From contig JBJONI010000357.1 of the NCBI GenBank assembly GCA_046051915.1, forward strand, positions 1 to 43,249: a stretch of 43,249 nt of DNA, in the 5' to 3' direction. Source of the stretch: Pseudomonadota bacterium (GTDB lineage: Bacteria > Myxococcota_A > UBA796 > GCA-2862545). Both the position numbers and the translations under genes were made by a program. The notes under the pieces were generated by a model that was not told where the DNA came from, made no database searches, and was given only the letters and a program-made list of their open reading frames with translations. Below are positions 1 to 43,249 of the stretch, piece after piece (positions within the stretch are counted from its first letter, which is position 1; each line of letters begins with the position of its first letter).

Positions 1-408
1 CACGCCGTCGGCGAGCGCGCGGACCTCGGGAGATACGCCGAGCAGCTCCGCGCCGAACCAGACGCAGACCGGCGCGTCGAGCGGCACGGCCTCAGGAACC
101 ACCGGGGCTTCCGAGAAGTCCGCGACCCACAAGCGGTACCCAGCACCGCGGATCGCGGCGACGGCGGCGACAGGATCCTCATGGTGGTGCAAACGCAGCC
201 ACCGAGCGACGCCCCGAGACGGCCCCACCGACGGAACCAACGGCCGCTCGCCCACCAAATGCACGTCGAACACCCCCGCCGCGTCTGCAGACCGCAGCAA
301 CGCGCTGACGTTGTGCCGATGGTAGGTGTGCTCCGCCGCGACCGCGAGCCCAGCGAGCCGACGATGGGCGACCTCCACCATGCGCTGACGCCTCGCCACC
401 TCGAACAT
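1..408 (-). CDS. SpoU/TrmH-family RNA 2'-O-methyltransferase (N-terminal part; runs off the left edge)
   Basis: This gene is absent from the ORF track because it has no stop in the window. Reverse translation of 408..1 is open and reads MFEVARRQRMVEVAHRRLAGLAVAAEHTYHRHNVSALLRSADAAGVFDVHLVGER...VCVWFGAELLGVSPEVRALADGV. The HNVSAxxRxAxAxGV and FGxExxG motifs are typical of SpoU_methylase proteins. Third-codon positions are GC-rich. Confidence 0.8.
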   Translation of the reverse strand, partial: MFEVARRQRMVEVAHRRLAGLAVAAEHTYHRHNVSALLRSADAAGVFDVHLVGERPLVPSVGPSRGVARWLRLHHHEDPVAAVAAIRGAGYRLWVADFSEAPVVPEAVPLDAPVCVWFGAELLGVSPEVRALADGV

Positions 409-468
409 CGCTTCCCCCCTCGACGCGGACCGGGGGAAGCCATAACCCTCGGCGCCTCGGAGGATGCC

Positions 469-774
469 ATGCCCCTCACCAGCGCCCAGCGAGCCCATCT
501 GCGCGGCCTCGCGCACAAGCTCGACGCCGTCGTCCTCGTGGGCTCCGCCGGCGTCACCGACGCCGTGATCGCCAAGGTCAACGTCGAGCTCGAAAATCAC
601 GAGCTGATCAAGGTCAAAGTCAACGAAGCCCCGGAGACCGCCGACGAGGCCGGCGCACGGTTGGCGAGCGCCACCCGAAGCGAGCTCGTGCAGCGCATCG
701 GCCACATCGCCGTGCTGTACCGACGCCGCAAGCGCGAGTCGGACATCCGTCTCCCTGCGGCCAAGCGCACCTGA
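469..774 (+). CDS. yhbY: YhbY/CRS1-type (CRM domain) RNA-binding protein
   Basis: The last 101 aa of ORF 181..774 read MPLTSAQRAHLRGLAHKLDAVVLVGSAGVTDAVIAKVNVELENHELIKVKV..., which fits the YhbY fold family. The 96 upstream codons are Arg/Pro-rich antisense of the trmH-like gene, so I chose ATG 469. Confidence 0.85.
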   Translation: MPLTSAQRAHLRGLAHKLDAVVLVGSAGVTDAVIAKVNVELENHELIKVKVNEAPETADEAGARLASATRSELVQRIGHIAVLYRRRKRESDIRLPAAKRT

Positions 775-778
775 TGCC

Positions 779-810
779 GCGGTCAGGGACGTCGAGGAAG
801 CCCTGACCGC
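779..810. terminator. GC-rich hairpin between convergent genes (candidate bidirectional terminator, no U-tract)
   Basis: A perfect 10-bp stem pairs gcggtcaggg (779-788) with ccctgaccgc (801-810) around a 12-nt loop. It sits between the yhbY stop (774) and the stop of the minus-strand gene (835). Confidence 0.4.
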
Positions 811-834
811 AGCGCCTGCGCGCGACCCGTGGGC

Positions 835-2622
835 TCAGCGAACCTCGACACGCACCGAGATCCCCAGCGAAGGCGACCCGTAGCCGTCGCCCTCAACGAT
901 CCCGCCCGAGCCATAGCCCTGGACGTCCCAGCCCGCGTCGCGGCCGGCTGGGGGCTGCCAATGGGCCACATCCTCGGCGTCGTAGGCGCAGTCTTCGACC
1001 CAGTAGCCGTCGATCCAACGCTCGCCGTCAAACCAGCCGGGCACCCACGTGTACCCGTCCCGGCCCTCAAGCGGCGCCCAGTAGCCGTTGTGCCGGACCC
1101 CGTCGGCGTCGGCGAACGCTGCAACCCAGGCGTAGCCCTGACGGAATTGCGGACGCCAGAAGCCCTCGACCCAGCCGTCGCCATCCCAGAACCCCGCCTC
1201 CCACACGTAGCCAGACGGCGCTTGCGCTTGCGCAGGACGCCAATGGCCGGAGACCCAAGCGTTCCCCGCGTAACTCCCATCGACCCACACCCACCCGGCG
1301 CGCACAGCCGGCCGGTAGAAGCCGTCGACATAGGTGCCGCCGTACCAGCCGCCCGACACCCACACGTAGCCCGTCGGCGCCGCCCCCATCGGCGTCCAGT
1401 GCCCAGGCCACCAAGCGCCCCCGACCCACTGTCCTGGGACCCACATCCATCCAGAGCGCATCGGCGGCGCCCAGCCGGCGGACCACGCCGACCAACCCCA
1501 CCCGTAGCCGTAGACGTTCCCGACCACGTAGGTGTACCGGTAGTAGGGATGCACGTACCAACGCGTGTAGTACGGACGGTAGGTCGGACGCTGCGGGACG
1601 TTGTAGCCCTGAACGGGCGGCACGTAGCGGGGGTCGGGACGCCCGTAGCGCGGGTCCGGCGTGGCGTACGGCCGCTGCGGGCCCGAACTCGGCCGCTGCG
1701 GCGCCGACGAGGGCCGTCCACCATGCGAGGGAGGCGTGGGGCGCGCGTCACTCGACCACGTCGGGCGCTCCGGGGGCGCGTAGCGATCGTCCGGACGCTC
1801 CGGGCGACCGCCGGCGTCGGGTGGCCCTGACGGACGAGACGGCGCGCCGCTGACGTCCGGCCGTGGTGCCGCCCCCCCGGGGACCATCGGCACGTCGGGC
1901 CGCGACGGTGCGGTCGCAGGGGCCTCCGGACGCGGGGCGGGCTGCACCGGAATCTGCGGCGCAGGCTGGGGACGCGGCGCGCTCCCACCGGGCACCGTGC
2001 CGGCAGGAGACGGCGAAGGACGGGGCGGGGCGGGCACCGTCGCAGGCGGCGCAGGCTGGGGACGCGGCGCGCTCCCACCGGGCACCGTGCCCGCAGGAGA
2101 CGGCGAAGGACGGGGCGGGGCGGGCACCGTCGCAGGCGGCGCAGGCTGGGAACGCGGCGCGCTCCCACCAGGCACCGTGCCGGCAGGTGGCGGCGTGGGC
2201 GACGGGCGGGACGTCGGCGGCAGAGGAGCCGGCGCGGCCGGGACAGGACGCGGCGCCGGCGTAGGCGCCGGCTTGGCAGGGACCGGCGTAGGCGCCGGCT
2301 TGGCAGGGACCGGCGTAGGCGCCGGTCGAGCCCCGCCGGCCGGTGGCGCCGGTTGGGGCTTGGGCGGCGCCGGCTGCGGTGACGGCTTCGCCGGGGTGGA
2401 GCCGCTCGGAGGCTTGCTGGGTGCCGGCCGTGATGTGGGCGGCGGCGTCGCGGGTCGACTCGGGGTCGGCGTCGCGGGTCGGCTGGTCTGCGACGACGGC
2501 CGAGCGGCGCTCGACGCTTCCTGAACAGGCGGCAACGGGAGTTCGAACCCGTCCTCAGCGGCCGGCACGCCGGTGAGGCTCCAGACGACCCGCATCCAGG
2601 TCCACGACACACCACCGAGCAT
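835..2622 (-). CDS. Proline-rich repeat protein with a C-terminal Trp/Tyr/Gly-rich (YxWxxGxW-like) repeat domain
   Basis: This is the real frame of ORF 835..2817. It has a long PAPxP-rich centre with in-frame tandem repeats. The C-terminal ~300 aa carry repeated GY(V/A/T)WVxGxW units (for example GYVWVSGGWYGG, AGWVWVDGSY, GYVWEAGFWDGDGWVEGFW, GYTWVPGWFDGERWIDGYW). The start is uncertain: ATG 2622 was chosen, with ATG 2595 and TTG 2670 as alternatives. The longer N-terminal extension would overlap pilD. Confidence 0.6.
   Translation of the reverse strand: MLGGVSWTWMRVVWSLTGVPAAEDGFELPLPPVQEASSAARPSSQTSRPATPTPSRPATPPPTSRPAPSKPPSGSTPAKPSPQPAPPKPQPAPPAGGARPAPTPVPAKPAPTPVPAKPAPTPAPRPVPAAPAPLPPTSRPSPTPPPAGTVPGGSAPRSQPAPPATVPAPPRPSPSPAGTVPGGSAPRPQPAPPATVPAPPRPSPSPAGTVPGGSAPRPQPAPQIPVQPAPRPEAPATAPSRPDVPMVPGGAAPRPDVSGAPSRPSGPPDAGGRPERPDDRYAPPERPTWSSDARPTPPSHGGRPSSAPQRPSSGPQRPYATPDPRYGRPDPRYVPPVQGYNVPQRPTYRPYYTRWYVHPYYRYTYVVGNVYGYGWGWSAWSAGWAPPMRSGWMWVPGQWVGGAWWPGHWTPMGAAPTGYVWVSGGWYGGTYVDGFYRPAVRAGWVWVDGSYAGNAWVSGHWRPAQAQAPSGYVWEAGFWDGDGWVEGFWRPQFRQGYAWVAAFADADGVRHNGYWAPLEGRDGYTWVPGWFDGERWIDGYWVEDCAYDAEDVAHWQPPAGRDAGWDVQGYGSGGIVEGDGYGSPSLGISVRVEVR
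1961..2185. repeat. 90-bp in-frame tandem repeat, about 2.5 copies
   Basis: The unit gcaggctggggacgcggcgcgctcccaccgggcaccgtgcc... restarts at 1961, 2051 and 2141 with only a few mismatches. On the minus strand it encodes PAPPATVPAPPRPSPSPAGTVPGGSAPRPQ. Confidence 0.9.
2257..2325. repeat. 27-bp in-frame tandem repeat, about 2.5 copies
   Basis: The unit cggcgtaggcgccggcttggcagggac occurs at 2257-2283 and identically at 2284-2310, then as a partial third copy. It encodes PVPAKPAPT units on the minus strand. Confidence 0.9.
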
Positions 2623-2726
2623 CGAACACCCCCTCGGTCCCTCTGACGAACGCCAGAACGGATCCTTCAACCGGCTTCTCTCATTTCCGCCGTCGCCGCA
2701 AGGGGCTACAGCAGCGCGGGGGGTCG

Positions 2727-3542
2727 ATGACGGCCGACGTCTGGTTCCGTGCCACCTTCGCGCTCGTCGGCGCCTGCCTCGGGAGCTTCTTGGAGCTCGT
2801 GTGGTCGCGCTCCGCACAGGGCCGAAGCGTCGTCCACCCTCCGAGCGCCTGCGACGCCTGCGGGGTCGGGTTGCGGCCCATCGACAACGTGCCGGTGCTC
2901 AGTTGGCTCTGGCTCCGCGGCCGCTGCCGCGCCTGCGGGGCGGCCATCCCCGCCGCGCACCCGTTGATCGAGGCCACCTCCGGCGGACTCGCGTGGCTGA
3001 TCGCCGCGCGCTTCGTGCCAGGCCCGGCGAGCCTGCGACTGCCCGAGGTCGCGACGACCGTGTACATCACGCTGTTCGTCGGCCTGTGGTTCTGGGCCGC
3101 GCTCTCCGACGTACGGTGGCGCATCATCCCGGATGGGGCTTCGTACCTCGCCGTACCGGTCGCGGTGGCGGGACAAGTCGCGCTCGAAGCGCTCGGCGCC
3201 GCCGACCACGTCGTCGGATGGAAGCTCTCGGTGTTGGGCGCCGCGGCTGGATGGCTCGGGCTCGGAGGGTTGAGTTTGGCCTGGCGTTTGGTCCGTGGCC
3301 GCGAGGGCCTCGGATGGGGCGACGTCCGCCTCGCCGCACTCATCGGGGCGGTGTTGGGCCCGTGGCCCGGCCTCTGGGGGACGCTCGGCATCGCGAGCGC
3401 GCTCGGCGCCATCGCTGGCCTCGTCTCGCTCCTCGTCCTGCGACGCTCGTCGTACCTGCCCCTCGGGCCGTTTCTCGCCGTCTCGGCGACCGGCATCGCG
3501 ATCTACGGCCAAGCGATCTCGCGCTGGTGGTACGGCGTCTAG
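2727..3542 (+). CDS. pilD: Prepilin peptidase / N-methyltransferase (peptidase A24, PilD family)
   Basis: The sequence reads GACLGSFLELVWSR...PPSACDACGVGLRPIDNVPVLSWLWLRGRCRACGAAIPAAHPLIE, which is the characteristic Cys-pair region and DiS_P_DiS N-terminus. A multi-TM peptidase body follows, with GWGDVRLAALIG. Confidence 0.9.
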   Translation: MTADVWFRATFALVGACLGSFLELVWSRSAQGRSVVHPPSACDACGVGLRPIDNVPVLSWLWLRGRCRACGAAIPAAHPLIEATSGGLAWLIAARFVPGPASLRLPEVATTVYITLFVGLWFWAALSDVRWRIIPDGASYLAVPVAVAGQVALEALGAADHVVGWKLSVLGAAAGWLGLGGLSLAWRLVRGREGLGWGDVRLAALIGAVLGPWPGLWGTLGIASALGAIAGLVSLLVLRRSSYLPLGPFLAVSATGIAIYGQAISRWWYGV

Positions 3543-3546
3543 GGGG

Positions 3547-3978
3547 TCAGCCGACCCGGACGTCGTCGAACGCGACCTCGATCTCTTCCACCGCCAGCTC
3601 GCTTCCACCCGACGAGAGCGCCGGGCCCTGCCACCGAACCGGCCACATCCCGACGAGGTGGAACCGCTCCACGGCGGTGCCGTCGCCGTCGTAGACCGTG
3701 ATCGCCCCTGAGCTGCGCTGACGGGTGTCGCCGGCACGACAACGCTCCCGCCAATCGAGCAGCCCGTGCGTCACTTGGGTCGCCAGACGCAGCGTGACGT
3801 TCTCCCATCCTGCCGGGGTGGTGCGCCGATGCAAGTAGCCGTTGACGCCGCCTTCCTCGATCTCAAAAACGTCGCTCCGCGTGCGAATCCCACTACAACC
3901 GTGGAAGTGCGCAACCTCGACGCCGTCGACCTCAAGCGCGAACCGGTGACCACCAGCGGGATCCTGCCGCAGTTGCAT
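3547..3978 (-). CDS. Contractile-tail tube protein (T4 gp19-like 'conserved phage tail region protein')
   Basis: The protein MQLRQDPAGGHRFALEVDGVEVAHFHGCSGIRTRSDVFEIEEGGVNGYLHRR..WENVTLRLA....LLDWRE......RSSGAITVYDGDGTAVERFHLVGMWPVRWQGPALSSGGSELAVEEIEVAFDDV matches the tube-family pattern FxVEIDGxxxxxFxECSGLxxExEVxExxEGGxN...NITLKRG...WxW...WPxKWxGPxLxA..NExAIExLEL. An RBS (GGGAGGGGG) lies 6 nt upstream of the ATG. Confidence 0.85.
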   Translation of the reverse strand: MQLRQDPAGGHRFALEVDGVEVAHFHGCSGIRTRSDVFEIEEGGVNGYLHRRTTPAGWENVTLRLATQVTHGLLDWRERCRAGDTRQRSSGAITVYDGDGTAVERFHLVGMWPVRWQGPALSSGGSELAVEEIEVAFDDVRVG

Positions 3979-4000
3979 CGGCTACCCCCTCCCGCGAAGC

Positions 4001-4843
4001 CTACCACACCCCACGGCCGTCGTCGGCGTCCTGCGGGCCCATCGGCGACGGTCCGGCTCCCGACGGGGCGAGGGAGAGATCGAGTGGACGACCGTCGTCG
4101 CGTCGCGCAGCCGCAGCCGCAGCTTCGTCGGCGGTGACAGGATCGGCCGACGTCTGCACACGGTTGCGCAGGAACGCTTCGACGATCCGCATGGCGGCCC
4201 GTCCCTCCGGCGTGTCGGTGCGCGTCGCCCAGTAATCGAGCAACGCCGCCCGACGAGCGGCGGGTGTCGGCAGCGACTCACGGCCGAGCCCGATGCCGTC
4301 GACCCACAGGTCGACCAAGCGCGCCTCCAGCGCTGCCAGCGCCTCCGCGGTCGCACGCGACGCAATCGCCTCGCGCCATGCCACCACCTGCGGCTCGATC
4401 GCGCCACGCAGCGCGTCTTGCACGGCACGTTGTTTGCCTCGCTCCACCATCCCGAACTGACCCGACGACGCCTCGCTCGGGCCGGAATCGGCGAACGGTG
4501 AGCGACCGTTGGGGATCGACGCGGCGAGGGCGGGGTCGAAGTGGATCGCAGGGTTGGCAAAATCCAAGCGGCCGTCAGGGTGAAGCAGCAAGCGTCCCAT
4601 CCAGCTCTCGGGCGGGATGACGACGATCGCGCCATCGCGTCGGGCGCGATCGCGCGTCGTCCACCCTTGTCCCGCAAGGCTCTCCACCAACGCCGCGCGC
4701 GCCGCCGCGATCCGCGGGCCGCCGACGATGAGCATCTCGGTGACCGGGGCCCCTTCCTCGACCGGCTCCGGGGGTGGGAGCGGCGTCCAGCCCACGGGCG
4801 GCTCCTCGGCCCAAGCGAGCGACACGAACCAAGCGAGGATCAC
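4001..4843 (-). CDS. Hypothetical protein (short hydrophobic N-terminus, Ala/Arg-rich helical C-terminal half)
   Basis: This is the in-frame part of ORF 4001..4912. GTG 4843 overlaps the thioesterase TGA (a GTGA junction) and is preceded by GGAGGG. Third-codon positions are GC-rich. I recognise no family. Confidence 0.55.
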   Translation of the reverse strand: MILAWFVSLAWAEEPPVGWTPLPPPEPVEEGAPVTEMLIVGGPRIAAARAALVESLAGQGWTTRDRARRDGAIVVIPPESWMGRLLLHPDGRLDFANPAIHFDPALAASIPNGRSPFADSGPSEASSGQFGMVERGKQRAVQDALRGAIEPQVVAWREAIASRATAEALAALEARLVDLWVDGIGLGRESLPTPAARRAALLDYWATRTDTPEGRAAMRIVEAFLRNRVQTSADPVTADEAAAAAARRDDGRPLDLSLAPSGAGPSPMGPQDADDGRGVW

Positions 4844-5259
4844 GCGCCCTCCTGCGGCAGCCAAGGCGCCAATTGACGTCGAAACTCCTCCGACCACGGG
4901 GCGGCGAGCCACGTCTCGGGATCGGCACGCACCACCGTCCGGGTCCCTCGGGCGCAGTCCACATCCGCGTCCATCGGCAGCATCCGAAAGCCAAAGGTCA
5001 AGGAGGAACGTCCAAGGCGCTCGATCGCCACCCGTACGCGAACCTGTTGTGGGCCCCGCACAGGACGCTCATAGGTCACCTCGTTCGCCCGAACGAGATG
5101 GAAGCGATCGGGATCGTCGTTGAAGCGACCCAAGCCCAGATGCCACCAGAAGGATCCCAGGGTGCGCTCGAAGAGCAACAGGTAGCGCGCGTTGTGGAGG
5201 ATCCCGAAGGGATCGAGATCGTCGAAGTACACGCCATGGACCTGCTCATGAAACCGCAT
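4840..5259 (-). CDS. Acyl-CoA thioesterase, 4HBT/YbgC-like hotdog fold
   Basis: The sequence MRFHEQVHGVYFDDLDPFGILHNARYLLLFERTLGSFW...HLVRANEVTYERPVRGPQQVRVRVAIERLGRSSLTFGF follows the hotdog thioesterase pattern (D..G.v.n..Y..yfe.a). I chose internal ATG 5259 because the longer extension is Arg-rich. Confidence 0.75.
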   Translation of the reverse strand: MRFHEQVHGVYFDDLDPFGILHNARYLLLFERTLGSFWWHLGLGRFNDDPDRFHLVRANEVTYERPVRGPQQVRVRVAIERLGRSSLTFGFRMLPMDADVDCARGTRTVVRADPETWLAAPWSEEFRRQLAPWLPQEGA

Positions 5260-5363
5260 CGCGCACCTCGGGTCGGGCCGGGGCAATCCCCGGACCTGCG
5301 CGCGCTGACGCGCCGCGAAGAAGCGGTTAACCGCGCGCGTTCCCCCGCACCCTGAGGCCACCC

Positions 5364-6425
5364 GTGCGCGTTTCGTCCATTTTCCGCCCTGCCCTTCTCC
5401 CCCTCACGATCGCGCTCGGCCTCGCAGCCTGCGGTGGCGGTGCCTCGAGCACCCCCGGTCAGGTCGCCATGACCGGCGAGACCGTCGTGACGATCGACGG
5501 CAAGCCCGTCAGCCAAGACTACCTCGACGCGATCACGGCCAACATGCCGAAGAAGCAGCTCGAGATGATGAAGTCGAGCGGCCAGTACAAGGACTTCGTC
5601 GAGCAGATGGCGCTGGGCCAGCTGCTGTACGAGAAGGCCCTCGCCGAGGGCATGCAGAACGACGCGAAGACCCAGATCCGCCTCGCCGTCGCGGCGCGCG
5701 ACGCGTTGGCGAAGGAGTACATCGCGCGCAAGGCTGCCGAAGCCGTCACCGAGGACGCGGTGAAGAAGGCGTATGACGACCGCAAGGTGCAATACGCCAA
5801 GCCGCAGGTCAAGGTCCGGCACCTCCTTGTGGCCGACGAGGCCGCAGCCCAGGCCGCCCTCGCGCGGATCCAGGGCGGCGAGGACTTCGCCAAGGTCGTC
5901 GGCGAGGTCAGCACCGACCGAGGCACCACCACCAAGGGCGGCGACCTGGGCTGGATGTCGGAGGGGCAACTCGACAAGGCCCTGACGGACGCCGCGTTCG
6001 CCGCCGCCAAGGACGCCGTCATCGGCCCCATCCAAACGCGGTTCGGCTGGCACGTCGCCCAAGTCGTCGACAAGCGCGACGCGACCCCGATCGAAGACGT
6101 GCGTGAGCAGCTCGAGCAGGGGATCAAGCAAGAGACCATGAAGAAGATCTTCGAAGAGCTCAAGGCCAACGCGAAGATCGAATGGACGAATCCGCCCCCC
6201 GAGCCCGATCCCGCCGCGCGTCCCGCGGGCCCCGGCGGTCTCGGCGGCATGATGCCGCGCCCGTCGATGAACGGCGGTCCGATCAAGCTCGAGGCGAAGG
6301 GTGGACCGGGCGCTCCCGGCGCACCGGCTGGGGCACCGACGGCACCGCCCGCCGCTGCACCGACGGCACCGCCCGCCGCTGCGCCGACGGCACCGCCCGC
6401 CGCACCGCCTGCACCGGCGAAGTGA
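5364..6425 (+). CDS. Lipoprotein peptidyl-prolyl cis-trans isomerase (parvulin/PpiC domain, SurA/PrsA-like)
   Basis: A lipobox signal is present (LTIALGLAAC, GTG start). The parvulin core reads VKVRHLLVADEAAAQAALARIQGGEDFAKVVGEVSTD..GGDLGWMSEGQLDKALTDAAF......GPIQTRFGWHVAQVVDKR. The C-terminal tail is Pro/Ala-rich. Confidence 0.85.
   Translation: MRVSSIFRPALLPLTIALGLAACGGGASSTPGQVAMTGETVVTIDGKPVSQDYLDAITANMPKKQLEMMKSSGQYKDFVEQMALGQLLYEKALAEGMQNDAKTQIRLAVAARDALAKEYIARKAAEAVTEDAVKKAYDDRKVQYAKPQVKVRHLLVADEAAAQAALARIQGGEDFAKVVGEVSTDRGTTTKGGDLGWMSEGQLDKALTDAAFAAAKDAVIGPIQTRFGWHVAQVVDKRDATPIEDVREQLEQGIKQETMKKIFEELKANAKIEWTNPPPEPDPAARPAGPGGLGGMMPRPSMNGGPIKLEAKGGPGAPGAPAGAPTAPPAAAPTAPPAAAPTAPPAAPPAPAK
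6333..6404. repeat. 24-bp in-frame tandem repeat, 3 copies
   Basis: The unit gcaccgacggcaccgcccgccgct occurs at 6333-6356 and 6357-6380, with a near-identical third copy at 6381-6404. It encodes APTAPPAA x3 in the PPIase tail. Confidence 0.9.
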
Positions 6426-6435
6426 ACCGAGTCCG

Positions 6436-7620
6436 ATGATCTACCTCGATCACCAAGCGACGACGCCGTGCGCGCCGCCGGTGGTCGAGGCGATGCTGCC
6501 CTACTTCGGCGCCCGGTTCGGCAACCCGTCGAGCCGGGCGCACACCGTTGGACTCGCGGCGTCGGCGGCGCTCGAAGCCGCACGCGCGGACATCGCGGGG
6601 TGCATTGGGGGTGACCCTTCGGGCTTGCTCCTGACCAGCGGCGCCACCGAAGCAGACAACCTCGCGATCCTGGGCGTCGCCCGCGCCTCAGCCAGCCGCG
6701 GGCGACACCTCGTCCTGTCGGCGATCGAGCACAGCGCGGTCGACGCGCCGGCGGACCAGCTCGCACGCGAGGGCTGGCAGATCACGCGGGTCTTGCCGGA
6801 CCACCTCGGACGCATTCAGCCCGACGCGCTCGCGCGCGCCTTGCGCCCCGACACCACGTTGGTCAGCGTGATCGCTGCCCACAACGAGTTCGGGACCGTG
6901 CAGGACCTCGCAGCGCTCGCTGACACGACCCACCGCGGCGGGGCGCTGTTCCACACCGACGCCGCCCAGGCTGTCGGTAAAATCCCGATCGACGTCGCGG
7001 CGCTCGGCATCGATCTGCTGAGCTTCACCGCACATAAAATCTACGGACCCGGGGGCATCGGTGCCCTGTGGGTCCGGCGCGGTCGACCGATCGTCCCGAT
7101 CGAGCCCATCGCTTGGGGTGGCGGCCAGGAGCGCGGCCTGCGTCCCGGGACCGTCCCGCTCGCGCTGTGCGTTGGCTTCGCCGCAGCGTGCCGTCTTGCG
7201 GCGTCCGAGCTCGCCGACGGTGGGCAGGATCGCATCGCGATGCAGCGCGACCGTCTGAGCGAGGGACTGCTCGCGCTTCCCGGCGCGAGGCTTGTCGGAC
7301 CCGCGCTGCCCGCGACCAAGCAGCAGCGGCTCGCAGGCAACCTGCACGTGTACTTCGAGGGCTGCGCCGCGGCCGACCTCCTGCGAGCCGTCCGACCGCA
7401 CCTCGCGATCAGCACCGGATCGGCGTGCGGGAGCGGATCGGCAGCCCCCAGCCGTTCGCTGCTCGCCCTCGGGTTTTCCGAGGACGCGGCGCGCGCGTGC
7501 GTCCGTTTTGGGGTGGGACGTGACACCACCGACGCCCAGATCGACGCCGCGGTGGCGATCGTCAGCGACGCCGTGCGATCCGCGCGCGGATCCGCGGCCG
7601 CTGCGCCACGTTTCGGTTGA
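6436..7620 (+). CDS. Cysteine desulfurase (NifS/IscS class V aminotransferase)
   Basis: The N-terminus is MIYLDHQATTPCAPPVVEAMLPYFGARFGNPSSRAH. A PLP-lysine motif (FTAHKIYGPGGIGALWV) and a catalytic Cys loop (STGSACGSGS) are present. The start lies 10 nt after the PPIase stop. Confidence 0.9.
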   Translation: MIYLDHQATTPCAPPVVEAMLPYFGARFGNPSSRAHTVGLAASAALEAARADIAGCIGGDPSGLLLTSGATEADNLAILGVARASASRGRHLVLSAIEHSAVDAPADQLAREGWQITRVLPDHLGRIQPDALARALRPDTTLVSVIAAHNEFGTVQDLAALADTTHRGGALFHTDAAQAVGKIPIDVAALGIDLLSFTAHKIYGPGGIGALWVRRGRPIVPIEPIAWGGGQERGLRPGTVPLALCVGFAAACRLAASELADGGQDRIAMQRDRLSEGLLALPGARLVGPALPATKQQRLAGNLHVYFEGCAAADLLRAVRPHLAISTGSACGSGSAAPSRSLLALGFSEDAARACVRFGVGRDTTDAQIDAAVAIVSDAVRSARGSAAAAPRFG

Positions 7621-7737
7621 CGAAGGGGCCACACGCCGATAGACGCCGCGGGCCGTGTTCCGCCTTCGGGCTGTACACGACCGCGTACGCACGTCGAACG
7701 ACGCCGTCCGTGTCCTCCCTCCCCCTTTGGAGGCTCC

Positions 7738-7926
7738 GTGGCCAAAAAGAAGAACGTGGCCCGCACGATCATCCACCTCGAGTGCACCGAGCAAGCTGCT
7801 TCGGGCGTTCCGGGGATGAGCCGCTACACCACGATGAAGAACAAGAAGAACACCCCGGCCCGTCTGGAGCTCCGCAAGTACAACCCGTACCTGCGCCGCT
7901 ACACGGTCCACCGCGAGATCAAGTGA
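7738..7926 (+). CDS. rpmG: 50S ribosomal protein L33
   Basis: [62 protein letters not shown] matches L33 over its full length. The start is GTG, preceded by GGAGG. Confidence 0.95.
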
Positions 7927-8104
7927 CCACACGCGGGTCTTCCCGCGCTGCGTCCCAAGGCGACCTCGGCCGCCCCGTCTCGCATCCGTAGCCCTCGGGC
8001 TGCACCCCACCGGCTGACCGGTTCGTCGAGGGAATGTTCCCTCGCCCGACCCCAGCAGGACCGAAGCTCCCGTCTCGGCGGGGCCTGCTTCCCTGGAGTT
8101 TCTT

Positions 8105-8722
8105 ATGGCTCGCTACCGCGGCCCCAGCGTCAAGGTCTGTCGCTCCCTCGGCGTCGTCCTTCCCGGCCTGACCACCGTCCCCACCCTCGCGCGTCCCTAC
8201 CGTCCCGGTGAGCACGGCGCCGAGCGCGCGTCCAAGCCCTCCGACTTCAAGATCCGCTTGGTCGAGAAGCAGAAGGCCCGCTACCACTTCGGTCTGCTCG
8301 AGAAGCAGTTCCAGCGCTACGTCCGTGAGGCTTCGCGCCTCAAGGGTCCGTCGGGCACCAACCTGATCCAGCTGCTCGAGTCCCGCCTCGACAACCTCGT
8401 CTGGCGCCTCGGTCTGGCCCGCACGATCCAGGCGGCCCGCCAAGTCGTCGTGCACGGCCACGTCAAGGTCGACGGCAAGCGCGTCGACCGCCCCAGCTTC
8501 CACGTCAAGCCGGGCCAACAGATCTCGCTCCGCGAGAAGAGCAAGGCCAAGGCTTCGTTCCAAGCGGCGATCGAGGACGGCATGACCCGCGGCCGTCCGT
8601 CCTGGCTCGACTGGGATCCCGGCAAGGCGGAGGGCAAGCTCCTCACGCTGCCCGAGCGCGCCGACCTGCCCTTCGAGCTGAACGAGAACGCGATCATCGA
8701 GTTCTACAGCCAGAAGCTCTGA
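8105..8722 (+). CDS. rpsD: 30S ribosomal protein S4
   Basis: The sequence [16 protein letters not shown]...YRPGEHG....[29 protein letters not shown]...[48 protein letters not shown] shows the S4 N-terminal and S4 RNA-binding domains. Confidence 0.95.
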
Positions 8723-8740
8723 TCGGCGTCGCGTCGTTCT

Positions 8741-8783
8741 CGCGCCCGGCCCCCGCAAGGGACGCCGGGCGCGTCTGCTTTTG
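8741..8783 (+). terminator. Rho-independent terminator after rpsD
   Basis: The stem cgcgcccggc (8741-8750) pairs with gccgggcgcg (8764-8773) and is followed by tctgcttttg. Confidence 0.6.
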
Positions 8784-8803
8784 CGCGAGGTCGGGGCAGG
8801 GCC

Positions 8804-9640
8804 TCAGGGGGAGGCGCCCACCACGCCGAGGGGGAGTGGCCCCAAGGCCTGGTGCACGCTGCGTACAAGCGCAGCACGGTCCAACGCCAACACAGCCCCC
8901 AAGTAGTCGAGGGACACCCCCTCCATCGGGCCTGGCAGCGGGGCCGACGCCACCCAGCCCTGCTGGACGTCGTAGCCCCCCTCCTGCCATCGCAGCTTGA
9001 TCGCTGGCCACATCGGCCCCACCGAGAGCATGGCCTCGCGCGTCGCGCTGTCGGCATCCTCGAACGAGGAGACCACGGCGCGGTAAGCGGACACCCGGTC
9101 GGCGATCGACAGTTTGAGCGGCGTGCCCCCTTGCACTTCTCGACACAGGCTCGCGAGCCGGATCCAGCCCTCGACGTCCATCTCCGTCAGGTGCAGGCCG
9201 CCCGACGACGCCCAGATCGCCAAAGCATCGGCGATCGGCGCCCGTACGGAGGCGCCGAGATCGCCGCCAAACGGGCCTCGATCGCCGTGGACCAGATCAT
9301 CCACCGCGGCCATCCGCGCCGCTGCCGCTTCGGGGCCACGCAGGGTGCCGAGCCGGTGGTGGACCGCCGCAGCGGCCGCCAGCTCAGCCTCGACGGCCGA
9401 AGGGTCGGCTTCGGACCATGCCGCGAGCGCGAGCCGCAGCGAGCGGGCCTGCGCTGCCGTCAGGGGCCGCGCCGCGAGCTGCTCCGCGAAAGCCACCGCC
9501 GGCCGCGTCGCCGCACAGGCCAGCGACGACGTCGGCGTGACCGTACCCACGTCGGCGGGACAAACGGGTGCGTCGCCGCACGCCGTCCCCCCGAGGCTGA
9601 CGGCAACAGCGACCACGGCGCGCCGCGTCACGCCGATCAC
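8804..9640 (-). CDS. Hypothetical exported protein (possible lipoprotein)
   Basis: This is the in-frame part of ORF 8804..9769. GTG 9640 overlaps the TGA of the upstream gene (GTGA). The N-terminus VIGVTRRAVVAVAVSLGGTACGD looks like a signal peptide. I recognise no family. Confidence 0.5.
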   Translation of the reverse strand: MIGVTRRAVVAVAVSLGGTACGDAPVCPADVGTVTPTSSLACAATRPAVAFAEQLAARPLTAAQARSLRLALAAWSEADPSAVEAELAAAAAVHHRLGTLRGPEAAAARMAAVDDLVHGDRGPFGGDLGASVRAPIADALAIWASSGGLHLTEMDVEGWIRLASLCREVQGGTPLKLSIADRVSAYRAVVSSFEDADSATREAMLSVGPMWPAIKLRWQEGGYDVQQGWVASAPLPGPMEGVSLDYLGAVLALDRAALVRSVHQALGPLPLGVVGASP

Positions 9641-10122
9641 GACACCCCGGAGCCGAGCCGCCAGTACGGACTCCCCTTGAGCTGTCCCTTGATCTGCTCG
9701 ATCTCCGCCGCCTGAAGCTCGCCCATCACGGGCTGCCCCGTCTGCGGGTGGACCTGCTGCAGGAACCAACGCGTCTTCGTCTTGCGGTCCCGGAAGATCA
9801 CCGTGCCATAGGGGTCGGCATAGATGTCTTCCAGATCGCTCATGCGAAGCCGTCCATCCTTGGGGGCTTCGGGCTCAGGGGCCGGCGCGGCGGCGGCGAC
9901 AGGCGGCGGCTTCAGCGCCTCGATCACCTCCTCCACCTCCCAGCGAACCTCAAGCGCCAAGCCCTTCTTCAGGCCCTCCAGGTGGCGGCGGAGCGAATCC
10001 CCGTTGCGGGGCTCGGCCCAAGCCAGCAGCTCCGCCTTGATCGCGTCGCGCTCCTTCCAGTCAGCGGACGCGAGGCGCGCGACGATGGCGTCGGCCTCGG
10101 CGAACGGCGAATCGGACATCAT
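9637..10122 (-). CDS. Hypothetical protein (161 aa)
   Basis: This is the C-terminal part of ORF 9637..10461, starting at MMSDSPFAEADAIVARLASADWKERDAIKAELL. GGAGG lies upstream and third-codon positions are GC-rich. The upstream 113 codons are Arg/Gly-rich junk. I recognise no family. Confidence 0.5.
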   Translation of the reverse strand: MMSDSPFAEADAIVARLASADWKERDAIKAELLAWAEPRNGDSLRRHLEGLKKGLALEVRWEVEEVIEALKPPPVAAAAPAPEPEAPKDGRLRMSDLEDIYADPYGTVIFRDRKTKTRWFLQQVHPQTGQPVMGELQAAEIEQIKGQLKGSPYWRLGSGVS

Positions 10123-10214
10123 GCCTCCGTGACGCCCTATGGCGCCCAACGTCGGCTTCGGCAAGCCCTGTGGGCCCTCACGGGTTCCTGCGATACGAGC
10201 CTGACGGAGGTCGC

Positions 10215-11366
10215 ATGCGCCGTCCGAACCTAGCCATGGCCTCGGTGGCCGCTGCCCTGATCGGGCTGGCGGCGACGGCCCCGTCGTCTGCGGCACGCGA
10301 GCGCCCCGGCGCCCCCACCCTCGCCGACCGCGCCGCGAAGCTCCCGTGGTGGCAAACGCCGCTCCTCCCCAACCCCGACCGAGCGAGCTACGCACCCGAA
10401 GCCGCGCCAGCGCGGGATCCCTTGGTCGGCGCCTTGCTCGGGGACCGCACGCCCGACGCACGCCTCGAAGCCGCCGCCGCCGCCCTCGCGCTGATCGCGG
10501 TCGAAGGGAAGGGGGGACTCGCGCGCTGGGAGCTTCGCGAGGCCGCGTGGCGCGCCGGCTGGCCCTACCCGATCACGGCCGCCCAAGGATGGGGGACCCC
10601 GGAGGGCGCGACGCCACCACCGGACCTGTTCACGTGGATCGAGGGCCTACAACCCGGCCAGACCTTCGGCATCGCCCGCGCGCGCGGACCGCTCGGCGAC
10701 GCGTGGGTCGGGTTGCTTGGCGCGCCTTCGGTGACCCTCGGGCCGGTCCCACGCACCGCGCCGCTCGGCACGCTGCTCACGCTCCCGGCGATCCCTGGGG
10801 CGACCTTGCGCCTCGCCGATGGACGCGGCGGTCTGCGCGAAGACGATCTCGCGGACGGGGCGACCGTCCCCTTGGTCCTCGCCGGTGAATGGATCGCCCG
10901 GATCGAGGTGGCCGGTGCGTCCGTCGCCCACTTCCCGATCTATGCCGGCATCCCCTCGCCCCAGGTCCCGCTGCTGCGCGTCGACGCGGCGACCGCAGCG
11001 GTGACCACGTCGGAGGAGGTCGACGCCCACGCGCGCGCGCTCCTGCATGAGGTGCGGACCCGCTACGTCCTCCCGCCGTGGGGCACCGACCCGTTGCTCG
11101 ATGCCGCTGCCCGGGCGCTCGCGCAAGACCCCGACCGCGCCGCAGGTCCCGTCTTGGAGCGCATGGGCGCCGCACCCGGCCGCGGCGTCGCGTGGCGCTG
11201 TGACGACCTGACCGTGGAGGACTGCCTCGACCGCTGGGTGTGGAACCCGGCCGGGCGTGCGGCCCTGCTCGACCCGCAGTTGGATCGGCTCGGCCTCGAC
11301 GCACGCCTCGATGCCGCAGGGGTCCACCTCGTGCTGACCCTCGCGCCGTCGGCCACGGCGCCGTGA
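10215..11366 (+). CDS. Secreted hypothetical protein, C-terminal part weakly CAP/SCP(YkwD)-like
   Basis: ATG 10215 follows ACGGAGG. The signal peptide is MRRPNLAMASVAAALIGLAATAPSSAA. The C-terminal segment ...CLDRWVWNPAGRAALLDPQLDRLGLD... resembles the W..SpgHr.nll.p motif of CAP domains, but the match is weak. Confidence 0.55.
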   Translation: MRRPNLAMASVAAALIGLAATAPSSAARERPGAPTLADRAAKLPWWQTPLLPNPDRASYAPEAAPARDPLVGALLGDRTPDARLEAAAAALALIAVEGKGGLARWELREAAWRAGWPYPITAAQGWGTPEGATPPPDLFTWIEGLQPGQTFGIARARGPLGDAWVGLLGAPSVTLGPVPRTAPLGTLLTLPAIPGATLRLADGRGGLREDDLADGATVPLVLAGEWIARIEVAGASVAHFPIYAGIPSPQVPLLRVDAATAAVTTSEEVDAHARALLHEVRTRYVLPPWGTDPLLDAAARALAQDPDRAAGPVLERMGAAPGRGVAWRCDDLTVEDCLDRWVWNPAGRAALLDPQLDRLGLDARLDAAGVHLVLTLAPSATAP

Positions 11367-11761
11367 GGCTGCTGCCCACGCGGGCGGAGTGGCTCTCGGG
11401 CGCCGTGTTCCTCGGAATCGCGGCGCTCTGGGTCGGGCCGCGCATCTACCGGGTGATCGACCGTACCCGTCGCTCTGAGGCGGCGTTCGTCTTGGAGTCT
11501 CTCCAGGCCGCGGCGCTGAAGGGGAGGCTGAGTCCCTTCGACGGCGCCCCGCGCAGCGCGGAGGAGGTCGACGCACGCGCCGTCCCCTGGGCAGGCGTCG
11601 GGGACTGGCGTCCACCGGTCGATGCGGTCCGCTGCAGCTACAGCCACGTGGGCGGCGTCTTGACGGCGACGTGCGACGTCGACGGGGATGGTCGCCGCGC
11701 GACCTACCGGGGTCCCGTGGGCGGCGTGTTGCGTCGCACAACGCCAGACGACGTGTTCTGA
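11363..11761 (+). CDS. Hypothetical membrane-anchored protein with a pilin-like N-terminal helix
   Basis: GTG 11363 overlaps the TGA of the upstream gene (GTGA). The N-terminus VRLLPTRAEWLSGAVFLGIAALWVGPRIYRVIDRTRRSEAAFVLESLQAA is a hydrophobic helix followed by an R..SEA...L motif, as in type IV pilins/pseudopilins. The canonical G/FTLxE cleavage site is missing. Confidence 0.45.
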   Translation: MRLLPTRAEWLSGAVFLGIAALWVGPRIYRVIDRTRRSEAAFVLESLQAAALKGRLSPFDGAPRSAEEVDARAVPWAGVGDWRPPVDAVRCSYSHVGGVLTATCDVDGDGRRATYRGPVGGVLRRTTPDDVF

Positions 11762-11783
11762 GCGCCCAGAGAGAGGTCCCGTC

Positions 11784-12281
11784 ATGCAGCTCGCGATCGG
11801 ACTCGGCGCCAGCCTTGGGGACCGCCTCGCGACCCTGGAGCGAACGCTACACCGGCTCCACGCCGCACCGGGGTGGCGTCTGCTGCGCGCCAGCCGTTGG
11901 TACCGGTCGCCTCCAATGGCCGGCGGCACCGCTTCGGGCTGGTTCCTCAACGGGGTCGGCTTGTTCGACGTGCAGGAGTCTCCCGAGCAGGCCTTGGCAC
12001 GCTGCCGCCAGCTCGAAGCCGAAGCCGGCCGTCGGCGCGACCGCCATTGGGCCGACCGACCGCTCGACCTCGATCTGCTGTGGTGGCAAGGCGGCGCGGT
12101 GGCGTCCGAATCCCTCGCGCTGCCCCACCCCGGCGTGGCGCACCGGGCGTTCGTCTACTGGCCGATGTGCGAGGTACTACCTGAACCGGATGCCGCTTGG
12201 CGCGCAGGGTGCGACCGCGTTCCCCCGCGCCACGCCGCGTGGCCCGTCGCCGCGTTTGCATGGTCGGGCCCTATCCCATAA
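11784..12281 (+). CDS. folK: 2-amino-4-hydroxy-6-hydroxymethyldihydropteridine pyrophosphokinase (HPPK)
   Basis: [25 protein letters not shown]......[15 protein letters not shown]....WFLNGVGLF.......[30 protein letters not shown]......[23 protein letters not shown] follows the HPPK pattern (SxxYxTxP, RxxRWGPRxxDLDxL, LxxPHP...RxFVL.P). Confidence 0.85.
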
Positions 12282-12304
12282 GGCCCGCCGTCCGGAGGGT
12301 CCCG

Positions 12305-12997
12305 ATGAAGCTCTTCCTCGACAGCGCCAACCTCGCCCACATCCGAGAGATCCACGCGATGGGCGTCCTCGCGGGCGTCACCACCAACCCGTCGCTGATC
12401 GCGAAGGAAGGCCGCGATTTCATCGAGACGATCGCCGAGATCTGCGACCTCGTCCAAGGCCCGACCTCCGCCGAAGTCATCGCGCAAGACGTGGATGGCA
12501 TGGTTCGTGAAGGCGAGCTGCTCGCCAAGATCTCGGAGCACGTCGTCGTCAAGGTGCCGCTGACCGCGCCGGGCTTGGCGGCCACGCGACGCCTGTCCGA
12601 CAAGGGCATCAAGACGAACGTCACGCTGTGTTTCCAATCGGCCCAAGCGCTGCTCGCCGCGCGGGCCGGCGCGACCTACATCTCGCCGTTCGTCGGCCGC
12701 CTCGATGACGTGGGCCAGGACGGCATCGCCTTGATCCGTGAGATCGCCGACATCTTCACCACCGCCGGCGACATCGAGACCCAGGTGTTGTCCGCCTCGA
12801 TCCGCCACCCGCAGCACGTCGTCCAGTCCGCGCTGGCGGGCGCGCACGTCGCCACCATCCCCTACGACGTGTTCACCAAGCTCGCGAAGCACCCGCAGAC
12901 CGACAGCGGAAACAAGAAGTTCCTCGAGGACTGGTCCACGGTCCCCAACCCCGACATCATCGGGCGCGTTCAGGCGTTCCTCGCCGCCCGCGGCTGA
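12305..12997 (+). CDS. tal: Transaldolase / fructose-6-phosphate aldolase (short TalC/Fsa type)
   Basis: [39 protein letters not shown]......[11 protein letters not shown]...L...[35 protein letters not shown] matches the family over its full length, including the Schiff-base Lys in VKVP. Confidence 0.9.
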
Positions 12998-13047
12998 CAT
13001 CTCGTCCCTGGCCCGCTTCGGGCCGCACCCTCGTTGAGGAGGTTCCC

Positions 13048-13836
13048 TTGAACATCGCCGTGTGCGCCAAGACCGCGCCCGACACCGCGACCCCGATCCG
13101 CACCAAGGCGGACGGCAGCGGCATCGAGACCGCGGGCGTCAAGTTCGTCGTCAGTGCCTACGACGCCTTCGCCATCGAGGAGGCTGTCCAGCTCAAGGAG
13201 AAGGGTGCGGCCAGCAAGGTCCACGTGTTCTCCGTCGGTGACGACGAAGCGATCAACCAACTCCGCAGCGGCGCGCTCGCCGTCGGGGCCGACGACCTCA
13301 CGGTCTGTCAAGACGCCGCGGCACAAGGGGCCGACAGCCTGGGCACGGCGCGGGTCCTCGCCGCGATGATCCAGGCGACGCCCGACATCGGCCTCGTGCT
13401 TCTGGGCAACAAGGCCACCGACTTCGACAGCAGCGCCGTCCCATCGATGCTCGCGGAGCTCCTCGGCTGGCCCGCCGTCACGATGGTCACCGCGTTTTCG
13501 ATCGACGGCGGCACCTTCAAGGCGACCCGCAACGTCGGCGGCGGCGTCTCGGAGATCGTGACGGGCGCGCTGCCGGCCGTGATTTCGGCCGACAAGGGGC
13601 TCAACGCCCCGCGCCTCGCCAAGTTGCCCGACATCGTGAAGAGCAAGACGAAGCCCGTTCACAAGAAGGCGCTCGGCGACCTCGGCCTCAGCGCCGACGA
13701 CATCGCCCCCCGCGCGATCACGTCCAGCTTCAGCCCTCCGCCCCCGCGTCCGAAGGGCCGCATCCTCGCGGGCGACATCGACACCCAGGTCGCCGAGCTC
13801 GTCCGCCTGCTGCGCGACGAAGCCAAGGTCCTCTGA
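13048..13836 (+). CDS. etfB: Electron transfer flavoprotein, beta subunit
   Basis: The sequence MNIAVCAKTAPDTATPIRTKADGSGIETAGVKFVVSAYDAFAIEEAVQLKEKG....V.VFSVG...A...LR.ALA.GAD is typical of the family. The start is TTG, preceded by GAGGAGG. Confidence 0.9.
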   Translation: MNIAVCAKTAPDTATPIRTKADGSGIETAGVKFVVSAYDAFAIEEAVQLKEKGAASKVHVFSVGDDEAINQLRSGALAVGADDLTVCQDAAAQGADSLGTARVLAAMIQATPDIGLVLLGNKATDFDSSAVPSMLAELLGWPAVTMVTAFSIDGGTFKATRNVGGGVSEIVTGALPAVISADKGLNAPRLAKLPDIVKSKTKPVHKKALGDLGLSADDIAPRAITSSFSPPPPRPKGRILAGDIDTQVAELVRLLRDEAKVL

Positions 13837-13854
13837 GCACCGAAAGGAGACCCC

Positions 13855-14802
13855 ATGTCCATTCTCGTCCTGTGTGAGCAAGAGGGCGGCGTCTTCAAGA
13901 AGACGGCCGCAGAGCTGTTGGGCTTGGCCGCCTCGCTGTCGGCCGGCCCCGTCGCGGCCGCCGTCCTCGGCGGTGGCGATGCCGCCAGCCTCGGAGCGTT
14001 CGGCGCCACCACCGCGTACGTCGTCGCGGGCGACTTTGGCGCGTACGATGGCGACGCCGTCACCGGCGCGCTCGCTGCGATCGTCGCCACGGCCAACCCG
14101 ACGTTGATCCTCGCACCAGCGTCCTACGCCGGCCGTGATGCGCTCCCGCGTCTCGCCGCGCGCCTCGGCGCCGGCCTCGCGGCGGACTGCACCGGCCTGA
14201 CCTCCTCGGGCGGCGCGTTCGTCGCGAAGCGTCCGGTGTACGCCGGCAAGGCGCTCGTCGACGTCCGGTTCGCCAAGGGCCCCGCGATCGTCACGGTGCG
14301 CGCGAACAGCTTCCCGCAGCCCGCCGCGACCGGCGCGGCGGCGACCGTCACGTCGGTGCCGTACGCAGCGCCCGCACCGCGGGTCACGGTCAGCGAACGC
14401 CTGACGCCGAGCACGGCCGTGGTCGATCTGACCGAAGCCGACCGCATCGTGACCGGCGGGCGAAGCCTCGGCAGCAAGGAGAAGTTCGACGAGGTGGTTC
14501 GCCCCCTCGCGGCCGCCCTGAAGGCGACCCCAGGCGCGAGCCGAGCCGCCGTCGATGCCGGTTTCGCAGGCCACGGCGATCAAGTGGGGCAGACCGGCAA
14601 GGTCGTCAACCCCACGCTCTACCTCGCGCTCGGCGTCTCCGGGGCGATCCAGCACCTCGCCGGCATGCGGACGAGCAAGGTGATCGTCGCGGTCAACAAG
14701 GACGCCGCCGCGCCGATCTTTGAGCACGCGGCCTACGGCATCGTCGGCGACCTGTTCGAGGTCGCGCCGAAGCTACAGAAGGCGATCGCCGCGCTGGACT
14801 GA
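13855..14802 (+). CDS. etfA: Electron transfer flavoprotein, alpha subunit
   Basis: The N-terminus is MSILVLCEQEGGVFKKTAAELLG. The C-terminal FAD motif reads RAAVDAGFAGHGDQVGQTGKVVNPTLYLALGVSGAIQHLAGMRTSKVIVAVNKDAAAPIF. AAAGGAGA lies upstream. Confidence 0.9.
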   Translation: MSILVLCEQEGGVFKKTAAELLGLAASLSAGPVAAAVLGGGDAASLGAFGATTAYVVAGDFGAYDGDAVTGALAAIVATANPTLILAPASYAGRDALPRLAARLGAGLAADCTGLTSSGGAFVAKRPVYAGKALVDVRFAKGPAIVTVRANSFPQPAATGAAATVTSVPYAAPAPRVTVSERLTPSTAVVDLTEADRIVTGGRSLGSKEKFDEVVRPLAAALKATPGASRAAVDAGFAGHGDQVGQTGKVVNPTLYLALGVSGAIQHLAGMRTSKVIVAVNKDAAAPIFEHAAYGIVGDLFEVAPKLQKAIAALD

Positions 14803-14894
14803 TCGTGACCTGTCGCCGACGGGGGCGGCCCCCTCGCCGGCGACCACCTCGACCCAACGTATGCGGGCGCCGCGGTCTGGGTTACGCGCGCAGC

Positions 14895-16136
14895 ATGACG
14901 CACGATGCCGGAAGCCTGTGGGACCCCGATCGCCTCGATCGCGCCGCTGCGGCGCTCGTCGCGCGTGGCGCATGGCGTCCCGCGGTCGCGCTGGTGGAGC
15001 GTTTCGCCCGCGAGGCGACGCCGCGGCCCAGCACGTGGTTGCACGAAGCGATCGCGTTCTACCACCTCGGCCTGATGGACCGCTGCGCCTCTCGCCTGCA
15101 ACAAGCCGTCGGCGACGGCGTCGACGCCCAAGCCCATGCGCATTGGACGGCCCGGATGCTGCTCGCGCGGGGATGGCGAGGGCGGGCGGCCCAAGGGCTC
15201 GACGCGTGGCTGCACCTGCACCCCGACGACGAGGAAGCAAGGTCGCTTCGCGCGCGCGCCGAAGAGCCCGCAGCCCGAGCGCCCCAGTCCGACCCGCCAG
15301 CGGGTAGCACGCCCGACGAGCTGTTGGATGCCGCGCGCCAGTGCCTCCACGCCGGCGCGTTCCTGCGCGGACGCCGGTTGTTGGAACGCGCCCTCGCGCA
15401 CGCCGAGAGCAGCGCCGCCGGGGGGCCAGAACGGGACGCGCGCGCGCTCGACCTGATGTGGGCGCTCGACACCGATCTCGCGCGACCGGGTAGCCCCGCG
15501 CAGGCCCTCCTCGACGCCGAAGCCTGGATCGCCCTCGACGGTCAGCGGGGCCCGCTCTGGCCGCACGGCGAAGTGGCCGCCGCGCCCACCGCCCAACGCC
15601 TCGCGCCGCCCGTCGTTTTCCCTGAGCTGTTCGACGAGGATGACGACGGCGACCCCAACACCGCCCCCACCTCGGACACGGAGCCAACCGTCCCGAACGG
15701 CGGCGTCCCCGCCCCGGTTCCGAGTCCCTTCGTCGAAGAGACCCGGATCCAGACGGTGCACGTGACCCGCGCCGAGGTCGAAGCCGACGCCGCGACGCCA
15801 CCGGTCGCTGTCGCCGTCGTCGACTGGGAGGACGAGGCGGTTGTCGCGCTGCGTACCGACGCCCTCGACGCCCCGCCGCCAACCGTCGTCAAGCCCTCCG
15901 ATGCGGACTTGCTGGTCCTTGCTGCGTCGCCACCGAGCGCGGCCGCCTCCGTCGCAACGACGCCGTCCTCCCCGTCCCCCGGCGCGGACGACGATCGACC
16001 GGACGCAGCGCCGTCCAACATCGGCTCCCCCGACGTCGGGCCCGGGGCCTCTGCCCCGCTCAGCCGAGCGGTCACCGTCGCAGCCCTCGTCATCGGGCTG
16101 CTGCTCCTCGCCGTCTCTTTCTTCGTCGCCCCCTGA
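14895..16136 (+). CDS. Hypothetical protein: helical (TPR-like) N-terminal half, acidic/Pro-rich linker, C-terminal TM anchor
   Basis: This is the in-frame part of ORF 14805..16136 from MTHDAGSLWDPDRLD. The C-terminus SRAVTVAALVIGLLLLAVSFFVAP is a TM helix. Third-codon positions are GC-rich. I recognise no family. Confidence 0.5.
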   Translation: MTHDAGSLWDPDRLDRAAAALVARGAWRPAVALVERFAREATPRPSTWLHEAIAFYHLGLMDRCASRLQQAVGDGVDAQAHAHWTARMLLARGWRGRAAQGLDAWLHLHPDDEEARSLRARAEEPAARAPQSDPPAGSTPDELLDAARQCLHAGAFLRGRRLLERALAHAESSAAGGPERDARALDLMWALDTDLARPGSPAQALLDAEAWIALDGQRGPLWPHGEVAAAPTAQRLAPPVVFPELFDEDDDGDPNTAPTSDTEPTVPNGGVPAPVPSPFVEETRIQTVHVTRAEVEADAATPPVAVAVVDWEDEAVVALRTDALDAPPPTVVKPSDADLLVLAASPPSAAASVATTPSSPSPGADDDRPDAAPSNIGSPDVGPGASAPLSRAVTVAALVIGLLLLAVSFFVAP

Positions 16137-16348
16137 GCGAAGGCCACACGACGGGGCCGAGCGGCCGGGGCCCTCCCGCAACGACGAAGCGCGGGCGCCA
16201 GCGTCCTTCACGCGACGCACCTGCAACGACGTCTTGCGGCTGACTCCCCCCGAAAAGCCGGGCGCCCGGGTGGCGAAACACGCAACGATCGTGTACCATG
16301 CGCGTGCCCAATGCCTTTCACCATGGCCCTTCCGGGCAAGGAGACCCC

Positions 16349-17167
16349 ATGAACACCTGGCGTAGCCTCGCGCTCGTTGCCCTTGCCCTGGCGGCCTGCG
16401 GCAAGACCTCGGACACCGACACCACCGACACCGCGACGGGTGACTCGGACAGCAGCGCCGACACCACGCCGGCCGGCACCGACACCGGCGACTCCTCGGT
16501 GGGTGGCGGCCTCGTCAGCATCGACGCGATCGCGATCTCGGCCGAGTTCGGCTACGACGCCGCCACGGTGAGCGCTGTCCCGGCCTCCTTCGACGGCACG
16601 CCCCTCAACCCCACGATCACGTTCCGTCTCGGCGAGGCGGGCTACTTCACCCAAGGTGACGAGGATCTCGGCTGCGCCGTCTTCGCGACCTCGTCGGGTG
16701 GCGGCACGATCGCCGCGTTCGCGACCGAGGCCGGCATCGCGTTCGGTTTCGAGGTCCCGGGTCCGTTCACGATCGACGCCTCGGGTTGCGAGGGCATCGC
16801 CGACACCGCCGAGGCCGAGGCCATCGTCGGTGAGTTGACGGCCGACGGCTTCCTGTGGGGCCTCGGCGTCCAAGAGGACCTCGGCGCCGACGCCGAGGAC
16901 GCCATCACCGGCGCGGGCGTCGACCTCGACGGCTTCATCGGCGGCGGCTTCGCCGGTTCTTGGGTCGACCCTGAGGCGGCCACGATCACCGCGGCCACCT
17001 ACGCCCCCGACGGCGGTTACGTCAACGGCCTCGAGTTCGACGGCACCAACGTCGTCCTCAACGCCGGCCAGGCCACCCAGCTCACCACGGCCGACATGAT
17101 CGTCGGTGGCGAGCTCCAGACCGGCTACTACATCATCTCCGAGGTCTACTACTACACCTTCCAATGA
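16349..17167 (+). CDS. Hypothetical lipoprotein with an acidic Thr/Asp/Ser-rich linker
   Basis: ATG 16349 follows AAGGAGA. The lipobox is MNTWRSLALVALALAACGKTSDTDTTDTATGDSDSS. Confidence 0.7.
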   Translation: MNTWRSLALVALALAACGKTSDTDTTDTATGDSDSSADTTPAGTDTGDSSVGGGLVSIDAIAISAEFGYDAATVSAVPASFDGTPLNPTITFRLGEAGYFTQGDEDLGCAVFATSSGGGTIAAFATEAGIAFGFEVPGPFTIDASGCEGIADTAEAEAIVGELTADGFLWGLGVQEDLGADAEDAITGAGVDLDGFIGGGFAGSWVDPEAATITAATYAPDGGYVNGLEFDGTNVVLNAGQATQLTTADMIVGGELQTGYYIISEVYYYTFQ

Positions 17168-17202
17168 GGTGTCGTAGGCCTTCGTTCGCGAGGGCATGAC
17201 GA

Positions 17203-17240
17203 CGCGCCGGGTGGTTCGCCATCCGGCGCGCTTGTTTTTG
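17203..17240 (+). terminator. Rho-independent terminator
   Basis: A 12-bp stem pairs cgcgccgggtgg with ccatccggcgcg around a TTCG tetraloop (17203-17230). It is followed by cttgtttttg. Confidence 0.65.
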
Positions 17241-17255
17241 GGGTCAGGCGCGGAC

Positions 17256-18188
17256 CTACCAGCGAACCACCCATGCGATCGTCATCAACGCCGCCCCAGT
17301 GCCACCGAGGGCGGCCGACGTCGCCCCAAGCAGGTTGGCCCGGGCCGCGCGCTCGTCGACCTCGGAGGCCGGGGCCGTCGACAGGCCGTCGCGCACCACC
17401 AGGCCGCCCGCGAGGGCCCCAACGGCGCCCGCGAGGAGCGCGCTCGCGACACCGGTGCCCACGGCCCGCGCGACCGCGCGGCGCTCCGCGCGCACGAGAG
17501 ACGGATCCGAGCTCACCGCATACGCCCCGGCGGGCAGCTCCGAGACGGTGACGTGATGCCCCGTGTACGCCACGCCGCCGTCGGGAGACAGCACCTGGAA
17601 CACGAACGCCCGCTCGGCGGGGATCGGCGCATCGCGGGAGCCATCGACGGCCCAGCCGTCCACCGGCCGAACGACGAACGGGTAGGCGCGCCCCGCTGGG
17701 CGCGACATCGCGTCGGCCTCGAGACGCGCGAGCGGATGATCCTTGACCAGCACCGACGTGAGCGGCTCCGTTCCCGGCATCAGGGTGTGCACCGAGACCC
17801 ACGCCCGCCGCGACGCTTCTGCGTCCCCCACCATGTACGCGGTGAGCGCCGCCGCACGGTGCAACACGGCCGCTTCCGACGGCGTCAGCAGCCGGTCGAC
17901 GCACGGCAGGTGGCGTCCCAGCGCGGCGCGGGCCGCTTGCAACGCGTCCGCGTCGAGCGCGCGCCACGCCACCTCCACATCACGTGCGGCGTCGACGGCC
18001 GTGTCCGCCGCCCCCATCGGGCAGACCAGCGCCGGTTCTGCCGCCCACACGCTGGCGATCCACAGCAGCATCGTACCCCCGCCCGCGATGGTACCGCACA
18101 GCGACGCCCGCGGATCACGTCGCGCGCCGACCTTCCCGCCCGCAAACGGCTCGCACCGCCGCGCGGTGCCGGCTACACGGGGTCGCAT
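17256..18188 (-). CDS. Hypothetical membrane protein (Gly/Ala-rich C-terminal TM helices)
   Basis: This is the in-frame part of ORF 17256..18452. ATG 18188 has GGGGAGGG 5 nt upstream but overlaps the start codon of the divergent gene. The alternative start is ATG 18071 (MLLWIASVWAAEP). The C-terminus carries hydrophobic segments (GVASALLAGAVGALAGGLVV, AALGGTGAALMTIAWVV). Confidence 0.45.
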   Translation of the reverse strand: MRPRVAGTARRCEPFAGGKVGARRDPRASLCGTIAGGGTMLLWIASVWAAEPALVCPMGAADTAVDAARDVEVAWRALDADALQAARAALGRHLPCVDRLLTPSEAAVLHRAAALTAYMVGDAEASRRAWVSVHTLMPGTEPLTSVLVKDHPLARLEADAMSRPAGRAYPFVVRPVDGWAVDGSRDAPIPAERAFVFQVLSPDGGVAYTGHHVTVSELPAGAYAVSSDPSLVRAERRAVARAVGTGVASALLAGAVGALAGGLVVRDGLSTAPASEVDERAARANLLGATSAALGGTGAALMTIAWVVRW

Positions 18189-19695
18189 GTCGGCCCTCCC
18201 CCCTCGTCCCCACGTCGTGATCACCGCAGGCGGTACGTCCGAGGCGATCGACGACGTCCGCACGCTCTCGAACCGTTCCACGGGACGCTTGGGGATGGCC
18301 CTCGCCGTCGAGGCGGCCGCGCGCGGCATGCGCGTGACCCTGATCGGCGCAGCACCGCTCGCCGACCACGTCGCGTCGCTCCCCCCATCGGTTCGGTTCG
18401 TCGCGTTCACCGACACCGCCTCCCTGCGTGAAGCCCTCCGACTCCACCTCACGCCCCCGCCCGACGCCGTGTGGATGGCGGCGGCCGTCGCGGACTACCT
18501 CCCCAAGCCGAGCGCCGGAAAGCTCTCGTCAGACGCTGTTCGTCTGGTGGTGGAGGCGGAGCGCGCCGACAAGTTGCTGCCGTGGATCGTCGAACAGGTC
18601 GGCGGCGAACGGGTGATCGGCTTCAAGCTCCTCTCCGGCGTCTCCGAACACGAGTTGCTCCGCGTCGCGCGCGCCCAACGCACGTCACTCGGGTTGGCGG
18701 CGACTGTCGCCAACGACCTGCAGCGTCTCGGGGACCGCCAGCACCCCGCTTGGTGGGTCGACGCGCAGGGCGCGCGGCCGATCGTCGCGACCCGCGAGAC
18801 GACCGCCGCGCGCTTGCTCGACGCGTGGTGCCCTGAAAGCGCGACGGCGACGCCTTGGGGGCCGGGACGCCTCGCGCAACGGGTCCCGATCGCTCGTCCC
18901 GGTGGCGTGCATCCGCCCCCACGCCCGATCGAACGCGTCGCCCTCGACGGTGCCGACCCGCACGCCGCCGAGGTCGTCGTGGGTCCTGACGGAACGCCGC
19001 GGGGACTCGGCGGTGCGTGCGACGCGGCCCGATGGCGCGCGGCGGGGCCAGGTGCGCTCTACGTGCACGGCGAGGTGGTCGCAACGCGCGAAGCCGAGGC
19101 GTGGCGCCTGCACACCGAGGACACGGGCTGGATCGAGGCCCACGCCCGCGCGCTCGGAGACACGGTCCAGCTGATCGGAGACGCGCGAGGTTGGGCCGAC
19201 CGCGGATGGACGCAAGCCTCGGACGGCCGCTGGACCGCGCCTTGGTCGCGCTCCGACGCGTCACCCGCCGCGAGCGCGCTCGTGGTCGACGTCGCGACGG
19301 GACATGTCCTCGTCGGGATGCGCAAGAAGCCACCGTTGCGGTGGTCGATCCCGGGTGGACGAGGCGAAGCGGGCGAAGAGGCCCCCACGACGGCGGCCCG
19401 CGAACTGTTCGAGGAAACCGGCCTGCGCTTGGACGGCCCGCCGGGACGACCGCGTTGGACGTTCTACCTCGGCGGCCAGCCGGAGCGGCCCCTGTGGCGG
19501 CTGCAGGTGGTCGTTGCCCTGACCCTCGGTCAGGCCGACGTGGTCGAGACGGACGAGTTCGCGCCCATCTGGCTCCCGATCGGGGCCGCGCTGCGCCTCG
19601 ACAACCTCGCGCCGACCGTCCGGCACGTCCTTGCCGACGTCCGCGCGCACCGCGCCGCGGGTGGGTCGTGGCCAGCCCTGCTCACCGAGCCCTAA
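18187..19695 (+). CDS. Fusion protein: CoaB-like (DFP, phosphopantothenate-cysteine ligase fold) N-terminal domain + unknown middle + C-terminal Nudix hydrolase
   Basis: The N-terminal sequence HVVITAGGTSEAIDDVRTLSNRSTGRLGMALAVEAAARGMRVTLIGA....AAAVADYLPKPSAGKL fits the CoaB pattern (ITAGGTxExIDPVRxISNxSSGKMG...AAAVADY). The C-terminus has a perfect Nudix box: GGRGEAGEEAPTTAARELFEETGL (Gx5Ex7REUxEExGU). Confidence 0.75.
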   Translation: MSALPPRPHVVITAGGTSEAIDDVRTLSNRSTGRLGMALAVEAAARGMRVTLIGAAPLADHVASLPPSVRFVAFTDTASLREALRLHLTPPPDAVWMAAAVADYLPKPSAGKLSSDAVRLVVEAERADKLLPWIVEQVGGERVIGFKLLSGVSEHELLRVARAQRTSLGLAATVANDLQRLGDRQHPAWWVDAQGARPIVATRETTAARLLDAWCPESATATPWGPGRLAQRVPIARPGGVHPPPRPIERVALDGADPHAAEVVVGPDGTPRGLGGACDAARWRAAGPGALYVHGEVVATREAEAWRLHTEDTGWIEAHARALGDTVQLIGDARGWADRGWTQASDGRWTAPWSRSDASPAASALVVDVATGHVLVGMRKKPPLRWSIPGGRGEAGEEAPTTAARELFEETGLRLDGPPGRPRWTFYLGGQPERPLWRLQVVVALTLGQADVVETDEFAPIWLPIGAALRLDNLAPTVRHVLADVRAHRAAGGSWPALLTEP

Positions 19696-21509
19696 ACGCC
19701 GACCTCGGCGAGCCGCTCGATCAGCACGCAGGCCTCTTCCTCTTGGAACGGCTTTCGGAGCATCGTCGGCGAGACCTCCTGCAGGAATGCGAGCATCTCA
19801 GGGCTGGATGCGCCGCCCGAACAGAACGCGATCCGTTGGATCAGCTCAGGCCAGCGCTGCTCCACCGTCCGCCAAAAGCCAGGCCCATCCAAGTTCGGCA
19901 TCTCGAGATCGCACAATACCGCGTCGAAGGTCTCGCCCTCGCTGAGCTTATCGACGGCCTCCTGACCATCGCCCGCCAGCGTGACGTCGTAGCGACGACG
20001 CAGCAGGCGCTGCGCCGACCAAGCGGCCAGCTCGTCGTCCTCGACGATCAGCACCCGGATCTTGCCCTCGCGTACAGCGACGTCCTTGGTCTTGGGGATC
20101 GGGATTCGCAACCGCACCGAGACGCCTTGTCCCGGCACACTCTGAATCGTGAAGTCCCCTTGGAACCTCGCCATCGTGTGACGGACACTGCCAAGGCCGA
20201 TGCCCGTCCCATCGCTGCTGCCGGTCTTGCCTGACGCGAGGAACTGCGCCACGTCGACATGGGGCGGAAACCCGGGTCCGTTGTCCGTGACCCGCAGGAC
20301 AGCGTAGCCATCCTCAACGAGGGTCTCGACCAAAATCTCCCCGTTCGCGCCGCGGTCCTCGCGCCGGGCCAGCGCCTTGAGCGAGTTCGTCAGCAGGTTC
20401 TCGAGGGCTGTGCCGAGGTCGTAGTGGTCGCCGAACACGGTCGGCACGGCGCCAATACGGACCTTGAGGCGCCCAGCGTCCGGCATGCGGCTCCGGAACG
20501 CCGTGCACTTGAGGTCGACGAGCGTCGCGAGCTCAAACGCCTCGAACAAGTTGCGTCGCTGCACGGCACCCTTGCGGTACTTCTCCGCGATGTGGTGGAT
20601 CTCATCGACCATGCCCTGCATCGCGCCGACGGGATTGGGGAGCCGCGGATCAGGCGCGGACCGTCCCGAGAGCAGCTCATCGAGGTAACGCAACGTCCCG
20701 TTCATCGCGTGGATCTTGTTCTTGACGTCGTGCCAGTCCTTGTAGGCCTCGTCGCCGACTTGCGCGAGCGCTTCCTTCTCGGCGAGGTTGGCGTTCGCCT
20801 GTTGCACCCGACGCTCGGCGGAGAGGTCGCGAAGCACCACGAGGCGGGCACGCCCGCCCGCCCACAGGATCGCGCGCGTCCGCACTTCGACGGGGACCTC
20901 GCCGCCGGCGACGCTGCGAACGCTGACCTGCTCCACGACGCCCTCGACGGCTTCGATCAGGGCGCCATCCCCCGGCTGATCCTCGCGAAAACGAACGTGC
21001 AACGTCTCGGCTTTCCCGTTGCGGAACAGGACGCGTCCTGCGAGGTCCAACACGAACAAGGCATCCCGCATCGCCGTGAGGACCGCGCGCATGTTGCGCT
21101 CCGATTCCTCGGCTTGTCGAACGAGATCCCGGCGAAGCATCGCAAGCTGCAGCGCCCGTTGCACGGCGTCGCGCTTGAGGTCGCCCTTGACGAGGTAATC
21201 CGACGCGCCGTGGCGTAGGGCCGCGAGCGCGGTCGTCATCAGCGTTTCACCCGTGAGGATGACGCACGCTGCCCCGGGAACCTCCACCCGCGCGAAGTCC
21301 ACGACCTCGATGCCCGTCGCGTCGGGGAGGGTGAGGTCGACGACGACGAGGTCGAACGCGTCGGCGCCTTCCCGCTCCAGCAACACCCGGGCGTCCGCGA
21401 GCGAAGCCGCGTGCAAGGTCTCCCAATCGGGACCCGAGATCAGGTGCAAGAAGACGCGCGCGTCGACGGGGTTGTCCTCAATGACGAGCAGCTTCTTGCT
21501 CGCAGCCAT
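19692..21509 (-). CDS. Hybrid sensor histidine kinase (REC-PAS-HisKA/HATPase-REC)
   Basis: ATG 21509 follows GGGAGG. The N-terminal receiver is KKLLVIEDNPVDARVF...DLVVVDLTLPDATG. A PAS-like segment (MRAVLTAMRDALFVLDLAGRVLFRN) and an H-box region (DWHDVKNKIHAM) follow. The ATPase G-boxes are VTDNGPGF and GTGIGLGSV. The C-terminal receiver is IRVLIVEDDE...VLCDLEMPNLDG. Confidence 0.85.
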   Translation of the reverse strand: MAASKKLLVIEDNPVDARVFLHLISGPDWETLHAASLADARVLLEREGADAFDLVVVDLTLPDATGIEVVDFARVEVPGAACVILTGETLMTTALAALRHGASDYLVKGDLKRDAVQRALQLAMLRRDLVRQAEESERNMRAVLTAMRDALFVLDLAGRVLFRNGKAETLHVRFREDQPGDGALIEAVEGVVEQVSVRSVAGGEVPVEVRTRAILWAGGRARLVVLRDLSAERRVQQANANLAEKEALAQVGDEAYKDWHDVKNKIHAMNGTLRYLDELLSGRSAPDPRLPNPVGAMQGMVDEIHHIAEKYRKGAVQRRNLFEAFELATLVDLKCTAFRSRMPDAGRLKVRIGAVPTVFGDHYDLGTALENLLTNSLKALARREDRGANGEILVETLVEDGYAVLRVTDNGPGFPPHVDVAQFLASGKTGSSDGTGIGLGSVRHTMARFQGDFTIQSVPGQGVSVRLRIPIPKTKDVAVREGKIRVLIVEDDELAAWSAQRLLRRRYDVTLAGDGQEAVDKLSEGETFDAVLCDLEMPNLDGPGFWRTVEQRWPELIQRIAFCSGGASSPEMLAFLQEVSPTMLRKPFQEEEACVLIERLAEVGV

Positions 21510-21572
21510 GACGCCTCCCGCGGGCGGACCCGCTTGGCGCGAGGTAGCCTGTCGGGACGGAGGGCGGGAGCC

Positions 21573-22055
21573 ATGGGGGCCCAAGCGACGAGGCTGGCGC
21601 TGATCGCCGCGGCGTGTGTTGTCCTTGCGACGCTGCCGATGCCGGTACTTGGGGCCCAGGCGAGCCTCGACGATCCGGAACGCTGCGCGCTGTCGCGCTA
21701 CGTGGTCGTGGGCCGCGTCGCCGGGATCGACACGGTGTGGGCCGCAGCACCCGAATCGGGCCTCGAGCGCCGCGTCCAGTTCGTCGTCGAACGGCAGTGG
21801 AAGGGACCGCGTGTGCAGTGGCTCGAGATCACGCTGCCGGGTGGCGACGACGGCGTGTGGACGCACCGCGTGGAGGACGTGCCGGACCTCACGACCACGG
21901 ACCGCTGGGGCCTGTTCCTGATGTCCACGGCGCGCGGCCTCGAGGTCGTCGGCGGCGGGAGCGGTGCGGTGCCGATCGCCGAGACAGCCGATTGGGGTGC
22001 GGGCGTTCCGGAACGGGCGTTCCGCGCCCGTGCGGCGGTGTGCGGTGCCCGGTAA
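21573..22055 (+). CDS. Secreted hypothetical protein (160 aa)
   Basis: ATG 21573 follows GGAGGGCGGGAG. The signal peptide is MGAQATRLALIAAACVVLATLPMPVLGAQA. I recognise no family. Confidence 0.55.
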   Translation: MGAQATRLALIAAACVVLATLPMPVLGAQASLDDPERCALSRYVVVGRVAGIDTVWAAAPESGLERRVQFVVERQWKGPRVQWLEITLPGGDDGVWTHRVEDVPDLTTTDRWGLFLMSTARGLEVVGGGSGAVPIAETADWGAGVPERAFRARAAVCGAR

Positions 22056-23172
22056 GCGATGGTGGGCCGCCGGCCTCGGTCTCGGTCTCGCCGCTCCGGC
22101 GATGGCCTGGCAGCTTGCGGGCGCAAGTTGGGTCTGGCAGGCCCAACCCGTCGCGACGCCCGTGACGCTGTACGTCGCGAGCTTCGATCCCTCGCTGTTC
22201 GGCGCGCCCTCCGCGGTACGCGACGCCCTGCTGCGCGCCCTCGACGTGTGGAACACCGAGGGGTTCGCGCCCGTCACCCTGTCCTACGGCGGAACCACCA
22301 CGCTCGATTCGTGGACCAGTGACGGGCGGTTCGTCGTGGCGCAGGCCACGACCCCCGCGGCAGGGGCCACGCTGGCGGTGAGCCAAAGCTGGTCCATCGG
22401 CGCCGACCTCGTCGACTGCGACCAACGCGTCTACACGTCCAACGGTCTGGGAAGCATCGCGTGGTCGACGGACCCGACAGGCGCACCGCCCGGTGGGCTC
22501 GACCTGTCGCTGACGTTGGTGCACGAGCTCGGCCACTGCCTCGGCCTCGCGCACAGCGCCGATCCCAACGCGATCATGTACGCGTCGGTCACCACGGGAC
22601 GGGGGTACGCCGACCGCCACCTCCACCCGGACGACCGTGCGGGCTTGCAAGCCATGTACGGGGCGACGCTCAGCACAGCGCCTCGTCTGCACCTCTCGGG
22701 CATGCTCGTTGCTGGACAGGCGGCCACCGCCTCGGTCGACGGCGCAACCCCAGGTGCAGCCGTCCGGTTGGTGCTCGGCCCCGACGGTGTCGGCGCAGGC
22801 CCGTGCCTACGCGCCTGGGCAGGCGCGTGCCTCGACGTGTCCGGCACCCCGCGCACCCTAGGCCTCGGCGTGGCAGACGCGAATGGCCAATGGTCTGGCC
22901 CGTTCAGCGTCCCCACGGTCGCCGCCGGACGACGCGTCGGGCTGCAGGTCGTGACGCGCGATGGCACGGACGTCGTCCTGAGTGAGGCGTGGGAAACGCC
23001 CGTCCTCCCCGCCGGCGCCACGTGCGGCGTCGGCGCCGTCTTCGACTGTAACGGCGTCTGCGCCGATCCCGCGCGACTCGGCGACGGCGCTTGCGACGAC
23101 GGCAGCGGCCCAAGCGGCGCCGACTTCGCCTGCCCCGTGTTCAACGCGGATCAGGGCGACTGTCCCCTATGA
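22045..23172 (+). CDS. Secreted matrixin-family (M10) zinc metalloprotease with a C-terminal Cys/Asp-rich LNR-like module
   Basis: The zinc site and Met-turn read LVHELGHCLGLAHSADPNAIMYAS (HExxHxxGxxHS + Met). GTG 22045 gives the signal peptide VPGKRWWAAGLGLGLAAPAMA. The alternative start is ATG 22102. Confidence 0.8.
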   Translation: MPGKRWWAAGLGLGLAAPAMAWQLAGASWVWQAQPVATPVTLYVASFDPSLFGAPSAVRDALLRALDVWNTEGFAPVTLSYGGTTTLDSWTSDGRFVVAQATTPAAGATLAVSQSWSIGADLVDCDQRVYTSNGLGSIAWSTDPTGAPPGGLDLSLTLVHELGHCLGLAHSADPNAIMYASVTTGRGYADRHLHPDDRAGLQAMYGATLSTAPRLHLSGMLVAGQAATASVDGATPGAAVRLVLGPDGVGAGPCLRAWAGACLDVSGTPRTLGLGVADANGQWSGPFSVPTVAAGRRVGLQVVTRDGTDVVLSEAWETPVLPAGATCGVGAVFDCNGVCADPARLGDGACDDGSGPSGADFACPVFNADQGDCPL

Positions 23173-24064
23173 ACCGCGCGGCCGTTGGGAGCCATCCGAG
23201 AACCTGACGCACCGCGTCGACCGAGAGGCTGTTCCCCACCAACCCCCACCGGCGCGTGGGCGCGATCACGTCCGGCCAAGTTCGTCCTTCGGGGAACCCG
23301 AGCAGCCGAAGGCCTTCCGAGGTCGACAACCGACGCAACACCCCGTTGTCGCGGACGTAGCTCCCCGCGTAGACGGGCGACCGCCCGTACGCGGAGGTGA
23401 AGGTCGCGACGGCAGCGACGGGGTCATCCGCGTCCACGACATGCATCGCGCCGCCAAAGCGGGCCAGGAGGGTAGAGTCGACCGCCGTCTCGGGCGCAGG
23501 GTTTGCGTCGAGGTAGCTCCGAAGCGGACGCCACGCGGCGGTGGGGCGCGTCGCAGGCCGCAGCGGCGCTTGACAGGCGACGAGGTAGAAGCGTCGTCGT
23601 TCCATCGGGATCCCGAGCTCAGTCGGACACGCGACCACCTCTCGCACGTCGTAGCCGAGCGAGGCGAGCGCGGTTCGCACCGCGTCGTGCGCCCTCGAGC
23701 CGACGAACCCCGGCACGTTCTCCATCGCGAACGCCCACGGCCGGGATGCCGTCAACCGTTCGAGCAGCACCAGCAAGGAGCGCGCGCGGGGATCGTCGAG
23801 GTCGCGCTGCGCCCCACGCACGGTGTAAGGCTGACAGGGAGGGCTCGCCCACCACAAGTCCGCCTCGGGCCAGGGCAGTTTGCGGACCTCTAAGTTGCGA
23901 ACCCCGAGCGGCTCGCCCCAAAACGCCTCGTAGGCGGCGGCGGCGACCGCGCTCGTGTCGAACGCGGCGACGACGTGCGCGGCGTCGACCGCGGCCCGGC
24001 AGCCCCCGATACCGGCGAAGAGCTCGAGGACCCGGCCACGGGGACGCGGCTCGCCGAGCGTCAC
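23141..24064 (-). CDS. Dnmt2/TRDMT1-like C5-cytosine methyltransferase (probable tRNA m5C38 methyltransferase)
   Basis: The recognisable motifs are:
- Motif I: RVLELFAGIGG
- Motif IV: ASPPCQPYTVRGAQRDLDDPRARSLL
- Motif VI: ENVPGF
- Motif VIII: GIPMERRRFYLVA
- Dnmt2-type target-recognition motif: TFTSAYGRSPVYAGSYV (compare eukaryotic CFTxxYGxYxEGTGS)
- Motif X: RRLSTSEGLRLLGFPE...RWGLVGNSLSV
The GTG start overlaps the TGA of the upstream giant gene. Confidence 0.85.
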   Translation of the reverse strand: MTLGEPRPRGRVLELFAGIGGCRAAVDAAHVVAAFDTSAVAAAAYEAFWGEPLGVRNLEVRKLPWPEADLWWASPPCQPYTVRGAQRDLDDPRARSLLVLLERLTASRPWAFAMENVPGFVGSRAHDAVRTALASLGYDVREVVACPTELGIPMERRRFYLVACQAPLRPATRPTAAWRPLRSYLDANPAPETAVDSTLLARFGGAMHVVDADDPVAAVATFTSAYGRSPVYAGSYVRDNGVLRRLSTSEGLRLLGFPEGRTWPDVIAPTRRWGLVGNSLSVDAVRQVLGWLPTAARFIGDSRPDPR

Positions 24065-27000
24065 AGGCCGAGCGACAGGTAGACGGTCAACGTGCTGGCG
24101 AGGTTGTTGCCGACGACCAGGTCGTCCCGGCCATCCCCGTCGAGGTCGGAGACGCCGAGCGTCGTGGGGCCGTCGCCGACGTTCAGCACCTGCGGCGCGC
24201 TGAACTGTCCATCGCCAAAGCCCAGCGCGACACCGACCGTGTCCTGCCCTTCGTGGACGGCGGCCAGATCGAGGATGCCGTCGTCGTTGAAGTCCCCATA
24301 CGCGACCTGCCGGGTCGTGTAGGTTCCGCCGCCCGTGGTCATCGGTACGATCTGCACCGCGGCGAACGTGCCAGGTGCGATCGCCTCAAACAACGACACG
24401 TCGCCCGAGGTCTGGTTCGCCGTGATGATGTCGACGAAGCCATCCCGCGTCAGGTCGGTCGCCTCGATCCACACCGGGGAGCGACCCGCCGTCGACGACG
24501 TGGACGTCGTGAGGTTGGTCACGGTCGAGCCGATCGCCGAGGTGGACCGAACGGCGTCGCCGATCCGCACCTCGACGAGGTTGCTCGAAGCGCGGGCGGC
24601 GAGCAAGTCGAGGTCAACGTCGCCGACGACGTTCGCGAGCTTGACCTGATCCGGGAGGTAGCCGAGGTAGAACCCGTAGGTGCTGCCGGTGAGCGTGCCT
24701 GGAGACGACGGCCCTGAGGCGTACATCCAGCTGTAGCTGTAGTCTCCCGTGGCGGCGAGGATGTCGGTGTAGCCGTCGCGATCGATGTCCCCCGCGGTCG
24801 CGAAGTACGGGTCATCGCCGTACGACGACCCGAAGTCGTACGCCGAGCCCGCACTGTAGTCCCCAGCCGTGCGCTTGGTGCCAAGCCATGCGTAGTCGTT
24901 GGTGAAGTCGACGACGATCCAGTCGTCCGCAGGGCCCACGTCGAGCGTCGCCATGTCGATCGACTTGAGGGTGTAGTTGATGTCGATGCCCTGCACCACG
25001 CCCCACACGCCGGTGAGCAGCTGGTAGTGGACGTTGACGTAGTCCGAGACCATCTCGGCCGACACGAGGTCGACGAGGCCGTCCGCGTCGAGGTCGGCCG
25101 CAGCGACGTCGTAGGTGCTGCTGCCGGTCAGGCCGTTGCTGCCCGCATACCAGCCCTGCACGGTGAAGTTGCCGGCCCCGTCGTTGAACAGCACGGCAAC
25201 ATCGTCGGTGCCGCGGTTGGCCACGGCGATGTCGCGGTCGCCGTCGCTGTCGAGATCGACCAACGTCAGCGCCTGCGGCGTCGTGCCGGCATCGCTGGTG
25301 GCCGTCGCGAGCACGAGCCGAACGGGGGACTCGAACGCGGCCCCACCGGCGATGCCGAAGAACACCATCAGGTCGTTCGAGCTCGCGGTCGCGACCACGA
25401 CGTCGGGCTCACCGTCCGCGTCGAGGTCCGCGACCTCCGCATTCTGGGGCGACAGGCCGTTGCCCCCCACCGCAGTGCTGACGGGGATCGGCGCGCCGAA
25501 CGTCCCGCCCGCCTGACCGACGAGGACAACGAAGTCCTGGCTGGTCGAGCACGTGACGATCAGGTCGAGCTTGCCGTCGAGCGTGACGTCGGCGAGGTCG
25601 ATGTCCCTCGGGTCATCGCCGAAGGCGCCCACGCGCGTCGTGTAGGTTTGGGCCGTGCCAAACGTGCCGTTGCCGAAGCCCTGCATGACGCTGACGTTGT
25701 CGCTGCCGGCGTTCGCGACCACCACGTCGAGCAGACCGTCTCCGGTCACATCCCCGAGCGCGAGGCCCTCCGCGGTGGTGCCGAGCGTCGCCGTCGTCGA
25801 GATCGACGTCAGCGCGCCCGTCGCCGAGCCGCGGAACACCTGCACGGTGTTGGCGATCGCGTTGAGGACCGCGACGTCGAGGTTTTGGTCTCCCGTCATT
25901 TCGCCGACGGCGATGTCCAGCGGGCCGTCGCCGGCCGTGTACGTCGTGTTCGCCGCGAAGAACGTTCCGTTCCCCAGCGAGACCGTGATCTGATCGACGT
26001 TGTAGCCGGTCGCGATCAGGTCGGGTCGCCCATCGCGGTTCAGATCCGCGAGCTCGATGTCGTACGTCCCATCGGCGACGGCGCGGAAGTTGTGGCCGAT
26101 CAGGCGGCCGTCGCCGCGGTTGATCGCGGTCGTGACGTCGCCATAGGCCTCGCTCGCGGTGATGACGTCCGGCGCGAAGTCGCCGTTGAGGTCGGCGACG
26201 CGCAGGTAGCGTGGACTGACCCCCACAGCGTTCGTCGCGTCCAGGTCGAGATCGGTGAGCCGCTGGAACGTGAGCGGCGTCGGGATGCAGCCAGCGAAGC
26301 AGTTGGAGCCTTGCAGGCCGTTGAAGCCGCCCGCATCGCACAGCTCGCCGACCTCGACGACGCCGTTGCCGCAGCCGACCGGCACGCAAGAGCTGCTGCA
26401 GCCGTCCCCATCGAGGAGGTTGCCATCATCACACCCCTCGTAGCCCCGGTGCACGAAGCCGTCGCCGCACGCCGCGTACCGGCACAAGCTCGTGCAGGCG
26501 TCGGTCGCGTCGAGGTCTCCGTCGTCACACACCTCCCCCGGATCGACGACGGCGTTGCCGCACGCCTCATCGCTGTCGCACGTGGCGTCGCAGCCGTCTC
26601 CCGAGACGGTGTTGCCGTCATCGCAAAGCTCTTGACCCGCCCAGACGACGCCGTCTCCACACCGCGCAGCCTGACACGCCCGGCAGTTGTCGGTGCTGAC
26701 CGCGTTGCCGTCGTCACAGCCCTCGCCGACGTCGAGGCGACCGTTGCCGCACGACTCGGTCTGGCAGATCGCCGAACAGCCGTCCCCTCCCACGAGGTTG
26801 CGGTCGTCGCAGGTCTCCACGCCGGTACGAACGTAGCCGTCGCCACACGCGGCGGGTCGACACGTCGCCGGGCAGGCATCGGCATTGCTCAGGTTGCCAT
26901 CGTCGCACCCCTCGCCCGCATCGAGCACACCGTTCCCGCAGGACTCGCGCAGGCACGAGGCCGAGCAGCCATCGCCCGCCACGCGGTTGCCGTCGTCGCA

Positions 27001-29193
27001 GCCCTCGAACGCGGCGACGACGCCATCTCCGCACGCGACGACCTCGGAGACGCAGACCGCGGAGCACCCGTCTCCCGCCACGCGGTTGCCGTCGTCGCAC
27101 GCCTCGCGGGGATCCACGACGCCGTTGCCGCAAATCTCGACCCGGCAGGTCGCGGAGCAGCCGTCGCCCGCGACGGTGTTGCCGTCCTCACACTGCTCGC
27201 CGGGGTCGAGGACGGCGTTGCCGCACGCCTCCACGATGCAACGGCTCGAACACCCATCGCCCGACACGGTGTTGCCGTCGTCGCAGCCCTCGCTCGTCGC
27301 GCGGATGTTGTCGCCACACGTGCCTGCGACCTCGCGCTGGCACGCCGCCGAGCACCCGTCGCCCGAGCGCGTGTTGCCGTCCTCGCAGCCCTCTCCTGGA
27401 TCGACGATCCCGTTCCCGCACGCCTCGACGACGCACAGCGCGTTGCAGCCGTCGCCCGCGAGCAGGTCGCCGTCGTCACAGGCCTCTTGGCCCTCCACGA
27501 CGCCGTTGCCGCAGGTGCTGCCGGAGCCGATCGTCTCGATCGCGCAGGCGAGATCGCAGCCGTCACCGGCGACCAAGTTGCCGTCCTCACACGCCTCGCC
27601 GGGGTCGAGGACGCCGTCGCCGCATCGCTCGTCGGTGCAGAAGGGCGAGCAGCCATCGCCCGCCACCCCGTTGGCGTCGTCACAGTCCTCGCCCGCCGCG
27701 ACCAAGCCGTCGCCGCAGAATCGGTACACCTCGCTCATGCACGCTGCATCGCACCCGTCGCCGTCCAGCTCGTTGCCGTCCTCGCACTGCTCCCCAGGAT
27801 CCACCGTCCCGTTGCCGCAACCTTCCTCGAAGCAGGTCGGCGAACAGCCGTCGCCAGCATCGTTGTTGCCGTCGTCGCAAGCCTCCCAGTACGAGCGCAG
27901 GCCATCCCCGCACGCCTGCAGAAGCTCGATGTCACACTGGACGGAGCACCCGTCGCCTGCGACCAAGTTGCCATCCTCGCACTGCTCGCCGGGATCGAGG
28001 ATCCCGTTGCCGCAGTCCTCAAAGCGACACGCGGCGGAGCACCCGTCACCCGCCAGCAGGTTCCCGTCGTCGCAGGCCTCGCCGGCGTCGAACTGGCCGT
28101 CGCCACACGCAGGCGGCACCTCGATCTGACAGAGGGCCGAGCAGCCGTCGCCGTCCGTGCGGTTGCCGTCCTCGCAGCCCTCCAAGGGGTCCAGCGCGCC
28201 GTTGCCGCAGATCTCGAAGGCACAGCGCCCCGAGCACCCGTCACCGCGCGCCGTGTTGCCATCGTCACACTGTTCACCGGCGTCCACGATGGCATCCCCA
28301 CACAGACCGCCGACCTCGAACTGACAGCTCGCGGAGCAGCCGTCGCCGTCCACCTGATTGCCGTCCTCGCAGTCCTCACCGGGCTCCAGCACGCCGTTGC
28401 CGCACCCTTCGAGCAGGCACAGAGGGGAGCAACCGTCACCCGCGACGAGGTTGCCGTCATCGCACTGTTCTCCTGCGTCGCGGATGTCATCGCCACAGGA
28501 GGGGTCGATCTCGAGCAAACAACCCGCCGAGCAGCCGTCTCCGGACGCCGCGTTGCCGTCCTCGCACTGCTCTCCCGGGTCGAGGATCCCGTCCCCACAG
28601 GCCTCGGCCGTGCAGTAGGGCGAGCACCCATCGCCCGCCGACAGATCGCCATCATCGCACGCCTCGCCCGCGTCGAGGGTCCCGTCGCCACACGCCGGCC
28701 CCACGCCACCGCCGCCACCGGTGACGACCTCGATCGCGCAGTCGCTGTCGCACCCATCGCCGGCGGTCGTGTTGCCGTCCTCGCAGCCCTCGCCGGGATC
28801 GAGCATCCCATTGCCGCAGCCCTCTTCGACGCACAGCGGCGAACAGCCATCGCCCGCGACCAAATTGCCGTCATCGCAGGCTTCTCGGCCGTTCACGACG
28901 CCATCGCCGCACGAGATCGCCGCCGCGACCTCAAACGCGCAGCCGCCGTCGCAGCCATCCTCGGGCACCGAGTTGCCATCCTCGCACTGCTCACCGGGGT
29001 CGAGGATGCCGTTGCCGCAATACTCCTCGGACGTGCACGTCGCGTTGCATCCGTCGCGGCTGACGTTGTTGGCGTCGTCACAGACCTCACCAACGTCGAG
29101 GGCACCGTTCCCGCACAGCGACCCGGTCGGCACCGTCCCGCAAGCGGCGACCGCAAGCCAGATCCCCAAACCCACGACGTGTTGTGGCCGCAT
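24061..29193 (-). CDS. Giant lipoprotein (1710 aa): 29 myxococcal Cys-rich repeats followed by about 14 FG-GAP/VCBS repeats
   Basis: The lipobox is MRPQHVVGLGIWLAVAACG. Residues 27-974 form 29 units of CG(N/D)GxxDxGExC(D/E)DGNxxxGDGCSxxC. Residues 975-1710 carry repeated (A/G)D(L/V)(D/N/T)xDGxxD(L/V/I)(V/I)... FG-GAP calcium-loop motifs. Third-codon positions are GC-rich throughout. Confidence 0.9.
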   Translation of the reverse strand: MRPQHVVGLGIWLAVAACGTVPTGSLCGNGALDVGEVCDDANNVSRDGCNATCTSEEYCGNGILDPGEQCEDGNSVPEDGCDGGCAFEVAAAISCGDGVVNGREACDDGNLVAGDGCSPLCVEEGCGNGMLDPGEGCEDGNTTAGDGCDSDCAIEVVTGGGGGVGPACGDGTLDAGEACDDGDLSAGDGCSPYCTAEACGDGILDPGEQCEDGNAASGDGCSAGCLLEIDPSCGDDIRDAGEQCDDGNLVAGDGCSPLCLLEGCGNGVLEPGEDCEDGNQVDGDGCSASCQFEVGGLCGDAIVDAGEQCDDGNTARGDGCSGRCAFEICGNGALDPLEGCEDGNRTDGDGCSALCQIEVPPACGDGQFDAGEACDDGNLLAGDGCSAACRFEDCGNGILDPGEQCEDGNLVAGDGCSVQCDIELLQACGDGLRSYWEACDDGNNDAGDGCSPTCFEEGCGNGTVDPGEQCEDGNELDGDGCDAACMSEVYRFCGDGLVAAGEDCDDANGVAGDGCSPFCTDERCGDGVLDPGEACEDGNLVAGDGCDLACAIETIGSGSTCGNGVVEGQEACDDGDLLAGDGCNALCVVEACGNGIVDPGEGCEDGNTRSGDGCSAACQREVAGTCGDNIRATSEGCDDGNTVSGDGCSSRCIVEACGNAVLDPGEQCEDGNTVAGDGCSATCRVEICGNGVVDPREACDDGNRVAGDGCSAVCVSEVVACGDGVVAAFEGCDDGNRVAGDGCSASCLRESCGNGVLDAGEGCDDGNLSNADACPATCRPAACGDGYVRTGVETCDDRNLVGGDGCSAICQTESCGNGRLDVGEGCDDGNAVSTDNCRACQAARCGDGVVWAGQELCDDGNTVSGDGCDATCDSDEACGNAVVDPGEVCDDGDLDATDACTSLCRYAACGDGFVHRGYEGCDDGNLLDGDGCSSSCVPVGCGNGVVEVGELCDAGGFNGLQGSNCFAGCIPTPLTFQRLTDLDLDATNAVGVSPRYLRVADLNGDFAPDVITASEAYGDVTTAINRGDGRLIGHNFRAVADGTYDIELADLNRDGRPDLIATGYNVDQITVSLGNGTFFAANTTYTAGDGPLDIAVGEMTGDQNLDVAVLNAIANTVQVFRGSATGALTSISTTATLGTTAEGLALGDVTGDGLLDVVVANAGSDNVSVMQGFGNGTFGTAQTYTTRVGAFGDDPRDIDLADVTLDGKLDLIVTCSTSQDFVVLVGQAGGTFGAPIPVSTAVGGNGLSPQNAEVADLDADGEPDVVVATASSNDLMVFFGIAGGAAFESPVRLVLATATSDAGTTPQALTLVDLDSDGDRDIAVANRGTDDVAVLFNDGAGNFTVQGWYAGSNGLTGSSTYDVAAADLDADGLVDLVSAEMVSDYVNVHYQLLTGVWGVVQGIDINYTLKSIDMATLDVGPADDWIVVDFTNDYAWLGTKRTAGDYSAGSAYDFGSSYGDDPYFATAGDIDRDGYTDILAATGDYSYSWMYASGPSSPGTLTGSTYGFYLGYLPDQVKLANVVGDVDLDLLAARASSNLVEVRIGDAVRSTSAIGSTVTNLTTSTSSTAGRSPVWIEATDLTRDGFVDIITANQTSGDVSLFEAIAPGTFAAVQIVPMTTGGGTYTTRQVAYGDFNDDGILDLAAVHEGQDTVGVALGFGDGQFSAPQVLNVGDGPTTLGVSDLDGDGRDDLVVGNNLASTLTVYLSLGL
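26272..29115. repeat. Coding array of 29 degenerate ~100-bp Cys-rich repeat units (two-unit super-period)
   Basis: See the giant lipoprotein above. In units 1-20, CDDGN-type and DPGE(Q/G)CEDGN-type units alternate. Confidence 0.85.
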
Positions 29194-29207
29194 CGAACCC
29201 CCAAAGC

Positions 29208-29232
29208 CCTGCGAGGGTACCCGAGTCGCAGG
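29208..29232. promoter_or_regulatory. Inverted repeat in a divergent intergenic region (candidate operator or 5'-UTR hairpin)
   Basis: The arms are cctgcga (29208-29214) and tcgcagg (29226-29232), flanking the internal palindrome gggtaccc. The repeat lies 15 nt upstream of the giant-gene ATG (29193) and 65 nt upstream of the trpF ATG. Confidence 0.3.
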
Positions 29233-29296
29233 CGGTCGTCGACGGGTCGCCGAGGAAGCCTCGATCCGCTACGGGGGACGCCCGACCGGAGCCCCG

Positions 29297-29953
29297 ATGC
29301 GACCCCGCGTAAAGATCTGCTGCATCCTCGACGAGGACGAGGCCGCGCTGGCCATCCGCGCAGGCGCCGACTGCGTGGGACTCGTTGGACCTGGGCTTTC
29401 GGGGCCGGAAGTTCGCGACGAGGTGACCATCGCTCGGATCGCACGGACACTCCCGCCACCGGTCGGCGGCGTGCTGCTCACGCGCGAGACGGCGCCCGAT
29501 GCCCTCGTGGCGCAGGTTCGCCGATGCGCGGCCCCCTGGGTCCAGATCTGCGACGAGGTGTCCCCGGACGCGTGGTCCGCCTTGCGCGCCAACACGCCGA
29601 ACGTCCGCATTCTGCAGGTGGTCCATGTCGACGGCCCGGAAGCGATCACGCGCGCGGCGCAGACCGCCCCCTTCGTCGACGCGATCCTTCTCGACTCGGG
29701 GACACCGAGCGGCCCCAACCCCGTGTACGGGGGCACCGGCCGCACCCACGACTGGTCGATCAGCCGAGACATCGTCAGGACCTGCGGTCGCCCTGTGTTT
29801 CTGGCCGGCGGCCTCCGACCGGAGAACGTGGCCGACGCTTGGGCGACCGTTCGACCCTTCGGGCTCGACCTGTGCAGTGGCGTGCGTGTGGCAGGTCGGC
29901 TCGACGCGGCCCGGCTCCGCGACTTCTTCGACGCGGTGTCACGCCTCACCTGA
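29297..29953 (+). CDS. trpF: Phosphoribosylanthranilate isomerase
   Basis: The sequence MRPRVKICCILDEDEAALAIRAGADCVGLV......V.ICDE....LDSG......YGGTGRTHDWSI........PVFLAGGLRPENVADA.....PFGLDLCSGVR fits the PRAI pattern (KICG, GGTG..fDW, LAGGL.peNV, GvDvsSGVE). Confidence 0.85.
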   Translation: MRPRVKICCILDEDEAALAIRAGADCVGLVGPGLSGPEVRDEVTIARIARTLPPPVGGVLLTRETAPDALVAQVRRCAAPWVQICDEVSPDAWSALRANTPNVRILQVVHVDGPEAITRAAQTAPFVDAILLDSGTPSGPNPVYGGTGRTHDWSISRDIVRTCGRPVFLAGGLRPENVADAWATVRPFGLDLCSGVRVAGRLDAARLRDFFDAVSRLT

Positions 29954-30012
29954 CCCATGCCAAGCGCCGCCGCCGCAGGATATGCCGCCACCCTTGTTCG
30001 AGGATGCCACGC

Positions 30013-31194
30013 ATGACCGAGACGATGTGGGCGTTGACCTTCGACCGGCGCCGCGAATCGTGGGCGTGCAGCACGGGCATGGTCAAGGAGCGCATCCCGC
30101 GCCCGACGCTCGACGAGTCGCAGGACCCGCTCGACGCGAGCCGGGTGTTGGTCAAGGTCCACTACGCAGGCTTCTGCGGCTCCGACCGGGGCATCTGGTG
30201 GCGCAAGGCCTTCGGGGACATGGTGGACGCCTCGCTCAACGAGGACGGCGCCGAGCGTCGGGTGTTCGGGCATGAGCTCCTCGGCGAGATCGTCGCCGTG
30301 GGGAGCCGTGTGCACGCGAAGTACGGCTACGCCGCCGGCGACGTGGTGAGCACCGAGTCGCACATCGTCTGCGGCGCCTGCGTCCCGTGTCGGCTCGGCC
30401 AAGCCCACGTCTGCGAACGCGACCGCATCATCGGCATCAGCACCGACGGCTGCTTCGCCGAGTACGTCAAGTTGCCGGCGAAGGCCCTGTGGCGGACCGA
30501 CGTGACGAAGATCCGGCCGGAGGTCGCAGCCGTTCAGGAGCCGTTCGGCAACGCGGTCCACGCTTGCCAAGTCGCCGACCTCCGAGGCCGCAGCGTCGCG
30601 GTCCTCGGCACGGGCACGATCGGCCTGTTCGCCATCCTGATCGCCCGCGGGATGGGCGCCCGTCAGGTGATCGGCGTCGACCCTGACCCCCACCACCGCG
30701 CCCTCGCCGCCAAGCTCGGATGCGATGTCGTCCTCGCGCCGGCGCCACCCAACCCTGAGGCGCCCCACCGTTCCGACCCGGCGCTACGCGAGGCGATCTT
30801 GGCGGCGACCGATGGCCACGGCGTCGACGTGGCGATGGAGATGGCAGGGCATCCCTCGAGCACGAACAACGCGTTGAAGATCGTGCGAAGGGGCGGCGAC
30901 GTCGTCCTGTTCGGGGTCCAGAACGGCGACCTCGTGCTCGAGGACGCCCACCGCGTGATCATGAATGGCCTGAACCTTCATGGCGTCGTCGGCCGACGCA
31001 TCTTCGACACCTGGCACAAGGTCCGAGGCCTGTTGGAAGCACGCGACAACGGCATCCAGGACGCGGTGTGGGACGTCATCCTCAACGGCGGCGACGATAC
31101 GGTCATCGACATCGAGGCATGGTCCCGCGAAACCTTCGAGGCGCAGATCAAGCGCCATCCCAAGGTCGTCCTCCGCTTCTCCGCGCCGGCGTAG
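30013..31194 (+). CDS. tdh: Zinc-dependent MDR dehydrogenase, L-threonine 3-dehydrogenase-like
   Basis: The sequence GFCGSDRGIW...GHELLGEIVAVGSRV...GDVVSTESHIVCGACVPCRLGQAHVCE...DGCFAEYVKLPA...QEPFGNAVH...VLGTGTIGL...GRRIFDTWHKV resembles E. coli Tdh (GHExxGEVV, CGxCxxCRxGxxHLC, DPFGNAVH, GRxMFETWYK). It is the real C-terminal part of the artefactual ORF 25027..31194. The alternative start is ATG 30004. Confidence 0.8.
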   Translation: MTETMWALTFDRRRESWACSTGMVKERIPRPTLDESQDPLDASRVLVKVHYAGFCGSDRGIWWRKAFGDMVDASLNEDGAERRVFGHELLGEIVAVGSRVHAKYGYAAGDVVSTESHIVCGACVPCRLGQAHVCERDRIIGISTDGCFAEYVKLPAKALWRTDVTKIRPEVAAVQEPFGNAVHACQVADLRGRSVAVLGTGTIGLFAILIARGMGARQVIGVDPDPHHRALAAKLGCDVVLAPAPPNPEAPHRSDPALREAILAATDGHGVDVAMEMAGHPSSTNNALKIVRRGGDVVLFGVQNGDLVLEDAHRVIMNGLNLHGVVGRRIFDTWHKVRGLLEARDNGIQDAVWDVILNGGDDTVIDIEAWSRETFEAQIKRHPKVVLRFSAPA

Positions 31195-31208
31195 CGACGC
31201 CGCGAGGC

Positions 31209-31619
31209 TCACCCGACGCGCGCCTCGCCCTCGCCCTTTCCGATCGCCTTGCGCGCGGAGGCGATCGCGTCGGTCGCGTAGTGGGCCTCAACGGTCAGCG
31301 TCACGGTGACCGTCATCGGGGCTGCGGGCCGATCGGCATCGAACGCCGCCGTGAGGTCGGCGTCGACCGCCGCCTGCACCTTGCCGAGCGCCATTCCCGA
31401 CGACGGGATGCCAAAGACCTTGCGGGGCAGGATCTCGCCTTCCTCCAACCGCGTCCCAAGCAACGCGATGCCGGCGACGTCACCGACCTCGTAGACGTTG
31501 GTCAGGTTGGCCACGATCTGGAGTTGTCCTTGGGCGGGGCTCTCGAGCTGGTAGATGAACAGCTTGTCCGTCTGGGGGTGAGCCGCCTTCTCGATCACTT
31601 TCATCGCCACGACCGGCAT
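31209..31619 (-). CDS. tRNA-binding (OB-fold, CsaA/EMAP-II-like) domain protein with a C-terminal extension
   Basis: MPVVAMKVIEKAAHPQTDKLFIYQLESPAQGQLQIVANLTNVYEVGDVAGIALLGTRLEEGEILPRKVFGIPSSGMAL fits the tRNA_bind pattern (V..v.kHP.AdKL....vd.G....qIV.ga.N...G..v..a..Ga.l..g..i....i.G..S.GML). Confidence 0.7.
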   Translation of the reverse strand: MPVVAMKVIEKAAHPQTDKLFIYQLESPAQGQLQIVANLTNVYEVGDVAGIALLGTRLEEGEILPRKVFGIPSSGMALGKVQAAVDADLTAAFDADRPAAPMTVTVTLTVEAHYATDAIASARKAIGKGEGEARVG

Positions 31620-31663
31620 CGACACTCCAAGGGTTGCGCGCAACGGCTAACGGGTGGCTTCCC

Positions 31664-32638
31664 TCAGGGCATCACGACGCGCCCGAGGACGTCGGGACAG
31701 ACGACGAACGGGTTCGCGTTGCCCTGGCGTGTCTTGATCTTCAAGCTGCGGGCCACGTCGGCCTCTGTCGGGGGATCCGCGTCGTGCCAAGCGACATACA
31801 GCGCCTCGTCCTCGGGCAAGACGTCCATCGCGTACCGCAACTGCATGTACAGCAGGGCACGGGCCACGTCGCCCTTGTGGTCGTCGCGAGGCTCAAAAGC
31901 GAGGTTGCCAAGCGCGTCGCGCCCGTGTCGGCTCCCCCCCTCCTGCCAGTCGATCCCGCTGGTCACCGGTCGGAGGGGATCGGACCCGCGACGCGAGTTC
32001 GCCTCCGCCATCGTGGGAAACAGGTGGTGGAGGTCGCAGCGGCGCTGCCCGATCTCGGCCCCCAGCGATTGAGGCCACGTGTGCTCGGTGTTCATCACAT
32101 CGCCCGCCGGCTTGGTGGCCCCCACAGCGACCTTTTGGCCCGTATAGACGCAGCGGACCTCGCCAGCGGCGTCCTTGTCGAGGATCAGGAACATCCAGTC
32201 CGTGGTGTCGGAGTAGTCGCACGACCCGTTGGTCGCGACCGCCGTCGCGAGCCGGCTCCAGAGGTCCGCACCATCGACGGCGTCCCGGACCGCGTCGTAG
32301 TAGCCAGCGTCGCTGCACGGCTTGCAGGCCGGATCGCCCTCGACGATCGCCTCGGCGTCGGGCACCGCCCGGTCGCAGTCGTTGTCGCGCCCATCGCAAC
32401 GCTCGGGTGCCCCCGGGTAGCTGAACGCGTCGTCGTCGTCGCAGTCGACGTCAGAAGCCGCGCCATCCGCGTCCGCGTCGGTCGCCGATGGCGTCTCTCC
32501 CGGCGTGTCGGATGCGGTCTCCGTGGAGGACGTCTCCTCCGCCGTCTCGGACGCACCGGTGTCCTTGCCGGGACCACCCGCGCCTGAGCAAGCCCACACC
32601 GTTGCCGCCACGACTGCCCAAGGACGCCACGCCCGCAT
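31664..32638 (-). CDS. Endonuclease I-family extracellular nuclease lipoprotein with a MopE-like Cys/Asp metal-binding motif
   Basis: The lipobox is MRAWRPWAVVAATVWACSG (GGAGG lies 5 nt upstream). An acidic Thr/Ser/Glu linker follows, then DCDDDDAFSYPGAPERCDGRDNDCD (MopE-type motif). The nuclease core reads VYTG......MNTEHTWPQS......DLHHLFPTMAEANSRRGSDP....FEPRDDHKGDVARALLYM, matching the Endonuclease_1 signature. Confidence 0.8.
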   Translation of the reverse strand: MRAWRPWAVVAATVWACSGAGGPGKDTGASETAEETSSTETASDTPGETPSATDADADGAASDVDCDDDDAFSYPGAPERCDGRDNDCDRAVPDAEAIVEGDPACKPCSDAGYYDAVRDAVDGADLWSRLATAVATNGSCDYSDTTDWMFLILDKDAAGEVRCVYTGQKVAVGATKPAGDVMNTEHTWPQSLGAEIGQRRCDLHHLFPTMAEANSRRGSDPLRPVTSGIDWQEGGSRHGRDALGNLAFEPRDDHKGDVARALLYMQLRYAMDVLPEDEALYVAWHDADPPTEADVARSLKIKTRQGNANPFVVCPDVLGRVVMP

Positions 32639-32685
32639 CGGACCTCCGAGGGCCATGCTCTAGCCGATGCAAGGGCCTGAGGCCC

Positions 32686-33648
32686 TCACGCGGGGCGACC
32701 GCACACGGCGCAGCCCGCCGCCGTGGCCACCGCCTCGCGCGCCGCCAAGCATCCTCGGTGAAAGACGCGTCCGCAGGCCTGCCGGCAGGCGGCCGCGACG
32801 TCGTCCGCCACGTCTCGGCCACAGATCCCACACGTCCCCCGCTCGGCGGCCACCTGTTCGGCGTCGGCAGAAGCGACGGGGAGGCCTTGATCGGGGGCCG
32901 CGACCGGGCCGAGCCACACGAGCCGGCCGAGCCAACCCGACGTGCTCGCCCCCAGCACGGTCAACGCGGCGAACCGCCAAGGCGCGACCGGGACCGGCGT
33001 CGGCAGGCCGAACGCGTCCGCCGCCGCCGTGTCCCCCGCGAGCCAACCACCGAGCACCCCCAACGTCAGCGGCGCGCTCGCGGCGACGAGCGTGGCACCC
33101 AAGGCGATCCAGCCCGGGGCGCGGCTCGGGTGCCCATCGGCCAACACCCCCGCGAGTCGCGTGGCGGTCCAAGCCGCGCCAAACCCGCCGCACCAGGCAA
33201 CGGCCGCCGTAGGCTCCACGCTCACGGCGAACGCCCACAGCACGGCCCAGCCCGCCCAGCGCAAGCTTGCATCCACGAGGTCCCGCCCGCGGTAGGGCGT
33301 TCGGTCTGGCCAGACCACACCGGGGGGCCGCTCCACCACAGGATCCCCACGCCGCGGTTCCGGCAGCAGGTAGACGAGCTCGTAAGGGACGATCCCGAGG
33401 TCCTCGAGCCGCTCCCCAGGCGCAAGATCGCGGCCCCGTGCGCGTAGGGTGAACCGCCGACGGGAGCCGTCCTCCCACCAGCCGCCAAGTCCCACGTCAC
33501 GCGCCATGCGGGCCGTGAGGTCCTCGGCGCCGAGGTAGGTCGGCACCACGAGGTCGACCAAGCGCGGCTGCCGGTCGATGACTTGCACGCGCAGCGGCAC
33601 GGTGCCGGCCGCGCCGGGCAGGTCGTTCCCGGGTACCCCCGAAACCAA
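32686..33648 (-). CDS. Membrane protein: N-terminal ubiquitin-like (YukD/EccD-N-like) domain, about 4 TM helices, C-terminal C4HC3 zinc finger
   Basis: The N-terminal sequence VPLRVQVIDRQPRLVDLVVPTYLGAEDLTARMARDVGL......FTLRARGRDLAPGERLEDLGIVPYELVYLLP follows a beta-grasp pattern. Four hydrophobic segments follow. The C-terminus reads CGICGRDVADDVAAACRQACGRVFHRGCLAAREAVATAAGCAVCG. The start is uncertain: TTG 33648 sits 3 nt after the upstream stop, and GTG 33600 is the alternative. Confidence 0.6.
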   Translation of the reverse strand: MVSGVPGNDLPGAAGTVPLRVQVIDRQPRLVDLVVPTYLGAEDLTARMARDVGLGGWWEDGSRRRFTLRARGRDLAPGERLEDLGIVPYELVYLLPEPRRGDPVVERPPGVVWPDRTPYRGRDLVDASLRWAGWAVLWAFAVSVEPTAAVAWCGGFGAAWTATRLAGVLADGHPSRAPGWIALGATLVAASAPLTLGVLGGWLAGDTAAADAFGLPTPVPVAPWRFAALTVLGASTSGWLGRLVWLGPVAAPDQGLPVASADAEQVAAERGTCGICGRDVADDVAAACRQACGRVFHRGCLAAREAVATAAGCAVCGRPA

Positions 33649-33650
33649 GG

Positions 33651-34598
33651 TCAGGCCTTGCCGGGATCGACGGTCGCCTGAAGCTCTTCGACCGCGCGGT
33701 CCAACGCGGGCAGGCAACGCTCAAACTGCTCGAACCACCGCTGCCATTCGCGGTCGTCGTGGTGCGGCTCCGGTCGCCGATCGTCGAGCGCCCGCACCAA
33801 CTCCGCGACTTGCTCGAACCGATCGGTCAACGCGCGCACGGCGTCGGCATCGTAAAACCCGCGCGCATGGCCGACGAGAGAGCCCGCAGCCCGGTACAGC
33901 ACGCGGTCCGACGTACCCTCCTCCAACAGCACGAACTCTGCGGCAACCACCGCAGCGTAGAAGCCGAACGACGCCACGTCCAACTCCTGAAGGACGGCGG
34001 TGCGGTAGACCAGCGTGAGCGCGCGACGGCTGCGATCGACGAAGCGCAGGACCATCGGCTTGAGCGCGGACTCTGCCGCCCGCGCCACCCGTCCCGCGCG
34101 CGGCACCGGCACCGCCAGCTTCGCCATCCGTCCCAAGCGCACCCGAAGGTGGGCGAGCGCGACGCCATCCTCGATCTCCTCGTCCGCCGGCACCAGACGC
34201 GGCTGGATGCGTTCCACCGCCCGCGCGCTCTGCGGCTGGTCGCTCGTGTCAAACACGGGTCGCAGCGCCAGCGGATCGAGTGGCTCGTCGCGCACGAGCC
34301 ACAGCGTGTAGTCCCCATCGGTGCCTTGCTCTTCCAGGGGCACCACGCGATCGGACGCCAGCCGGATCCCTTGACCACGCGCGGTCAGCCCAAACCCGGC
34401 ACGAACACGCGCCTCGTAGCGGTCGAGCGTCTGCACGAGCTCGACGCCGAGCCCTTGCACGACACCATGGCCGTGGAGGAAGTGGGCGTGACGCTCCAGC
34501 GCGCGGCGATGGAAACTCTGCTCGACGATGAGGTCAGCAGCCGTCAAGCACAAGCCCTCAAACGGGCGGAGGCGAACGAGCGGTTCGTCGTGGGCCAT
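33651..34598 (-). CDS. Hypothetical protein (315 aa), CIS-operon member of unknown function
   Basis: ATG 34598 overlaps the upstream TGA (TGATG junction). The sequence is MAHDEPLVRLRPFEGLCLTAADLIVEQSFHRRALERHAHFLHGHGVVQGLGVE... followed by a helical C-terminal half. Third-codon positions are GC-rich. I can name no family. Confidence 0.7.
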   Translation of the reverse strand: MAHDEPLVRLRPFEGLCLTAADLIVEQSFHRRALERHAHFLHGHGVVQGLGVELVQTLDRYEARVRAGFGLTARGQGIRLASDRVVPLEEQGTDGDYTLWLVRDEPLDPLALRPVFDTSDQPQSARAVERIQPRLVPADEEIEDGVALAHLRVRLGRMAKLAVPVPRAGRVARAAESALKPMVLRFVDRSRRALTLVYRTAVLQELDVASFGFYAAVVAAEFVLLEEGTSDRVLYRAAGSLVGHARGFYDADAVRALTDRFEQVAELVRALDDRRPEPHHDDREWQRWFEQFERCLPALDRAVEELQATVDPGKA

Positions 34599-35722
34599 CA
34601 AACACTCTCATCAAAGCGGAGGGTAAACGCGACATGGGCCGGCCGTTCGTGGCTGACGACGTCGGCGATGCGGCGCAGGACATGCTCCGCGCGCTCGCCG
34701 AACCGGCCGCGAAACGCATCCGCGGGCTCGAGGAGCAGCACGAAGAAGTCGGTGTCGGCGTGGGCCTCTGGGGCGACCAGGAAGCACGCTTGTGCCTCGC
34801 GGCGGTGGTATCGGCCCACGACGTCCTCACCGCCGACGAGGTGGGCTCGCCCCAACGCCATCGGCGCCGGCCGCTGCCGCTCGCGCGCGCGCACGGGCGC
34901 CGTCGTGAGGACTTCGACCATCTCCTCGACGCCCACCCGGGTGCCGCGGGTTCGGTACAGGCGGATCGCGCGACGCACCAGCTCGCGCTGCTGATGAAGG
35001 GGCAAGCTCGCATCGAGGTCGAACCCCACCCAACTCGCGAGCCACGGCAGAAACTTCGGGGCGCACGCCAACGGATCGGTGAGGTCGGCCAGCCCGTCGA
35101 GGGTGTCGGTGACCGTCGTGTGCTGGTGCTGCAGCAAGAACAGGAAGCGGCGCAGCGGGTGGGCGTCGACGTCACGCTCCTCGGAGCGGCGGTCGAGCGC
35201 CGTGCCGCCAACCCGCGCGAGCTGCGTCGAGGTGACCGTCTCGACCTCACGGATCGCGACGGGCCCCTCACCAGAGAACAACGCCGGGAGAAACCTAAGG
35301 TATCCGCGAACAGGAACAACCAGAACGAGCCGATCTTGGGCTTCTAGCGCGCCAAGACGGCCCGCCGGCCCGTCGACCACGGGCCGCATGCGCACCAGGG
35401 CGTCAGGGACGAAGAAGCTCGCAGGCTGGCCGTTCGCGAGCTCGCGCTCCGCACGAATCACGCTCACCTGACCGCTCGCGGCGTGATGCACTTCCACGGC
35501 GCGTACGACACCCGGTCGCTCCCCACGCCCGAGCTCCACGAGCCGGTAGCTCACGGGGTTGCCCACCGCGCGCTGCAAGTGCAGGCGCGCGGAACGCACC
35601 GAGAGCCGCGCCGTCACGACCGCCGCGAGGCGCGCCAGATCCCCCTGCCCGACCGCGAGCGCGGTGCGTTCCGAGGTGGGCGACGGCGAGGCCGGCCCGA
35701 CGAGCATGCGCCGGCGCTTCAC
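34598..35722 (-). CDS. Baseplate protein, P2 gpI-like 'phage tail protein' domain (Afp12-like position)
   Basis: The sequence YLRFLPALFSGEG.......HPLRRFLFLLQHQHTTVTDTLDGLADLTDPLACAPKFLPWLASWVGFDLDASLPLHQQRELVRRAIRLYRTRGTRVGVEEMVEVL...ERPAHVAFTLRF fits the family pattern (YLPxiY...FLxRFL...fDPxxAPxxFLxWLAxWxG...rRxLi..a..lyr.RGT..Gl...kPAHT). GTG 35722 overlaps the Baseplate-J TGA (GTGA). The alternative start is ATG 35707. Confidence 0.8.
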   Translation of the reverse strand: MKRRRMLVGPASPSPTSERTALAVGQGDLARLAAVVTARLSVRSARLHLQRAVGNPVSYRLVELGRGERPGVVRAVEVHHAASGQVSVIRAERELANGQPASFFVPDALVRMRPVVDGPAGRLGALEAQDRLVLVVPVRGYLRFLPALFSGEGPVAIREVETVTSTQLARVGGTALDRRSEERDVDAHPLRRFLFLLQHQHTTVTDTLDGLADLTDPLACAPKFLPWLASWVGFDLDASLPLHQQRELVRRAIRLYRTRGTRVGVEEMVEVLTTAPVRARERQRPAPMALGRAHLVGGEDVVGRYHRREAQACFLVAPEAHADTDFFVLLLEPADAFRGRFGERAEHVLRRIADVVSHERPAHVAFTLRFDESV

Positions 35723-38700
35723 GCGCGTTCCTCCGCCCATCGGATCCGAACCTCGCGAACGAGGAACAGGTCGACACCAGGCAGCGAGAGGATCGCATCT
35801 CCCGGAGAGGTCTCCCAGCCCGGCGGCGGCACGCGTCCTCCTTGCAGGGTCGGAGCGACGGGGAACAGGCGAACGTCCACCACGTGCCGGACCTCTGGCA
35901 CCGCGAGCACGAGACGACCAAAGTCGGCCGCGAACACCGTCGCGCCGAAGGGCCAACCCTCCCCGTCTAGACCACCCGCCCACGGGTCGAGGAACGTCCT
36001 GACCCAAGCCTGTGCCGCTTCGCGCGCCGCCACCACGTCCGCGTGGGCGCGCAGCCGCACGTCGAGGCTGACATCGACCGCCTGGAACGTCGCGAGGCGG
36101 ACCTTGGGCCGCACATTGACGAGGCAGCGCCGCTGGACGTAGTGCTGGACATGGTCCAACAACCCGGCGGAGAGGAACGGATCCGGCAGCGCCTCATGGG
36201 CGCGCTTACGCGGAAGGATCACGACCTCGATGCCCCCGTCCGCGCCCACCGACCCGACGCACGCGGCGCGTGCAACCTCCGGACTCGCCTCGGTCGCGAT
36301 CACCTCGAAGTCCTTGCGGGTCACCGCCCGGTCGCGGCTGGTGAGCACCGACGGCGCGCGCCGCACGATCTCGTCGACCGTCTCGGCGTCGCGTCCCCCC
36401 ACGGCGGGCAGGAGGTTGATCACGTCGACGACATCGGCAAAGCCTTCACTGAGCGCGATCTCCGCGGCAGCTACGTTACCCGCCGCTCCCGGGATCACGT
36501 GGTACGACGCCACGGTCACGTTGAACGTCCCGATCGGGAGGATCCTGCCACGGATGCCGTTGCCGAAGGTGAGCGTACCGTCGACGGCGTCGACGACGAA
36601 GACCCGGTCGTCCTTGCTGGCGGCCGCGAAGCTGTTCCCGGGCGCGACGCGCCAAGCACGAGGCTGCGCCTCGCCCTCATCAACCCAGACCGCCAGATCG
36701 GTCGTCCGGTCACGGGCCACGTCGGACGCGTCCGGCAGCCAAAGCGGCTGGTGGCGCAGGTGGACGACTTGCCCTGGGATCCCCTCGCCGCTGAACTTTT
36801 CCATCCGGAAGCCGTGGAGATTTCGGGCTTCCACGGTGTTCGGCAGCAGATGGGTCACGGGCGGCAGCACAGGGAACCGCCCCTCGGCGACCCGGAACAA
36901 CCCGCGCAACCACACGCCCTCTGGCGCCGGTCGCATCGGCTGGTCGAGCGAGAAGGTGAGGCTGCCGCTGCGATCCATCCGCCAGGCGCCTGCGCTCTCA
37001 TCCGCCGTGCCGCTGGTCAGCCGTGTCCAACGCCGAACCCCTGGGGTCGGCTCCTGCAGCAGCTCCCAATGGACCGAGAACCCCTGCGGGAGCCACGTCT
37101 CGCCGGCCTGCAGAAACATCGTGTGCAGGCGGCTCCCGACAGGCAGGGGCCGGTCAAAACGCAGGTACAGCGCGCGGTGGCCGCCGTCAGGATCCTCGAT
37201 CGCGATCTGGGGGTCGAAGGGAAGCGTGGAGGCGACATCGCCGTCGAGGCGCCGCAGCAAGCGCGTGAAGCGACGGTTCGCGGGGCGGTGCTCCACCGCA
37301 ACGACGCGGGTTCCGGGGAGCGGCTCGTCGTAGACCTGCGCGCCCGGGATGCGTTCGAGGCTGATCCGTGCGTCATGGACGCGAAGCGTCACGGCCGAGG
37401 GCGGGGCGGTGGGCTCGGTCTGGTACGACAGCGCCGCGCGGGTGAGCTCGATGCGCAGCCAGCAGGTGGTACGTTGGCCGACCTCGGTCGGCGCGATGCC
37501 GGGGAGGTGTTCGGCAGGGTCGAGCGCCAGACGCAGCCGCCGACGCTCCGCGAGCGGTGCGCCGTCCGGGTCGAGATCGGCGAACGTGAAGCGCGCGAGA
37601 TCGAGGTCGCCGACCTGCACCGTCTGCCAGCCCGCAGCCGTCCGGTACGTCAGTTGCAAGTGGTAGTCGCCGTCGGGCTCCGCGACGATCTCCCCGTCCC
37701 GCTCGAACGCGATGTCGAGTTCGATCAGCACGGGCTCCCGGCGGCGGTTCGCTAGGAGGTCACTGCCGAGGAAGAACTTCATACCGAGCAACGCCGGCAG
37801 CGTCGGCAGCGGTTGGAACGGGGTCACCGGCAGCTCGCCGGCGAGGATCTCGCTCGCAGCGGAGACCTCGGGTCCCCACGCGAGGAACACATCGGCCGGA
37901 CGCTGCCACACGGCGTCGATCCGCAGCGCCGGAAGGACCCCGAGCAAATCCACGCTCTCGCGACGCTCCGCCCGCAGGTTGAACCCGTCCGCCGCGAGAT
38001 CGAGGAGCGGCCCCGTGAGCACGAACGACGCGCCGACCTGTTCCACCGCGCCGGCTGGCACCGGCTCCCAGGTGTCGCCGCGCCGCCACGACCAAGCGTA
38101 GTGCGGGAAGACGCCCTCCCGCCCCAGCCGCAGTCCGTGGTCGACCAGCGTAAAGCGAAGCGTCCAGCCCGGCCGAAGCGGCGGCACATTGGGGACGAAG
38201 AACTCGAGCGTACGACCCACGGCACGAACCTGCCAGCTCGTGATCTCGTGCTCCTCGCCGCCGCGATCGTCGCGCCACGTGATCGTCAGCTCGCCCTCTT
38301 GGCCCATCAGGTCCGCGAGCCAACGCTCCATGTCGAGTCGGCCCCGAATCCATCCCTGCTGCGGCAGGTCGTCCGGCCAGGGGATCGCGTCGTCCACCGC
38401 CCCCAGCTGCGTGATCGGCGCCATCCACGGGAGTTCCGCTGCAAGCAGCGGCTCTGGCAGGCCCATCACCTCGCCGGGCGGCTCGGGGAAGGGCGCGATC
38501 GGCGTCCAGCCTTCGCCGTCCAAGCGGGGATACTCCCAAGCAAACAACCCCGCGACGGGGAGGCCGACCGCGCCGTCGTCGCCGACCTCGAGGACCGACC
38601 GAAGCCGAAGGGCGCCACCCGGGCCCTCGCCGGCGTCGACCCGTCCCATCCGCAGGAAGTCGTCGTGGCGCAGGTAGATCCAATGATCCGGGGTGTAGCT

Positions 38701-39246
38701 TTGCGGACCGTCCCGAGAAGGATCGAGGTCGAGCAGCGACAGCCCGCGTTCGCCAAAGCGGAGGGCACCGCTCCCCTCGTCGAACACGTCCCACGCGATC
38801 TCGCGCGACATCGGCTGGGGCCCGGCGGCGACGGCGACAATTCGGTCGACGCGCGCCCCATGCACGCTCACCGGCTCGGCGGTGAGGAAGTGCAGCGCAT
38901 CCCCGCCTTGACGTTGCCGCGTCGAGCAACGCTCCGAGGCGGGAAGTTCGACGACGGCCGTGTCGGGTTGGCGAAGCGAGAAGGTCAGCGGGACGACCGC
39001 AGGCCGCGCGTTGCGCCGCTCCTCGCCAATGAAGTTCAGGAAGTGGACGTAGGTCTTATCGGGCACCCGATTCAGACGGTACAACGTCATTTCCGTCATC
39101 CAAGCGAACAACTGGACCAGCGTCATGCCCGGGTCGCTGTCGCCCAGGTGCGTCCACTCGGGACAATACTGGGGGATCAGCGCGCGAGCCTCGCGCACCA
39201 GGTCGTCGTAGCTGCGGTCGTCGAGGCGTGGAGGCTGAATCGGCAT
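35719..39246 (-). CDS. Baseplate J-like 'putative baseplate assembly protein' (Afp11/gp6-like), 1175 aa
   Basis: MPIQPPRLDDRSYDDLVREARALIPQYCPEWTHLGDSDPGMTLVQLFAWMTEMTLYRLNRVPDKTYVHFLNFIGEE is the hallmark N-terminus of this family. The C-terminal Baseplate_J region reads ...VTVASYHVIPGAAGNVAAAEIALSEGFADVVDVINLLPAVGGRDAETVDEI. Confidence 0.9.
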   Translation of the reverse strand: MPIQPPRLDDRSYDDLVREARALIPQYCPEWTHLGDSDPGMTLVQLFAWMTEMTLYRLNRVPDKTYVHFLNFIGEERRNARPAVVPLTFSLRQPDTAVVELPASERCSTRQRQGGDALHFLTAEPVSVHGARVDRIVAVAAGPQPMSREIAWDVFDEGSGALRFGERGLSLLDLDPSRDGPQSYTPDHWIYLRHDDFLRMGRVDAGEGPGGALRLRSVLEVGDDGAVGLPVAGLFAWEYPRLDGEGWTPIAPFPEPPGEVMGLPEPLLAAELPWMAPITQLGAVDDAIPWPDDLPQQGWIRGRLDMERWLADLMGQEGELTITWRDDRGGEEHEITSWQVRAVGRTLEFFVPNVPPLRPGWTLRFTLVDHGLRLGREGVFPHYAWSWRRGDTWEPVPAGAVEQVGASFVLTGPLLDLAADGFNLRAERRESVDLLGVLPALRIDAVWQRPADVFLAWGPEVSAASEILAGELPVTPFQPLPTLPALLGMKFFLGSDLLANRRREPVLIELDIAFERDGEIVAEPDGDYHLQLTYRTAAGWQTVQVGDLDLARFTFADLDPDGAPLAERRRLRLALDPAEHLPGIAPTEVGQRTTCWLRIELTRAALSYQTEPTAPPSAVTLRVHDARISLERIPGAQVYDEPLPGTRVVAVEHRPANRRFTRLLRRLDGDVASTLPFDPQIAIEDPDGGHRALYLRFDRPLPVGSRLHTMFLQAGETWLPQGFSVHWELLQEPTPGVRRWTRLTSGTADESAGAWRMDRSGSLTFSLDQPMRPAPEGVWLRGLFRVAEGRFPVLPPVTHLLPNTVEARNLHGFRMEKFSGEGIPGQVVHLRHQPLWLPDASDVARDRTTDLAVWVDEGEAQPRAWRVAPGNSFAAASKDDRVFVVDAVDGTLTFGNGIRGRILPIGTFNVTVASYHVIPGAAGNVAAAEIALSEGFADVVDVINLLPAVGGRDAETVDEIVRRAPSVLTSRDRAVTRKDFEVIATEASPEVARAACVGSVGADGGIEVVILPRKRAHEALPDPFLSAGLLDHVQHYVQRRCLVNVRPKVRLATFQAVDVSLDVRLRAHADVVAAREAAQAWVRTFLDPWAGGLDGEGWPFGATVFAADFGRLVLAVPEVRHVVDVRLFPVAPTLQGGRVPPPGWETSPGDAILSLPGVDLFLVREVRIRWAEERA

Positions 39247-39249
39247 ACG

Positions 39250-39636
39250 TCACCCGCCCGTCGAGACGTCGAGGTTCATGACCTGTTCCTGGTTCGACGA
39301 TCGAACCCGGTAGCGCACGTCGACCGCGATGCGGCCCTGAGCCGTGGCCTCCGCTTTGACGTCGACCACATCGATCCGTGGCTCCCAGCGCTCGAGGGCG
39401 GACCGAACATGGTAGGCCACCAAGCTCGCGTTCGCCGACGTGTTCGGGGTGTACAACAGCTCATGGATGCGGCATCCAAAGTCAGGCATCTTCTGCCGTT
39501 CCCCGGGACGCGTCCCGAGGATGATCGACATCGATTCCCGGATGTTGTCCTCCGCAGAGGACAACGCCAGCCCGCCCGTCGCGGGGTCGAAGGCGAAGGG
39601 AAACGCCACGCCACGACCCAAGAAGTCTCGGTTCAC
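39250..39636 (-). CDS. GPW/gp25-family baseplate wedge protein (Afp9-like)
   Basis: MNRDFLGRGVAFPFAFDPATGGLALSSAEDNIRESMSIILGTRPGERQKMPDFGCRIHELLYTPN......VRSALERWEPRIDVVDV fits the gp25 pattern (iLxTxxGERxMxPxFGxxl..l.F.p...WEPRi). The start is GTG. The stop lies 3 nt before the Baseplate-J ATG. Confidence 0.9.
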   Translation of the reverse strand: MNRDFLGRGVAFPFAFDPATGGLALSSAEDNIRESMSIILGTRPGERQKMPDFGCRIHELLYTPNTSANASLVAYHVRSALERWEPRIDVVDVKAEATAQGRIAVDVRYRVRSSNQEQVMNLDVSTGG

Positions 39637-39745
39637 GATCGCCTTCGTGGCCCGCCGTGCTCACCGCTCGGATCGCGCCACCCCGGTTGTACCACAGGCG
39701 GCCACCTCCGGCGCAAGCGACGCGCACCGAGGCGCCCCGGATCGC

Positions 39746-40774
39746 TCAGGTCGGCATCGTGTTCGAGCAGAACTGGAACTCGGTGGCGTAGCCGCGGCGG
39801 ATCTCGAAGAAGTGACGGCTCCCGACGACGTACACCTCGGGGTTGAACCCCGTGGGGTGCCCCTGGAAGCGCACCTTGGTGCCGGCATGGATCTCCGCGT
39901 TCCCGTCGACGCGCGCGCTCCCTCGCAGGAAGTTCCGCGCGGCTCGATTCAGCTCCGCCGCGGCGATCTCCTTCGCCGACCCCTGCGTGTGGTGCGTGAC
40001 GTCGGTCACGTGGCTCGTGCCCTGCCAGATCTGCGACGCGACCGACACAGCACTCCGGCCCCCGCCGATCTTCTCGACGTCGCCATCGCCAGCCGTGCCC
40101 TCGACCTTGTCCTTTTGGCCGTAGTCCCACCCGGTCGTCTTGATCTCCGCGGGCATCCCGACCGCGTTCATCTCGTAGTCGAGGTCCTCGAGCGCATCGG
40201 TGCTGACCACGGTGCTTCGGCCGCCAAACTGGGGTTTCACAAAGTCAATCCTCCCCTCGTTCGCCATCAGCAAGTAGCCGTTGCGACCGGCGAGCCGCTT
40301 CATGAACTCGAGATCGGACTCGTTGCGCTGCGTGATGTGATCGTTCTTTTGGGCCGTGCTGTCGATCTTGCCGACCTTCAGCCCAGCGCGGCCGAGCACC
40401 TTGCGGACGATGTCGGCGTCGGTCATCTTCTCGTACGTCTCGGTACGACGGCTGGCGCTGGCCTTGATCAACGGGTCCATCGCCATGACGGTCATCACCT
40501 CACGGCCTTGCTTGTAGCTGTGTCGCATGCCCGTCACGACGCCGACGAACATCTTGCGCTGCGTCTGGCCGACGGAGACTTCGACGTCCGACCCGATCTG
40601 GATCGACGACCAAGCGCCATGGTCGAGGTTGAGGCAGATGCGGGCCACGCCGATCACGTCGACGTGGTCCTCGACCATGAGGTACTCGAGGCCGGCGTTC
40701 TCGGCTTGGGAGTACGTCTTACCGCCCACGGTCGCGGTGAACCGGTAGGCCTCGTGGCGGGGAGGCGCGCTCAT
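39746..40774 (-). CDS. Phage late control gene D (gpD)/VgrG-N-like baseplate hub, 342 aa, no spike domain
   Basis: The sequence ...LEYLMVEDHVDVIGVARICL.......VEVSVGQTQRKMFVGVVTGMRHSY.......MDPL......RRTETYEKMTDADIVRKVLGRAGLKVG.IDST......ITQRNESDLEFMKRLAGRNGYLLMANEG...F.....GNAEIHAGTKVRFQGHPTGFNPEVYVVGSRHFFEIRRGYATEFQF is typical of Phage_GPD. The ATG overlaps the upstream TGA (ATGA). Confidence 0.9.
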   Translation of the reverse strand: MSAPPRHEAYRFTATVGGKTYSQAENAGLEYLMVEDHVDVIGVARICLNLDHGAWSSIQIGSDVEVSVGQTQRKMFVGVVTGMRHSYKQGREVMTVMAMDPLIKASASRRTETYEKMTDADIVRKVLGRAGLKVGKIDSTAQKNDHITQRNESDLEFMKRLAGRNGYLLMANEGRIDFVKPQFGGRSTVVSTDALEDLDYEMNAVGMPAEIKTTGWDYGQKDKVEGTAGDGDVEKIGGGRSAVSVASQIWQGTSHVTDVTHHTQGSAKEIAAAELNRAARNFLRGSARVDGNAEIHAGTKVRFQGHPTGFNPEVYVVGSRHFFEIRRGYATEFQFCSNTMPT

Positions 40775-43101
40775 TCGGCCTCCTCAGGCTCGCCACCGCG
40801 ACGCCCCGAGAGCGCGTCGAGCAGGTCGGACCCGACCCGCGGCAGGTTGCTTGCGCCTGTCGCGGTGTCACGATGAACCGGGCGTGGCGCACCGGCTCCC
40901 GAAACGGGCGCGGGGACGGGCGCTGCCGAAGGCCGAACCCGCTCGGCCGCGCCGGTCGAGGACACGGCACGCTCCGGTGCGACCGGCGCCGATGGCCCCG
41001 TCGGCCCCACCGCGGGGCTGCCACCAGCGCCGGTGGAGGGCGATGCGCTGGAAGGCGCCGACGGTGCAGCCGCCGCGGCACCACTCGGACCCGAGGCGCC
41101 GGCCCCGGGACCCGCGGAACCGGCACCTGAACCGGTCGGGCCCGACGGGCCGGCAGAGCCCGCGCCAACGCCTTGCCCGCCCGACGCACCCGAAGGCGCA
41201 CCACCGCGCGGCCCGCGCGGGCCCGGGCCGGACGCCGGTGCGCCGGGGCCAGCGGTCGCGGCCGCAGGGCCCGAGGTCGCCGCCGCGCCGCCCGCGGGAG
41301 ACGCGGGGCCGACGCCCGAAGTCGCCGGACCGCCCTGGGCGGCGCCACCGCCCGGTGAAGCCGTCGCTCCGGGACCCGTCGGAGTGGCGCCAGCGCCGGC
41401 TCCGATGCCCGACGTCGCGCCGTCCGCGGGTGCCGTCCCGGCAGCCGTGGTGTCGCCTGTCGGTGCCGACGCCCCTGCCGGAGGCGTCCCCGACCCTCCG
41501 CGGGGAGCGCCTGGCCCAGACGCCGCGCCGGCACCCGGACCCACGCCCATCCCACCGGACGCTGGCGACCCGCCAGCCGGCCCGGAACCCGTCGACGCAC
41601 CGGCGCCGCCACGTGGCGTCGGTCCGCCCGTGGAGGCACCCGGCCCCGGCACAGCCGGCTCGACGGCGTCGCCCGCTGCCGCGCCGCCACCGCCCGTGCC
41701 GGCACCGCCGCCAGCAGGACCACCCGTACCTGCGCCAGCGCCAGCCGGACCACCCGTACCAGCACCCCCGCCAGCTGGACCGCCTGCGCCGCCGCCACGA
41801 GGACCACCGCCGCCCGTCGGCGCGCCCGTACCGGCACCGCCGCCAGCAGGACCGCCTGCCCCGCCGCCGCCGCGAGGACCGCCAGGCGTGCCGCCAGCAG
41901 GGCCGCCCGCGCCACCGCCGGCGCCGCGAGGACCACCGCCGCCGGCACCGCCCGCGCCACCGCCGCCGCGAGGACCGCCGTCGCCGTCACCGCCGCCGCG
42001 AGGACCACCGCCGCCGGCACCACCCGCGCCACCGCCGCCGCGAGGACCGCCGCCGCCGAAGTTGGGGCGCTCTGGGCGACCCCCGCCGTCGTCGTCGTCG
42101 CCAAAAACGTTGTCGATCGCTCCTTCCAACCGGTGGACGTCGCGCACGACGGAGCCGACGGCGCCCGTCACCGCGTCGACAGTCCGCGCCACGCCGACGG
42201 CGACGTCGCGCACGTCGTCCGCGACGTCCAGCACGAAGTCAGCCGCCTCGCCGATCGCCCCGCTGATCGCATCCGCGACGCTGTTGAGCTGCGCGCCGAG
42301 CGCGCCGTCGTCGGCGAAGATGCCACCCAGACCCGGTGCGAGGCGTCCGAGCTCTTGGAACGGGTCCACAGCCCCGCTCGCCAGCCATGCCGCCGTGTTG
42401 GCCGCGCGCCGCGCGCCCTCCAGCACGTCCGCCACCGCCGACGAGCCCGGGATCACCAGCTGCATGCCCGGCACGACCGACAGCGGGTCGAGGATGCCGT
42501 TCGCGCGGGCGATATCCTGGAAAGGCACGCCCGCGGCTGCGGCGAGCGACGACAACGTTTGGCCGGCGCCGAGCGTCATCGTCTGCGTGGCGGAGAGCGC
42601 CGAGGCGGACAGCCCGCTGAGTGCGCCGCCACCAAGCTTCATCGCCGCGTTTGTGTTCGCGGCGTTGTGCTCCATCAGTTGCACGGCGACCTTCGCGCGG
42701 ACGGGCGAGCCGTCGGGCGCGAACATCAGGTAGCTGACGTCCAGCTGCTTCAGGATGCAGGTGAAGTCGAACCCACCCCACGAGAAGCGCAAGTACGGCG
42801 GGCGGGTGTAGGTCTTGCCGTCCTTGACGACCTTGACCGTCTGCTCCAACAGGTTGCGGAACCCGTTGACGGACCCCGACACCGTCCCGCCCTCACGCGT
42901 GGAGTCGAAGAAGAACTCCATGCTCAAGTTCGCGGGCTGCCCCTTCTCGTACGTCAGCGCCGGGTGCGCCACGTTGCCCTTCGGCTTCCAGTCCGCTCCA
43001 TCGGAGAGCTGGAACTCCTTGGGGTTAAACTGGACCTTCAGCGATGAGCCGGAGTCCAGGTTCGTGAACACCGCCTTCTCGTTACCACCAGAAATCGCCA
43101 T
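40771..43101 (-). CDS. CIS tube-initiator-like protein with a LysM domain (Afp7-like) carrying a ~415-aa Gly/Pro/Ala/Ser-rich low-complexity extension
   Basis: ATG 43101 has GGGAGG 5 nt upstream. The N-terminus is MAISGGNEKAVFTNLDSGSSLKVQFNPKEFQLS...LSMEFFFDST...PPYLRFSWGGFDFTCILKQLDVSYLMFAPDGSPVRAKVAVQL (tube-like N-domain). The LysM domain reads TMTLGAGQTLSSLAAAAGVPFQDIARANGILDPLSVVPGMQLVIP. From residue ~334 to ~750 the sequence is G/P/A/S/T-rich. The alternative start is GTG 43167. Confidence 0.85.
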   Translation of the reverse strand: MAISGGNEKAVFTNLDSGSSLKVQFNPKEFQLSDGADWKPKGNVAHPALTYEKGQPANLSMEFFFDSTREGGTVSGSVNGFRNLLEQTVKVVKDGKTYTRPPYLRFSWGGFDFTCILKQLDVSYLMFAPDGSPVRAKVAVQLMEHNAANTNAAMKLGGGALSGLSASALSATQTMTLGAGQTLSSLAAAAGVPFQDIARANGILDPLSVVPGMQLVIPGSSAVADVLEGARRAANTAAWLASGAVDPFQELGRLAPGLGGIFADDGALGAQLNSVADAISGAIGEAADFVLDVADDVRDVAVGVARTVDAVTGAVGSVVRDVHRLEGAIDNVFGDDDDGGGRPERPNFGGGGPRGGGGAGGAGGGGPRGGGDGDGGPRGGGGAGGAGGGGPRGAGGGAGGPAGGTPGGPRGGGGAGGPAGGGAGTGAPTGGGGPRGGGAGGPAGGGAGTGGPAGAGAGTGGPAGGGAGTGGGGAAAGDAVEPAVPGPGASTGGPTPRGGAGASTGSGPAGGSPASGGMGVGPGAGAASGPGAPRGGSGTPPAGASAPTGDTTAAGTAPADGATSGIGAGAGATPTGPGATASPGGGAAQGGPATSGVGPASPAGGAAATSGPAAATAGPGAPASGPGPRGPRGGAPSGASGGQGVGAGSAGPSGPTGSGAGSAGPGAGASGPSGAAAAAPSAPSSASPSTGAGGSPAVGPTGPSAPVAPERAVSSTGAAERVRPSAAPVPAPVSGAGAPRPVHRDTATGASNLPRVGSDLLDALSGRRGGEPEEAE
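40854..42102. repeat. Low-complexity GC-rich coding tract (Gly/Pro/Ala codons, with local ~63-bp periodicity around 41930-42060)
   Basis: GGPRGGGGAGGAGGGGPRGGGDGDGGPRGGGGAGGAGGGGPRG-type units are present. All six frames are open here, which produces ORFs 40719..42104, 40851..42266 and 41033..42733 in the track. Confidence 0.8.
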
Positions 43102-43249
43102 AGCGACCTCCCTCTCCACGCTCACGAGAGCGCTCAAGCTCCCGCTGCACGGCTTCAAGGACTTCACGCTGGAGGGAGGCCAGGGTCACCCCGTCCGCTC
43201 CCTCGACCTGCCCGGCGCGCCCCTGCGAGGCCGCGCCCACCTTCTCGTC
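43082..43249 (-). CDS. C-terminal end of an upstream CIS-operon gene (partial, runs off the right edge)
   Basis: The reverse frame from 43249 reads DEKVGAASQGRAGQVEGADGVTLASLQREVLEAVQRELERSRERGEGGRYGDFWW*. GC3 is high over the first ~27 codons. The TAA at 43082-43084 overlaps the LysM-gene start by 20 nt. Function is unknown (tape-measure or Afp6-position protein?). Confidence 0.35.
   Translation of the reverse strand, partial: DEKVGAASQGRAGQVEGADGVTLASLQREVLEAVQRELERSRERGEGGRYGDFWW

Follow-up and report, generated by a model that had tools for sequence, protein, structure and literature searches.

A tube-family gene encoded away from its contractile machine most likely specifies a working spare part for that machine. 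We put the probability at about 0.55 that its product, P0001, would serve as an alternative CIS tube-initiator subunit encoded in trans, by analogy with the orphan and evolved Hcp proteins. By its sequence, P0001 is a vertically inherited and selectively maintained paralogue of the tube2 type; its incorporation into CIS particles, with a functional consequence, is what we infer from the evidence below. The window, meaning the whole stretch of DNA that was analysed, is 43,249 nt long and is the entire contig C357 of a fragmented MAG (genome G000; its sister species is G001). The features on which the argument draws are these:

2727..3542, plus strand: prepilin peptidase PilD (Pfam A24_N_bact and Peptidase_A24), the convergent flank and a synteny anchor.
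3547..3978, minus strand: orphan tube-family gene encoding P0001, 143 aa from an ATG start (PF06841, TIGR02241).
3979..4000, minus strand: 22 nt separating the middle and tube genes, read from the sequence, with the ribosome-binding-like run GGGAGGGGG.
4001..4843, minus strand: middle gene, 280 aa from a GTG start, a predicted secreted protein of unknown family; its TAG stop lies 22 nt before the tube ATG.
4840..5259, minus strand: predicted hotdog-fold thioesterase (4HBT_2, YbgC/FadM-like), 139 aa; its TGA stop overlaps the GTG of the middle gene (GTGA).
5364..6425, plus strand: PPIase (rotamase; Pfam Rotamase_2/3), the divergent flank and a synteny anchor.
34598..43167, minus strand: baseplate half of the CIS, with P2_I-like, Baseplate_J, gp25, gpD hub and Cis7-type LysM tube initiator genes (Pfam).

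The initial annotation had named a gp19-like tube protein at 3547-3978 and proposed a tube-family HMM search, and the search bears the name out. P0001 matches PF06841 over residues 11-140 of 143 (E 1.4e-24; 86.8 bits, cut-off 28.2) and scores 79.6 bits against the contractile-tail tube family TIGR02241, whose cut-off is 62.4. AF2 models it with confidence as a tube fold (pLDDT 83, pTM 0.74), combining a beta-sandwich, a single helix and a long hairpin, the features by which we recognised a tube protein, and Foldseek relates the model with probability 1.00 to 34 CIS, phage-tube and Hcp chains (best TM 0.58-0.65). The protein ends with the tube domain and lacks the C-terminal passenger domain of an evolved Hcp. 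The gene order first described, in which the tube gene follows 22 nt after a 280-aa gene that is GTGA-coupled to a hotdog thioesterase, is also correct, and GGGAGGGGG forms a Shine-Dalgarno-like run 8-12 nt 5' of the P0001 ATG. Consensus scans of positions 3300-5600 found no promoter or terminator, as expected at 70% GC.

Within this family, comparisons of sequence and of models assign P0001 to the tube2 (Cis5/Cis1b/Afp5) tube-initiator type rather than to the bulk tube. The best PDB match of its alignment profile is chain 9gtp_a of CIS-Sc (7e-25, 32% identity), while the bulk tube 8bl4_v is matched at 3.3e-12. A Cis1b initiator layer has been described for Streptomyces CIS-Sc (PDB 9gtp, PMC12237407), and the count of six 9gtp_a chains per entry suggests that this chain is that layer. 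The three best fold matches of P0001 are 7aeb_Y, Pvc5 (6j0n_n) and Afp5 (6rao_F), and it has its fold and length in common with Cis5 of the Anabaena tCIS (PMC8894136), Cis1b, Afp5, Pvc5 and AlgoCIS 7aeb_Y. Against NCBIfam it scores 58.6 bits to CIS5_fam, far under the equivalog cut-off of 260 bits, and 27.8 bits to CIS1_fam. In the tree P0001 groups with tube2, split from tube1 at a support of 100, and it is 45% identical to the tube2 of its own genome and 31% identical to the tube1. It nevertheless differs from the Cis5/Cis1b/Afp5 layer in having its gene in a housekeeping string away from the CIS locus, in being a second copy of the subtype within its genome, and in carrying clade-specific motif changes.

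The machine itself is scattered over three contigs in this assembly. The window holds the baseplate half, in which the Cis7-type LysM tube initiator gene has its probable start at 43101, and the remainder is split between C184 (Pvc16-sheath-tube1) and C284 (DUF6760-sheath2-tube2-large protein). The initial annotation had expected tube genes just beyond position 43249, but the contig ends there and they lie on C184 and C284; in the sister species, tube1 and tube2 sit in one contiguous locus (L037). The order-wide CIS layout is pvc16-sheath1-tube1-DUF6760-sheath2-tube2-big-Cis7-gpD-gp25-J-I, and the canonical place after the sheath gene is taken by the resident tube2, which lies on C284. This resident tube2 is 99% identical between G000 and G001, and is more conserved than P0001. 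Judged from these gene orders and sequences, P0001 is a third tube paralogue, with tube1 and tube2 kept beside their own sheaths. It has pilD on one side and a housekeeping string on the other, lies 30.6 kb from the last baseplate gene, and runs in the same direction as genes unconnected with the CIS. A placement about 30 kb from the baseplate and on the same strand had been noted at the outset. This placement is true of the window but is not conserved in relatives, where 280 kb to 3 Mb separate the tube-slot locus from the CIS, or the two occupy different contigs or replicons, and we dropped it as a link.

An eCIS-like cluster with a highly transcribed PF06841 tube gene has been reported from uncultured UBA796 Myxococcota, a lineage of abundant, transcriptionally active aquatic predators (PMC11937823). 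That cluster appears to belong to the same machine and lineage as the one here, with the same pvc16-sheath-tube layout (loci L058/L156). However, the report covers the clustered tube gene, and no detached paralogue, OmpA fusions or tube2-less clusters appear there.

The position of P0001, which we refer to as the slot, recurs within one family of UBA796-like Myxococcota in the order PPIase, MPG-thioesterase-mid-(OPT)-tube, pilD. Synteny between pilD and the slot tube gene holds in G001, G014, G007, G011 and G018 and on metagenome contigs; in the window, the pilD stop is 4 nt from that of P0001. The other six families of the order yielded no slot copy. Every genome in which we found one has this CIS, and the CIS-less genera g2, g3 and g9 keep MPG-thio-mid with the tube gene absent there, although these co-occurrence counts rest on related genomes and incomplete MAGs. 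The slot tube frame is intact in every relative examined. For P0001, dN/dS is 0.047 against G001 (dS 0.71) and 0.047-0.12 within the genus-level group; the value against G001 is comparable to those of sheath2 (0.025) and tube2 (0.017) and below that of pilD (0.13). At 50-96% identity, roughly 15 metagenomic clusters all keep a length of 141-146 aa and have clade-specific conserved motifs in common. A tree constrained to a single clade of slot copies is not rejected (p-AU 0.695, lnL +13 over the free tree).

We suggest that a single duplication in the family ancestor put a copy of tube2 at the end of the MPG-thioesterase-mid-(OPT)-tube string facing pilD, and that this slot copy still serves the machine in trans. 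The subunit would form one hexameric layer, with the Cis7/LysM initiator on one side and the first bulk-tube ring on the other, and because only six copies per particle would be needed, a weakly expressed gene outside the sheath-tube operon should suffice. A specialised tube subunit was among the options raised at the outset, and it fits best, refined here to the tube2 initiator type and to a third copy.

The slot copy appears to have met different fates in different genera. In genus g22 the resident tube2 has been lost from the CIS locus, which leaves, beside tube1, only the slot copy as a tube-family gene. Here G022 runs from sheath2 directly to the large gene, Cis7, gpD and gp25 with no tube2, and G022 and G074 each have exactly two PF06841 genes, tube1 and the slot copy. 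Tube2 is likewise missing from the CIS locus of G013 and G066. In g22, and probably in g13 and g16, the slot copy may have become the sole initiator-ring gene; g22, the clearest case for supply in trans, belongs however to the other slot-copy clade and not to that of P0001, which counts against our reading. In 20 genomes from nine genera, the slot orthologues have a Pro-rich linker and a C-terminal OmpA-like domain (PF00691), with no signal peptide, and there the slot copy would have gained a passenger, though gain and loss of this domain are not polarised because the backbone among tube2-type groups is unresolved in our quick trees. In G000, by contrast with these fused forms, the slot copy seems to have remained short while diverging, with an intact resident tube2 still present, and it may give all or some particles an alternative initiator ring with altered properties. 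Since G000 keeps that resident tube2, the machine does not need P0001. A search of G000 for a split-off OmpA partner found none, only ordinary large OmpA-family outer-membrane proteins at 30-43% identity.

Orphan and evolved Hcp proteins of type VI secretion carry C-terminal extension domains, and hcp genes are scattered off the main cluster. P0001 is like them in being a tube paralogue encoded off the machine, with sister-genus orthologues that bear an OmpA-like passenger after a linker. It differs from Hcp in that its machine is of the eCIS/CIS-Sc-like class, and in that it is of the initiator-ring subtype (6 copies per particle) where Hcp makes the bulk tube. Unlike in evolved Hcp, the passenger of the orthologues is OmpA-like, no recognised toxin, and the G000 copy has no passenger. 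Searching the literature for CIS tube proteins that are orphan or fused to OmpA turned up nothing relevant. It is conceivable, and we offer it tentatively, that this bacterial family treats the initiator ring as an exchangeable module kept outside the machine, bare or with a passenger, so that the spike-side ring becomes a site for cargo or anchoring and the tail-less P0001 clade re-specifies the particle. If so, these genes would be an eCIS-class counterpart of evolved Hcp/VgrG.

Annotation and re-engineering of CIS and eCIS work on the premise that a single cluster holds every structural part. In this family a subunit predicted for the layer nearest the spike has its gene outside the cluster, and some genera have no copy inside it. 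Cluster-based surveys would score such machines as incomplete. The OmpA-fused orthologues point to an initiator ring able to bear passenger domains; if true, eCIS-type particles would have in this ring a new place to load cargo, natural or engineered.

Part of the evidence would also suit a copy that has left the machine. A long stem (0.55 substitutions per site) leads to the P0001 clade, which has changes in otherwise near-invariant tube2 motifs (WPVSWEGP to WPVRWQGP, ECSG to GCSG, and a shortened loop), and these could be equally compatible with a new, CIS-independent job. P0001 might then form Hcp-like rings, or act as a scaffold or chaperone, in a housekeeping process of its operon neighbours. 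A second initiator is unneeded where the resident tube2 is retained, P0001 comes last in a housekeeping string, and the strong selection on it implies some function. We nonetheless consider such an exaptation unlikely. Slot copies accompany the CIS and are gone from the same string in CIS-less genera, and the g22 slot copy is the only candidate initiator-ring gene of its genome. The slot neighbours are inconstant, with an OPT transporter gene inserted between the middle and tube genes in the closest outgroup relatives, MPG lost, and thio-mid absent in G007. P0001 also keeps its fold and acidic charge; net charge and pI are alike in the orphan clade and the resident tube proteins, all of which are acidic.

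Alternatively, P0001 could bind Cis7 or tube1 and block or time tube polymerisation as a regulatory decoy, an assembly brake. A divergent paralogue beside a functional resident copy would suit this role, and a separate, non-CIS unit would allow independent regulation. Co-folding with the LysM initiator, as the initial annotation had proposed, came out weakly positive, which lends weak support to the initiator reading and is also compatible with a decoy: a 1:1 co-fold of P0001 with the N-domain of the window's Cis7 gives an ipSAE of 0.32 (best control 0.01), a weak pass of a mark that was reached by 58 of the 80 solved complexes and by 2 of the 110 mismatches, with passes at 0.60 or below coming from only seven of the 80 solved complexes and both passing mismatches. 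At least 77% of contacts agree between runs, and partner pLDDT is at least 71. This signal may reflect likeness only, as like complexes have already been solved. A brake nevertheless seems improbable, given that sister clades at the slot act as structural suppliers (g22) or bear passenger domains and that literature searches gave no precedent; we know of no decoy tube in CIS or T6SS.

The neighbouring genes bear on a further proposal, that P0001 is a cargo adaptor dedicated to the adjacent 280-aa product, as an orphan hcp is to its effector. The 22-nt spacing, the shared strand and the analogy with orphan Hcp, which is established T6SS knowledge, would favour such a pair. However, the middle protein and all examined orthologues start with Sec signal peptides, by which they would exit the cytoplasm, and their family, with several copies per genome, occurs in 143 of the 154 genomes of the order, including those with no slot tube or CIS. 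The OPT gene also splits the two genes in the closest outgroup relatives, and we regard this pairing as very improbable. Searches of the middle protein against Pfam and NCBIfam gave no match, and a protein atlas search gave no usable feature match, only TM <0.35 to unrelated models. The thioesterase belongs by sequence to the hotdog superfamily (4HBT_2, 1.8e-13, 51.5 bits, cut-off 25.5), and its scores for TIGR00051 (38.8 bits, cut-off 68.7) and thio_ybgC (34.8, cut-off 141) are both below threshold. A dedicated thioesterase-mid-tube unit fares no better: the thioesterase-mid pair occurs without the tube gene in CIS-less genera, and the proposed check for the triad in relatives met the same inconstant neighbours. 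By these comparisons the pair is older than and independent of the tube gene, and with a middle gene that is secreted, multicopy and present in CIS-less genomes, the 'operon' is a local juxtaposition.

That the gene is a remnant in decay, left over from a CIS or prophage that was lost or rearranged, an early suggestion that its detachment from the machine and the GC3 of the tube, middle and thioesterase genes (0.78-0.80, against 0.87-0.90 in flanking genes) might favour, is refuted by the intact frames, low dN/dS, conserved length and slot position across genera, and confident fold described above.

The P0001 gene is also met outside this assembly. Contigs from RNA libraries of three runs (X18, X20 and X21) match the P0001 gene with no differences, with DNA carry-over possible, and a protein identical to P0001 is encoded on metagenome contigs, where independent gene calls give genes of 139, 280 and 143 aa.

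The tube-family gene, P0001, lies in a string of three minus-strand genes whose layout is as the initial annotation described:

3547-3978, minus strand: P0001, tube-family gene, ORF of 143 aa with an ATG start
4001-4843, minus strand: middle gene, ORF of 280 aa with a GTG start
4840-5259, minus strand: thioesterase, ORF of 139 aa, a 4HBT_2 hotdog protein

The TGA stop of the thioesterase overlaps the GTG start of the middle gene, and a 22-nt spacer, with a GGGAGGGGG run ahead of the tube ATG, separates the middle gene's TAG stop from P0001. The same 139-, 280- and 143-aa genes were called independently on metagenome contigs with an identical tube protein, and all three frames have coding-type GC by codon position in a window of ~70% GC. 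An extended reading of the middle gene up to 4912 is possible and finds no support in relatives. GC3 is 0.78-0.80 in the three genes (3547-5259) versus 0.87-0.90 in the flanking pilD (2727-3542) and PPIase (5364-6425), a codon-usage difference seen despite the long residence of the three genes at this position. The neighbours of P0001 are a convergent PilD prepilin peptidase, with stops 4 nt apart, and the PPIase, then an aminotransferase, rpmG, rpsD and others. P0001 scores above the cut-offs for PF06841 (1.4e-24, 86.8 bits) and TIGR02241, which bears out its assignment to the tube family.

The expectation that CIS loci keep their tube paralogues next to the sheath also holds here, since the bulk tube (tube1) and the initiator-type tube (tube2) each lie beside one:

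contig C184: in order, Pvc16 cap, 594-aa sheath, tube1
contig C284: in order, DUF6760, 391-aa sheath, tube2, then a protein of >1286 aa
window, 34.6-43.2 kb: baseplate part of the CIS, with a Cis7-type CIS_tube+LysM initiator, gpD hub, gp25, Baseplate_J and P2_I

The MAG (495 contigs, 71% complete; the window is all of contig C357) holds three PF06841 genes, these two and P0001. In the sister species, G001, the C184-type and C284-type blocks are joined in one contiguous locus (L037), and the layout pvc16-sheath1-tube1-DUF6760-sheath2-tube2-big-Cis7-gpD-gp25-J-I is constant across the order. Thus the tube paralogues of this CIS do stay beside their sheaths, and P0001, with 45% identity to tube2 of this genome and 31% to its tube1, is detached as first proposed, not as the sole tube gene but as an extra, third one. 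The machine of UBA796 Myxococcota and its very high tube expression have been published (PMC11937823).

Other features of these loci were seen in passing. Every locus has a protein of 1300-1800 aa between tube2 and Cis7 (L005:2-3859(-) in C284 here; counterparts in L074, 1461-6845, and L075, 1074-6266), with no Pfam match, in the position expected for a tape measure and far bigger than known eCIS tape measures. Near-identical tandem copies of tube1 occur in L068 (G020:C1:4064661-4065780) and L064 (G007:C178:3377-4395), those of G020 being sited apart from its main CIS locus on contig 2. Many metagenome tube2-type proteins (P0122, P0125, P0127, P0134, P0137) begin with a basic extension of ~100-130 aa in which the motif LPGSFSxYPKGxKPxSxAPHGQRT is conserved. 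In other families of the order, the long open frames that precede CIS-resident tube2 (L045, L048, L049, L058) may encode the same extension.

Several comparisons bear on the subtype of P0001. A tube-to-spike transition of two initiator layers has been described as Cis1b and Cis7 in CIS-Sc (PMC12237407) and as Cis5 and Cis7 in Anabaena (PMC8894136). The profile of P0001 and its relatives (alignment A2) best matches 9gtp_a (7e-25; bulk tube chain 8bl4_v, 3.3e-12), present in six copies in a Streptomyces CIS baseplate entry, and from this six-chain count we infer that it is the Cis1b layer. The AF2 model (pLDDT 83) retrieves 7aeb_Y of the AlgoCIS baseplate, Pvc5 and Afp5 as its top three Foldseek matches, each with probability 1.00 and TM ~0.65, ahead of bulk tubes and 9gtp_a (32% identity). 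In trees, tube1 splits from all others with support 100* and P0001 groups with tube2. Profile, fold and tree thus make P0001 a paralogue of the initiator layer, a single ring, rather than of the bulk tube; among the options first raised, a specialised tube subunit fits best. It is homologous to Cis5/Cis1b/Afp5/Pvc5 and is proposed to work alike; it differs from them in lying outside the CIS locus and in its NCBIfam scores, which favor CIS5_fam (58.6 bits) over CIS1_fam (27.8 bits) with both far under the equivalog cut-offs.

The same housekeeping position, hereafter the slot, is occupied by a tube2-type gene in many genera of f1, the family to which this genome belongs; its members are uncultured MAGs that resemble UBA796 and carry Myxococcota or Deltaproteobacteria labels.

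Slot arrangements in relatives, read by tblastn with marker proteins
G001: pilD / tube-mid-thio / PPIase
G022, G074, G065, G066: tube-mid-thio(-MPG), PPIase a few kb further, pilD not matched in the fetched stretches
G014, G013 and two metagenome lineages (61-63% identity): OPT transporter between mid and tube
G011, G018: stretch includes pilD, thio and mid, with thio-mid 1.3-2.7 kb off the tube gene
G020, G010: thio-mid 3-4 kb off the tube gene, pilD not matched in the stretch
G007: pilD..tube..PPIase, without thio-mid

The triad of the window is therefore one local state of a longer MPG-thio-mid-(OPT)-tube string.

The slot gene follows the machine. It is missing, with its neighbours kept, from the f1 genera that lack this CIS (g2, with three genomes; g3; g9). 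No sheath1 or sheath2 orthologue occurs in these genera, the only sheaths of g3 and g9 being of a different type; fragmentary assemblies aside, we found no genome with a slot copy and no CIS genes. In G022 tube2 is missing: 210 nt separate the 391-aa sheath2 from the large gene, after which come Cis7, gpD and gp25. G022 and G074 each have exactly two PF06841 genes, the slot copy and tube1. On the simplest reading, the slot gene of genus g22 supplies the initiator ring in trans. Resident tube2 is also missing in G013 and G066, less clean cases in that G013 has a second, OmpA-fused copy and genus g16 has further CIS loci. All remaining CIS loci examined across the order have tube2 after sheath2. 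The loci complete except for tube2 between sheath2 and the large gene are L074 (G022:C16:108000-119000), L075 (G013:C46) and L161 (G066:C12); in g22 the sole other tube-family gene of the genome lies within the MPG-thio-mid string.

Co-folding of P0001 (A2) with the N-domain of the window's Cis7 (alignment A3), the LysM initiator named as a partner to try, gave an ipSAE of 0.32, the best of three controls reaching 0.01; runs agreed in at least 77% of contacts and partner pLDDT was at least 71. The calibration mark was reached by 58 of 80 solved complexes and 2 of 110 mismatches, of which scores at or below 0.60 comprise only 7 of the 80 but both passing mismatches. Since Cis7-Cis5-type complexes are already solved, this weak signal shows likeness at most.

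We favor, at a probability of roughly 55%, the reading that P0001 is an alternative initiator-ring subunit, maintained and encoded in trans. In its favor, P0001 belongs to the initiator-ring subtype, of which a particle needs only six copies; its lineage tracks the machine, and in one genus the slot copy is, on the simplest reading, the only ring supplier. Against this, resident tube2 is intact in this genome, so P0001 is not needed; nothing locates P0001 in a particle; and its clade has diverged in motifs that are otherwise invariant, with RERCRxGD where other tube2-type proteins have RDxYLQDxF and WPVRWxGP for WPVSWEGP. Exaptation to a CIS-independent role is a less probable but serious alternative, and an assembly decoy is improbable.

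That P0001 carries the product of a neighbouring gene is very improbable. All middle-protein orthologues examined start with a signal peptide, so the middle protein is exported and makes a poor candidate partner or cargo for a cytoplasmic tube protein. It has no match in Pfam or NCBIfam and gave no fold or family lead. Of the order's 154 genomes, 143 contain its family, which spans all seven families of the order and is usually multicopy (often 2-7 copies), whereas slot tube genes are confined to f1. The pairing of thioesterase and middle gene does not depend on the tube gene: in CIS-less G023 and G009 MPG-thio-mid ends without one, which speaks against a dedicated three-gene unit, and CIS-less G003 has mid, then OPT and no tube gene. 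The middle-protein family consists of unannotated secreted proteins of ~270-290 aa, whose C-terminal block, YWATRTDTPEGR...VQTS..PVTA.E.AAAEARR.DGR.LDL, is conserved; this genome has a second copy (C80:3291-4031).

Against G001, dN/dS is 0.047 for P0001 (dS 0.71), 0.017 for tube2, 0.025 for sheath2, 0.011 for the thioesterase, 0.13 for pilD and 0.15 for the middle gene; for P0001 against a metagenome relative at 87% identity it is 0.10. Its relatives form ~15 clusters at 50-96% identity, nearly all of 141-146 aa, and its clade (this genome, G001, G014, G005 and metagenome clusters), all short, sits on a long stem (0.55). Low dN/dS, kept length and clade-specific conserved motifs rule out a remnant, the least credible reading; of the initial interpretation, the tube-family gene detached from the CIS survives, and the remnant and the cargo adaptor for the exported middle protein do not. 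Contigs of three RNA-library runs match the tube gene with zero differences (3581-3748, 3514-3684, 3771-3921), with DNA carry-over possible.

Slot genes of another type, 280-335 aa in 20 f1 genomes of nine genera, join a tube domain through a Pro-rich linker to an OmpA_C domain (in one example PF06841 5.6e-27 and PF00691 4.4e-9), without a signal peptide. None was found in 105 genomes of the other six families of the order, nor, across 185,579 species scanned, outside this group. The two-domain architecture recurs in ~97 metagenome clusters, named, if at all, only ‘phage tail protein’ or ‘hypothetical protein’. A single clade of all slot copies, fused and short, is not rejected (p-AU 0.695, lnL +13 over the free quick tree), so a single origin is tenable on these sequences. 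Orphan and evolved Hcp proteins are known in T6SS; the situation is similar and the fused orthologues match that picture, whereas P0001 itself has no passenger domain. We found no paper describing initiator paralogues that are detached or fused to OmpA, nor any describing clusters without tube2. Fused genes include L024:7524-8426(-), L020:7989-8858(+) and L047:6554-7492(-), with 17 further f1 genomes. In most fused proteins, Cys or Ser replaces the Asp of GHTD, the usual peptidoglycan-binding motif (consensus EGHTCTxGS, alignment A1), which makes canonical DAP binding by their OmpA_C domain doubtful.

What the first reader, a model, noticed from the sequence alone, without database searches (positions are those of the whole stretch)
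32686..33648. Ubiquitin-like / 4-TM / C4HC3 (PHD- or RING-CH-like) zinc-finger membrane protein inside a CIS operon
The protein has three unusual parts:
- Residues ~40-125 look like a YukD/EccD-N-type beta-grasp domain.
- Four hydrophobic helices follow.
- The last 45 aa have ligand spacing C-x2-C-x11-C-x3-C-x4-H-x2-C-x12-C-x2-C. This is the C4HC3 order and spacing of PHD/RING-variant cross-brace fingers, which is rare in bacteria.
With an even number of TM helices, both soluble domains would face the cytoplasm. The start sits 3 nt after the preceding CIS gene. I hypothesise that it is a membrane anchor or firing regulator for a cytoplasmic or membrane-attached CIS, with functional analogy to Streptomyces CisA or thylakoid-anchored CIS. 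It could also be a ubiquitin-system-mimicking effector or adaptor.
Basis: partly seen in the sequence, partly recalled or inferred. Interest (0 to 1): 0.7.

Follow-up and report, generated by a model that had tools for sequence, protein, structure and literature searches.

The report
Ubiquitin-like/RING membrane protein ending injection-system operon
This is a real, previously undescribed inner-membrane protein with a ubiquitin-like domain and a RING/PHD-type zinc finger, and it most likely tethers a phage-tail-like injection machine of uncultured myxobacteria to the cell membrane.

Summary
ORF 32686-33648 (-) encodes 320 aa in three parts:
- an N-terminal YukD/EccD-type beta-grasp domain (AF2 plus Foldseek; the Pfam YukD model hits 23/26 relatives);
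- four conserved hydrophobic helices, with N-in/C-in topology by the positive-inside rule;
- a C-terminal C4HC3 binuclear finger. Six ligands are invariant and two near-invariant across 50 relatives. Its profile hits PHD and RING structures.

The family is small (69 clusters at 50% identity among 1.8 billion representative proteins), unnamed, and found only in MAGs mostly labelled Myxococcota or Deltaproteobacteria.

In 29 of 32 genome loci, and in 8 of 8 loci chosen without reference to this gene, it directly follows the same baseplate genes: GPD, gp25, Baseplate_J, P2_I and a 316-aa protein.

The new result is that this 316-aa neighbour is a TssK/receptor-binding-protein-shoulder fold (shoulder plus neck) that lacks the head domain. 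In T6SS, the head is what docks onto the membrane complex.

My best reading (confidence about 0.55) is that the target is the membrane dock for this headless TssK-like connector. It would be analogous to CisA, Anabaena Cis13 or the haloarchaeal anchor, but built from unrelated parts.

The payload, lysis and pure-regulator readings are less likely. No interaction was tested.

The parts
32686..33648 (-). Target gene: 320-aa Ubl / 4-TM / RING-PHD-type zinc-finger membrane protein. It is the last gene of the CIS baseplate operon.
   Evidence: ORF and start codon. Family alignment. AF2 model with mean pLDDT 75.
33358..33606 (-). N-terminal YukD/EccD-type ubiquitin-like beta-grasp domain (residues ~15-97), predicted cytoplasmic. 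It has no C-terminal Gly-Gly and continues into the membrane segment.
   Evidence: AF2 b-b-a-b-a-b fold, pLDDT 80-93. Foldseek hits to EccD, ubiquitin, SUMO and ISG15. Pfam YukD in 23/26 relatives. It is the most conserved part of the protein, with 68% mean column identity.
32914..33288 (-). Four predicted transmembrane helices (residues 121-144, 148-170, 178-203, 223-245). An invariant W245-x-G247 motif lies at the end of helix 4.
   Evidence: AF2 helices. Hydrophobicity peaks and K/R distribution conserved across 28 relatives. Invariant columns.
32698..32835 (-). C-terminal C4HC3 binuclear zinc finger of the RING/PHD superfamily (residues 272-317), predicted cytoplasmic.
   Evidence: Ligand pattern and its conservation. 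Profile hits to PHD and RING structures. Pfam zf-RING_2 in 40/50 and PHD in 25/50 relatives. AF2 shows b-b-a secondary structure.
33651..34601 (-). Upstream partner gene: a 316-aa protein with a TssK / phage receptor-binding-protein shoulder-plus-neck fold and no head domain. Its stop codon lies 2 nt before the target's start codon.
   Evidence: No Pfam, PHROG or PDB sequence hit. AF2 mean pLDDT 82. The top 14 Foldseek PDB hits are all TssK, followed by IglD. Viral library hits are receptor-binding and tail-fibre proteins.
34598..35707 (-). Baseplate wedge protein of the gpI / TssG / Cis12 type.
   Evidence: Pfam Tail_P2_I, E 7.9e-14. PHROG tail protein.
35719..39246 (-). Large baseplate wedge protein of the gpJ / TssF / Cis11 type, 1175 aa.
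   Evidence: Pfam Baseplate_J, E 2.8e-12.
39250..39636 (-). gp25 / TssE / Cis9-type baseplate protein.
   Evidence: Pfam GPW_gp25, E 1.2e-25.
39746..40774 (-). gpD / VgrG-like baseplate hub.
   Evidence: Pfam Phage_GPD, E 3.2e-15.
40771..43101 (-). Tube-initiator-like protein (CIS_tube + LysM) with a long Gly/Pro/Ala-rich C-terminal extension. The start is probably ATG 43101 (sequence MAISGGNEK...).
   Evidence: Pfam CIS_tube 1.4e-28 and LysM 2.8e-7. Homologue N-termini.

Best explanation
The gene encodes a cytoplasmic-membrane protein with four membrane-spanning helices. Both of its soluble domains face the cytoplasm: a YukD/EccD-type ubiquitin-like domain and a RING/PHD-type zinc finger.

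It is a fixed component of a contractile injection system of the extracellular-CIS lineage (Pvc16 cap, T4 gp19-type tubes, LysM tube initiator). So far this subtype is seen only in uncultured Myxococcota-type MAGs.

The last baseplate gene of that system is a TssK-like connector. It keeps the shoulder domain, which binds the gpI/TssG-type wedge, and the helical neck. It lacks the head domain that canonical TssK uses to grip the TssL/TssM membrane complex.

I propose that the target supplies the missing membrane end. One or both of its cytoplasmic domains would bind the headless TssK-like trimer or a neighbouring wedge protein. This would hold the baseplate against the inner membrane, so that the machine fires in a T6SS-like or CisA-like manner instead of acting as a free particle with tail fibres.

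In this reading the ubiquitin-like domain and the zinc finger act as protein-protein docking modules, not as parts of a conjugation pathway.

What is shown: the domain architecture, its conservation, the gene linkage and the TssK-like fold of the neighbour. What is inferred: the topology, the physical interaction, the membrane tethering and the mode of firing.
For: **Architecture**
- Beta-grasp fold with EccD and ubiquitin matches.
- YukD Pfam hits in 23/26 relatives.
- Four conserved hydrophobic helices with a positive-inside pattern that gives N-in/C-in.
- A conserved C4HC3 finger with RING/PHD profile hits. Seven Cys ligands argue for a reducing, cytoplasmic location.

**Linkage**
- 29 of 32 GTDB species loci with upstream sequence carry the 316-aa gene, P2_I and Baseplate_J directly upstream, plus gp25 wherever the contig reaches it.
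- 8 of 8 metagenome loci anchored on a different gene (the tube/LysM gene) that contain the 316-aa gene also have the target after it.
- In 28 of 37 loci the target's start codon lies between -4 and +70 nt of the 316-aa gene's stop. Many overlap by 1-4 nt.
- Pairwise divergence of the target tracks that of the 316-aa gene (r = 0.85, 38 unique loci, Mantel p <= 0.001). This exceeds the correlation between the 316-aa gene and P2_I (r = 0.62).

**Neighbour**
- The AF2 model (pLDDT 82) matches TssK in all of the top 14 PDB hits (E 9e-6 to 2e-4, probability 1.0), then IglD.
- In the viral library it matches phage receptor-binding and tail-fibre proteins.
- At 316 aa it corresponds to the TssK N-terminal construct and has no head domain.

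**Absence of a fibre**
- No tail-fibre or receptor-binding gene lies between P2_I and the operon end, either here or in complete clusters.

**Precedents**
- In T6SS, TssK connects the baseplate to the membrane complex (abstract of PMC5813253, listed).
- EccD is a precedent for a YukD-type Ubl fused to a polytopic membrane domain in a secretion machine.
Against:
- A TssK-like shoulder and neck is also the base of a true extracellular tail fibre (Alg19 of AlgoCIS; PMC13314943). The neighbour's fold therefore does not prove membrane docking.
- Three genome loci (L025, L029, L039) and one metagenome contig (L005) carry the gene with no CIS genes in the flanks held: 10 kb on each side in the genome loci, about 4 kb upstream and 1.6 kb downstream in L005. 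The link is not absolute.
- The 3' end of a CIS operon is also where payloads sit.
- The transmembrane helices are only moderately hydrophobic, and no dedicated topology predictor was run.
- The AF2 model has pTM 0.48, and the relative domain arrangement is unreliable.
Confidence: 0.55

Rival explanations
1. It is a firing regulator or signal transducer rather than a passive anchor. The membrane protein would relay an envelope or kinase signal to the baseplate, with the Ubl and RING domains acting as a switchable latch.
For: - At least 20 of 33 genome loci carry a conserved neighbouring module just downstream.
- That module contains a pseudokinase-like ~700-aa protein. Its profile matches the PknE kinase at 2.7e-9, and the HRD motif is replaced by HGS.
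- It also contains an SLT-domain protein of ~563 aa and a ~232-aa protein that begins with a hydrophobic stretch.
- In three of the four loci inspected (L020, L022, L025) a Ser/Thr-kinase-like ORF follows.
- In L025 the gene sits between a kinase and this module, with no CIS genes nearby.
- CisA is needed for firing but is not part of the particle.
Against: - The module is absent from the window and from its closest relatives L010 and L001, so the gene does not depend on it being adjacent.
- Nothing shows phosphorylation or any switch.
- This rival overlaps with the anchor model rather than excluding it.
Confidence: 0.17
2. It is a payload. The CIS would deliver a eukaryote-like, membrane-inserting RING E3-ligase mimic into prey or host cells.
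For: - It is the last gene of the operon, which is where the two putative effector genes sit in the Anabaena CIS cluster (PMC8894136) and, from my own knowledge, where payloads of extracellular CIS usually sit.
- RING/PHD fingers are mostly eukaryotic. The profile hits include membrane E3 ligases such as KSHV K3, AMFR and synoviolin.
Against: - The gene is present in essentially every cluster of the subtype, and its divergence mirrors that of the TssK-like gene. Payloads are typically swapped between related clusters.
- The variable genes are instead the inserts between the 316-aa gene and the target: an alpha/beta-hydrolase, a pilin-like protein and two uncharacterised proteins with hydrophobic N-termini.
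- Four transmembrane helices and two folded domains are awkward cargo for a tube lumen.
- The start codon is tightly coupled to a structural gene.
- No Trp precedes ligand 7. The residue after the last Cys is a near-invariant Gly rather than a basic linchpin. The interpretation of these two positions comes from my knowledge of RING and PHD fingers.
Confidence: 0.1
3. It is a release or lysis factor. A holin-like membrane protein would act with the nearby lytic transglycosylase to free extracellular particles.
For: - It is a small polytopic membrane protein at the operon end.
- An SLT-domain protein is conserved nearby in many relatives.
- The cluster belongs to the extracellular-CIS lineage.
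Against: - The window and its closest relatives have no SLT gene nearby.
- Holins are much smaller and lack folded cytoplasmic domains (from my knowledge).
- The best-conserved part of the protein is the Ubl domain, not the membrane segment.
- A particle with no receptor-binding fibre would have little use outside the cell.
Confidence: 0.06

Closest known systems
EccD / YukD of type VII (ESX/Ess) secretion systems
   Same: Both have a YukD-type ubiquitin-like beta-grasp domain at the cytoplasmic N-terminus, fused to a polytopic membrane domain, within a secretion machine. EccD chains are the top Foldseek hits, and Pfam YukD hits 23/26 relatives.
   Different: The target has four helices, whereas EccD has 11 (the EccD count is from my knowledge). 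It has a C-terminal zinc finger that EccD lacks. No FtsK-type ATPase (EccC/EssC) gene appears in the annotated flanks. It sits in a contractile-tail operon. The window protein scores below the Pfam cut-off (14-17 bits against 27).
TssK docking onto the TssL/TssM/TssJ membrane complex in the canonical T6SS
   Same: A TssK-fold protein is encoded after the gpJ/gpI-type (TssF/TssG-like) wedge genes and immediately before a membrane protein. The proposed logic is the same: baseplate, then TssK, then membrane (abstract of PMC5813253, listed).
   Different: The target has no Pfam match to TssL, TssM or TssJ. The TssK-like protein has no head domain. The rest of the cluster is of the extracellular-CIS type.
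Streptomyces CisA (SCO4242)
   Same: [quoted passage not shown] CisA is needed for contraction and firing, yet it is not part of the purified particle (PMC12237407).
   Different: CisA is bitopic, with a disordered cytoplasmic N-terminus and a periplasmic substrate-binding-like domain. It has no Ubl, no zinc finger and a different host lineage. No sequence relationship is evident: the target's homologue searches returned only unnamed ~300-aa proteins of its own family.
Haloarchaeal T6SS putative anchor Hbor_38620 and the Anabaena Cis13 transmembrane helix
   Same: Both are lineage-specific membrane elements. They co-occur with one clade of CIS clusters and are thought, or shown, to hold a CIS of the extracellular lineage at a membrane (PMC11566945; PMC8894136).
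   Different: Hbor_38620 has 6 transmembrane helices and one ~150-aa cytoplasmic domain, and is encoded upstream of the cluster. Cis13 is a tail-fibre-like trimer with its own C-terminal transmembrane helix. Neither is reported to contain a Ubl or a RING domain.
RING / PHD binuclear zinc fingers, including Pygopus PHD, RING-H2 E3s, the KSHV K3 RING-CH and Pfam Prok-RING_1
   Same: Eight ligands in C4HC3 order with PHD-like spacing, and a b-b-a core. The family profile hits Pygopus PHD (6e-6) and several RINGs (~3e-4). Pfam zf-RING_2 hits 40/50 relatives, PHD 25/50 and Prok-RING_1 6/50. One relative (P0021) has the RING-H2 pattern C-x-H-x2-H.
   Different: The window protein is below the curated cut-off for every model. 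It has no Trp before ligand 7 and no RING-CH spacing. No E1, E2 or JAB-type gene was found in the window.

Membership tests
YukD-like ubiquitin-like domains (Pfam PF08817) | Beta-grasp (ubiquitin-like) fold | tested here: met
   AF2 gives a b-b-a-b-a-b fold with pLDDT 80-93. Foldseek matches EccD chains and ubiquitin/SUMO/ISG15, with target-normalised TM-scores of 0.7-0.79.
YukD-like ubiquitin-like domains (Pfam PF08817) | Score above the Pfam gathering cut-off (27 bits) | tested here: not met
   The window protein scores 14.1 bits as a whole and 16.8 bits as the isolated domain. However, 23 of 26 relatives match at E <= 0.1, with a best E of 4.6e-8. It is therefore a divergent relative, not a called member.
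YukD-like ubiquitin-like domains (Pfam PF08817) | Genomic association with a type VII (WXG100 / FtsK-type ATPase) secretion system | tested here: not met
   No such genes occur in the window or in the annotated flanks of relatives. The only trace is a weak, sub-threshold WXG100-like match in the neighbour's last helix.
Conjugatable ubiquitin-like modifiers | Free C-terminal Gly-Gly (or Gly) tail, with E1/E2-type genes present | tested here: not met
   The domain runs straight into a linker and the membrane helices. No E1, E2 or JAB family was found among the window's genes.
RING finger (Pfam zf-RING_2 PF13639 and relatives) | Eight Cys/His ligands in cross-brace order with RING-compatible spacing | tested here: met
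   The pattern C-x2-C-x11-C-x3-C-x4-H-x2-C-x12-C-x2-C is read directly from the sequence. Six ligands are invariant and two at least 90% conserved in 50 relatives. The actual cross-brace pairing was not measured.
RING finger (Pfam zf-RING_2 PF13639 and relatives) | Score above the curated cut-off (27.3 bits) | tested here: inconclusive
   The isolated domain scores 26.9 bits (E 5.9e-6), just under the cut-off. The whole protein scores 21.7 bits. 40 of 50 relatives match at E <= 0.01, with a best E of 3.2e-9.
RING finger (Pfam zf-RING_2 PF13639 and relatives) | E2 binding and E3 ligase activity | not testable with these tools
   This needs biochemistry. No E2-like gene is nearby.
PHD finger (Pfam PF00628) | C4HC3 ligand order and spacing | tested here: met
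   The spacing falls within the PHD range. The family profile hits Pygopus PHD structures at 6e-6 to 2e-5.
PHD finger (Pfam PF00628) | Score above the cut-off (24 bits), and the conserved Trp two residues before ligand 7 | tested here: not met
   The domain scores 21.5 bits and the whole protein 16 bits. The residues before C313 are small (consensus G-x-x-C), with no Trp in any of the 17 aligned sequences.
RING-CH / RINGv (MARCH, KSHV K3 type) | C4HC3 with C-x-C for ligands 3-4 and about 7 residues before the His | tested here: not met
   Here ligands 3-4 are C-x3-C, followed by x4 before the His. K3 is hit only at 3.7e-4, on a par with other RINGs. RINGv is not among the 25 most-matched Pfam families. 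A few relatives do have C-x-C (P0073, P0080).
T6SS membrane complex (TssL, TssM, TssJ) | Sequence membership of those families | tested here: not met
   The target has no Pfam hit to any of them at E <= 0.1.
TssK family (for the 316-aa neighbour) | Shoulder (beta) plus neck (helical) fold | tested here: met
   The top 14 Foldseek PDB hits are TssK chains (E 9e-6 to 2e-4, probability 1.0), then IglD. The AF2 model has pLDDT 82.
TssK family (for the 316-aa neighbour) | C-terminal head domain that binds the membrane complex, and a sequence match to the TssK model | tested here: not met
   The protein ends after the neck at 316 aa, and the best structural matches include the head-less N-terminal TssK constructs. 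No Pfam TssK hit appears in any of the 43 relatives scanned.
Streptomyces CisA family | Bitopic protein with a periplasmic substrate-binding-like C-terminal domain, in type IId clusters | tested here: not met
   The architecture is different: four helices and both soluble domains predicted cytoplasmic. The CisA description comes from PMC12237407. No direct sequence comparison with CisA was run.

The most novel reading that the evidence does not exclude
These loci would define an unrecognised T6SS-like class in uncultured Myxococcota. A baseplate of the extracellular-CIS lineage would be docked to the inner membrane through a headless TssK-like connector and a Ubl / 4-TM / RING protein. That protein borrows the YukD/EccD membrane-scaffold idea from type VII secretion. 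The Ubl-RING pair would act as a regulated latch, under the control of an adjacent pseudokinase / Ser-Thr kinase / lytic-transglycosylase module. This would be a bacterial, non-conjugating use of the two hallmark domains of the ubiquitin system inside a secretion machine.
Probability: 0.3. Interest if true: 0.8.

Novelty: new variant of a known kind. Interest (0 to 1): 0.62.

Why it matters
How phage-tail-like injection systems of the extracellular lineage become attached to a membrane, and so switch from released particles to cell-bound guns, is an open question. Each solved case uses a different, lineage-specific protein: Streptomyces CisA, Anabaena Cis13 and the haloarchaeal anchor.

This locus offers a fourth solution and a concrete, testable pair: a TssK-like connector that has lost its head domain, and a membrane protein encoded directly after it.

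It also places a ubiquitin-like fold and a RING/PHD-type finger together in one bacterial membrane protein with no conjugation machinery nearby. That bears on how these domains were used before, or outside, ubiquitin signalling.

The family is unnamed, has no Pfam model, and was not found linked to CIS in the searchable literature.

Tried and rejected
- **PHROGs.** No hit for the target or the 316-aa neighbour.
- **PDB by sequence.** A phmmer search with the neighbour gave nothing.
- **Pfam on the neighbour.** No TssK model hit in any of the 43 relatives scanned. Only weak WXG100-like matches over the last ~35 residues (E 0.02-0.24), which I treat as unverified.
- **Viral contigs.** A scan with the tube/LysM protein found no relatives.
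- **Promoter and terminator scan** around the operon end was uninformative.
- **Literature.** The key paper on prokaryotic RING fingers (Burroughs et al. 2011) is not held. The comparison with prokaryotic RING families therefore rests on the Pfam Prok-RING_1 hits alone.
- **Zinc-finger fold hits.** The full-length Foldseek list was filled by ubiquitin-like matches, so finger-specific hits were not visible.
- **Alternative start codons.** I rejected the GTG start at 33600 because it would cut into the first beta strand, and homologues extend further upstream. I rejected the longer TTG start at 33717 because it overlaps the preceding gene by 67 nt and has no support from homologues.
- **Gene fusions.** I looked for fusions of the 316-aa gene with the target, which would be Rosetta-stone evidence of interaction. 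All listed homologues of either gene have the single-gene length.
- **Downstream nuclease.** I considered the endonuclease I gene (31664-32656) as part of the system. It has a lipoprotein-type signal sequence and follows the target only in the closest relative, L010, so I treat it as unrelated.
Full report

The window is 71% G+C, so long spurious ORFs are common. The minus-strand ORF 32686-33648 nevertheless has the third-position GC bias of the confident genes.

Its TTG start at 33648 lies two bases after the TGA of the preceding gene. The 82%-identical homologue P0002 begins with Met at the same aligned position.

The zinc-ligand pattern is exactly as reported: C273-x2-C276-x11-C288-x3-C292-x4-H297-x2-C300-x12-C313-x2-C316.

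**2. Domain architecture**

- *Model.* AlphaFold2 on a 17-sequence alignment gives mean pLDDT 75. It shows a b-b-a-b-a-b domain at residues 16-96 (pLDDT 80-93), four long helices (121-144, 148-170, 178-203, 223-245), and a small b-b-a unit over the Cys/His region.
- *N-terminal domain.* The top Foldseek hits against the PDB are EccD chains of mycobacterial ESX systems. Dozens of ubiquitin, SUMO and ISG15 entries follow, with target-normalised TM-scores of 0.7-0.79. At the sequence level the window protein is sub-threshold for Pfam YukD, but 23 of 26 family members hit that model (best E 4.6e-8) and only 2 hit the ubiquitin model. The N-terminal domain is therefore a YukD/EccD-type ubiquitin-like fold, at residues ~15-97 rather than ~40-125.
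- *Zinc finger.* A 50-sequence profile hits Pygopus PHD fingers (6e-6 to 2e-5) and several RINGs: RCHY1, Arkadia, KSHV K3 and AMFR, all at about 3e-4. Pfam zf-RING_2 matches 40/50 members (best 3.2e-9), PHD 25/50 and Prok-RING_1 6/50. Six ligands are invariant and two are at least 90% conserved. One relative, P0021, carries the RING-H2 pattern C-x-H-x2-H instead, which argues for the RING/PHD superfamily as a whole rather than for PHD proper. No Trp precedes ligand 7, and the spacing is not that of RING-CH.
- *Membrane segment.* Across 28 full-length relatives the four hydrophobic peaks are conserved. Lys/Arg cluster before helix 1, between helices 2 and 3, and after helix 4, while the 1-2 and 3-4 loops are nearly free of them. 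This fits N-in/C-in, with both soluble domains cytoplasmic.

**3. Family and distribution**

- The word-indexed search of 5.8 billion proteins found 17 relatives, none of them named beyond "hypothetical protein".
- The exhaustive search of 1.84 billion representatives found 69 clusters at E <= 0.001. About 30 are full length (~290-320 aa), and many of the rest look like fragments.
- In one-genome-per-species GTDB contigs there are 33 loci. All are MAGs, mostly labelled Myxococcota or Deltaproteobacteria; a few labels are implausible.
- The Ubl domain is the best-conserved part, with 68% mean column identity. The finger has 42%. The membrane segment varies in sequence but not in hydrophobicity.

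**4. Genomic context**

- *In the window.* The genes upstream on the same strand are CIS_tube+LysM, Phage_GPD, GPW_gp25, a 1175-aa Baseplate_J protein, Tail_P2_I, and a 316-aa protein with no Pfam hit.
- *In relatives.* The same order recurs in relatives. Of the 32 genome loci that include upstream sequence, 29 have the 316-aa gene, P2_I and J directly upstream, plus gp25 wherever the contig reaches it.
- *Unbiased sample.* I also anchored loci on the tube/LysM gene. All 8 that contain the 316-aa gene also contain the target after it.
- *Coupling.* In 28 of 37 loci the target's start lies -4 to +70 nt from the 316-aa gene's stop. In 8 loci, 0.6-3.4 kb of variable genes are inserted.
- *Co-divergence.* Pairwise identities of the target and the 316-aa gene correlate at r = 0.85 over 38 unique loci (Mantel p <= 0.001). 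That is tighter than the 316-aa gene against P2_I (r = 0.62).
- *Full cluster.* Complete clusters read: Pvc16_N cap, sheath, gp19 tube, a small gene, a second sheath-like gene, a second gp19 tube, a 1100-1300-aa protein, tube/LysM, GPD, gp25, J, P2_I, the 316-aa gene, then the target. This is the extracellular-CIS lineage, and no tail-fibre gene is present.
- *Exceptions.* L025, L029/L005 and L039 carry the gene without CIS genes in the flanks held, which are 10 kb on each side for the genome loci and only about 4 kb upstream for L005.

**5. The neighbour is the key**

The 316-aa protein has at least 220 close relatives, all ~311 aa and all unnamed. AlphaFold2 on 43 sequences (pLDDT 82) gives an N-terminal helix, a beta-rich domain and a C-terminal helical bundle.

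The top 14 Foldseek PDB hits are all TssK (E 9e-6 to 2e-4, probability 1.0), followed by Francisella IglD. Hits in the viral library are phage receptor-binding and tail-fibre proteins.

It is thus a shoulder-plus-neck protein of the TssK / receptor-binding-protein type, and it stops where the TssK head would begin.

In T6SS, TssK is what connects the baseplate to the membrane complex (abstract of PMC5813253, listed). In AlgoCIS the same fold forms the base of the tail fibre Alg19, and it binds the C-terminal loop of the gpI-type protein (PMC13314943).

**6. Mechanism**

The most economical reading has three elements:
- The headless connector sits on the P2_I-type wedge protein.
- The gene encoded immediately after it provides the distal, membrane-embedded end.
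- The Ubl and/or zinc-finger domain acts as the docking surface.

This parallels other lineage-specific CIS membrane adaptors: CisA (PMC12237407), the Anabaena Cis13 transmembrane helix (PMC8894136) and haloarchaeal Hbor_38620 (PMC11566945). It also parallels EccD, in which a YukD-type Ubl is the cytoplasmic face of a membrane scaffold.

Shown here: the architecture, its conservation, the linkage and the neighbour's fold. Inferred: the topology, the interaction, the tethering and the firing mode.

I put this at about 0.55. The rivals are a regulator rather than an anchor (0.17, overlapping with the main model), a payload (0.10) and a lysis or release factor (0.06). The remainder is unassigned.

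**7. Comparison with known families and novelty**

The protein is not a called member of Pfam YukD, RING or PHD, since it is below every curated cut-off. It is not related to TssL, TssM or TssJ, and its architecture differs from that of CisA. It works most like the CIS membrane adaptors but is built from different parts.

No paper in the searchable library links contractile injection systems with YukD or with RING fingers.

I rate it a new variant of a known kind, with interest 0.62. The architecture and the TssK-like pairing would surprise a CIS specialist and are directly testable. However, the function is inferred, and the organisms are uncultured.

Noticed in passing
window 33651-34601 (-): The 316-aa gene before the target has no sequence-level annotation. 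It folds as a TssK / phage receptor-binding-protein shoulder plus neck, without a head domain. This became central to the interpretation.
   Followed up: yes
L006 7617-14169; also L020, L022, L025, L028 and at least 15 other loci; absent from the window: In most relatives a conserved module lies just downstream of the target. It consists of a convergent ~665-aa unknown protein, a ~700-790-aa pseudokinase-like protein (HRD replaced by HGS; PknE hit at 2.7e-9), a ~563-aa SLT lytic-transglycosylase-domain protein and a ~232-aa protein with a hydrophobic N-terminus. In three of the four loci inspected (L020, L022, L025) a Ser/Thr-kinase-like ORF follows. This may be a regulatory or cell-wall-remodelling accessory of the system.
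   Followed up: partly
L008 7924-8814; L057 18313-18762; L020 7774-9978; L022 7870-9958: Variable genes are inserted between the TssK-like gene and the target in some relatives. They include an alpha/beta-hydrolase, a pilin-like protein with an N-terminal methylation motif, and a pair of uncharacterised proteins with hydrophobic N-termini. These could be payloads or extra accessory parts.
   Followed up: partly
relatives of window 33651-34601, residues ~274-311 (e.g. P0105, P0107): The last helix of the TssK-like protein gives weak, sub-threshold matches to Pfam WXG100 (E 0.02-0.24) in 11 of 43 relatives. This is curious next to a YukD-type protein, since both families belong to type VII secretion. 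The matches are not independent of each other, and this may be coiled-coil noise.
   Followed up: partly
window 3547-3978 (-): A stand-alone T4 gp19-type tail-tube gene (E 1.4e-24) lies ~29 kb from the baseplate operon. It sits next to a prepilin peptidase gene (2727-3542) and an unannotated 280-aa gene (4001-4843). It resembles the orphan Hcp genes of T6SS.
   Followed up: no
window 40771-42400 (-): The tube/LysM protein carries a ~550-aa Gly/Pro/Ala-rich low-complexity C-terminal extension. This extension is missing in several relatives, where the protein is only 215-222 aa (L060, L063). Its coding score is low for its length, so the extension may or may not be translated.
   Followed up: no
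P0021 (relative), C-terminus: One family member replaces the C4HC3 pattern with a RING-H2 pattern (C-G-H-I-F-H-T-G-C). Ligands 3 and 4 have in effect shifted by one position.
   Followed up: partly
window 24061-29175 (-) and 23141-24064 (-): A 1704-aa protein with many DUF4215 Cys-rich repeats and FG-GAP repeats overlaps by 4 nt with a C-5 cytosine DNA methylase gene. No restriction enzyme is evident nearby.
   Followed up: no
window 31664-32656 (-): An endonuclease I gene with a lipoprotein-type signal sequence and a MopE-like metal-binding motif lies 29 nt downstream of the target on the same strand. It keeps that position only in the closest relative, L010.
   Followed up: partly
L025 5810-10915; L039 7788-10042; L029/L005: A few relatives of the target lie outside CIS loci. 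One follows a 1379-aa Ser/Thr kinase. One overlaps by 4 nt with a 451-aa gene of unknown function. One sits between two unannotated ~480-550-aa genes, near a DivIVA gene.
   Followed up: partly

What the first reader, a model, noticed from the sequence alone, without database searches (positions are those of the whole stretch)
34598..43249. Baseplate half of a contractile injection system with a non-canonical inventory, running off the window edge
The gene order on the minus strand is as follows:
- a partial upstream ORF
- LysM/tube-initiator (Afp7-like)
- gpD hub (Afp8-N-like)
- gp25 (Afp9-like)
- 1175-aa Baseplate-J protein (Afp11-like)
- gpI-like protein (Afp12-like)
The junctions are a 20-nt overlap, ATGA, a 110-nt gap, a 3-nt gap, GTGA and TGATG. 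There is no capsid, terminase, portal, integrase or lysis gene, so this is a tailocin/eCIS-type machine rather than a prophage. Within the window there is no PAAR, no gp5-like spike domain, no tail fibre and no AAA+ ATPase. Downstream genes are atypical (see the separate findings). Sheath, tube, cap and ATPase genes, if present, must lie beyond 43249. Together with the membrane protein and the detached tube gene at 3.5 kb, this may be an undescribed CIS subtype in a Myxococcota-like genome.
Basis: partly seen in the sequence, partly recalled or inferred. Interest (0 to 1): 0.75.

Follow-up and report, generated by a model that had tools for sequence, protein, structure and literature searches.

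The report
Myxobacterial injection-machine baseplate with membrane partner
This is the baseplate operon of a phage-tail-like injection machine found only in uncultured myxobacteria; its core parts are ordinary, but it lacks the piercing spike and a receptor-binding fibre and instead carries a conserved adaptor and membrane protein, which suggests it fires while docked to the cell's own membrane.

Summary
The window is a whole 43,249-bp contig that ends inside the tape-measure gene.

About 60 species-level Myxococcota MAGs carry the same locus. The order is cap (Pvc16_N), sheath, tube, tail chaperone, second sheath, second tube, tape measure, LysM tube-initiator and hub, then gp25, a 1,150-1,190-aa Baseplate-J, Tail_P2_I, a 315-aa protein and a ~300-aa membrane protein. 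The missing half is therefore canonical. It is a chromosomal contractile injection system (CIS), not a prophage.

One relative has an Afp15-like ATPase and a DUF4157 gene about 5 kb upstream.

Three gaps are real across the family: no spike OB-fold domain, no PAAR and no receptor-binding fibre.

It is as conserved as the wedge proteins. The next gene encodes an EccD-like ubiquitin-fold, four-helix membrane protein with an invariant C4HC3 zinc finger.

My preferred reading, which is inferred, is a membrane-docked system in the manner of T6SS or Streptomyces CIS (CISSc). A classical released eCIS remains possible.

TssK-like/Tail_P2_I baseplates and eCIS clusters in uncultured Myxococcota are already published, so this is a new variant of a known kind.

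The parts
43082..43249 (-). 3' end (55 codons plus stop) of the tape-measure-like gene (Cis14/Afp14 position), cut by the contig end
   Evidence: The C-terminal motif ...VTLASLQREVLEAVQRELE...FWW* matches the C-terminus of the 965-1444-aa protein upstream of the LysM gene in L009, L011 and L008. The same 20-nt overlap with the next gene occurs in those relatives.
40771..43101 (-). LysM tube-initiator (Afp7/Cis7-like), 776 aa: CIS_tube domain (aa 18-152), LysM (aa 179-218), a helical acidic stretch, then a Gly/Ala/Pro low-complexity tail of roughly 440 aa
   Evidence: Pfam PF19266 E 1.4e-28 and PF01476 E 2.7e-7. Tandem 72-nt and 15-42-nt repeats at 41690-42060. Orthologues are 439-916 aa with different C-terminal repeats.
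39746..40774 (-). Baseplate hub (P2 gpD / gp27-like; the N-terminal two thirds of Afp8/Cis8), 342 aa, without an OB-fold or spike
   Evidence: PF05954 E 3e-15. NCBIfam VgrG_rel matches model positions 52-349 of 547 only. The solved Cis8/VgrG relatives of 533-643 aa align only over their residues ~70-340. The family is uniformly ~340 aa. No gpV/gp5 OB domain occurs in any family locus.
39637..39745 (.). 109-nt intergenic gap, the likely boundary between two transcription units and the position where relatives are split
   Evidence: Between the hub and gp25 genes L033 has 6 kb of unrelated opposite-strand genes and L014 has 4.4 kb. In nine loci the gp25-to-membrane-protein module is not within 10 kb downstream of the hub gene. 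In outgroup L073 a separate gpV-like spike gene follows the hub gene directly.
39250..39636 (-). gp25-like sheath-initiator / wedge protein (Afp9/Cis9/TssE-like), 128 aa
   Evidence: PF04965 E 1.2e-25; TIGR03357 TssE E 7e-10; PHROG baseplate wedge subunit.
35719..39246 (-). Baseplate-J wedge protein (Afp11/Cis11), 1175 aa
   Evidence: TIGR02243, 257.9 bits, above cut-off. The best solved relative is Streptomyces CISSc Cis11, 9gtp, E 3e-49. Length is 1150-1189 aa across the family.
36787..38811 (-). Family-specific middle region of the J protein (aa 146-820), about 520 aa longer than the equivalent region of CISSc Cis11; a candidate cage or membrane-facing extension
   Evidence: In the phmmer alignment residues 1-145 align to 1-145 of Cis11 and residues 821-1141 to 303-626. 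The region is well conserved with many invariant residues. A profile of the family gives no sequence match to any solved structure in this region. The analogy to Alg11 domain IV, the spike cage (PMC8894135), is inference.
34598..35722 (-). Short Tail_P2_I wedge/adaptor protein (short Cis12, TssG-like class), 374 aa
   Evidence: PF09684 E 8e-14. TIGR02242 above cut-off, and only the C-terminal part of CIS12_fam matches. The best solved relative is the 190-aa CISSc chain 9gtp_E.
33651..34598 (-). TssK-like baseplate adaptor (shoulder beta-sandwich plus helical neck, no head or receptor-binding domain), 315 aa, at the tail-fibre position
   Evidence: AlphaFold2 with a 38-sequence alignment gives pLDDT 85.4. 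The top 14 Foldseek PDB hits are all T6SS TssK, E 6e-6 to 1e-4 over ~310-350 alignment columns. In BFVD, phage receptor-binding-protein/fibre N-terminal shoulders match the N-terminal part. NCBIfam CIS13_fam matches the N-terminus at E 1e-9. At least 277 homologues are 308-325 aa. Median identity to the L009 orthologue is 52%, the same as the wedge proteins.
32686..33648 (-). Conserved membrane protein, 320 aa: N-terminal ubiquitin-like domain, four TM helices, C-terminal C4HC3 zinc finger
   Evidence: AlphaFold2 gives pLDDT 81.8. Foldseek best hits are EccD of ESX type VII systems, plus ubiquitin/SUMO for residues ~16-96. The motif C-x2-C-x11-C-x3-C-x4-H-x2-C-x12-C-x2-C has invariant or nearly invariant ligands. 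The same architecture occurs in about 30 species directly after the TssK-like gene. Only 69 clusters match among 1.84 billion representative proteins.
3547..3978 (-). Detached gp19-type tube gene, 143 aa, 36 kb from the locus among housekeeping genes; possibly an extra tube paralogue of the same machine
   Evidence: PF06841 E 1.4e-24. It is 43% identical to the locus tube2 of L009. The same position occurs in five other assemblies of this organism. Its link to the machine is inferred.

Best explanation
Identity (about 0.95 confidence). The region is the baseplate operon of a chromosomally encoded contractile injection system. The system belongs to a lineage of the Afp/PVC-like (eCIS) superfamily found only in uncultured Myxococcota.

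Assembly by homology:
- The LysM tube-initiator and the gpD-type hub form the centre.
- gp25 starts the sheath.
- Baseplate-J plus a short Tail_P2_I protein form the wedges. They are closest to Streptomyces CISSc Cis11/Cis12.
- The genes for cap, two sheath proteins, two tube proteins, a tail chaperone and the tape measure lie just beyond the contig end.

Mode of action (about 0.45 confidence, inferred). The machine is assembled in the cytoplasm and docks to the producer's inner membrane. A trimeric TssK-like adaptor (33651-34598) would sit on the Tail_P2_I/TssG-like protein. In place of a receptor-binding head, it would contact the cytoplasmic ubiquitin-like and zinc-finger domains of the four-helix membrane protein encoded by the next gene (32686-33648). 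The ~520-aa extension of the J protein may also face the membrane. Firing would then be T6SS-like or CISSc-like rather than from a released particle. The spike/PAAR tip, the ATPase and cargo genes are expected elsewhere in the genome.
For: Shown:
- Domain identities and junctions.
- Conserved 14-gene synteny in about 60 species-level Myxococcota MAGs.
- Housekeeping flanks and no phage head or lysogeny genes. No family member in IMG/VR.
- The closest solved wedge proteins are those of CISSc.
- TssK-like fold of the 315-aa protein.
- EccD-like ubiquitin fold plus 4 TM helices plus C4HC3 architecture of the next protein. The two genes are adjacent: a 4-nt overlap in L009 and L011 and a 2-nt gap here.
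- The two genes co-occur in about 30 species.

Supporting the docked mode:
- The fibre-position protein has no head domain and nearly constant length.
- It is as conserved as gp25, J and I, at a median 52% identity, whereas the hub is at 35%. Receptor-binding fibres, by contrast, are highly diverse (PMC12923769).
- An even number of TM helices puts both soluble domains of the membrane protein on one side. The Cys-rich zinc finger argues for the cytoplasm (inference).
- There are precedents for a membrane protein partnering an eCIS-type cluster. CisA is encoded at the fibre position of CISSc (PMC12237407). A conserved 6-TM protein correlates with T6SS mode in haloarchaea (PMC11566945). In T6SSiv a site on the cage domain of the J-protein homologue mediates attachment to the inner membrane (PMC8894135).
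- The locus is fragmented among housekeeping genes in relatives, and this genome has a detached tube gene. This fits an old, vertically inherited cellular machine.
Against: - No interaction, localisation or topology has been measured or modelled. The docking step is inference from fold, position and conservation.
- TssK-like N-terminal anchors are a known class of eCIS fibres that includes 'minimal attachment-only modules' (PMC12923769). The shoulder domain also matches phage receptor-binding proteins. A released particle with a minimal fibre is therefore not excluded.
- One relative has the eCIS-typical Afp15-like ATPase and a DUF4157 gene nearby.
- No spike or PAAR gene was found, so it is unclear how the tip is built.
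- The upstream half of this particular genome was not seen.
- No TssJLM-like envelope-spanning complex was found, and Myxococcota are diderm.
Confidence: 0.5

Rival explanations
1. It is a classical extracellular CIS. Particles are assembled in the cytoplasm and released by lysis, then bind prey or host cells through the 315-aa protein acting as a minimal eBAP3-type fibre, perhaps helped by the J-protein extension. The membrane protein would be an accessory factor for release, regulation or assembly rather than an anchor.
For: - The core inventory in relatives is that of eCIS loci: Pvc16_N, CIS_tube, TIGR02243, a tape measure, and in L080 an AAA+/WHD ATPase plus an eCIS_core/DUF4157 gene.
- The 315-aa protein weakly matches the CIS13 N-terminus and phage receptor-binding-protein shoulders.
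- PMC12923769 describes TssK-like eBAP3 fibres downstream of Tail_P2_I, including attachment-only forms.
- PMC11937823 interprets Myxococcota MAG clusters as eCIS used in predation.
Against: - There is no receptor-binding head.
- The length is nearly invariant, and sequence conservation equals that of the wedge proteins. This is unlike target-recognition proteins.
- No lysis genes are present in the window or in the 21-kb locus L009.
- The adjacent, family-specific membrane protein has no obvious role in a released particle.
- No spike or PAAR is available to pierce a target.
Confidence: 0.33
2. It is a decaying or non-injecting remnant. The system has lost its spike and PAAR and is being fragmented. 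It is either non-functional or has been repurposed, for example as an intracellular cell-death or developmental device like CISSc but without puncturing.
For: - No spike OB-fold domain occurs in any family locus, although outgroups and unrelated eCIS loci have one.
- Loci are split between the hub and gp25 genes.
- The first tube gene is missing from its usual place in most distant family members.
- The ATPase is separated from the locus by metabolic genes in L080.
Against: - All 14 genes are intact, with conserved lengths and tight coupling, across about 60 species. That indicates purifying selection on a working machine.
- The J insertion carries many invariant residues.
- A gp19 tube gene was reported as the most highly expressed gene in two environmental Myxococcota MAGs (PMC11937823). 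That those MAGs carry this same family was not verified.
Confidence: 0.12
3. It is the tail module of an ordinary prophage or an R-type (P2-like) tailocin.
For: The hub is of the P2 gpD type and the wedge adaptor carries a Tail_P2_I domain. PHROG tail families match several proteins.
Against: - No capsid, terminase, portal, integrase or lysis genes are present in 43 kb here or in the 20-kb loci of relatives.
- Relatives carry eCIS-specific markers: Pvc16_N, CIS_tube plus LysM, and TIGR02243.
- There is no gpV spike and no fibre-plus-chaperone pair.
- The family is absent from IMG/VR.
- The flanks are ribosomal and metabolic genes.
Confidence: 0.03

Closest known systems
Streptomyces coelicolor CISSc (type IId eCIS-family, cytoplasmic; PDB 9gtp/9gtr; PMC12237407, PMC10066040)
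   Same: - It is the closest solved homologue of the J protein (E 3e-49) and of the short Tail_P2_I protein.
- It has no conventional fibre.
[quoted passage not shown]
   Different: - CISSc has a full 643-aa VgrG-like Cis8 with an OB fold; here the hub is 342 aa with no spike.
- Cis11 is 652 aa; here the J protein is 1175 aa, with ~520 extra residues in the middle.
- The cited paper's results give no TssK-like adaptor between the wedge and the membrane protein.
- Whether p320 (ubiquitin-like domain, 4 TM helices, C4HC3 finger) is homologous to CisA was not tested.
- The host is diderm Myxococcota, not Actinomycetota.
eCIS with a Tail_P2_I baseplate and eBAP3 (TssK-like) fibre anchors (PMC12923769)
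   Same: A Tail_P2_I gene is followed by a protein with a TssK-like shoulder. These loci largely lack a long Afp12. The paper notes that this baseplate resembles TssG-TssK of the T6SS.
   Different: - Here the anchor is followed only by a helical neck, with no binding module.
- The protein is highly conserved rather than diverse.
- It is followed by a dedicated membrane protein.
- Sequence membership in eBAP3 could not be tested, because the profile is not available.
Canonical T6SS baseplate (TssE-F-G-K docking on TssJLM)
   Same: The components are of the same kind and in the same logical order: gp25/TssE-like, J/TssF-like, P2_I/TssG-like, then a TssK-like protein matching TssK over shoulder and neck. 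A membrane protein is encoded next.
   Different: - Relatives have a phage-type sheath (Phage_sheath_1) and a gp19 tube, not TssBC and Hcp.
- They have a tape measure and a Pvc16_N cap.
- No TssJ, TssL, TssM, TssA or ClpV was found.
- The TssK head domain is absent.
AlgoCIS / MAC / T6SSiv (clade Ib; PDB 7aeb/7aef; PMC8894135)
   Same: - It is the best solved match for the hub (7aef_q, E 4e-17).
- Alg11 is also over 1000 aa, because of a large inserted domain that forms a spike cage.
- In T6SSiv a site on that cage domain mediates attachment to the inner membrane.
- DUF4157 cargo genes are present.
   Different: - No sequence similarity was detected between the J insertion here and Alg11 domain IV.
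- AlgoCIS has a long gp6+gp7-like Alg12, a full VgrG (581 aa), a PAAR (Alg10) and Alg19 fibres.
Haloarchaeal T6SS built on an eCIS-type cluster (PMC11566945)
   Same: An eCIS-family gene cluster whose T6SS-like, membrane-attached mode correlates with a conserved multi-pass membrane protein that has a cytoplasmic domain.
   Different: That anchor candidate has 6 TM helices and lies upstream of the cluster. The organism, envelope and baseplate composition are different. Homology to p320 was not tested.
eCIS/PLTS-like clusters in uncultured Myxococcota MAGs (UBA796 and others; PMC11937823)
   Same: Uncultured Myxococcota, a sheath-tube-baseplate cluster without other phage genes, and low similarity to the eCIS of cultured myxobacteria. 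This is probably the same or a sister lineage.
   Different: That paper gives only a gene-cluster cartoon and expression data. In the passages read it does not mention the missing spike, the TssK-like protein or the membrane protein. Identity with this family could not be verified, because the supplements held no relevant rows.

Membership tests
eCIS superfamily (Afp/PVC-like) | LysM / tube-initiator (Afp7) | tested here: met
   PF19266 CIS_tube E 1.4e-28 plus LysM E 2.7e-7
eCIS superfamily (Afp/PVC-like) | VgrG-like spike (Afp8: gp27 hub plus gp5 OB fold/needle) | tested here: not met
   Only the hub part is present. VgrG_rel matches positions 52-349 of 547. Solved homologues align over residues ~70-340 of 533-643. 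No OB domain occurs in the window or in about 60 family loci.
eCIS superfamily (Afp/PVC-like) | gp25-like protein (Afp9) and Baseplate-J protein (Afp11, TIGR02243) | tested here: met
   PF04965 E 1e-25; TIGR02243 257.9 bits against a cut-off of 155.8
eCIS superfamily (Afp/PVC-like) | Afp12 / Tail_P2_I wedge partner | tested here: met
   PF09684 and TIGR02242 above cut-off. Only the C-terminal third of CIS12_fam matches, so this is the short form.
eCIS superfamily (Afp/PVC-like) | Sheath, tube, tape measure, DUF4255/Pvc16_N cap | not testable with these tools
   The contig ends in the tape-measure gene. All of these are present immediately upstream in relatives, but this genome's copy was not seen.
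eCIS superfamily (Afp/PVC-like) | Afp15-like AAA+ ATPase and DUF4157 cargo marker | tested here: inconclusive
   Absent from the window and from the stretch reaching 10 kb either side of the hub gene in 64 loci. Present about 5 kb upstream of the cap gene, on the opposite strand, in the single relative with enough upstream sequence (L080).
eCIS superfamily (Afp/PVC-like) | Tail fibre with a receptor-binding module (Afp13), and PAAR (Afp10) | tested here: not met
   The fibre-position protein has only a shoulder and a helical neck. No PAAR is found in the window or in the L009 gene calls.
Canonical T6SS (i-iii) | TssK baseplate-to-membrane adaptor | tested here: met
   Met by fold only. The top 14 PDB hits are TssK. 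There is no head domain and no sequence-level match.
Canonical T6SS (i-iii) | TssB/C sheath, Hcp tube, TssJLM membrane complex, TssA, ClpV | tested here: not met
   Relatives carry Phage_sheath_1 and gp19 tube genes. No T6SS families appear in any Pfam or NCBIfam scan of the window or loci, other than weak sub-threshold TssE and VgrG matches.
CISSc-type cytoplasmic CIS (type IId) | Cis11/Cis12 wedge of the CISSc type | tested here: met
   9gtp Cis11 E 3e-49, rising to 4.6e-63 with a profile; 9gtp_E E 2.8e-6
CISSc-type cytoplasmic CIS (type IId) | CisA homologue downstream of the baseplate genes | not tested
This is analogy only.
Prophage / P2-like R-type tailocin | Head, packaging, integration or lysis genes; gpV spike; fibre plus chaperone | tested here: not met
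   None in the window or in relatives' loci. No family member in IMG/VR.

The most novel reading that the evidence does not exclude
This Myxococcota-restricted lineage is an independently evolved, cell-anchored injection system, a 'type VI-like' machine built on an eCIS chassis. A headless TssK-like trimer on a TssG-like Tail_P2_I protein would dock the baseplate to a dedicated EccD-like ubiquitin-fold, 4-TM, PHD/RING-type zinc-finger inner-membrane protein. The ~520-aa Baseplate-J extension would face the membrane. Spike/PAAR and extra tube genes would be dispersed in the chromosome, like orphan vgrG/hcp islands. It would be a new membrane-anchoring solution for contractile injection systems, in abundant uncultured predatory bacteria.
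Probability: 0.33. Interest if true: 0.8.

Novelty: new variant of a known kind. Interest (0 to 1): 0.55.

Why it matters
How a contractile injection system is positioned decides what it can do: released, anchored to the cell membrane, anchored to thylakoids, or free in the cytoplasm. Each newly found mode has changed how the family is understood.

This lineage is widespread in uncultured freshwater, marine and other environmental Myxococcota MAGs. It pairs a TssK-like adaptor with a family-specific membrane protein and has no spike or receptor-binding fibre in the locus.

If the docked mode holds, it would be a further independent route from a phage tail to a secretion system. It would also give a concrete pair of proteins to test for how baseplates couple to membranes. 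If it does not hold, the family is still a clean example of a minimal TssK-like 'fibre', and of an eCIS-type locus being broken up and domesticated in a chromosome.

Tried and rejected
1. The first homologue search used the LysM protein including its low-complexity part. It returned nothing because candidate words were swamped, so one of three searches was wasted.
2. An exact look-up of the 776-aa LysM protein found no record. Other assemblies break inside its repeat region.
3. The metagenome scan with the sheath alignment used motifs generic to all sheaths. Only 6 of 80 loci belonged to the family, and only L080 gave upstream context. The ATPase/DUF4157 evidence therefore rests on one relative.
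4. The viral-contig scan found no family member; the best match was 45% identical.
5. A profile of the whole J family found no solved structure matching the inserted middle region. 'Spike cage' remains an analogy.
6. The insertions between the hub and gp25 genes in relatives were examined as possible spike, PAAR or effector sites. Where annotatable they encode unrelated genes (a T2SS-type ATPase, a decarboxylase, an O-GlcNAc-type transferase, a sulfotransferase) or unannotated ORFs. This idea was rejected.
7. The highly conserved 121-aa protein of relatives was considered as a spike or tip candidate. It was rejected because it matches a tail assembly chaperone PHROG.
8. The promoter and terminator scan of 31-43 kb gave nothing above the shuffled expectation.
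9. The supplements of PMC11937823 held no rows that would link that paper's clusters to this family.
10. Endonuclease I and the tRNA_bind gene downstream were considered as cargo. They are not conserved downstream in L009 or L011, and the nuclease N-terminus looks like a signal peptide by eye. They are treated as unrelated neighbours.

Full report
**What is in the window**

The window is 70% G+C. On the minus strand from 43249 down to 32686 there is one tightly packed gene string. Pfam and NCBIfam identify these genes:
- a LysM/CIS_tube tube-initiator (40771-43101)
- a Phage_GPD hub (39746-40774)
- gp25 (39250-39636)
- a 1175-aa Baseplate_J protein that passes the TIGR02243 cut-off (35719-39246)
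- a 374-aa Tail_P2_I/TIGR02242 protein (34598-35722)

The 55 codons at the contig edge are the conserved C-terminus of the tape-measure-like protein of relatives. The 20-nt overlap is identical in three relatives.

A Pfam sweep of every coding-like ORF in the window finds no capsid, terminase, portal, integrase, PAAR, gp5/gpV OB domain or AAA+ ATPase. The rest of the window is housekeeping. It includes ribosomal protein S4, ETF, transaldolase, prepilin peptidase, an alcohol dehydrogenase and PRA isomerase.

The window is a complete contig. A second assembly of the same organism breaks inside the low-complexity part of the LysM gene.

**What lies beyond the edge**

The hub protein defines a family of ~340-aa proteins. 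A scan of one genome per GTDB species found 64 loci. Most record titles name Myxococcota, Myxococcales, Deltaproteobacteria or unclassified Proteobacteria. The rest carry labels such as Klebsiella, Enterobacteriaceae, Bifidobacterium, Alphaproteobacteria, Acidobacteria, Rhodobacterales and Anaerolineae, several of which look like mislabelling.

Gene calls for three long contigs and tblastn synteny over all loci show one conserved order: Pvc16_N cap, sheath (~590 aa), gp19 tube, a 121-aa protein, a second sheath (~390 aa), a second tube, a 965-1444-aa low-complexity tape-measure-like protein, the LysM tube-initiator and the hub. After the hub come gp25, J, Tail_P2_I, a ~315-aa protein and a ~300-aa protein. 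The 121-aa protein is a tail assembly chaperone by PHROG match.

The only relative with 10 kb upstream of the sheath gene is L080. It has, about 5-7 kb upstream and on the opposite strand, a 697-aa AAA+ protein with the WHD-variant domain and a 210-aa eCIS_core (DUF4157) protein. An amidohydrolase and an M20 peptidase separate them from the cap gene. The L080 ATPase aligns along most of its length with ATPases that sit directly upstream of the sheath gene in unrelated eCIS loci.

**Signs of domestication**

The locus is split between the hub and gp25 genes in several genomes. L033 has 6 kb of unrelated opposite-strand genes there, and L014 has 4.4 kb. In nine loci the gp25-to-membrane-protein module is not within 10 kb of the hub gene. 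This matches the 109-nt gap in the window, which I take to be an operon boundary.

In most of the more distant members the first tube gene is missing from its place between the sheath and the chaperone. This genome carries an additional tube gene 36 kb away among housekeeping genes. No family member is in IMG/VR.

**What is really unusual**

1. The hub has no spike.
   - NCBIfam VgrG_rel matches only positions 52-349 of 547.
   - All solved Cis8/VgrG relatives (AlgoCIS, tCIS, CISSc, PVC; 533-643 aa) align only over their first ~340 residues.
   - In an outgroup Myxococcota locus (L073) the hub gene is followed by a separate 231-aa gpV-like spike gene.
   - tblastn with that spike and with a VgrG C-terminus finds the domain in outgroups and in unrelated eCIS loci. 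It finds none in the window, in the ~60 family loci or in L080.
   - No PAAR appears in the window or in the L009 gene calls.

2. The J protein has a large extra middle region. It aligns with CISSc Cis11 at residues 1-145 and 821-1141. That leaves a conserved middle region about 520 aa longer than in Cis11. J length is 1150-1189 aa across the family. No solved structure matches this region by sequence. AlgoCIS Alg11 (1050 aa) also has a large inserted domain, and there it forms a spike cage. In T6SSiv a site on that cage domain mediates attachment to the inner membrane (PMC8894135). Applying this to the present protein is analogy only.

3. The LysM protein has a hypervariable low-complexity tail. 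It is Gly/Ala/Pro-rich here and consists of acidic 11-residue repeats in L009.

The gene at 33651-34598 has no Pfam or PHROG match and only a weak N-terminal match to NCBIfam CIS13_fam.
- It has at least 277 homologues of 308-325 aa, all unnamed or labelled hypothetical protein, the named ones from Myxococcota or Deltaproteobacteria MAGs.
- An AlphaFold2 model built with 38 sequences is confident (pLDDT 85.4).
- Its top 14 matches in the PDB are all T6SS TssK, aligned over shoulder and neck (E 6e-6 to 1e-4).
- Among viral models the N-terminal part matches phage receptor-binding-protein shoulders.
- There is no head or binding domain.
- Its median identity to the L009 orthologue is 52%. This equals gp25, J and Tail_P2_I and exceeds the hub at 35%.

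The next gene (32686-33648) is adjacent: it overlaps the TssK-like gene by 4 nt in L009 and L011 and follows it after 2 nt here.
- It has the same architecture in about 30 species.
- The architecture is an N-terminal ubiquitin-like domain, four TM helices and an invariant C-x2-C-x11-C-x3-C-x4-H-x2-C-x12-C-x2-C zinc finger. By my reading this is a C4HC3 pattern with PHD-like spacing.
- Foldseek finds EccD of ESX type VII systems and ubiquitin/SUMO.
- Only 69 clusters among 1.84 billion representative proteins match it.

**Interpretation**

Identity is secure. This is the baseplate operon of a chromosomal contractile injection system of the eCIS superfamily, in a lineage confined to uncultured Myxococcota. 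Its wedge is closest to Streptomyces CISSc.

For the mode of action I favour a membrane-docked system. The reasons are:
- The fibre-position protein is a headless TssK-like adaptor and evolves like a structural protein, not like a receptor binder.
- It is paired with a family-specific membrane protein whose two soluble domains should both be cytoplasmic. This follows from the even helix count and the cysteine-rich zinc finger, and is inference.
- Three published systems show eCIS-type clusters using a membrane partner or a cage to work at the producer's membrane: CisA (PMC12237407), the haloarchaeal anchor candidate (PMC11566945) and T6SSiv (PMC8894135).

Against this reading:
- TssK-like anchors downstream of Tail_P2_I are a published eCIS fibre class (eBAP3) that includes attachment-only forms (PMC12923769).
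- One relative has the eCIS-typical ATPase and a DUF4157 gene.
- No envelope-spanning complex was found.
- Nothing about localisation or interaction was tested.

I put the docked mode at about 0.45, a classical released eCIS at about 0.33, a degenerate or repurposed machine at about 0.12, and a prophage or tailocin at about 0.03.

**Novelty**

eCIS/PLTS-like clusters with a very highly expressed gp19 gene have been reported in uncultured Myxococcota MAGs (PMC11937823). The TssG/TssK-like baseplate type is also described (PMC12923769).

In the papers I searched and read I found no description of the combination seen here. That combination is a spike-less hub, an extended J protein, a headless conserved TssK-like protein, and a ubiquitin-fold/4-TM/zinc-finger membrane partner, in a fragmented, vertically inherited locus. 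I classify it as a new variant of a known kind.

Noticed in passing
window 3547-3978 (-), with 4001-4912 (-) and 4840-5361 (-): A detached gp19-type tail tube gene (143 aa, 43% identical to the locus tube2 of L009) lies 36 kb from the baseplate operon. It follows a thioesterase (4HBT) gene and a ~280-aa protein with no Pfam match, and sits next to the prepilin peptidase gene. The arrangement recurs in five other assemblies. It resembles an orphan hcp-like gene. PMC11937823 reports a gp19 gene as the most highly expressed gene in two Myxococcota MAGs.
   Followed up: partly
window 32686-33648 (-): A bacterial membrane protein combines a ubiquitin-like N-terminal domain, four TM helices and an invariant C4HC3 zinc finger with PHD/RING-CH-like spacing. 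Its best structural match is EccD of type VII secretion. The family is tiny: 69 clusters among 1.84 billion representatives. Whether the finger has E3-like or purely structural function is unknown.
   Followed up: partly
window 40774-42100 (-); L009 9400-9976: The C-terminal extension of the LysM tube-initiator is hypervariable low complexity. It is Gly/Ala/Pro-rich with 72-nt repeats here and consists of about ten acidic AEEAVDEIADR repeats in L009. Protein length ranges from 439 to 916 aa. Together with the Arg/Ala/Gly/Pro-rich tape measure it probably causes the assembly breaks. Its function is unknown.
   Followed up: partly
L033 2755-8790; L014 10996-15420; L040, L042, L045, L059, L061, L064, L067, L068, L072 downstream of 11011: In several relatives the locus is split between the hub and gp25 genes by unrelated genes (a T2SS-type ATPase, a PLP decarboxylase, a TPR/GT41 transferase, a sulfotransferase), or the whole gp25-to-membrane-protein module lies elsewhere in the genome.
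   Followed up: yes
L080 2344-5085 (-): An Afp15-like AAA+/WHD ATPase (697 aa) and a 210-aa eCIS_core (DUF4157) protein lie divergently, about 4-7 kb upstream of the cap gene. An amidohydrolase and an M20 peptidase lie in between. This was seen in one relative only.
   Followed up: partly
L040, L042, L045, L031, L034, L036 and others, between sheath1 and the 121-aa gene: In most distant family members only about 100 nt separate the first sheath gene from the chaperone gene, so the first tube gene present in L009, L011, L008, L025 and L020 is missing from the locus there.
   Followed up: no
window 31664-32656 (-) and 31209-31643 (-): An Endonuclease_1 protein with a putative N-terminal signal peptide (judged by eye) and a MopE-type metal-binding motif, followed by a small tRNA_bind-domain protein, lies directly after the membrane-protein gene on the same strand. 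Neither is conserved downstream in L009 or L011, so they are probably unrelated neighbours.
   Followed up: partly
window 24061-29193 (-): A 1710-aa protein has 23 DUF4215 repeats and FG-GAP/VCBS-type repeats. It is probably a large surface or secreted adhesin-like protein.
   Followed up: no
window 23141-24064 (-): A C-5 cytosine DNA methylase match covers only the first half of the Pfam model (positions 2-167 of 324) in a 307-aa ORF. It may be truncated or divergent.
   Followed up: no
L009 19345-20982 and homologues in L013, L018, L019, L030, L032, L037: A ~545-aa protein with a weak protein-kinase-like match recurs a few kb downstream of the membrane-protein gene in several relatives. It is absent from the window.
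   Followed up: no
L015, L020, L028, L031, L033, L036, L044, L050, L067 (record titles): Several public MAGs that carry this high-GC myxobacterial locus are titled Klebsiella pneumoniae, Klebsiella sp., Enterobacteriaceae or Bifidobacterium breve. These look like taxonomic mislabels in the source records.
   Followed up: no
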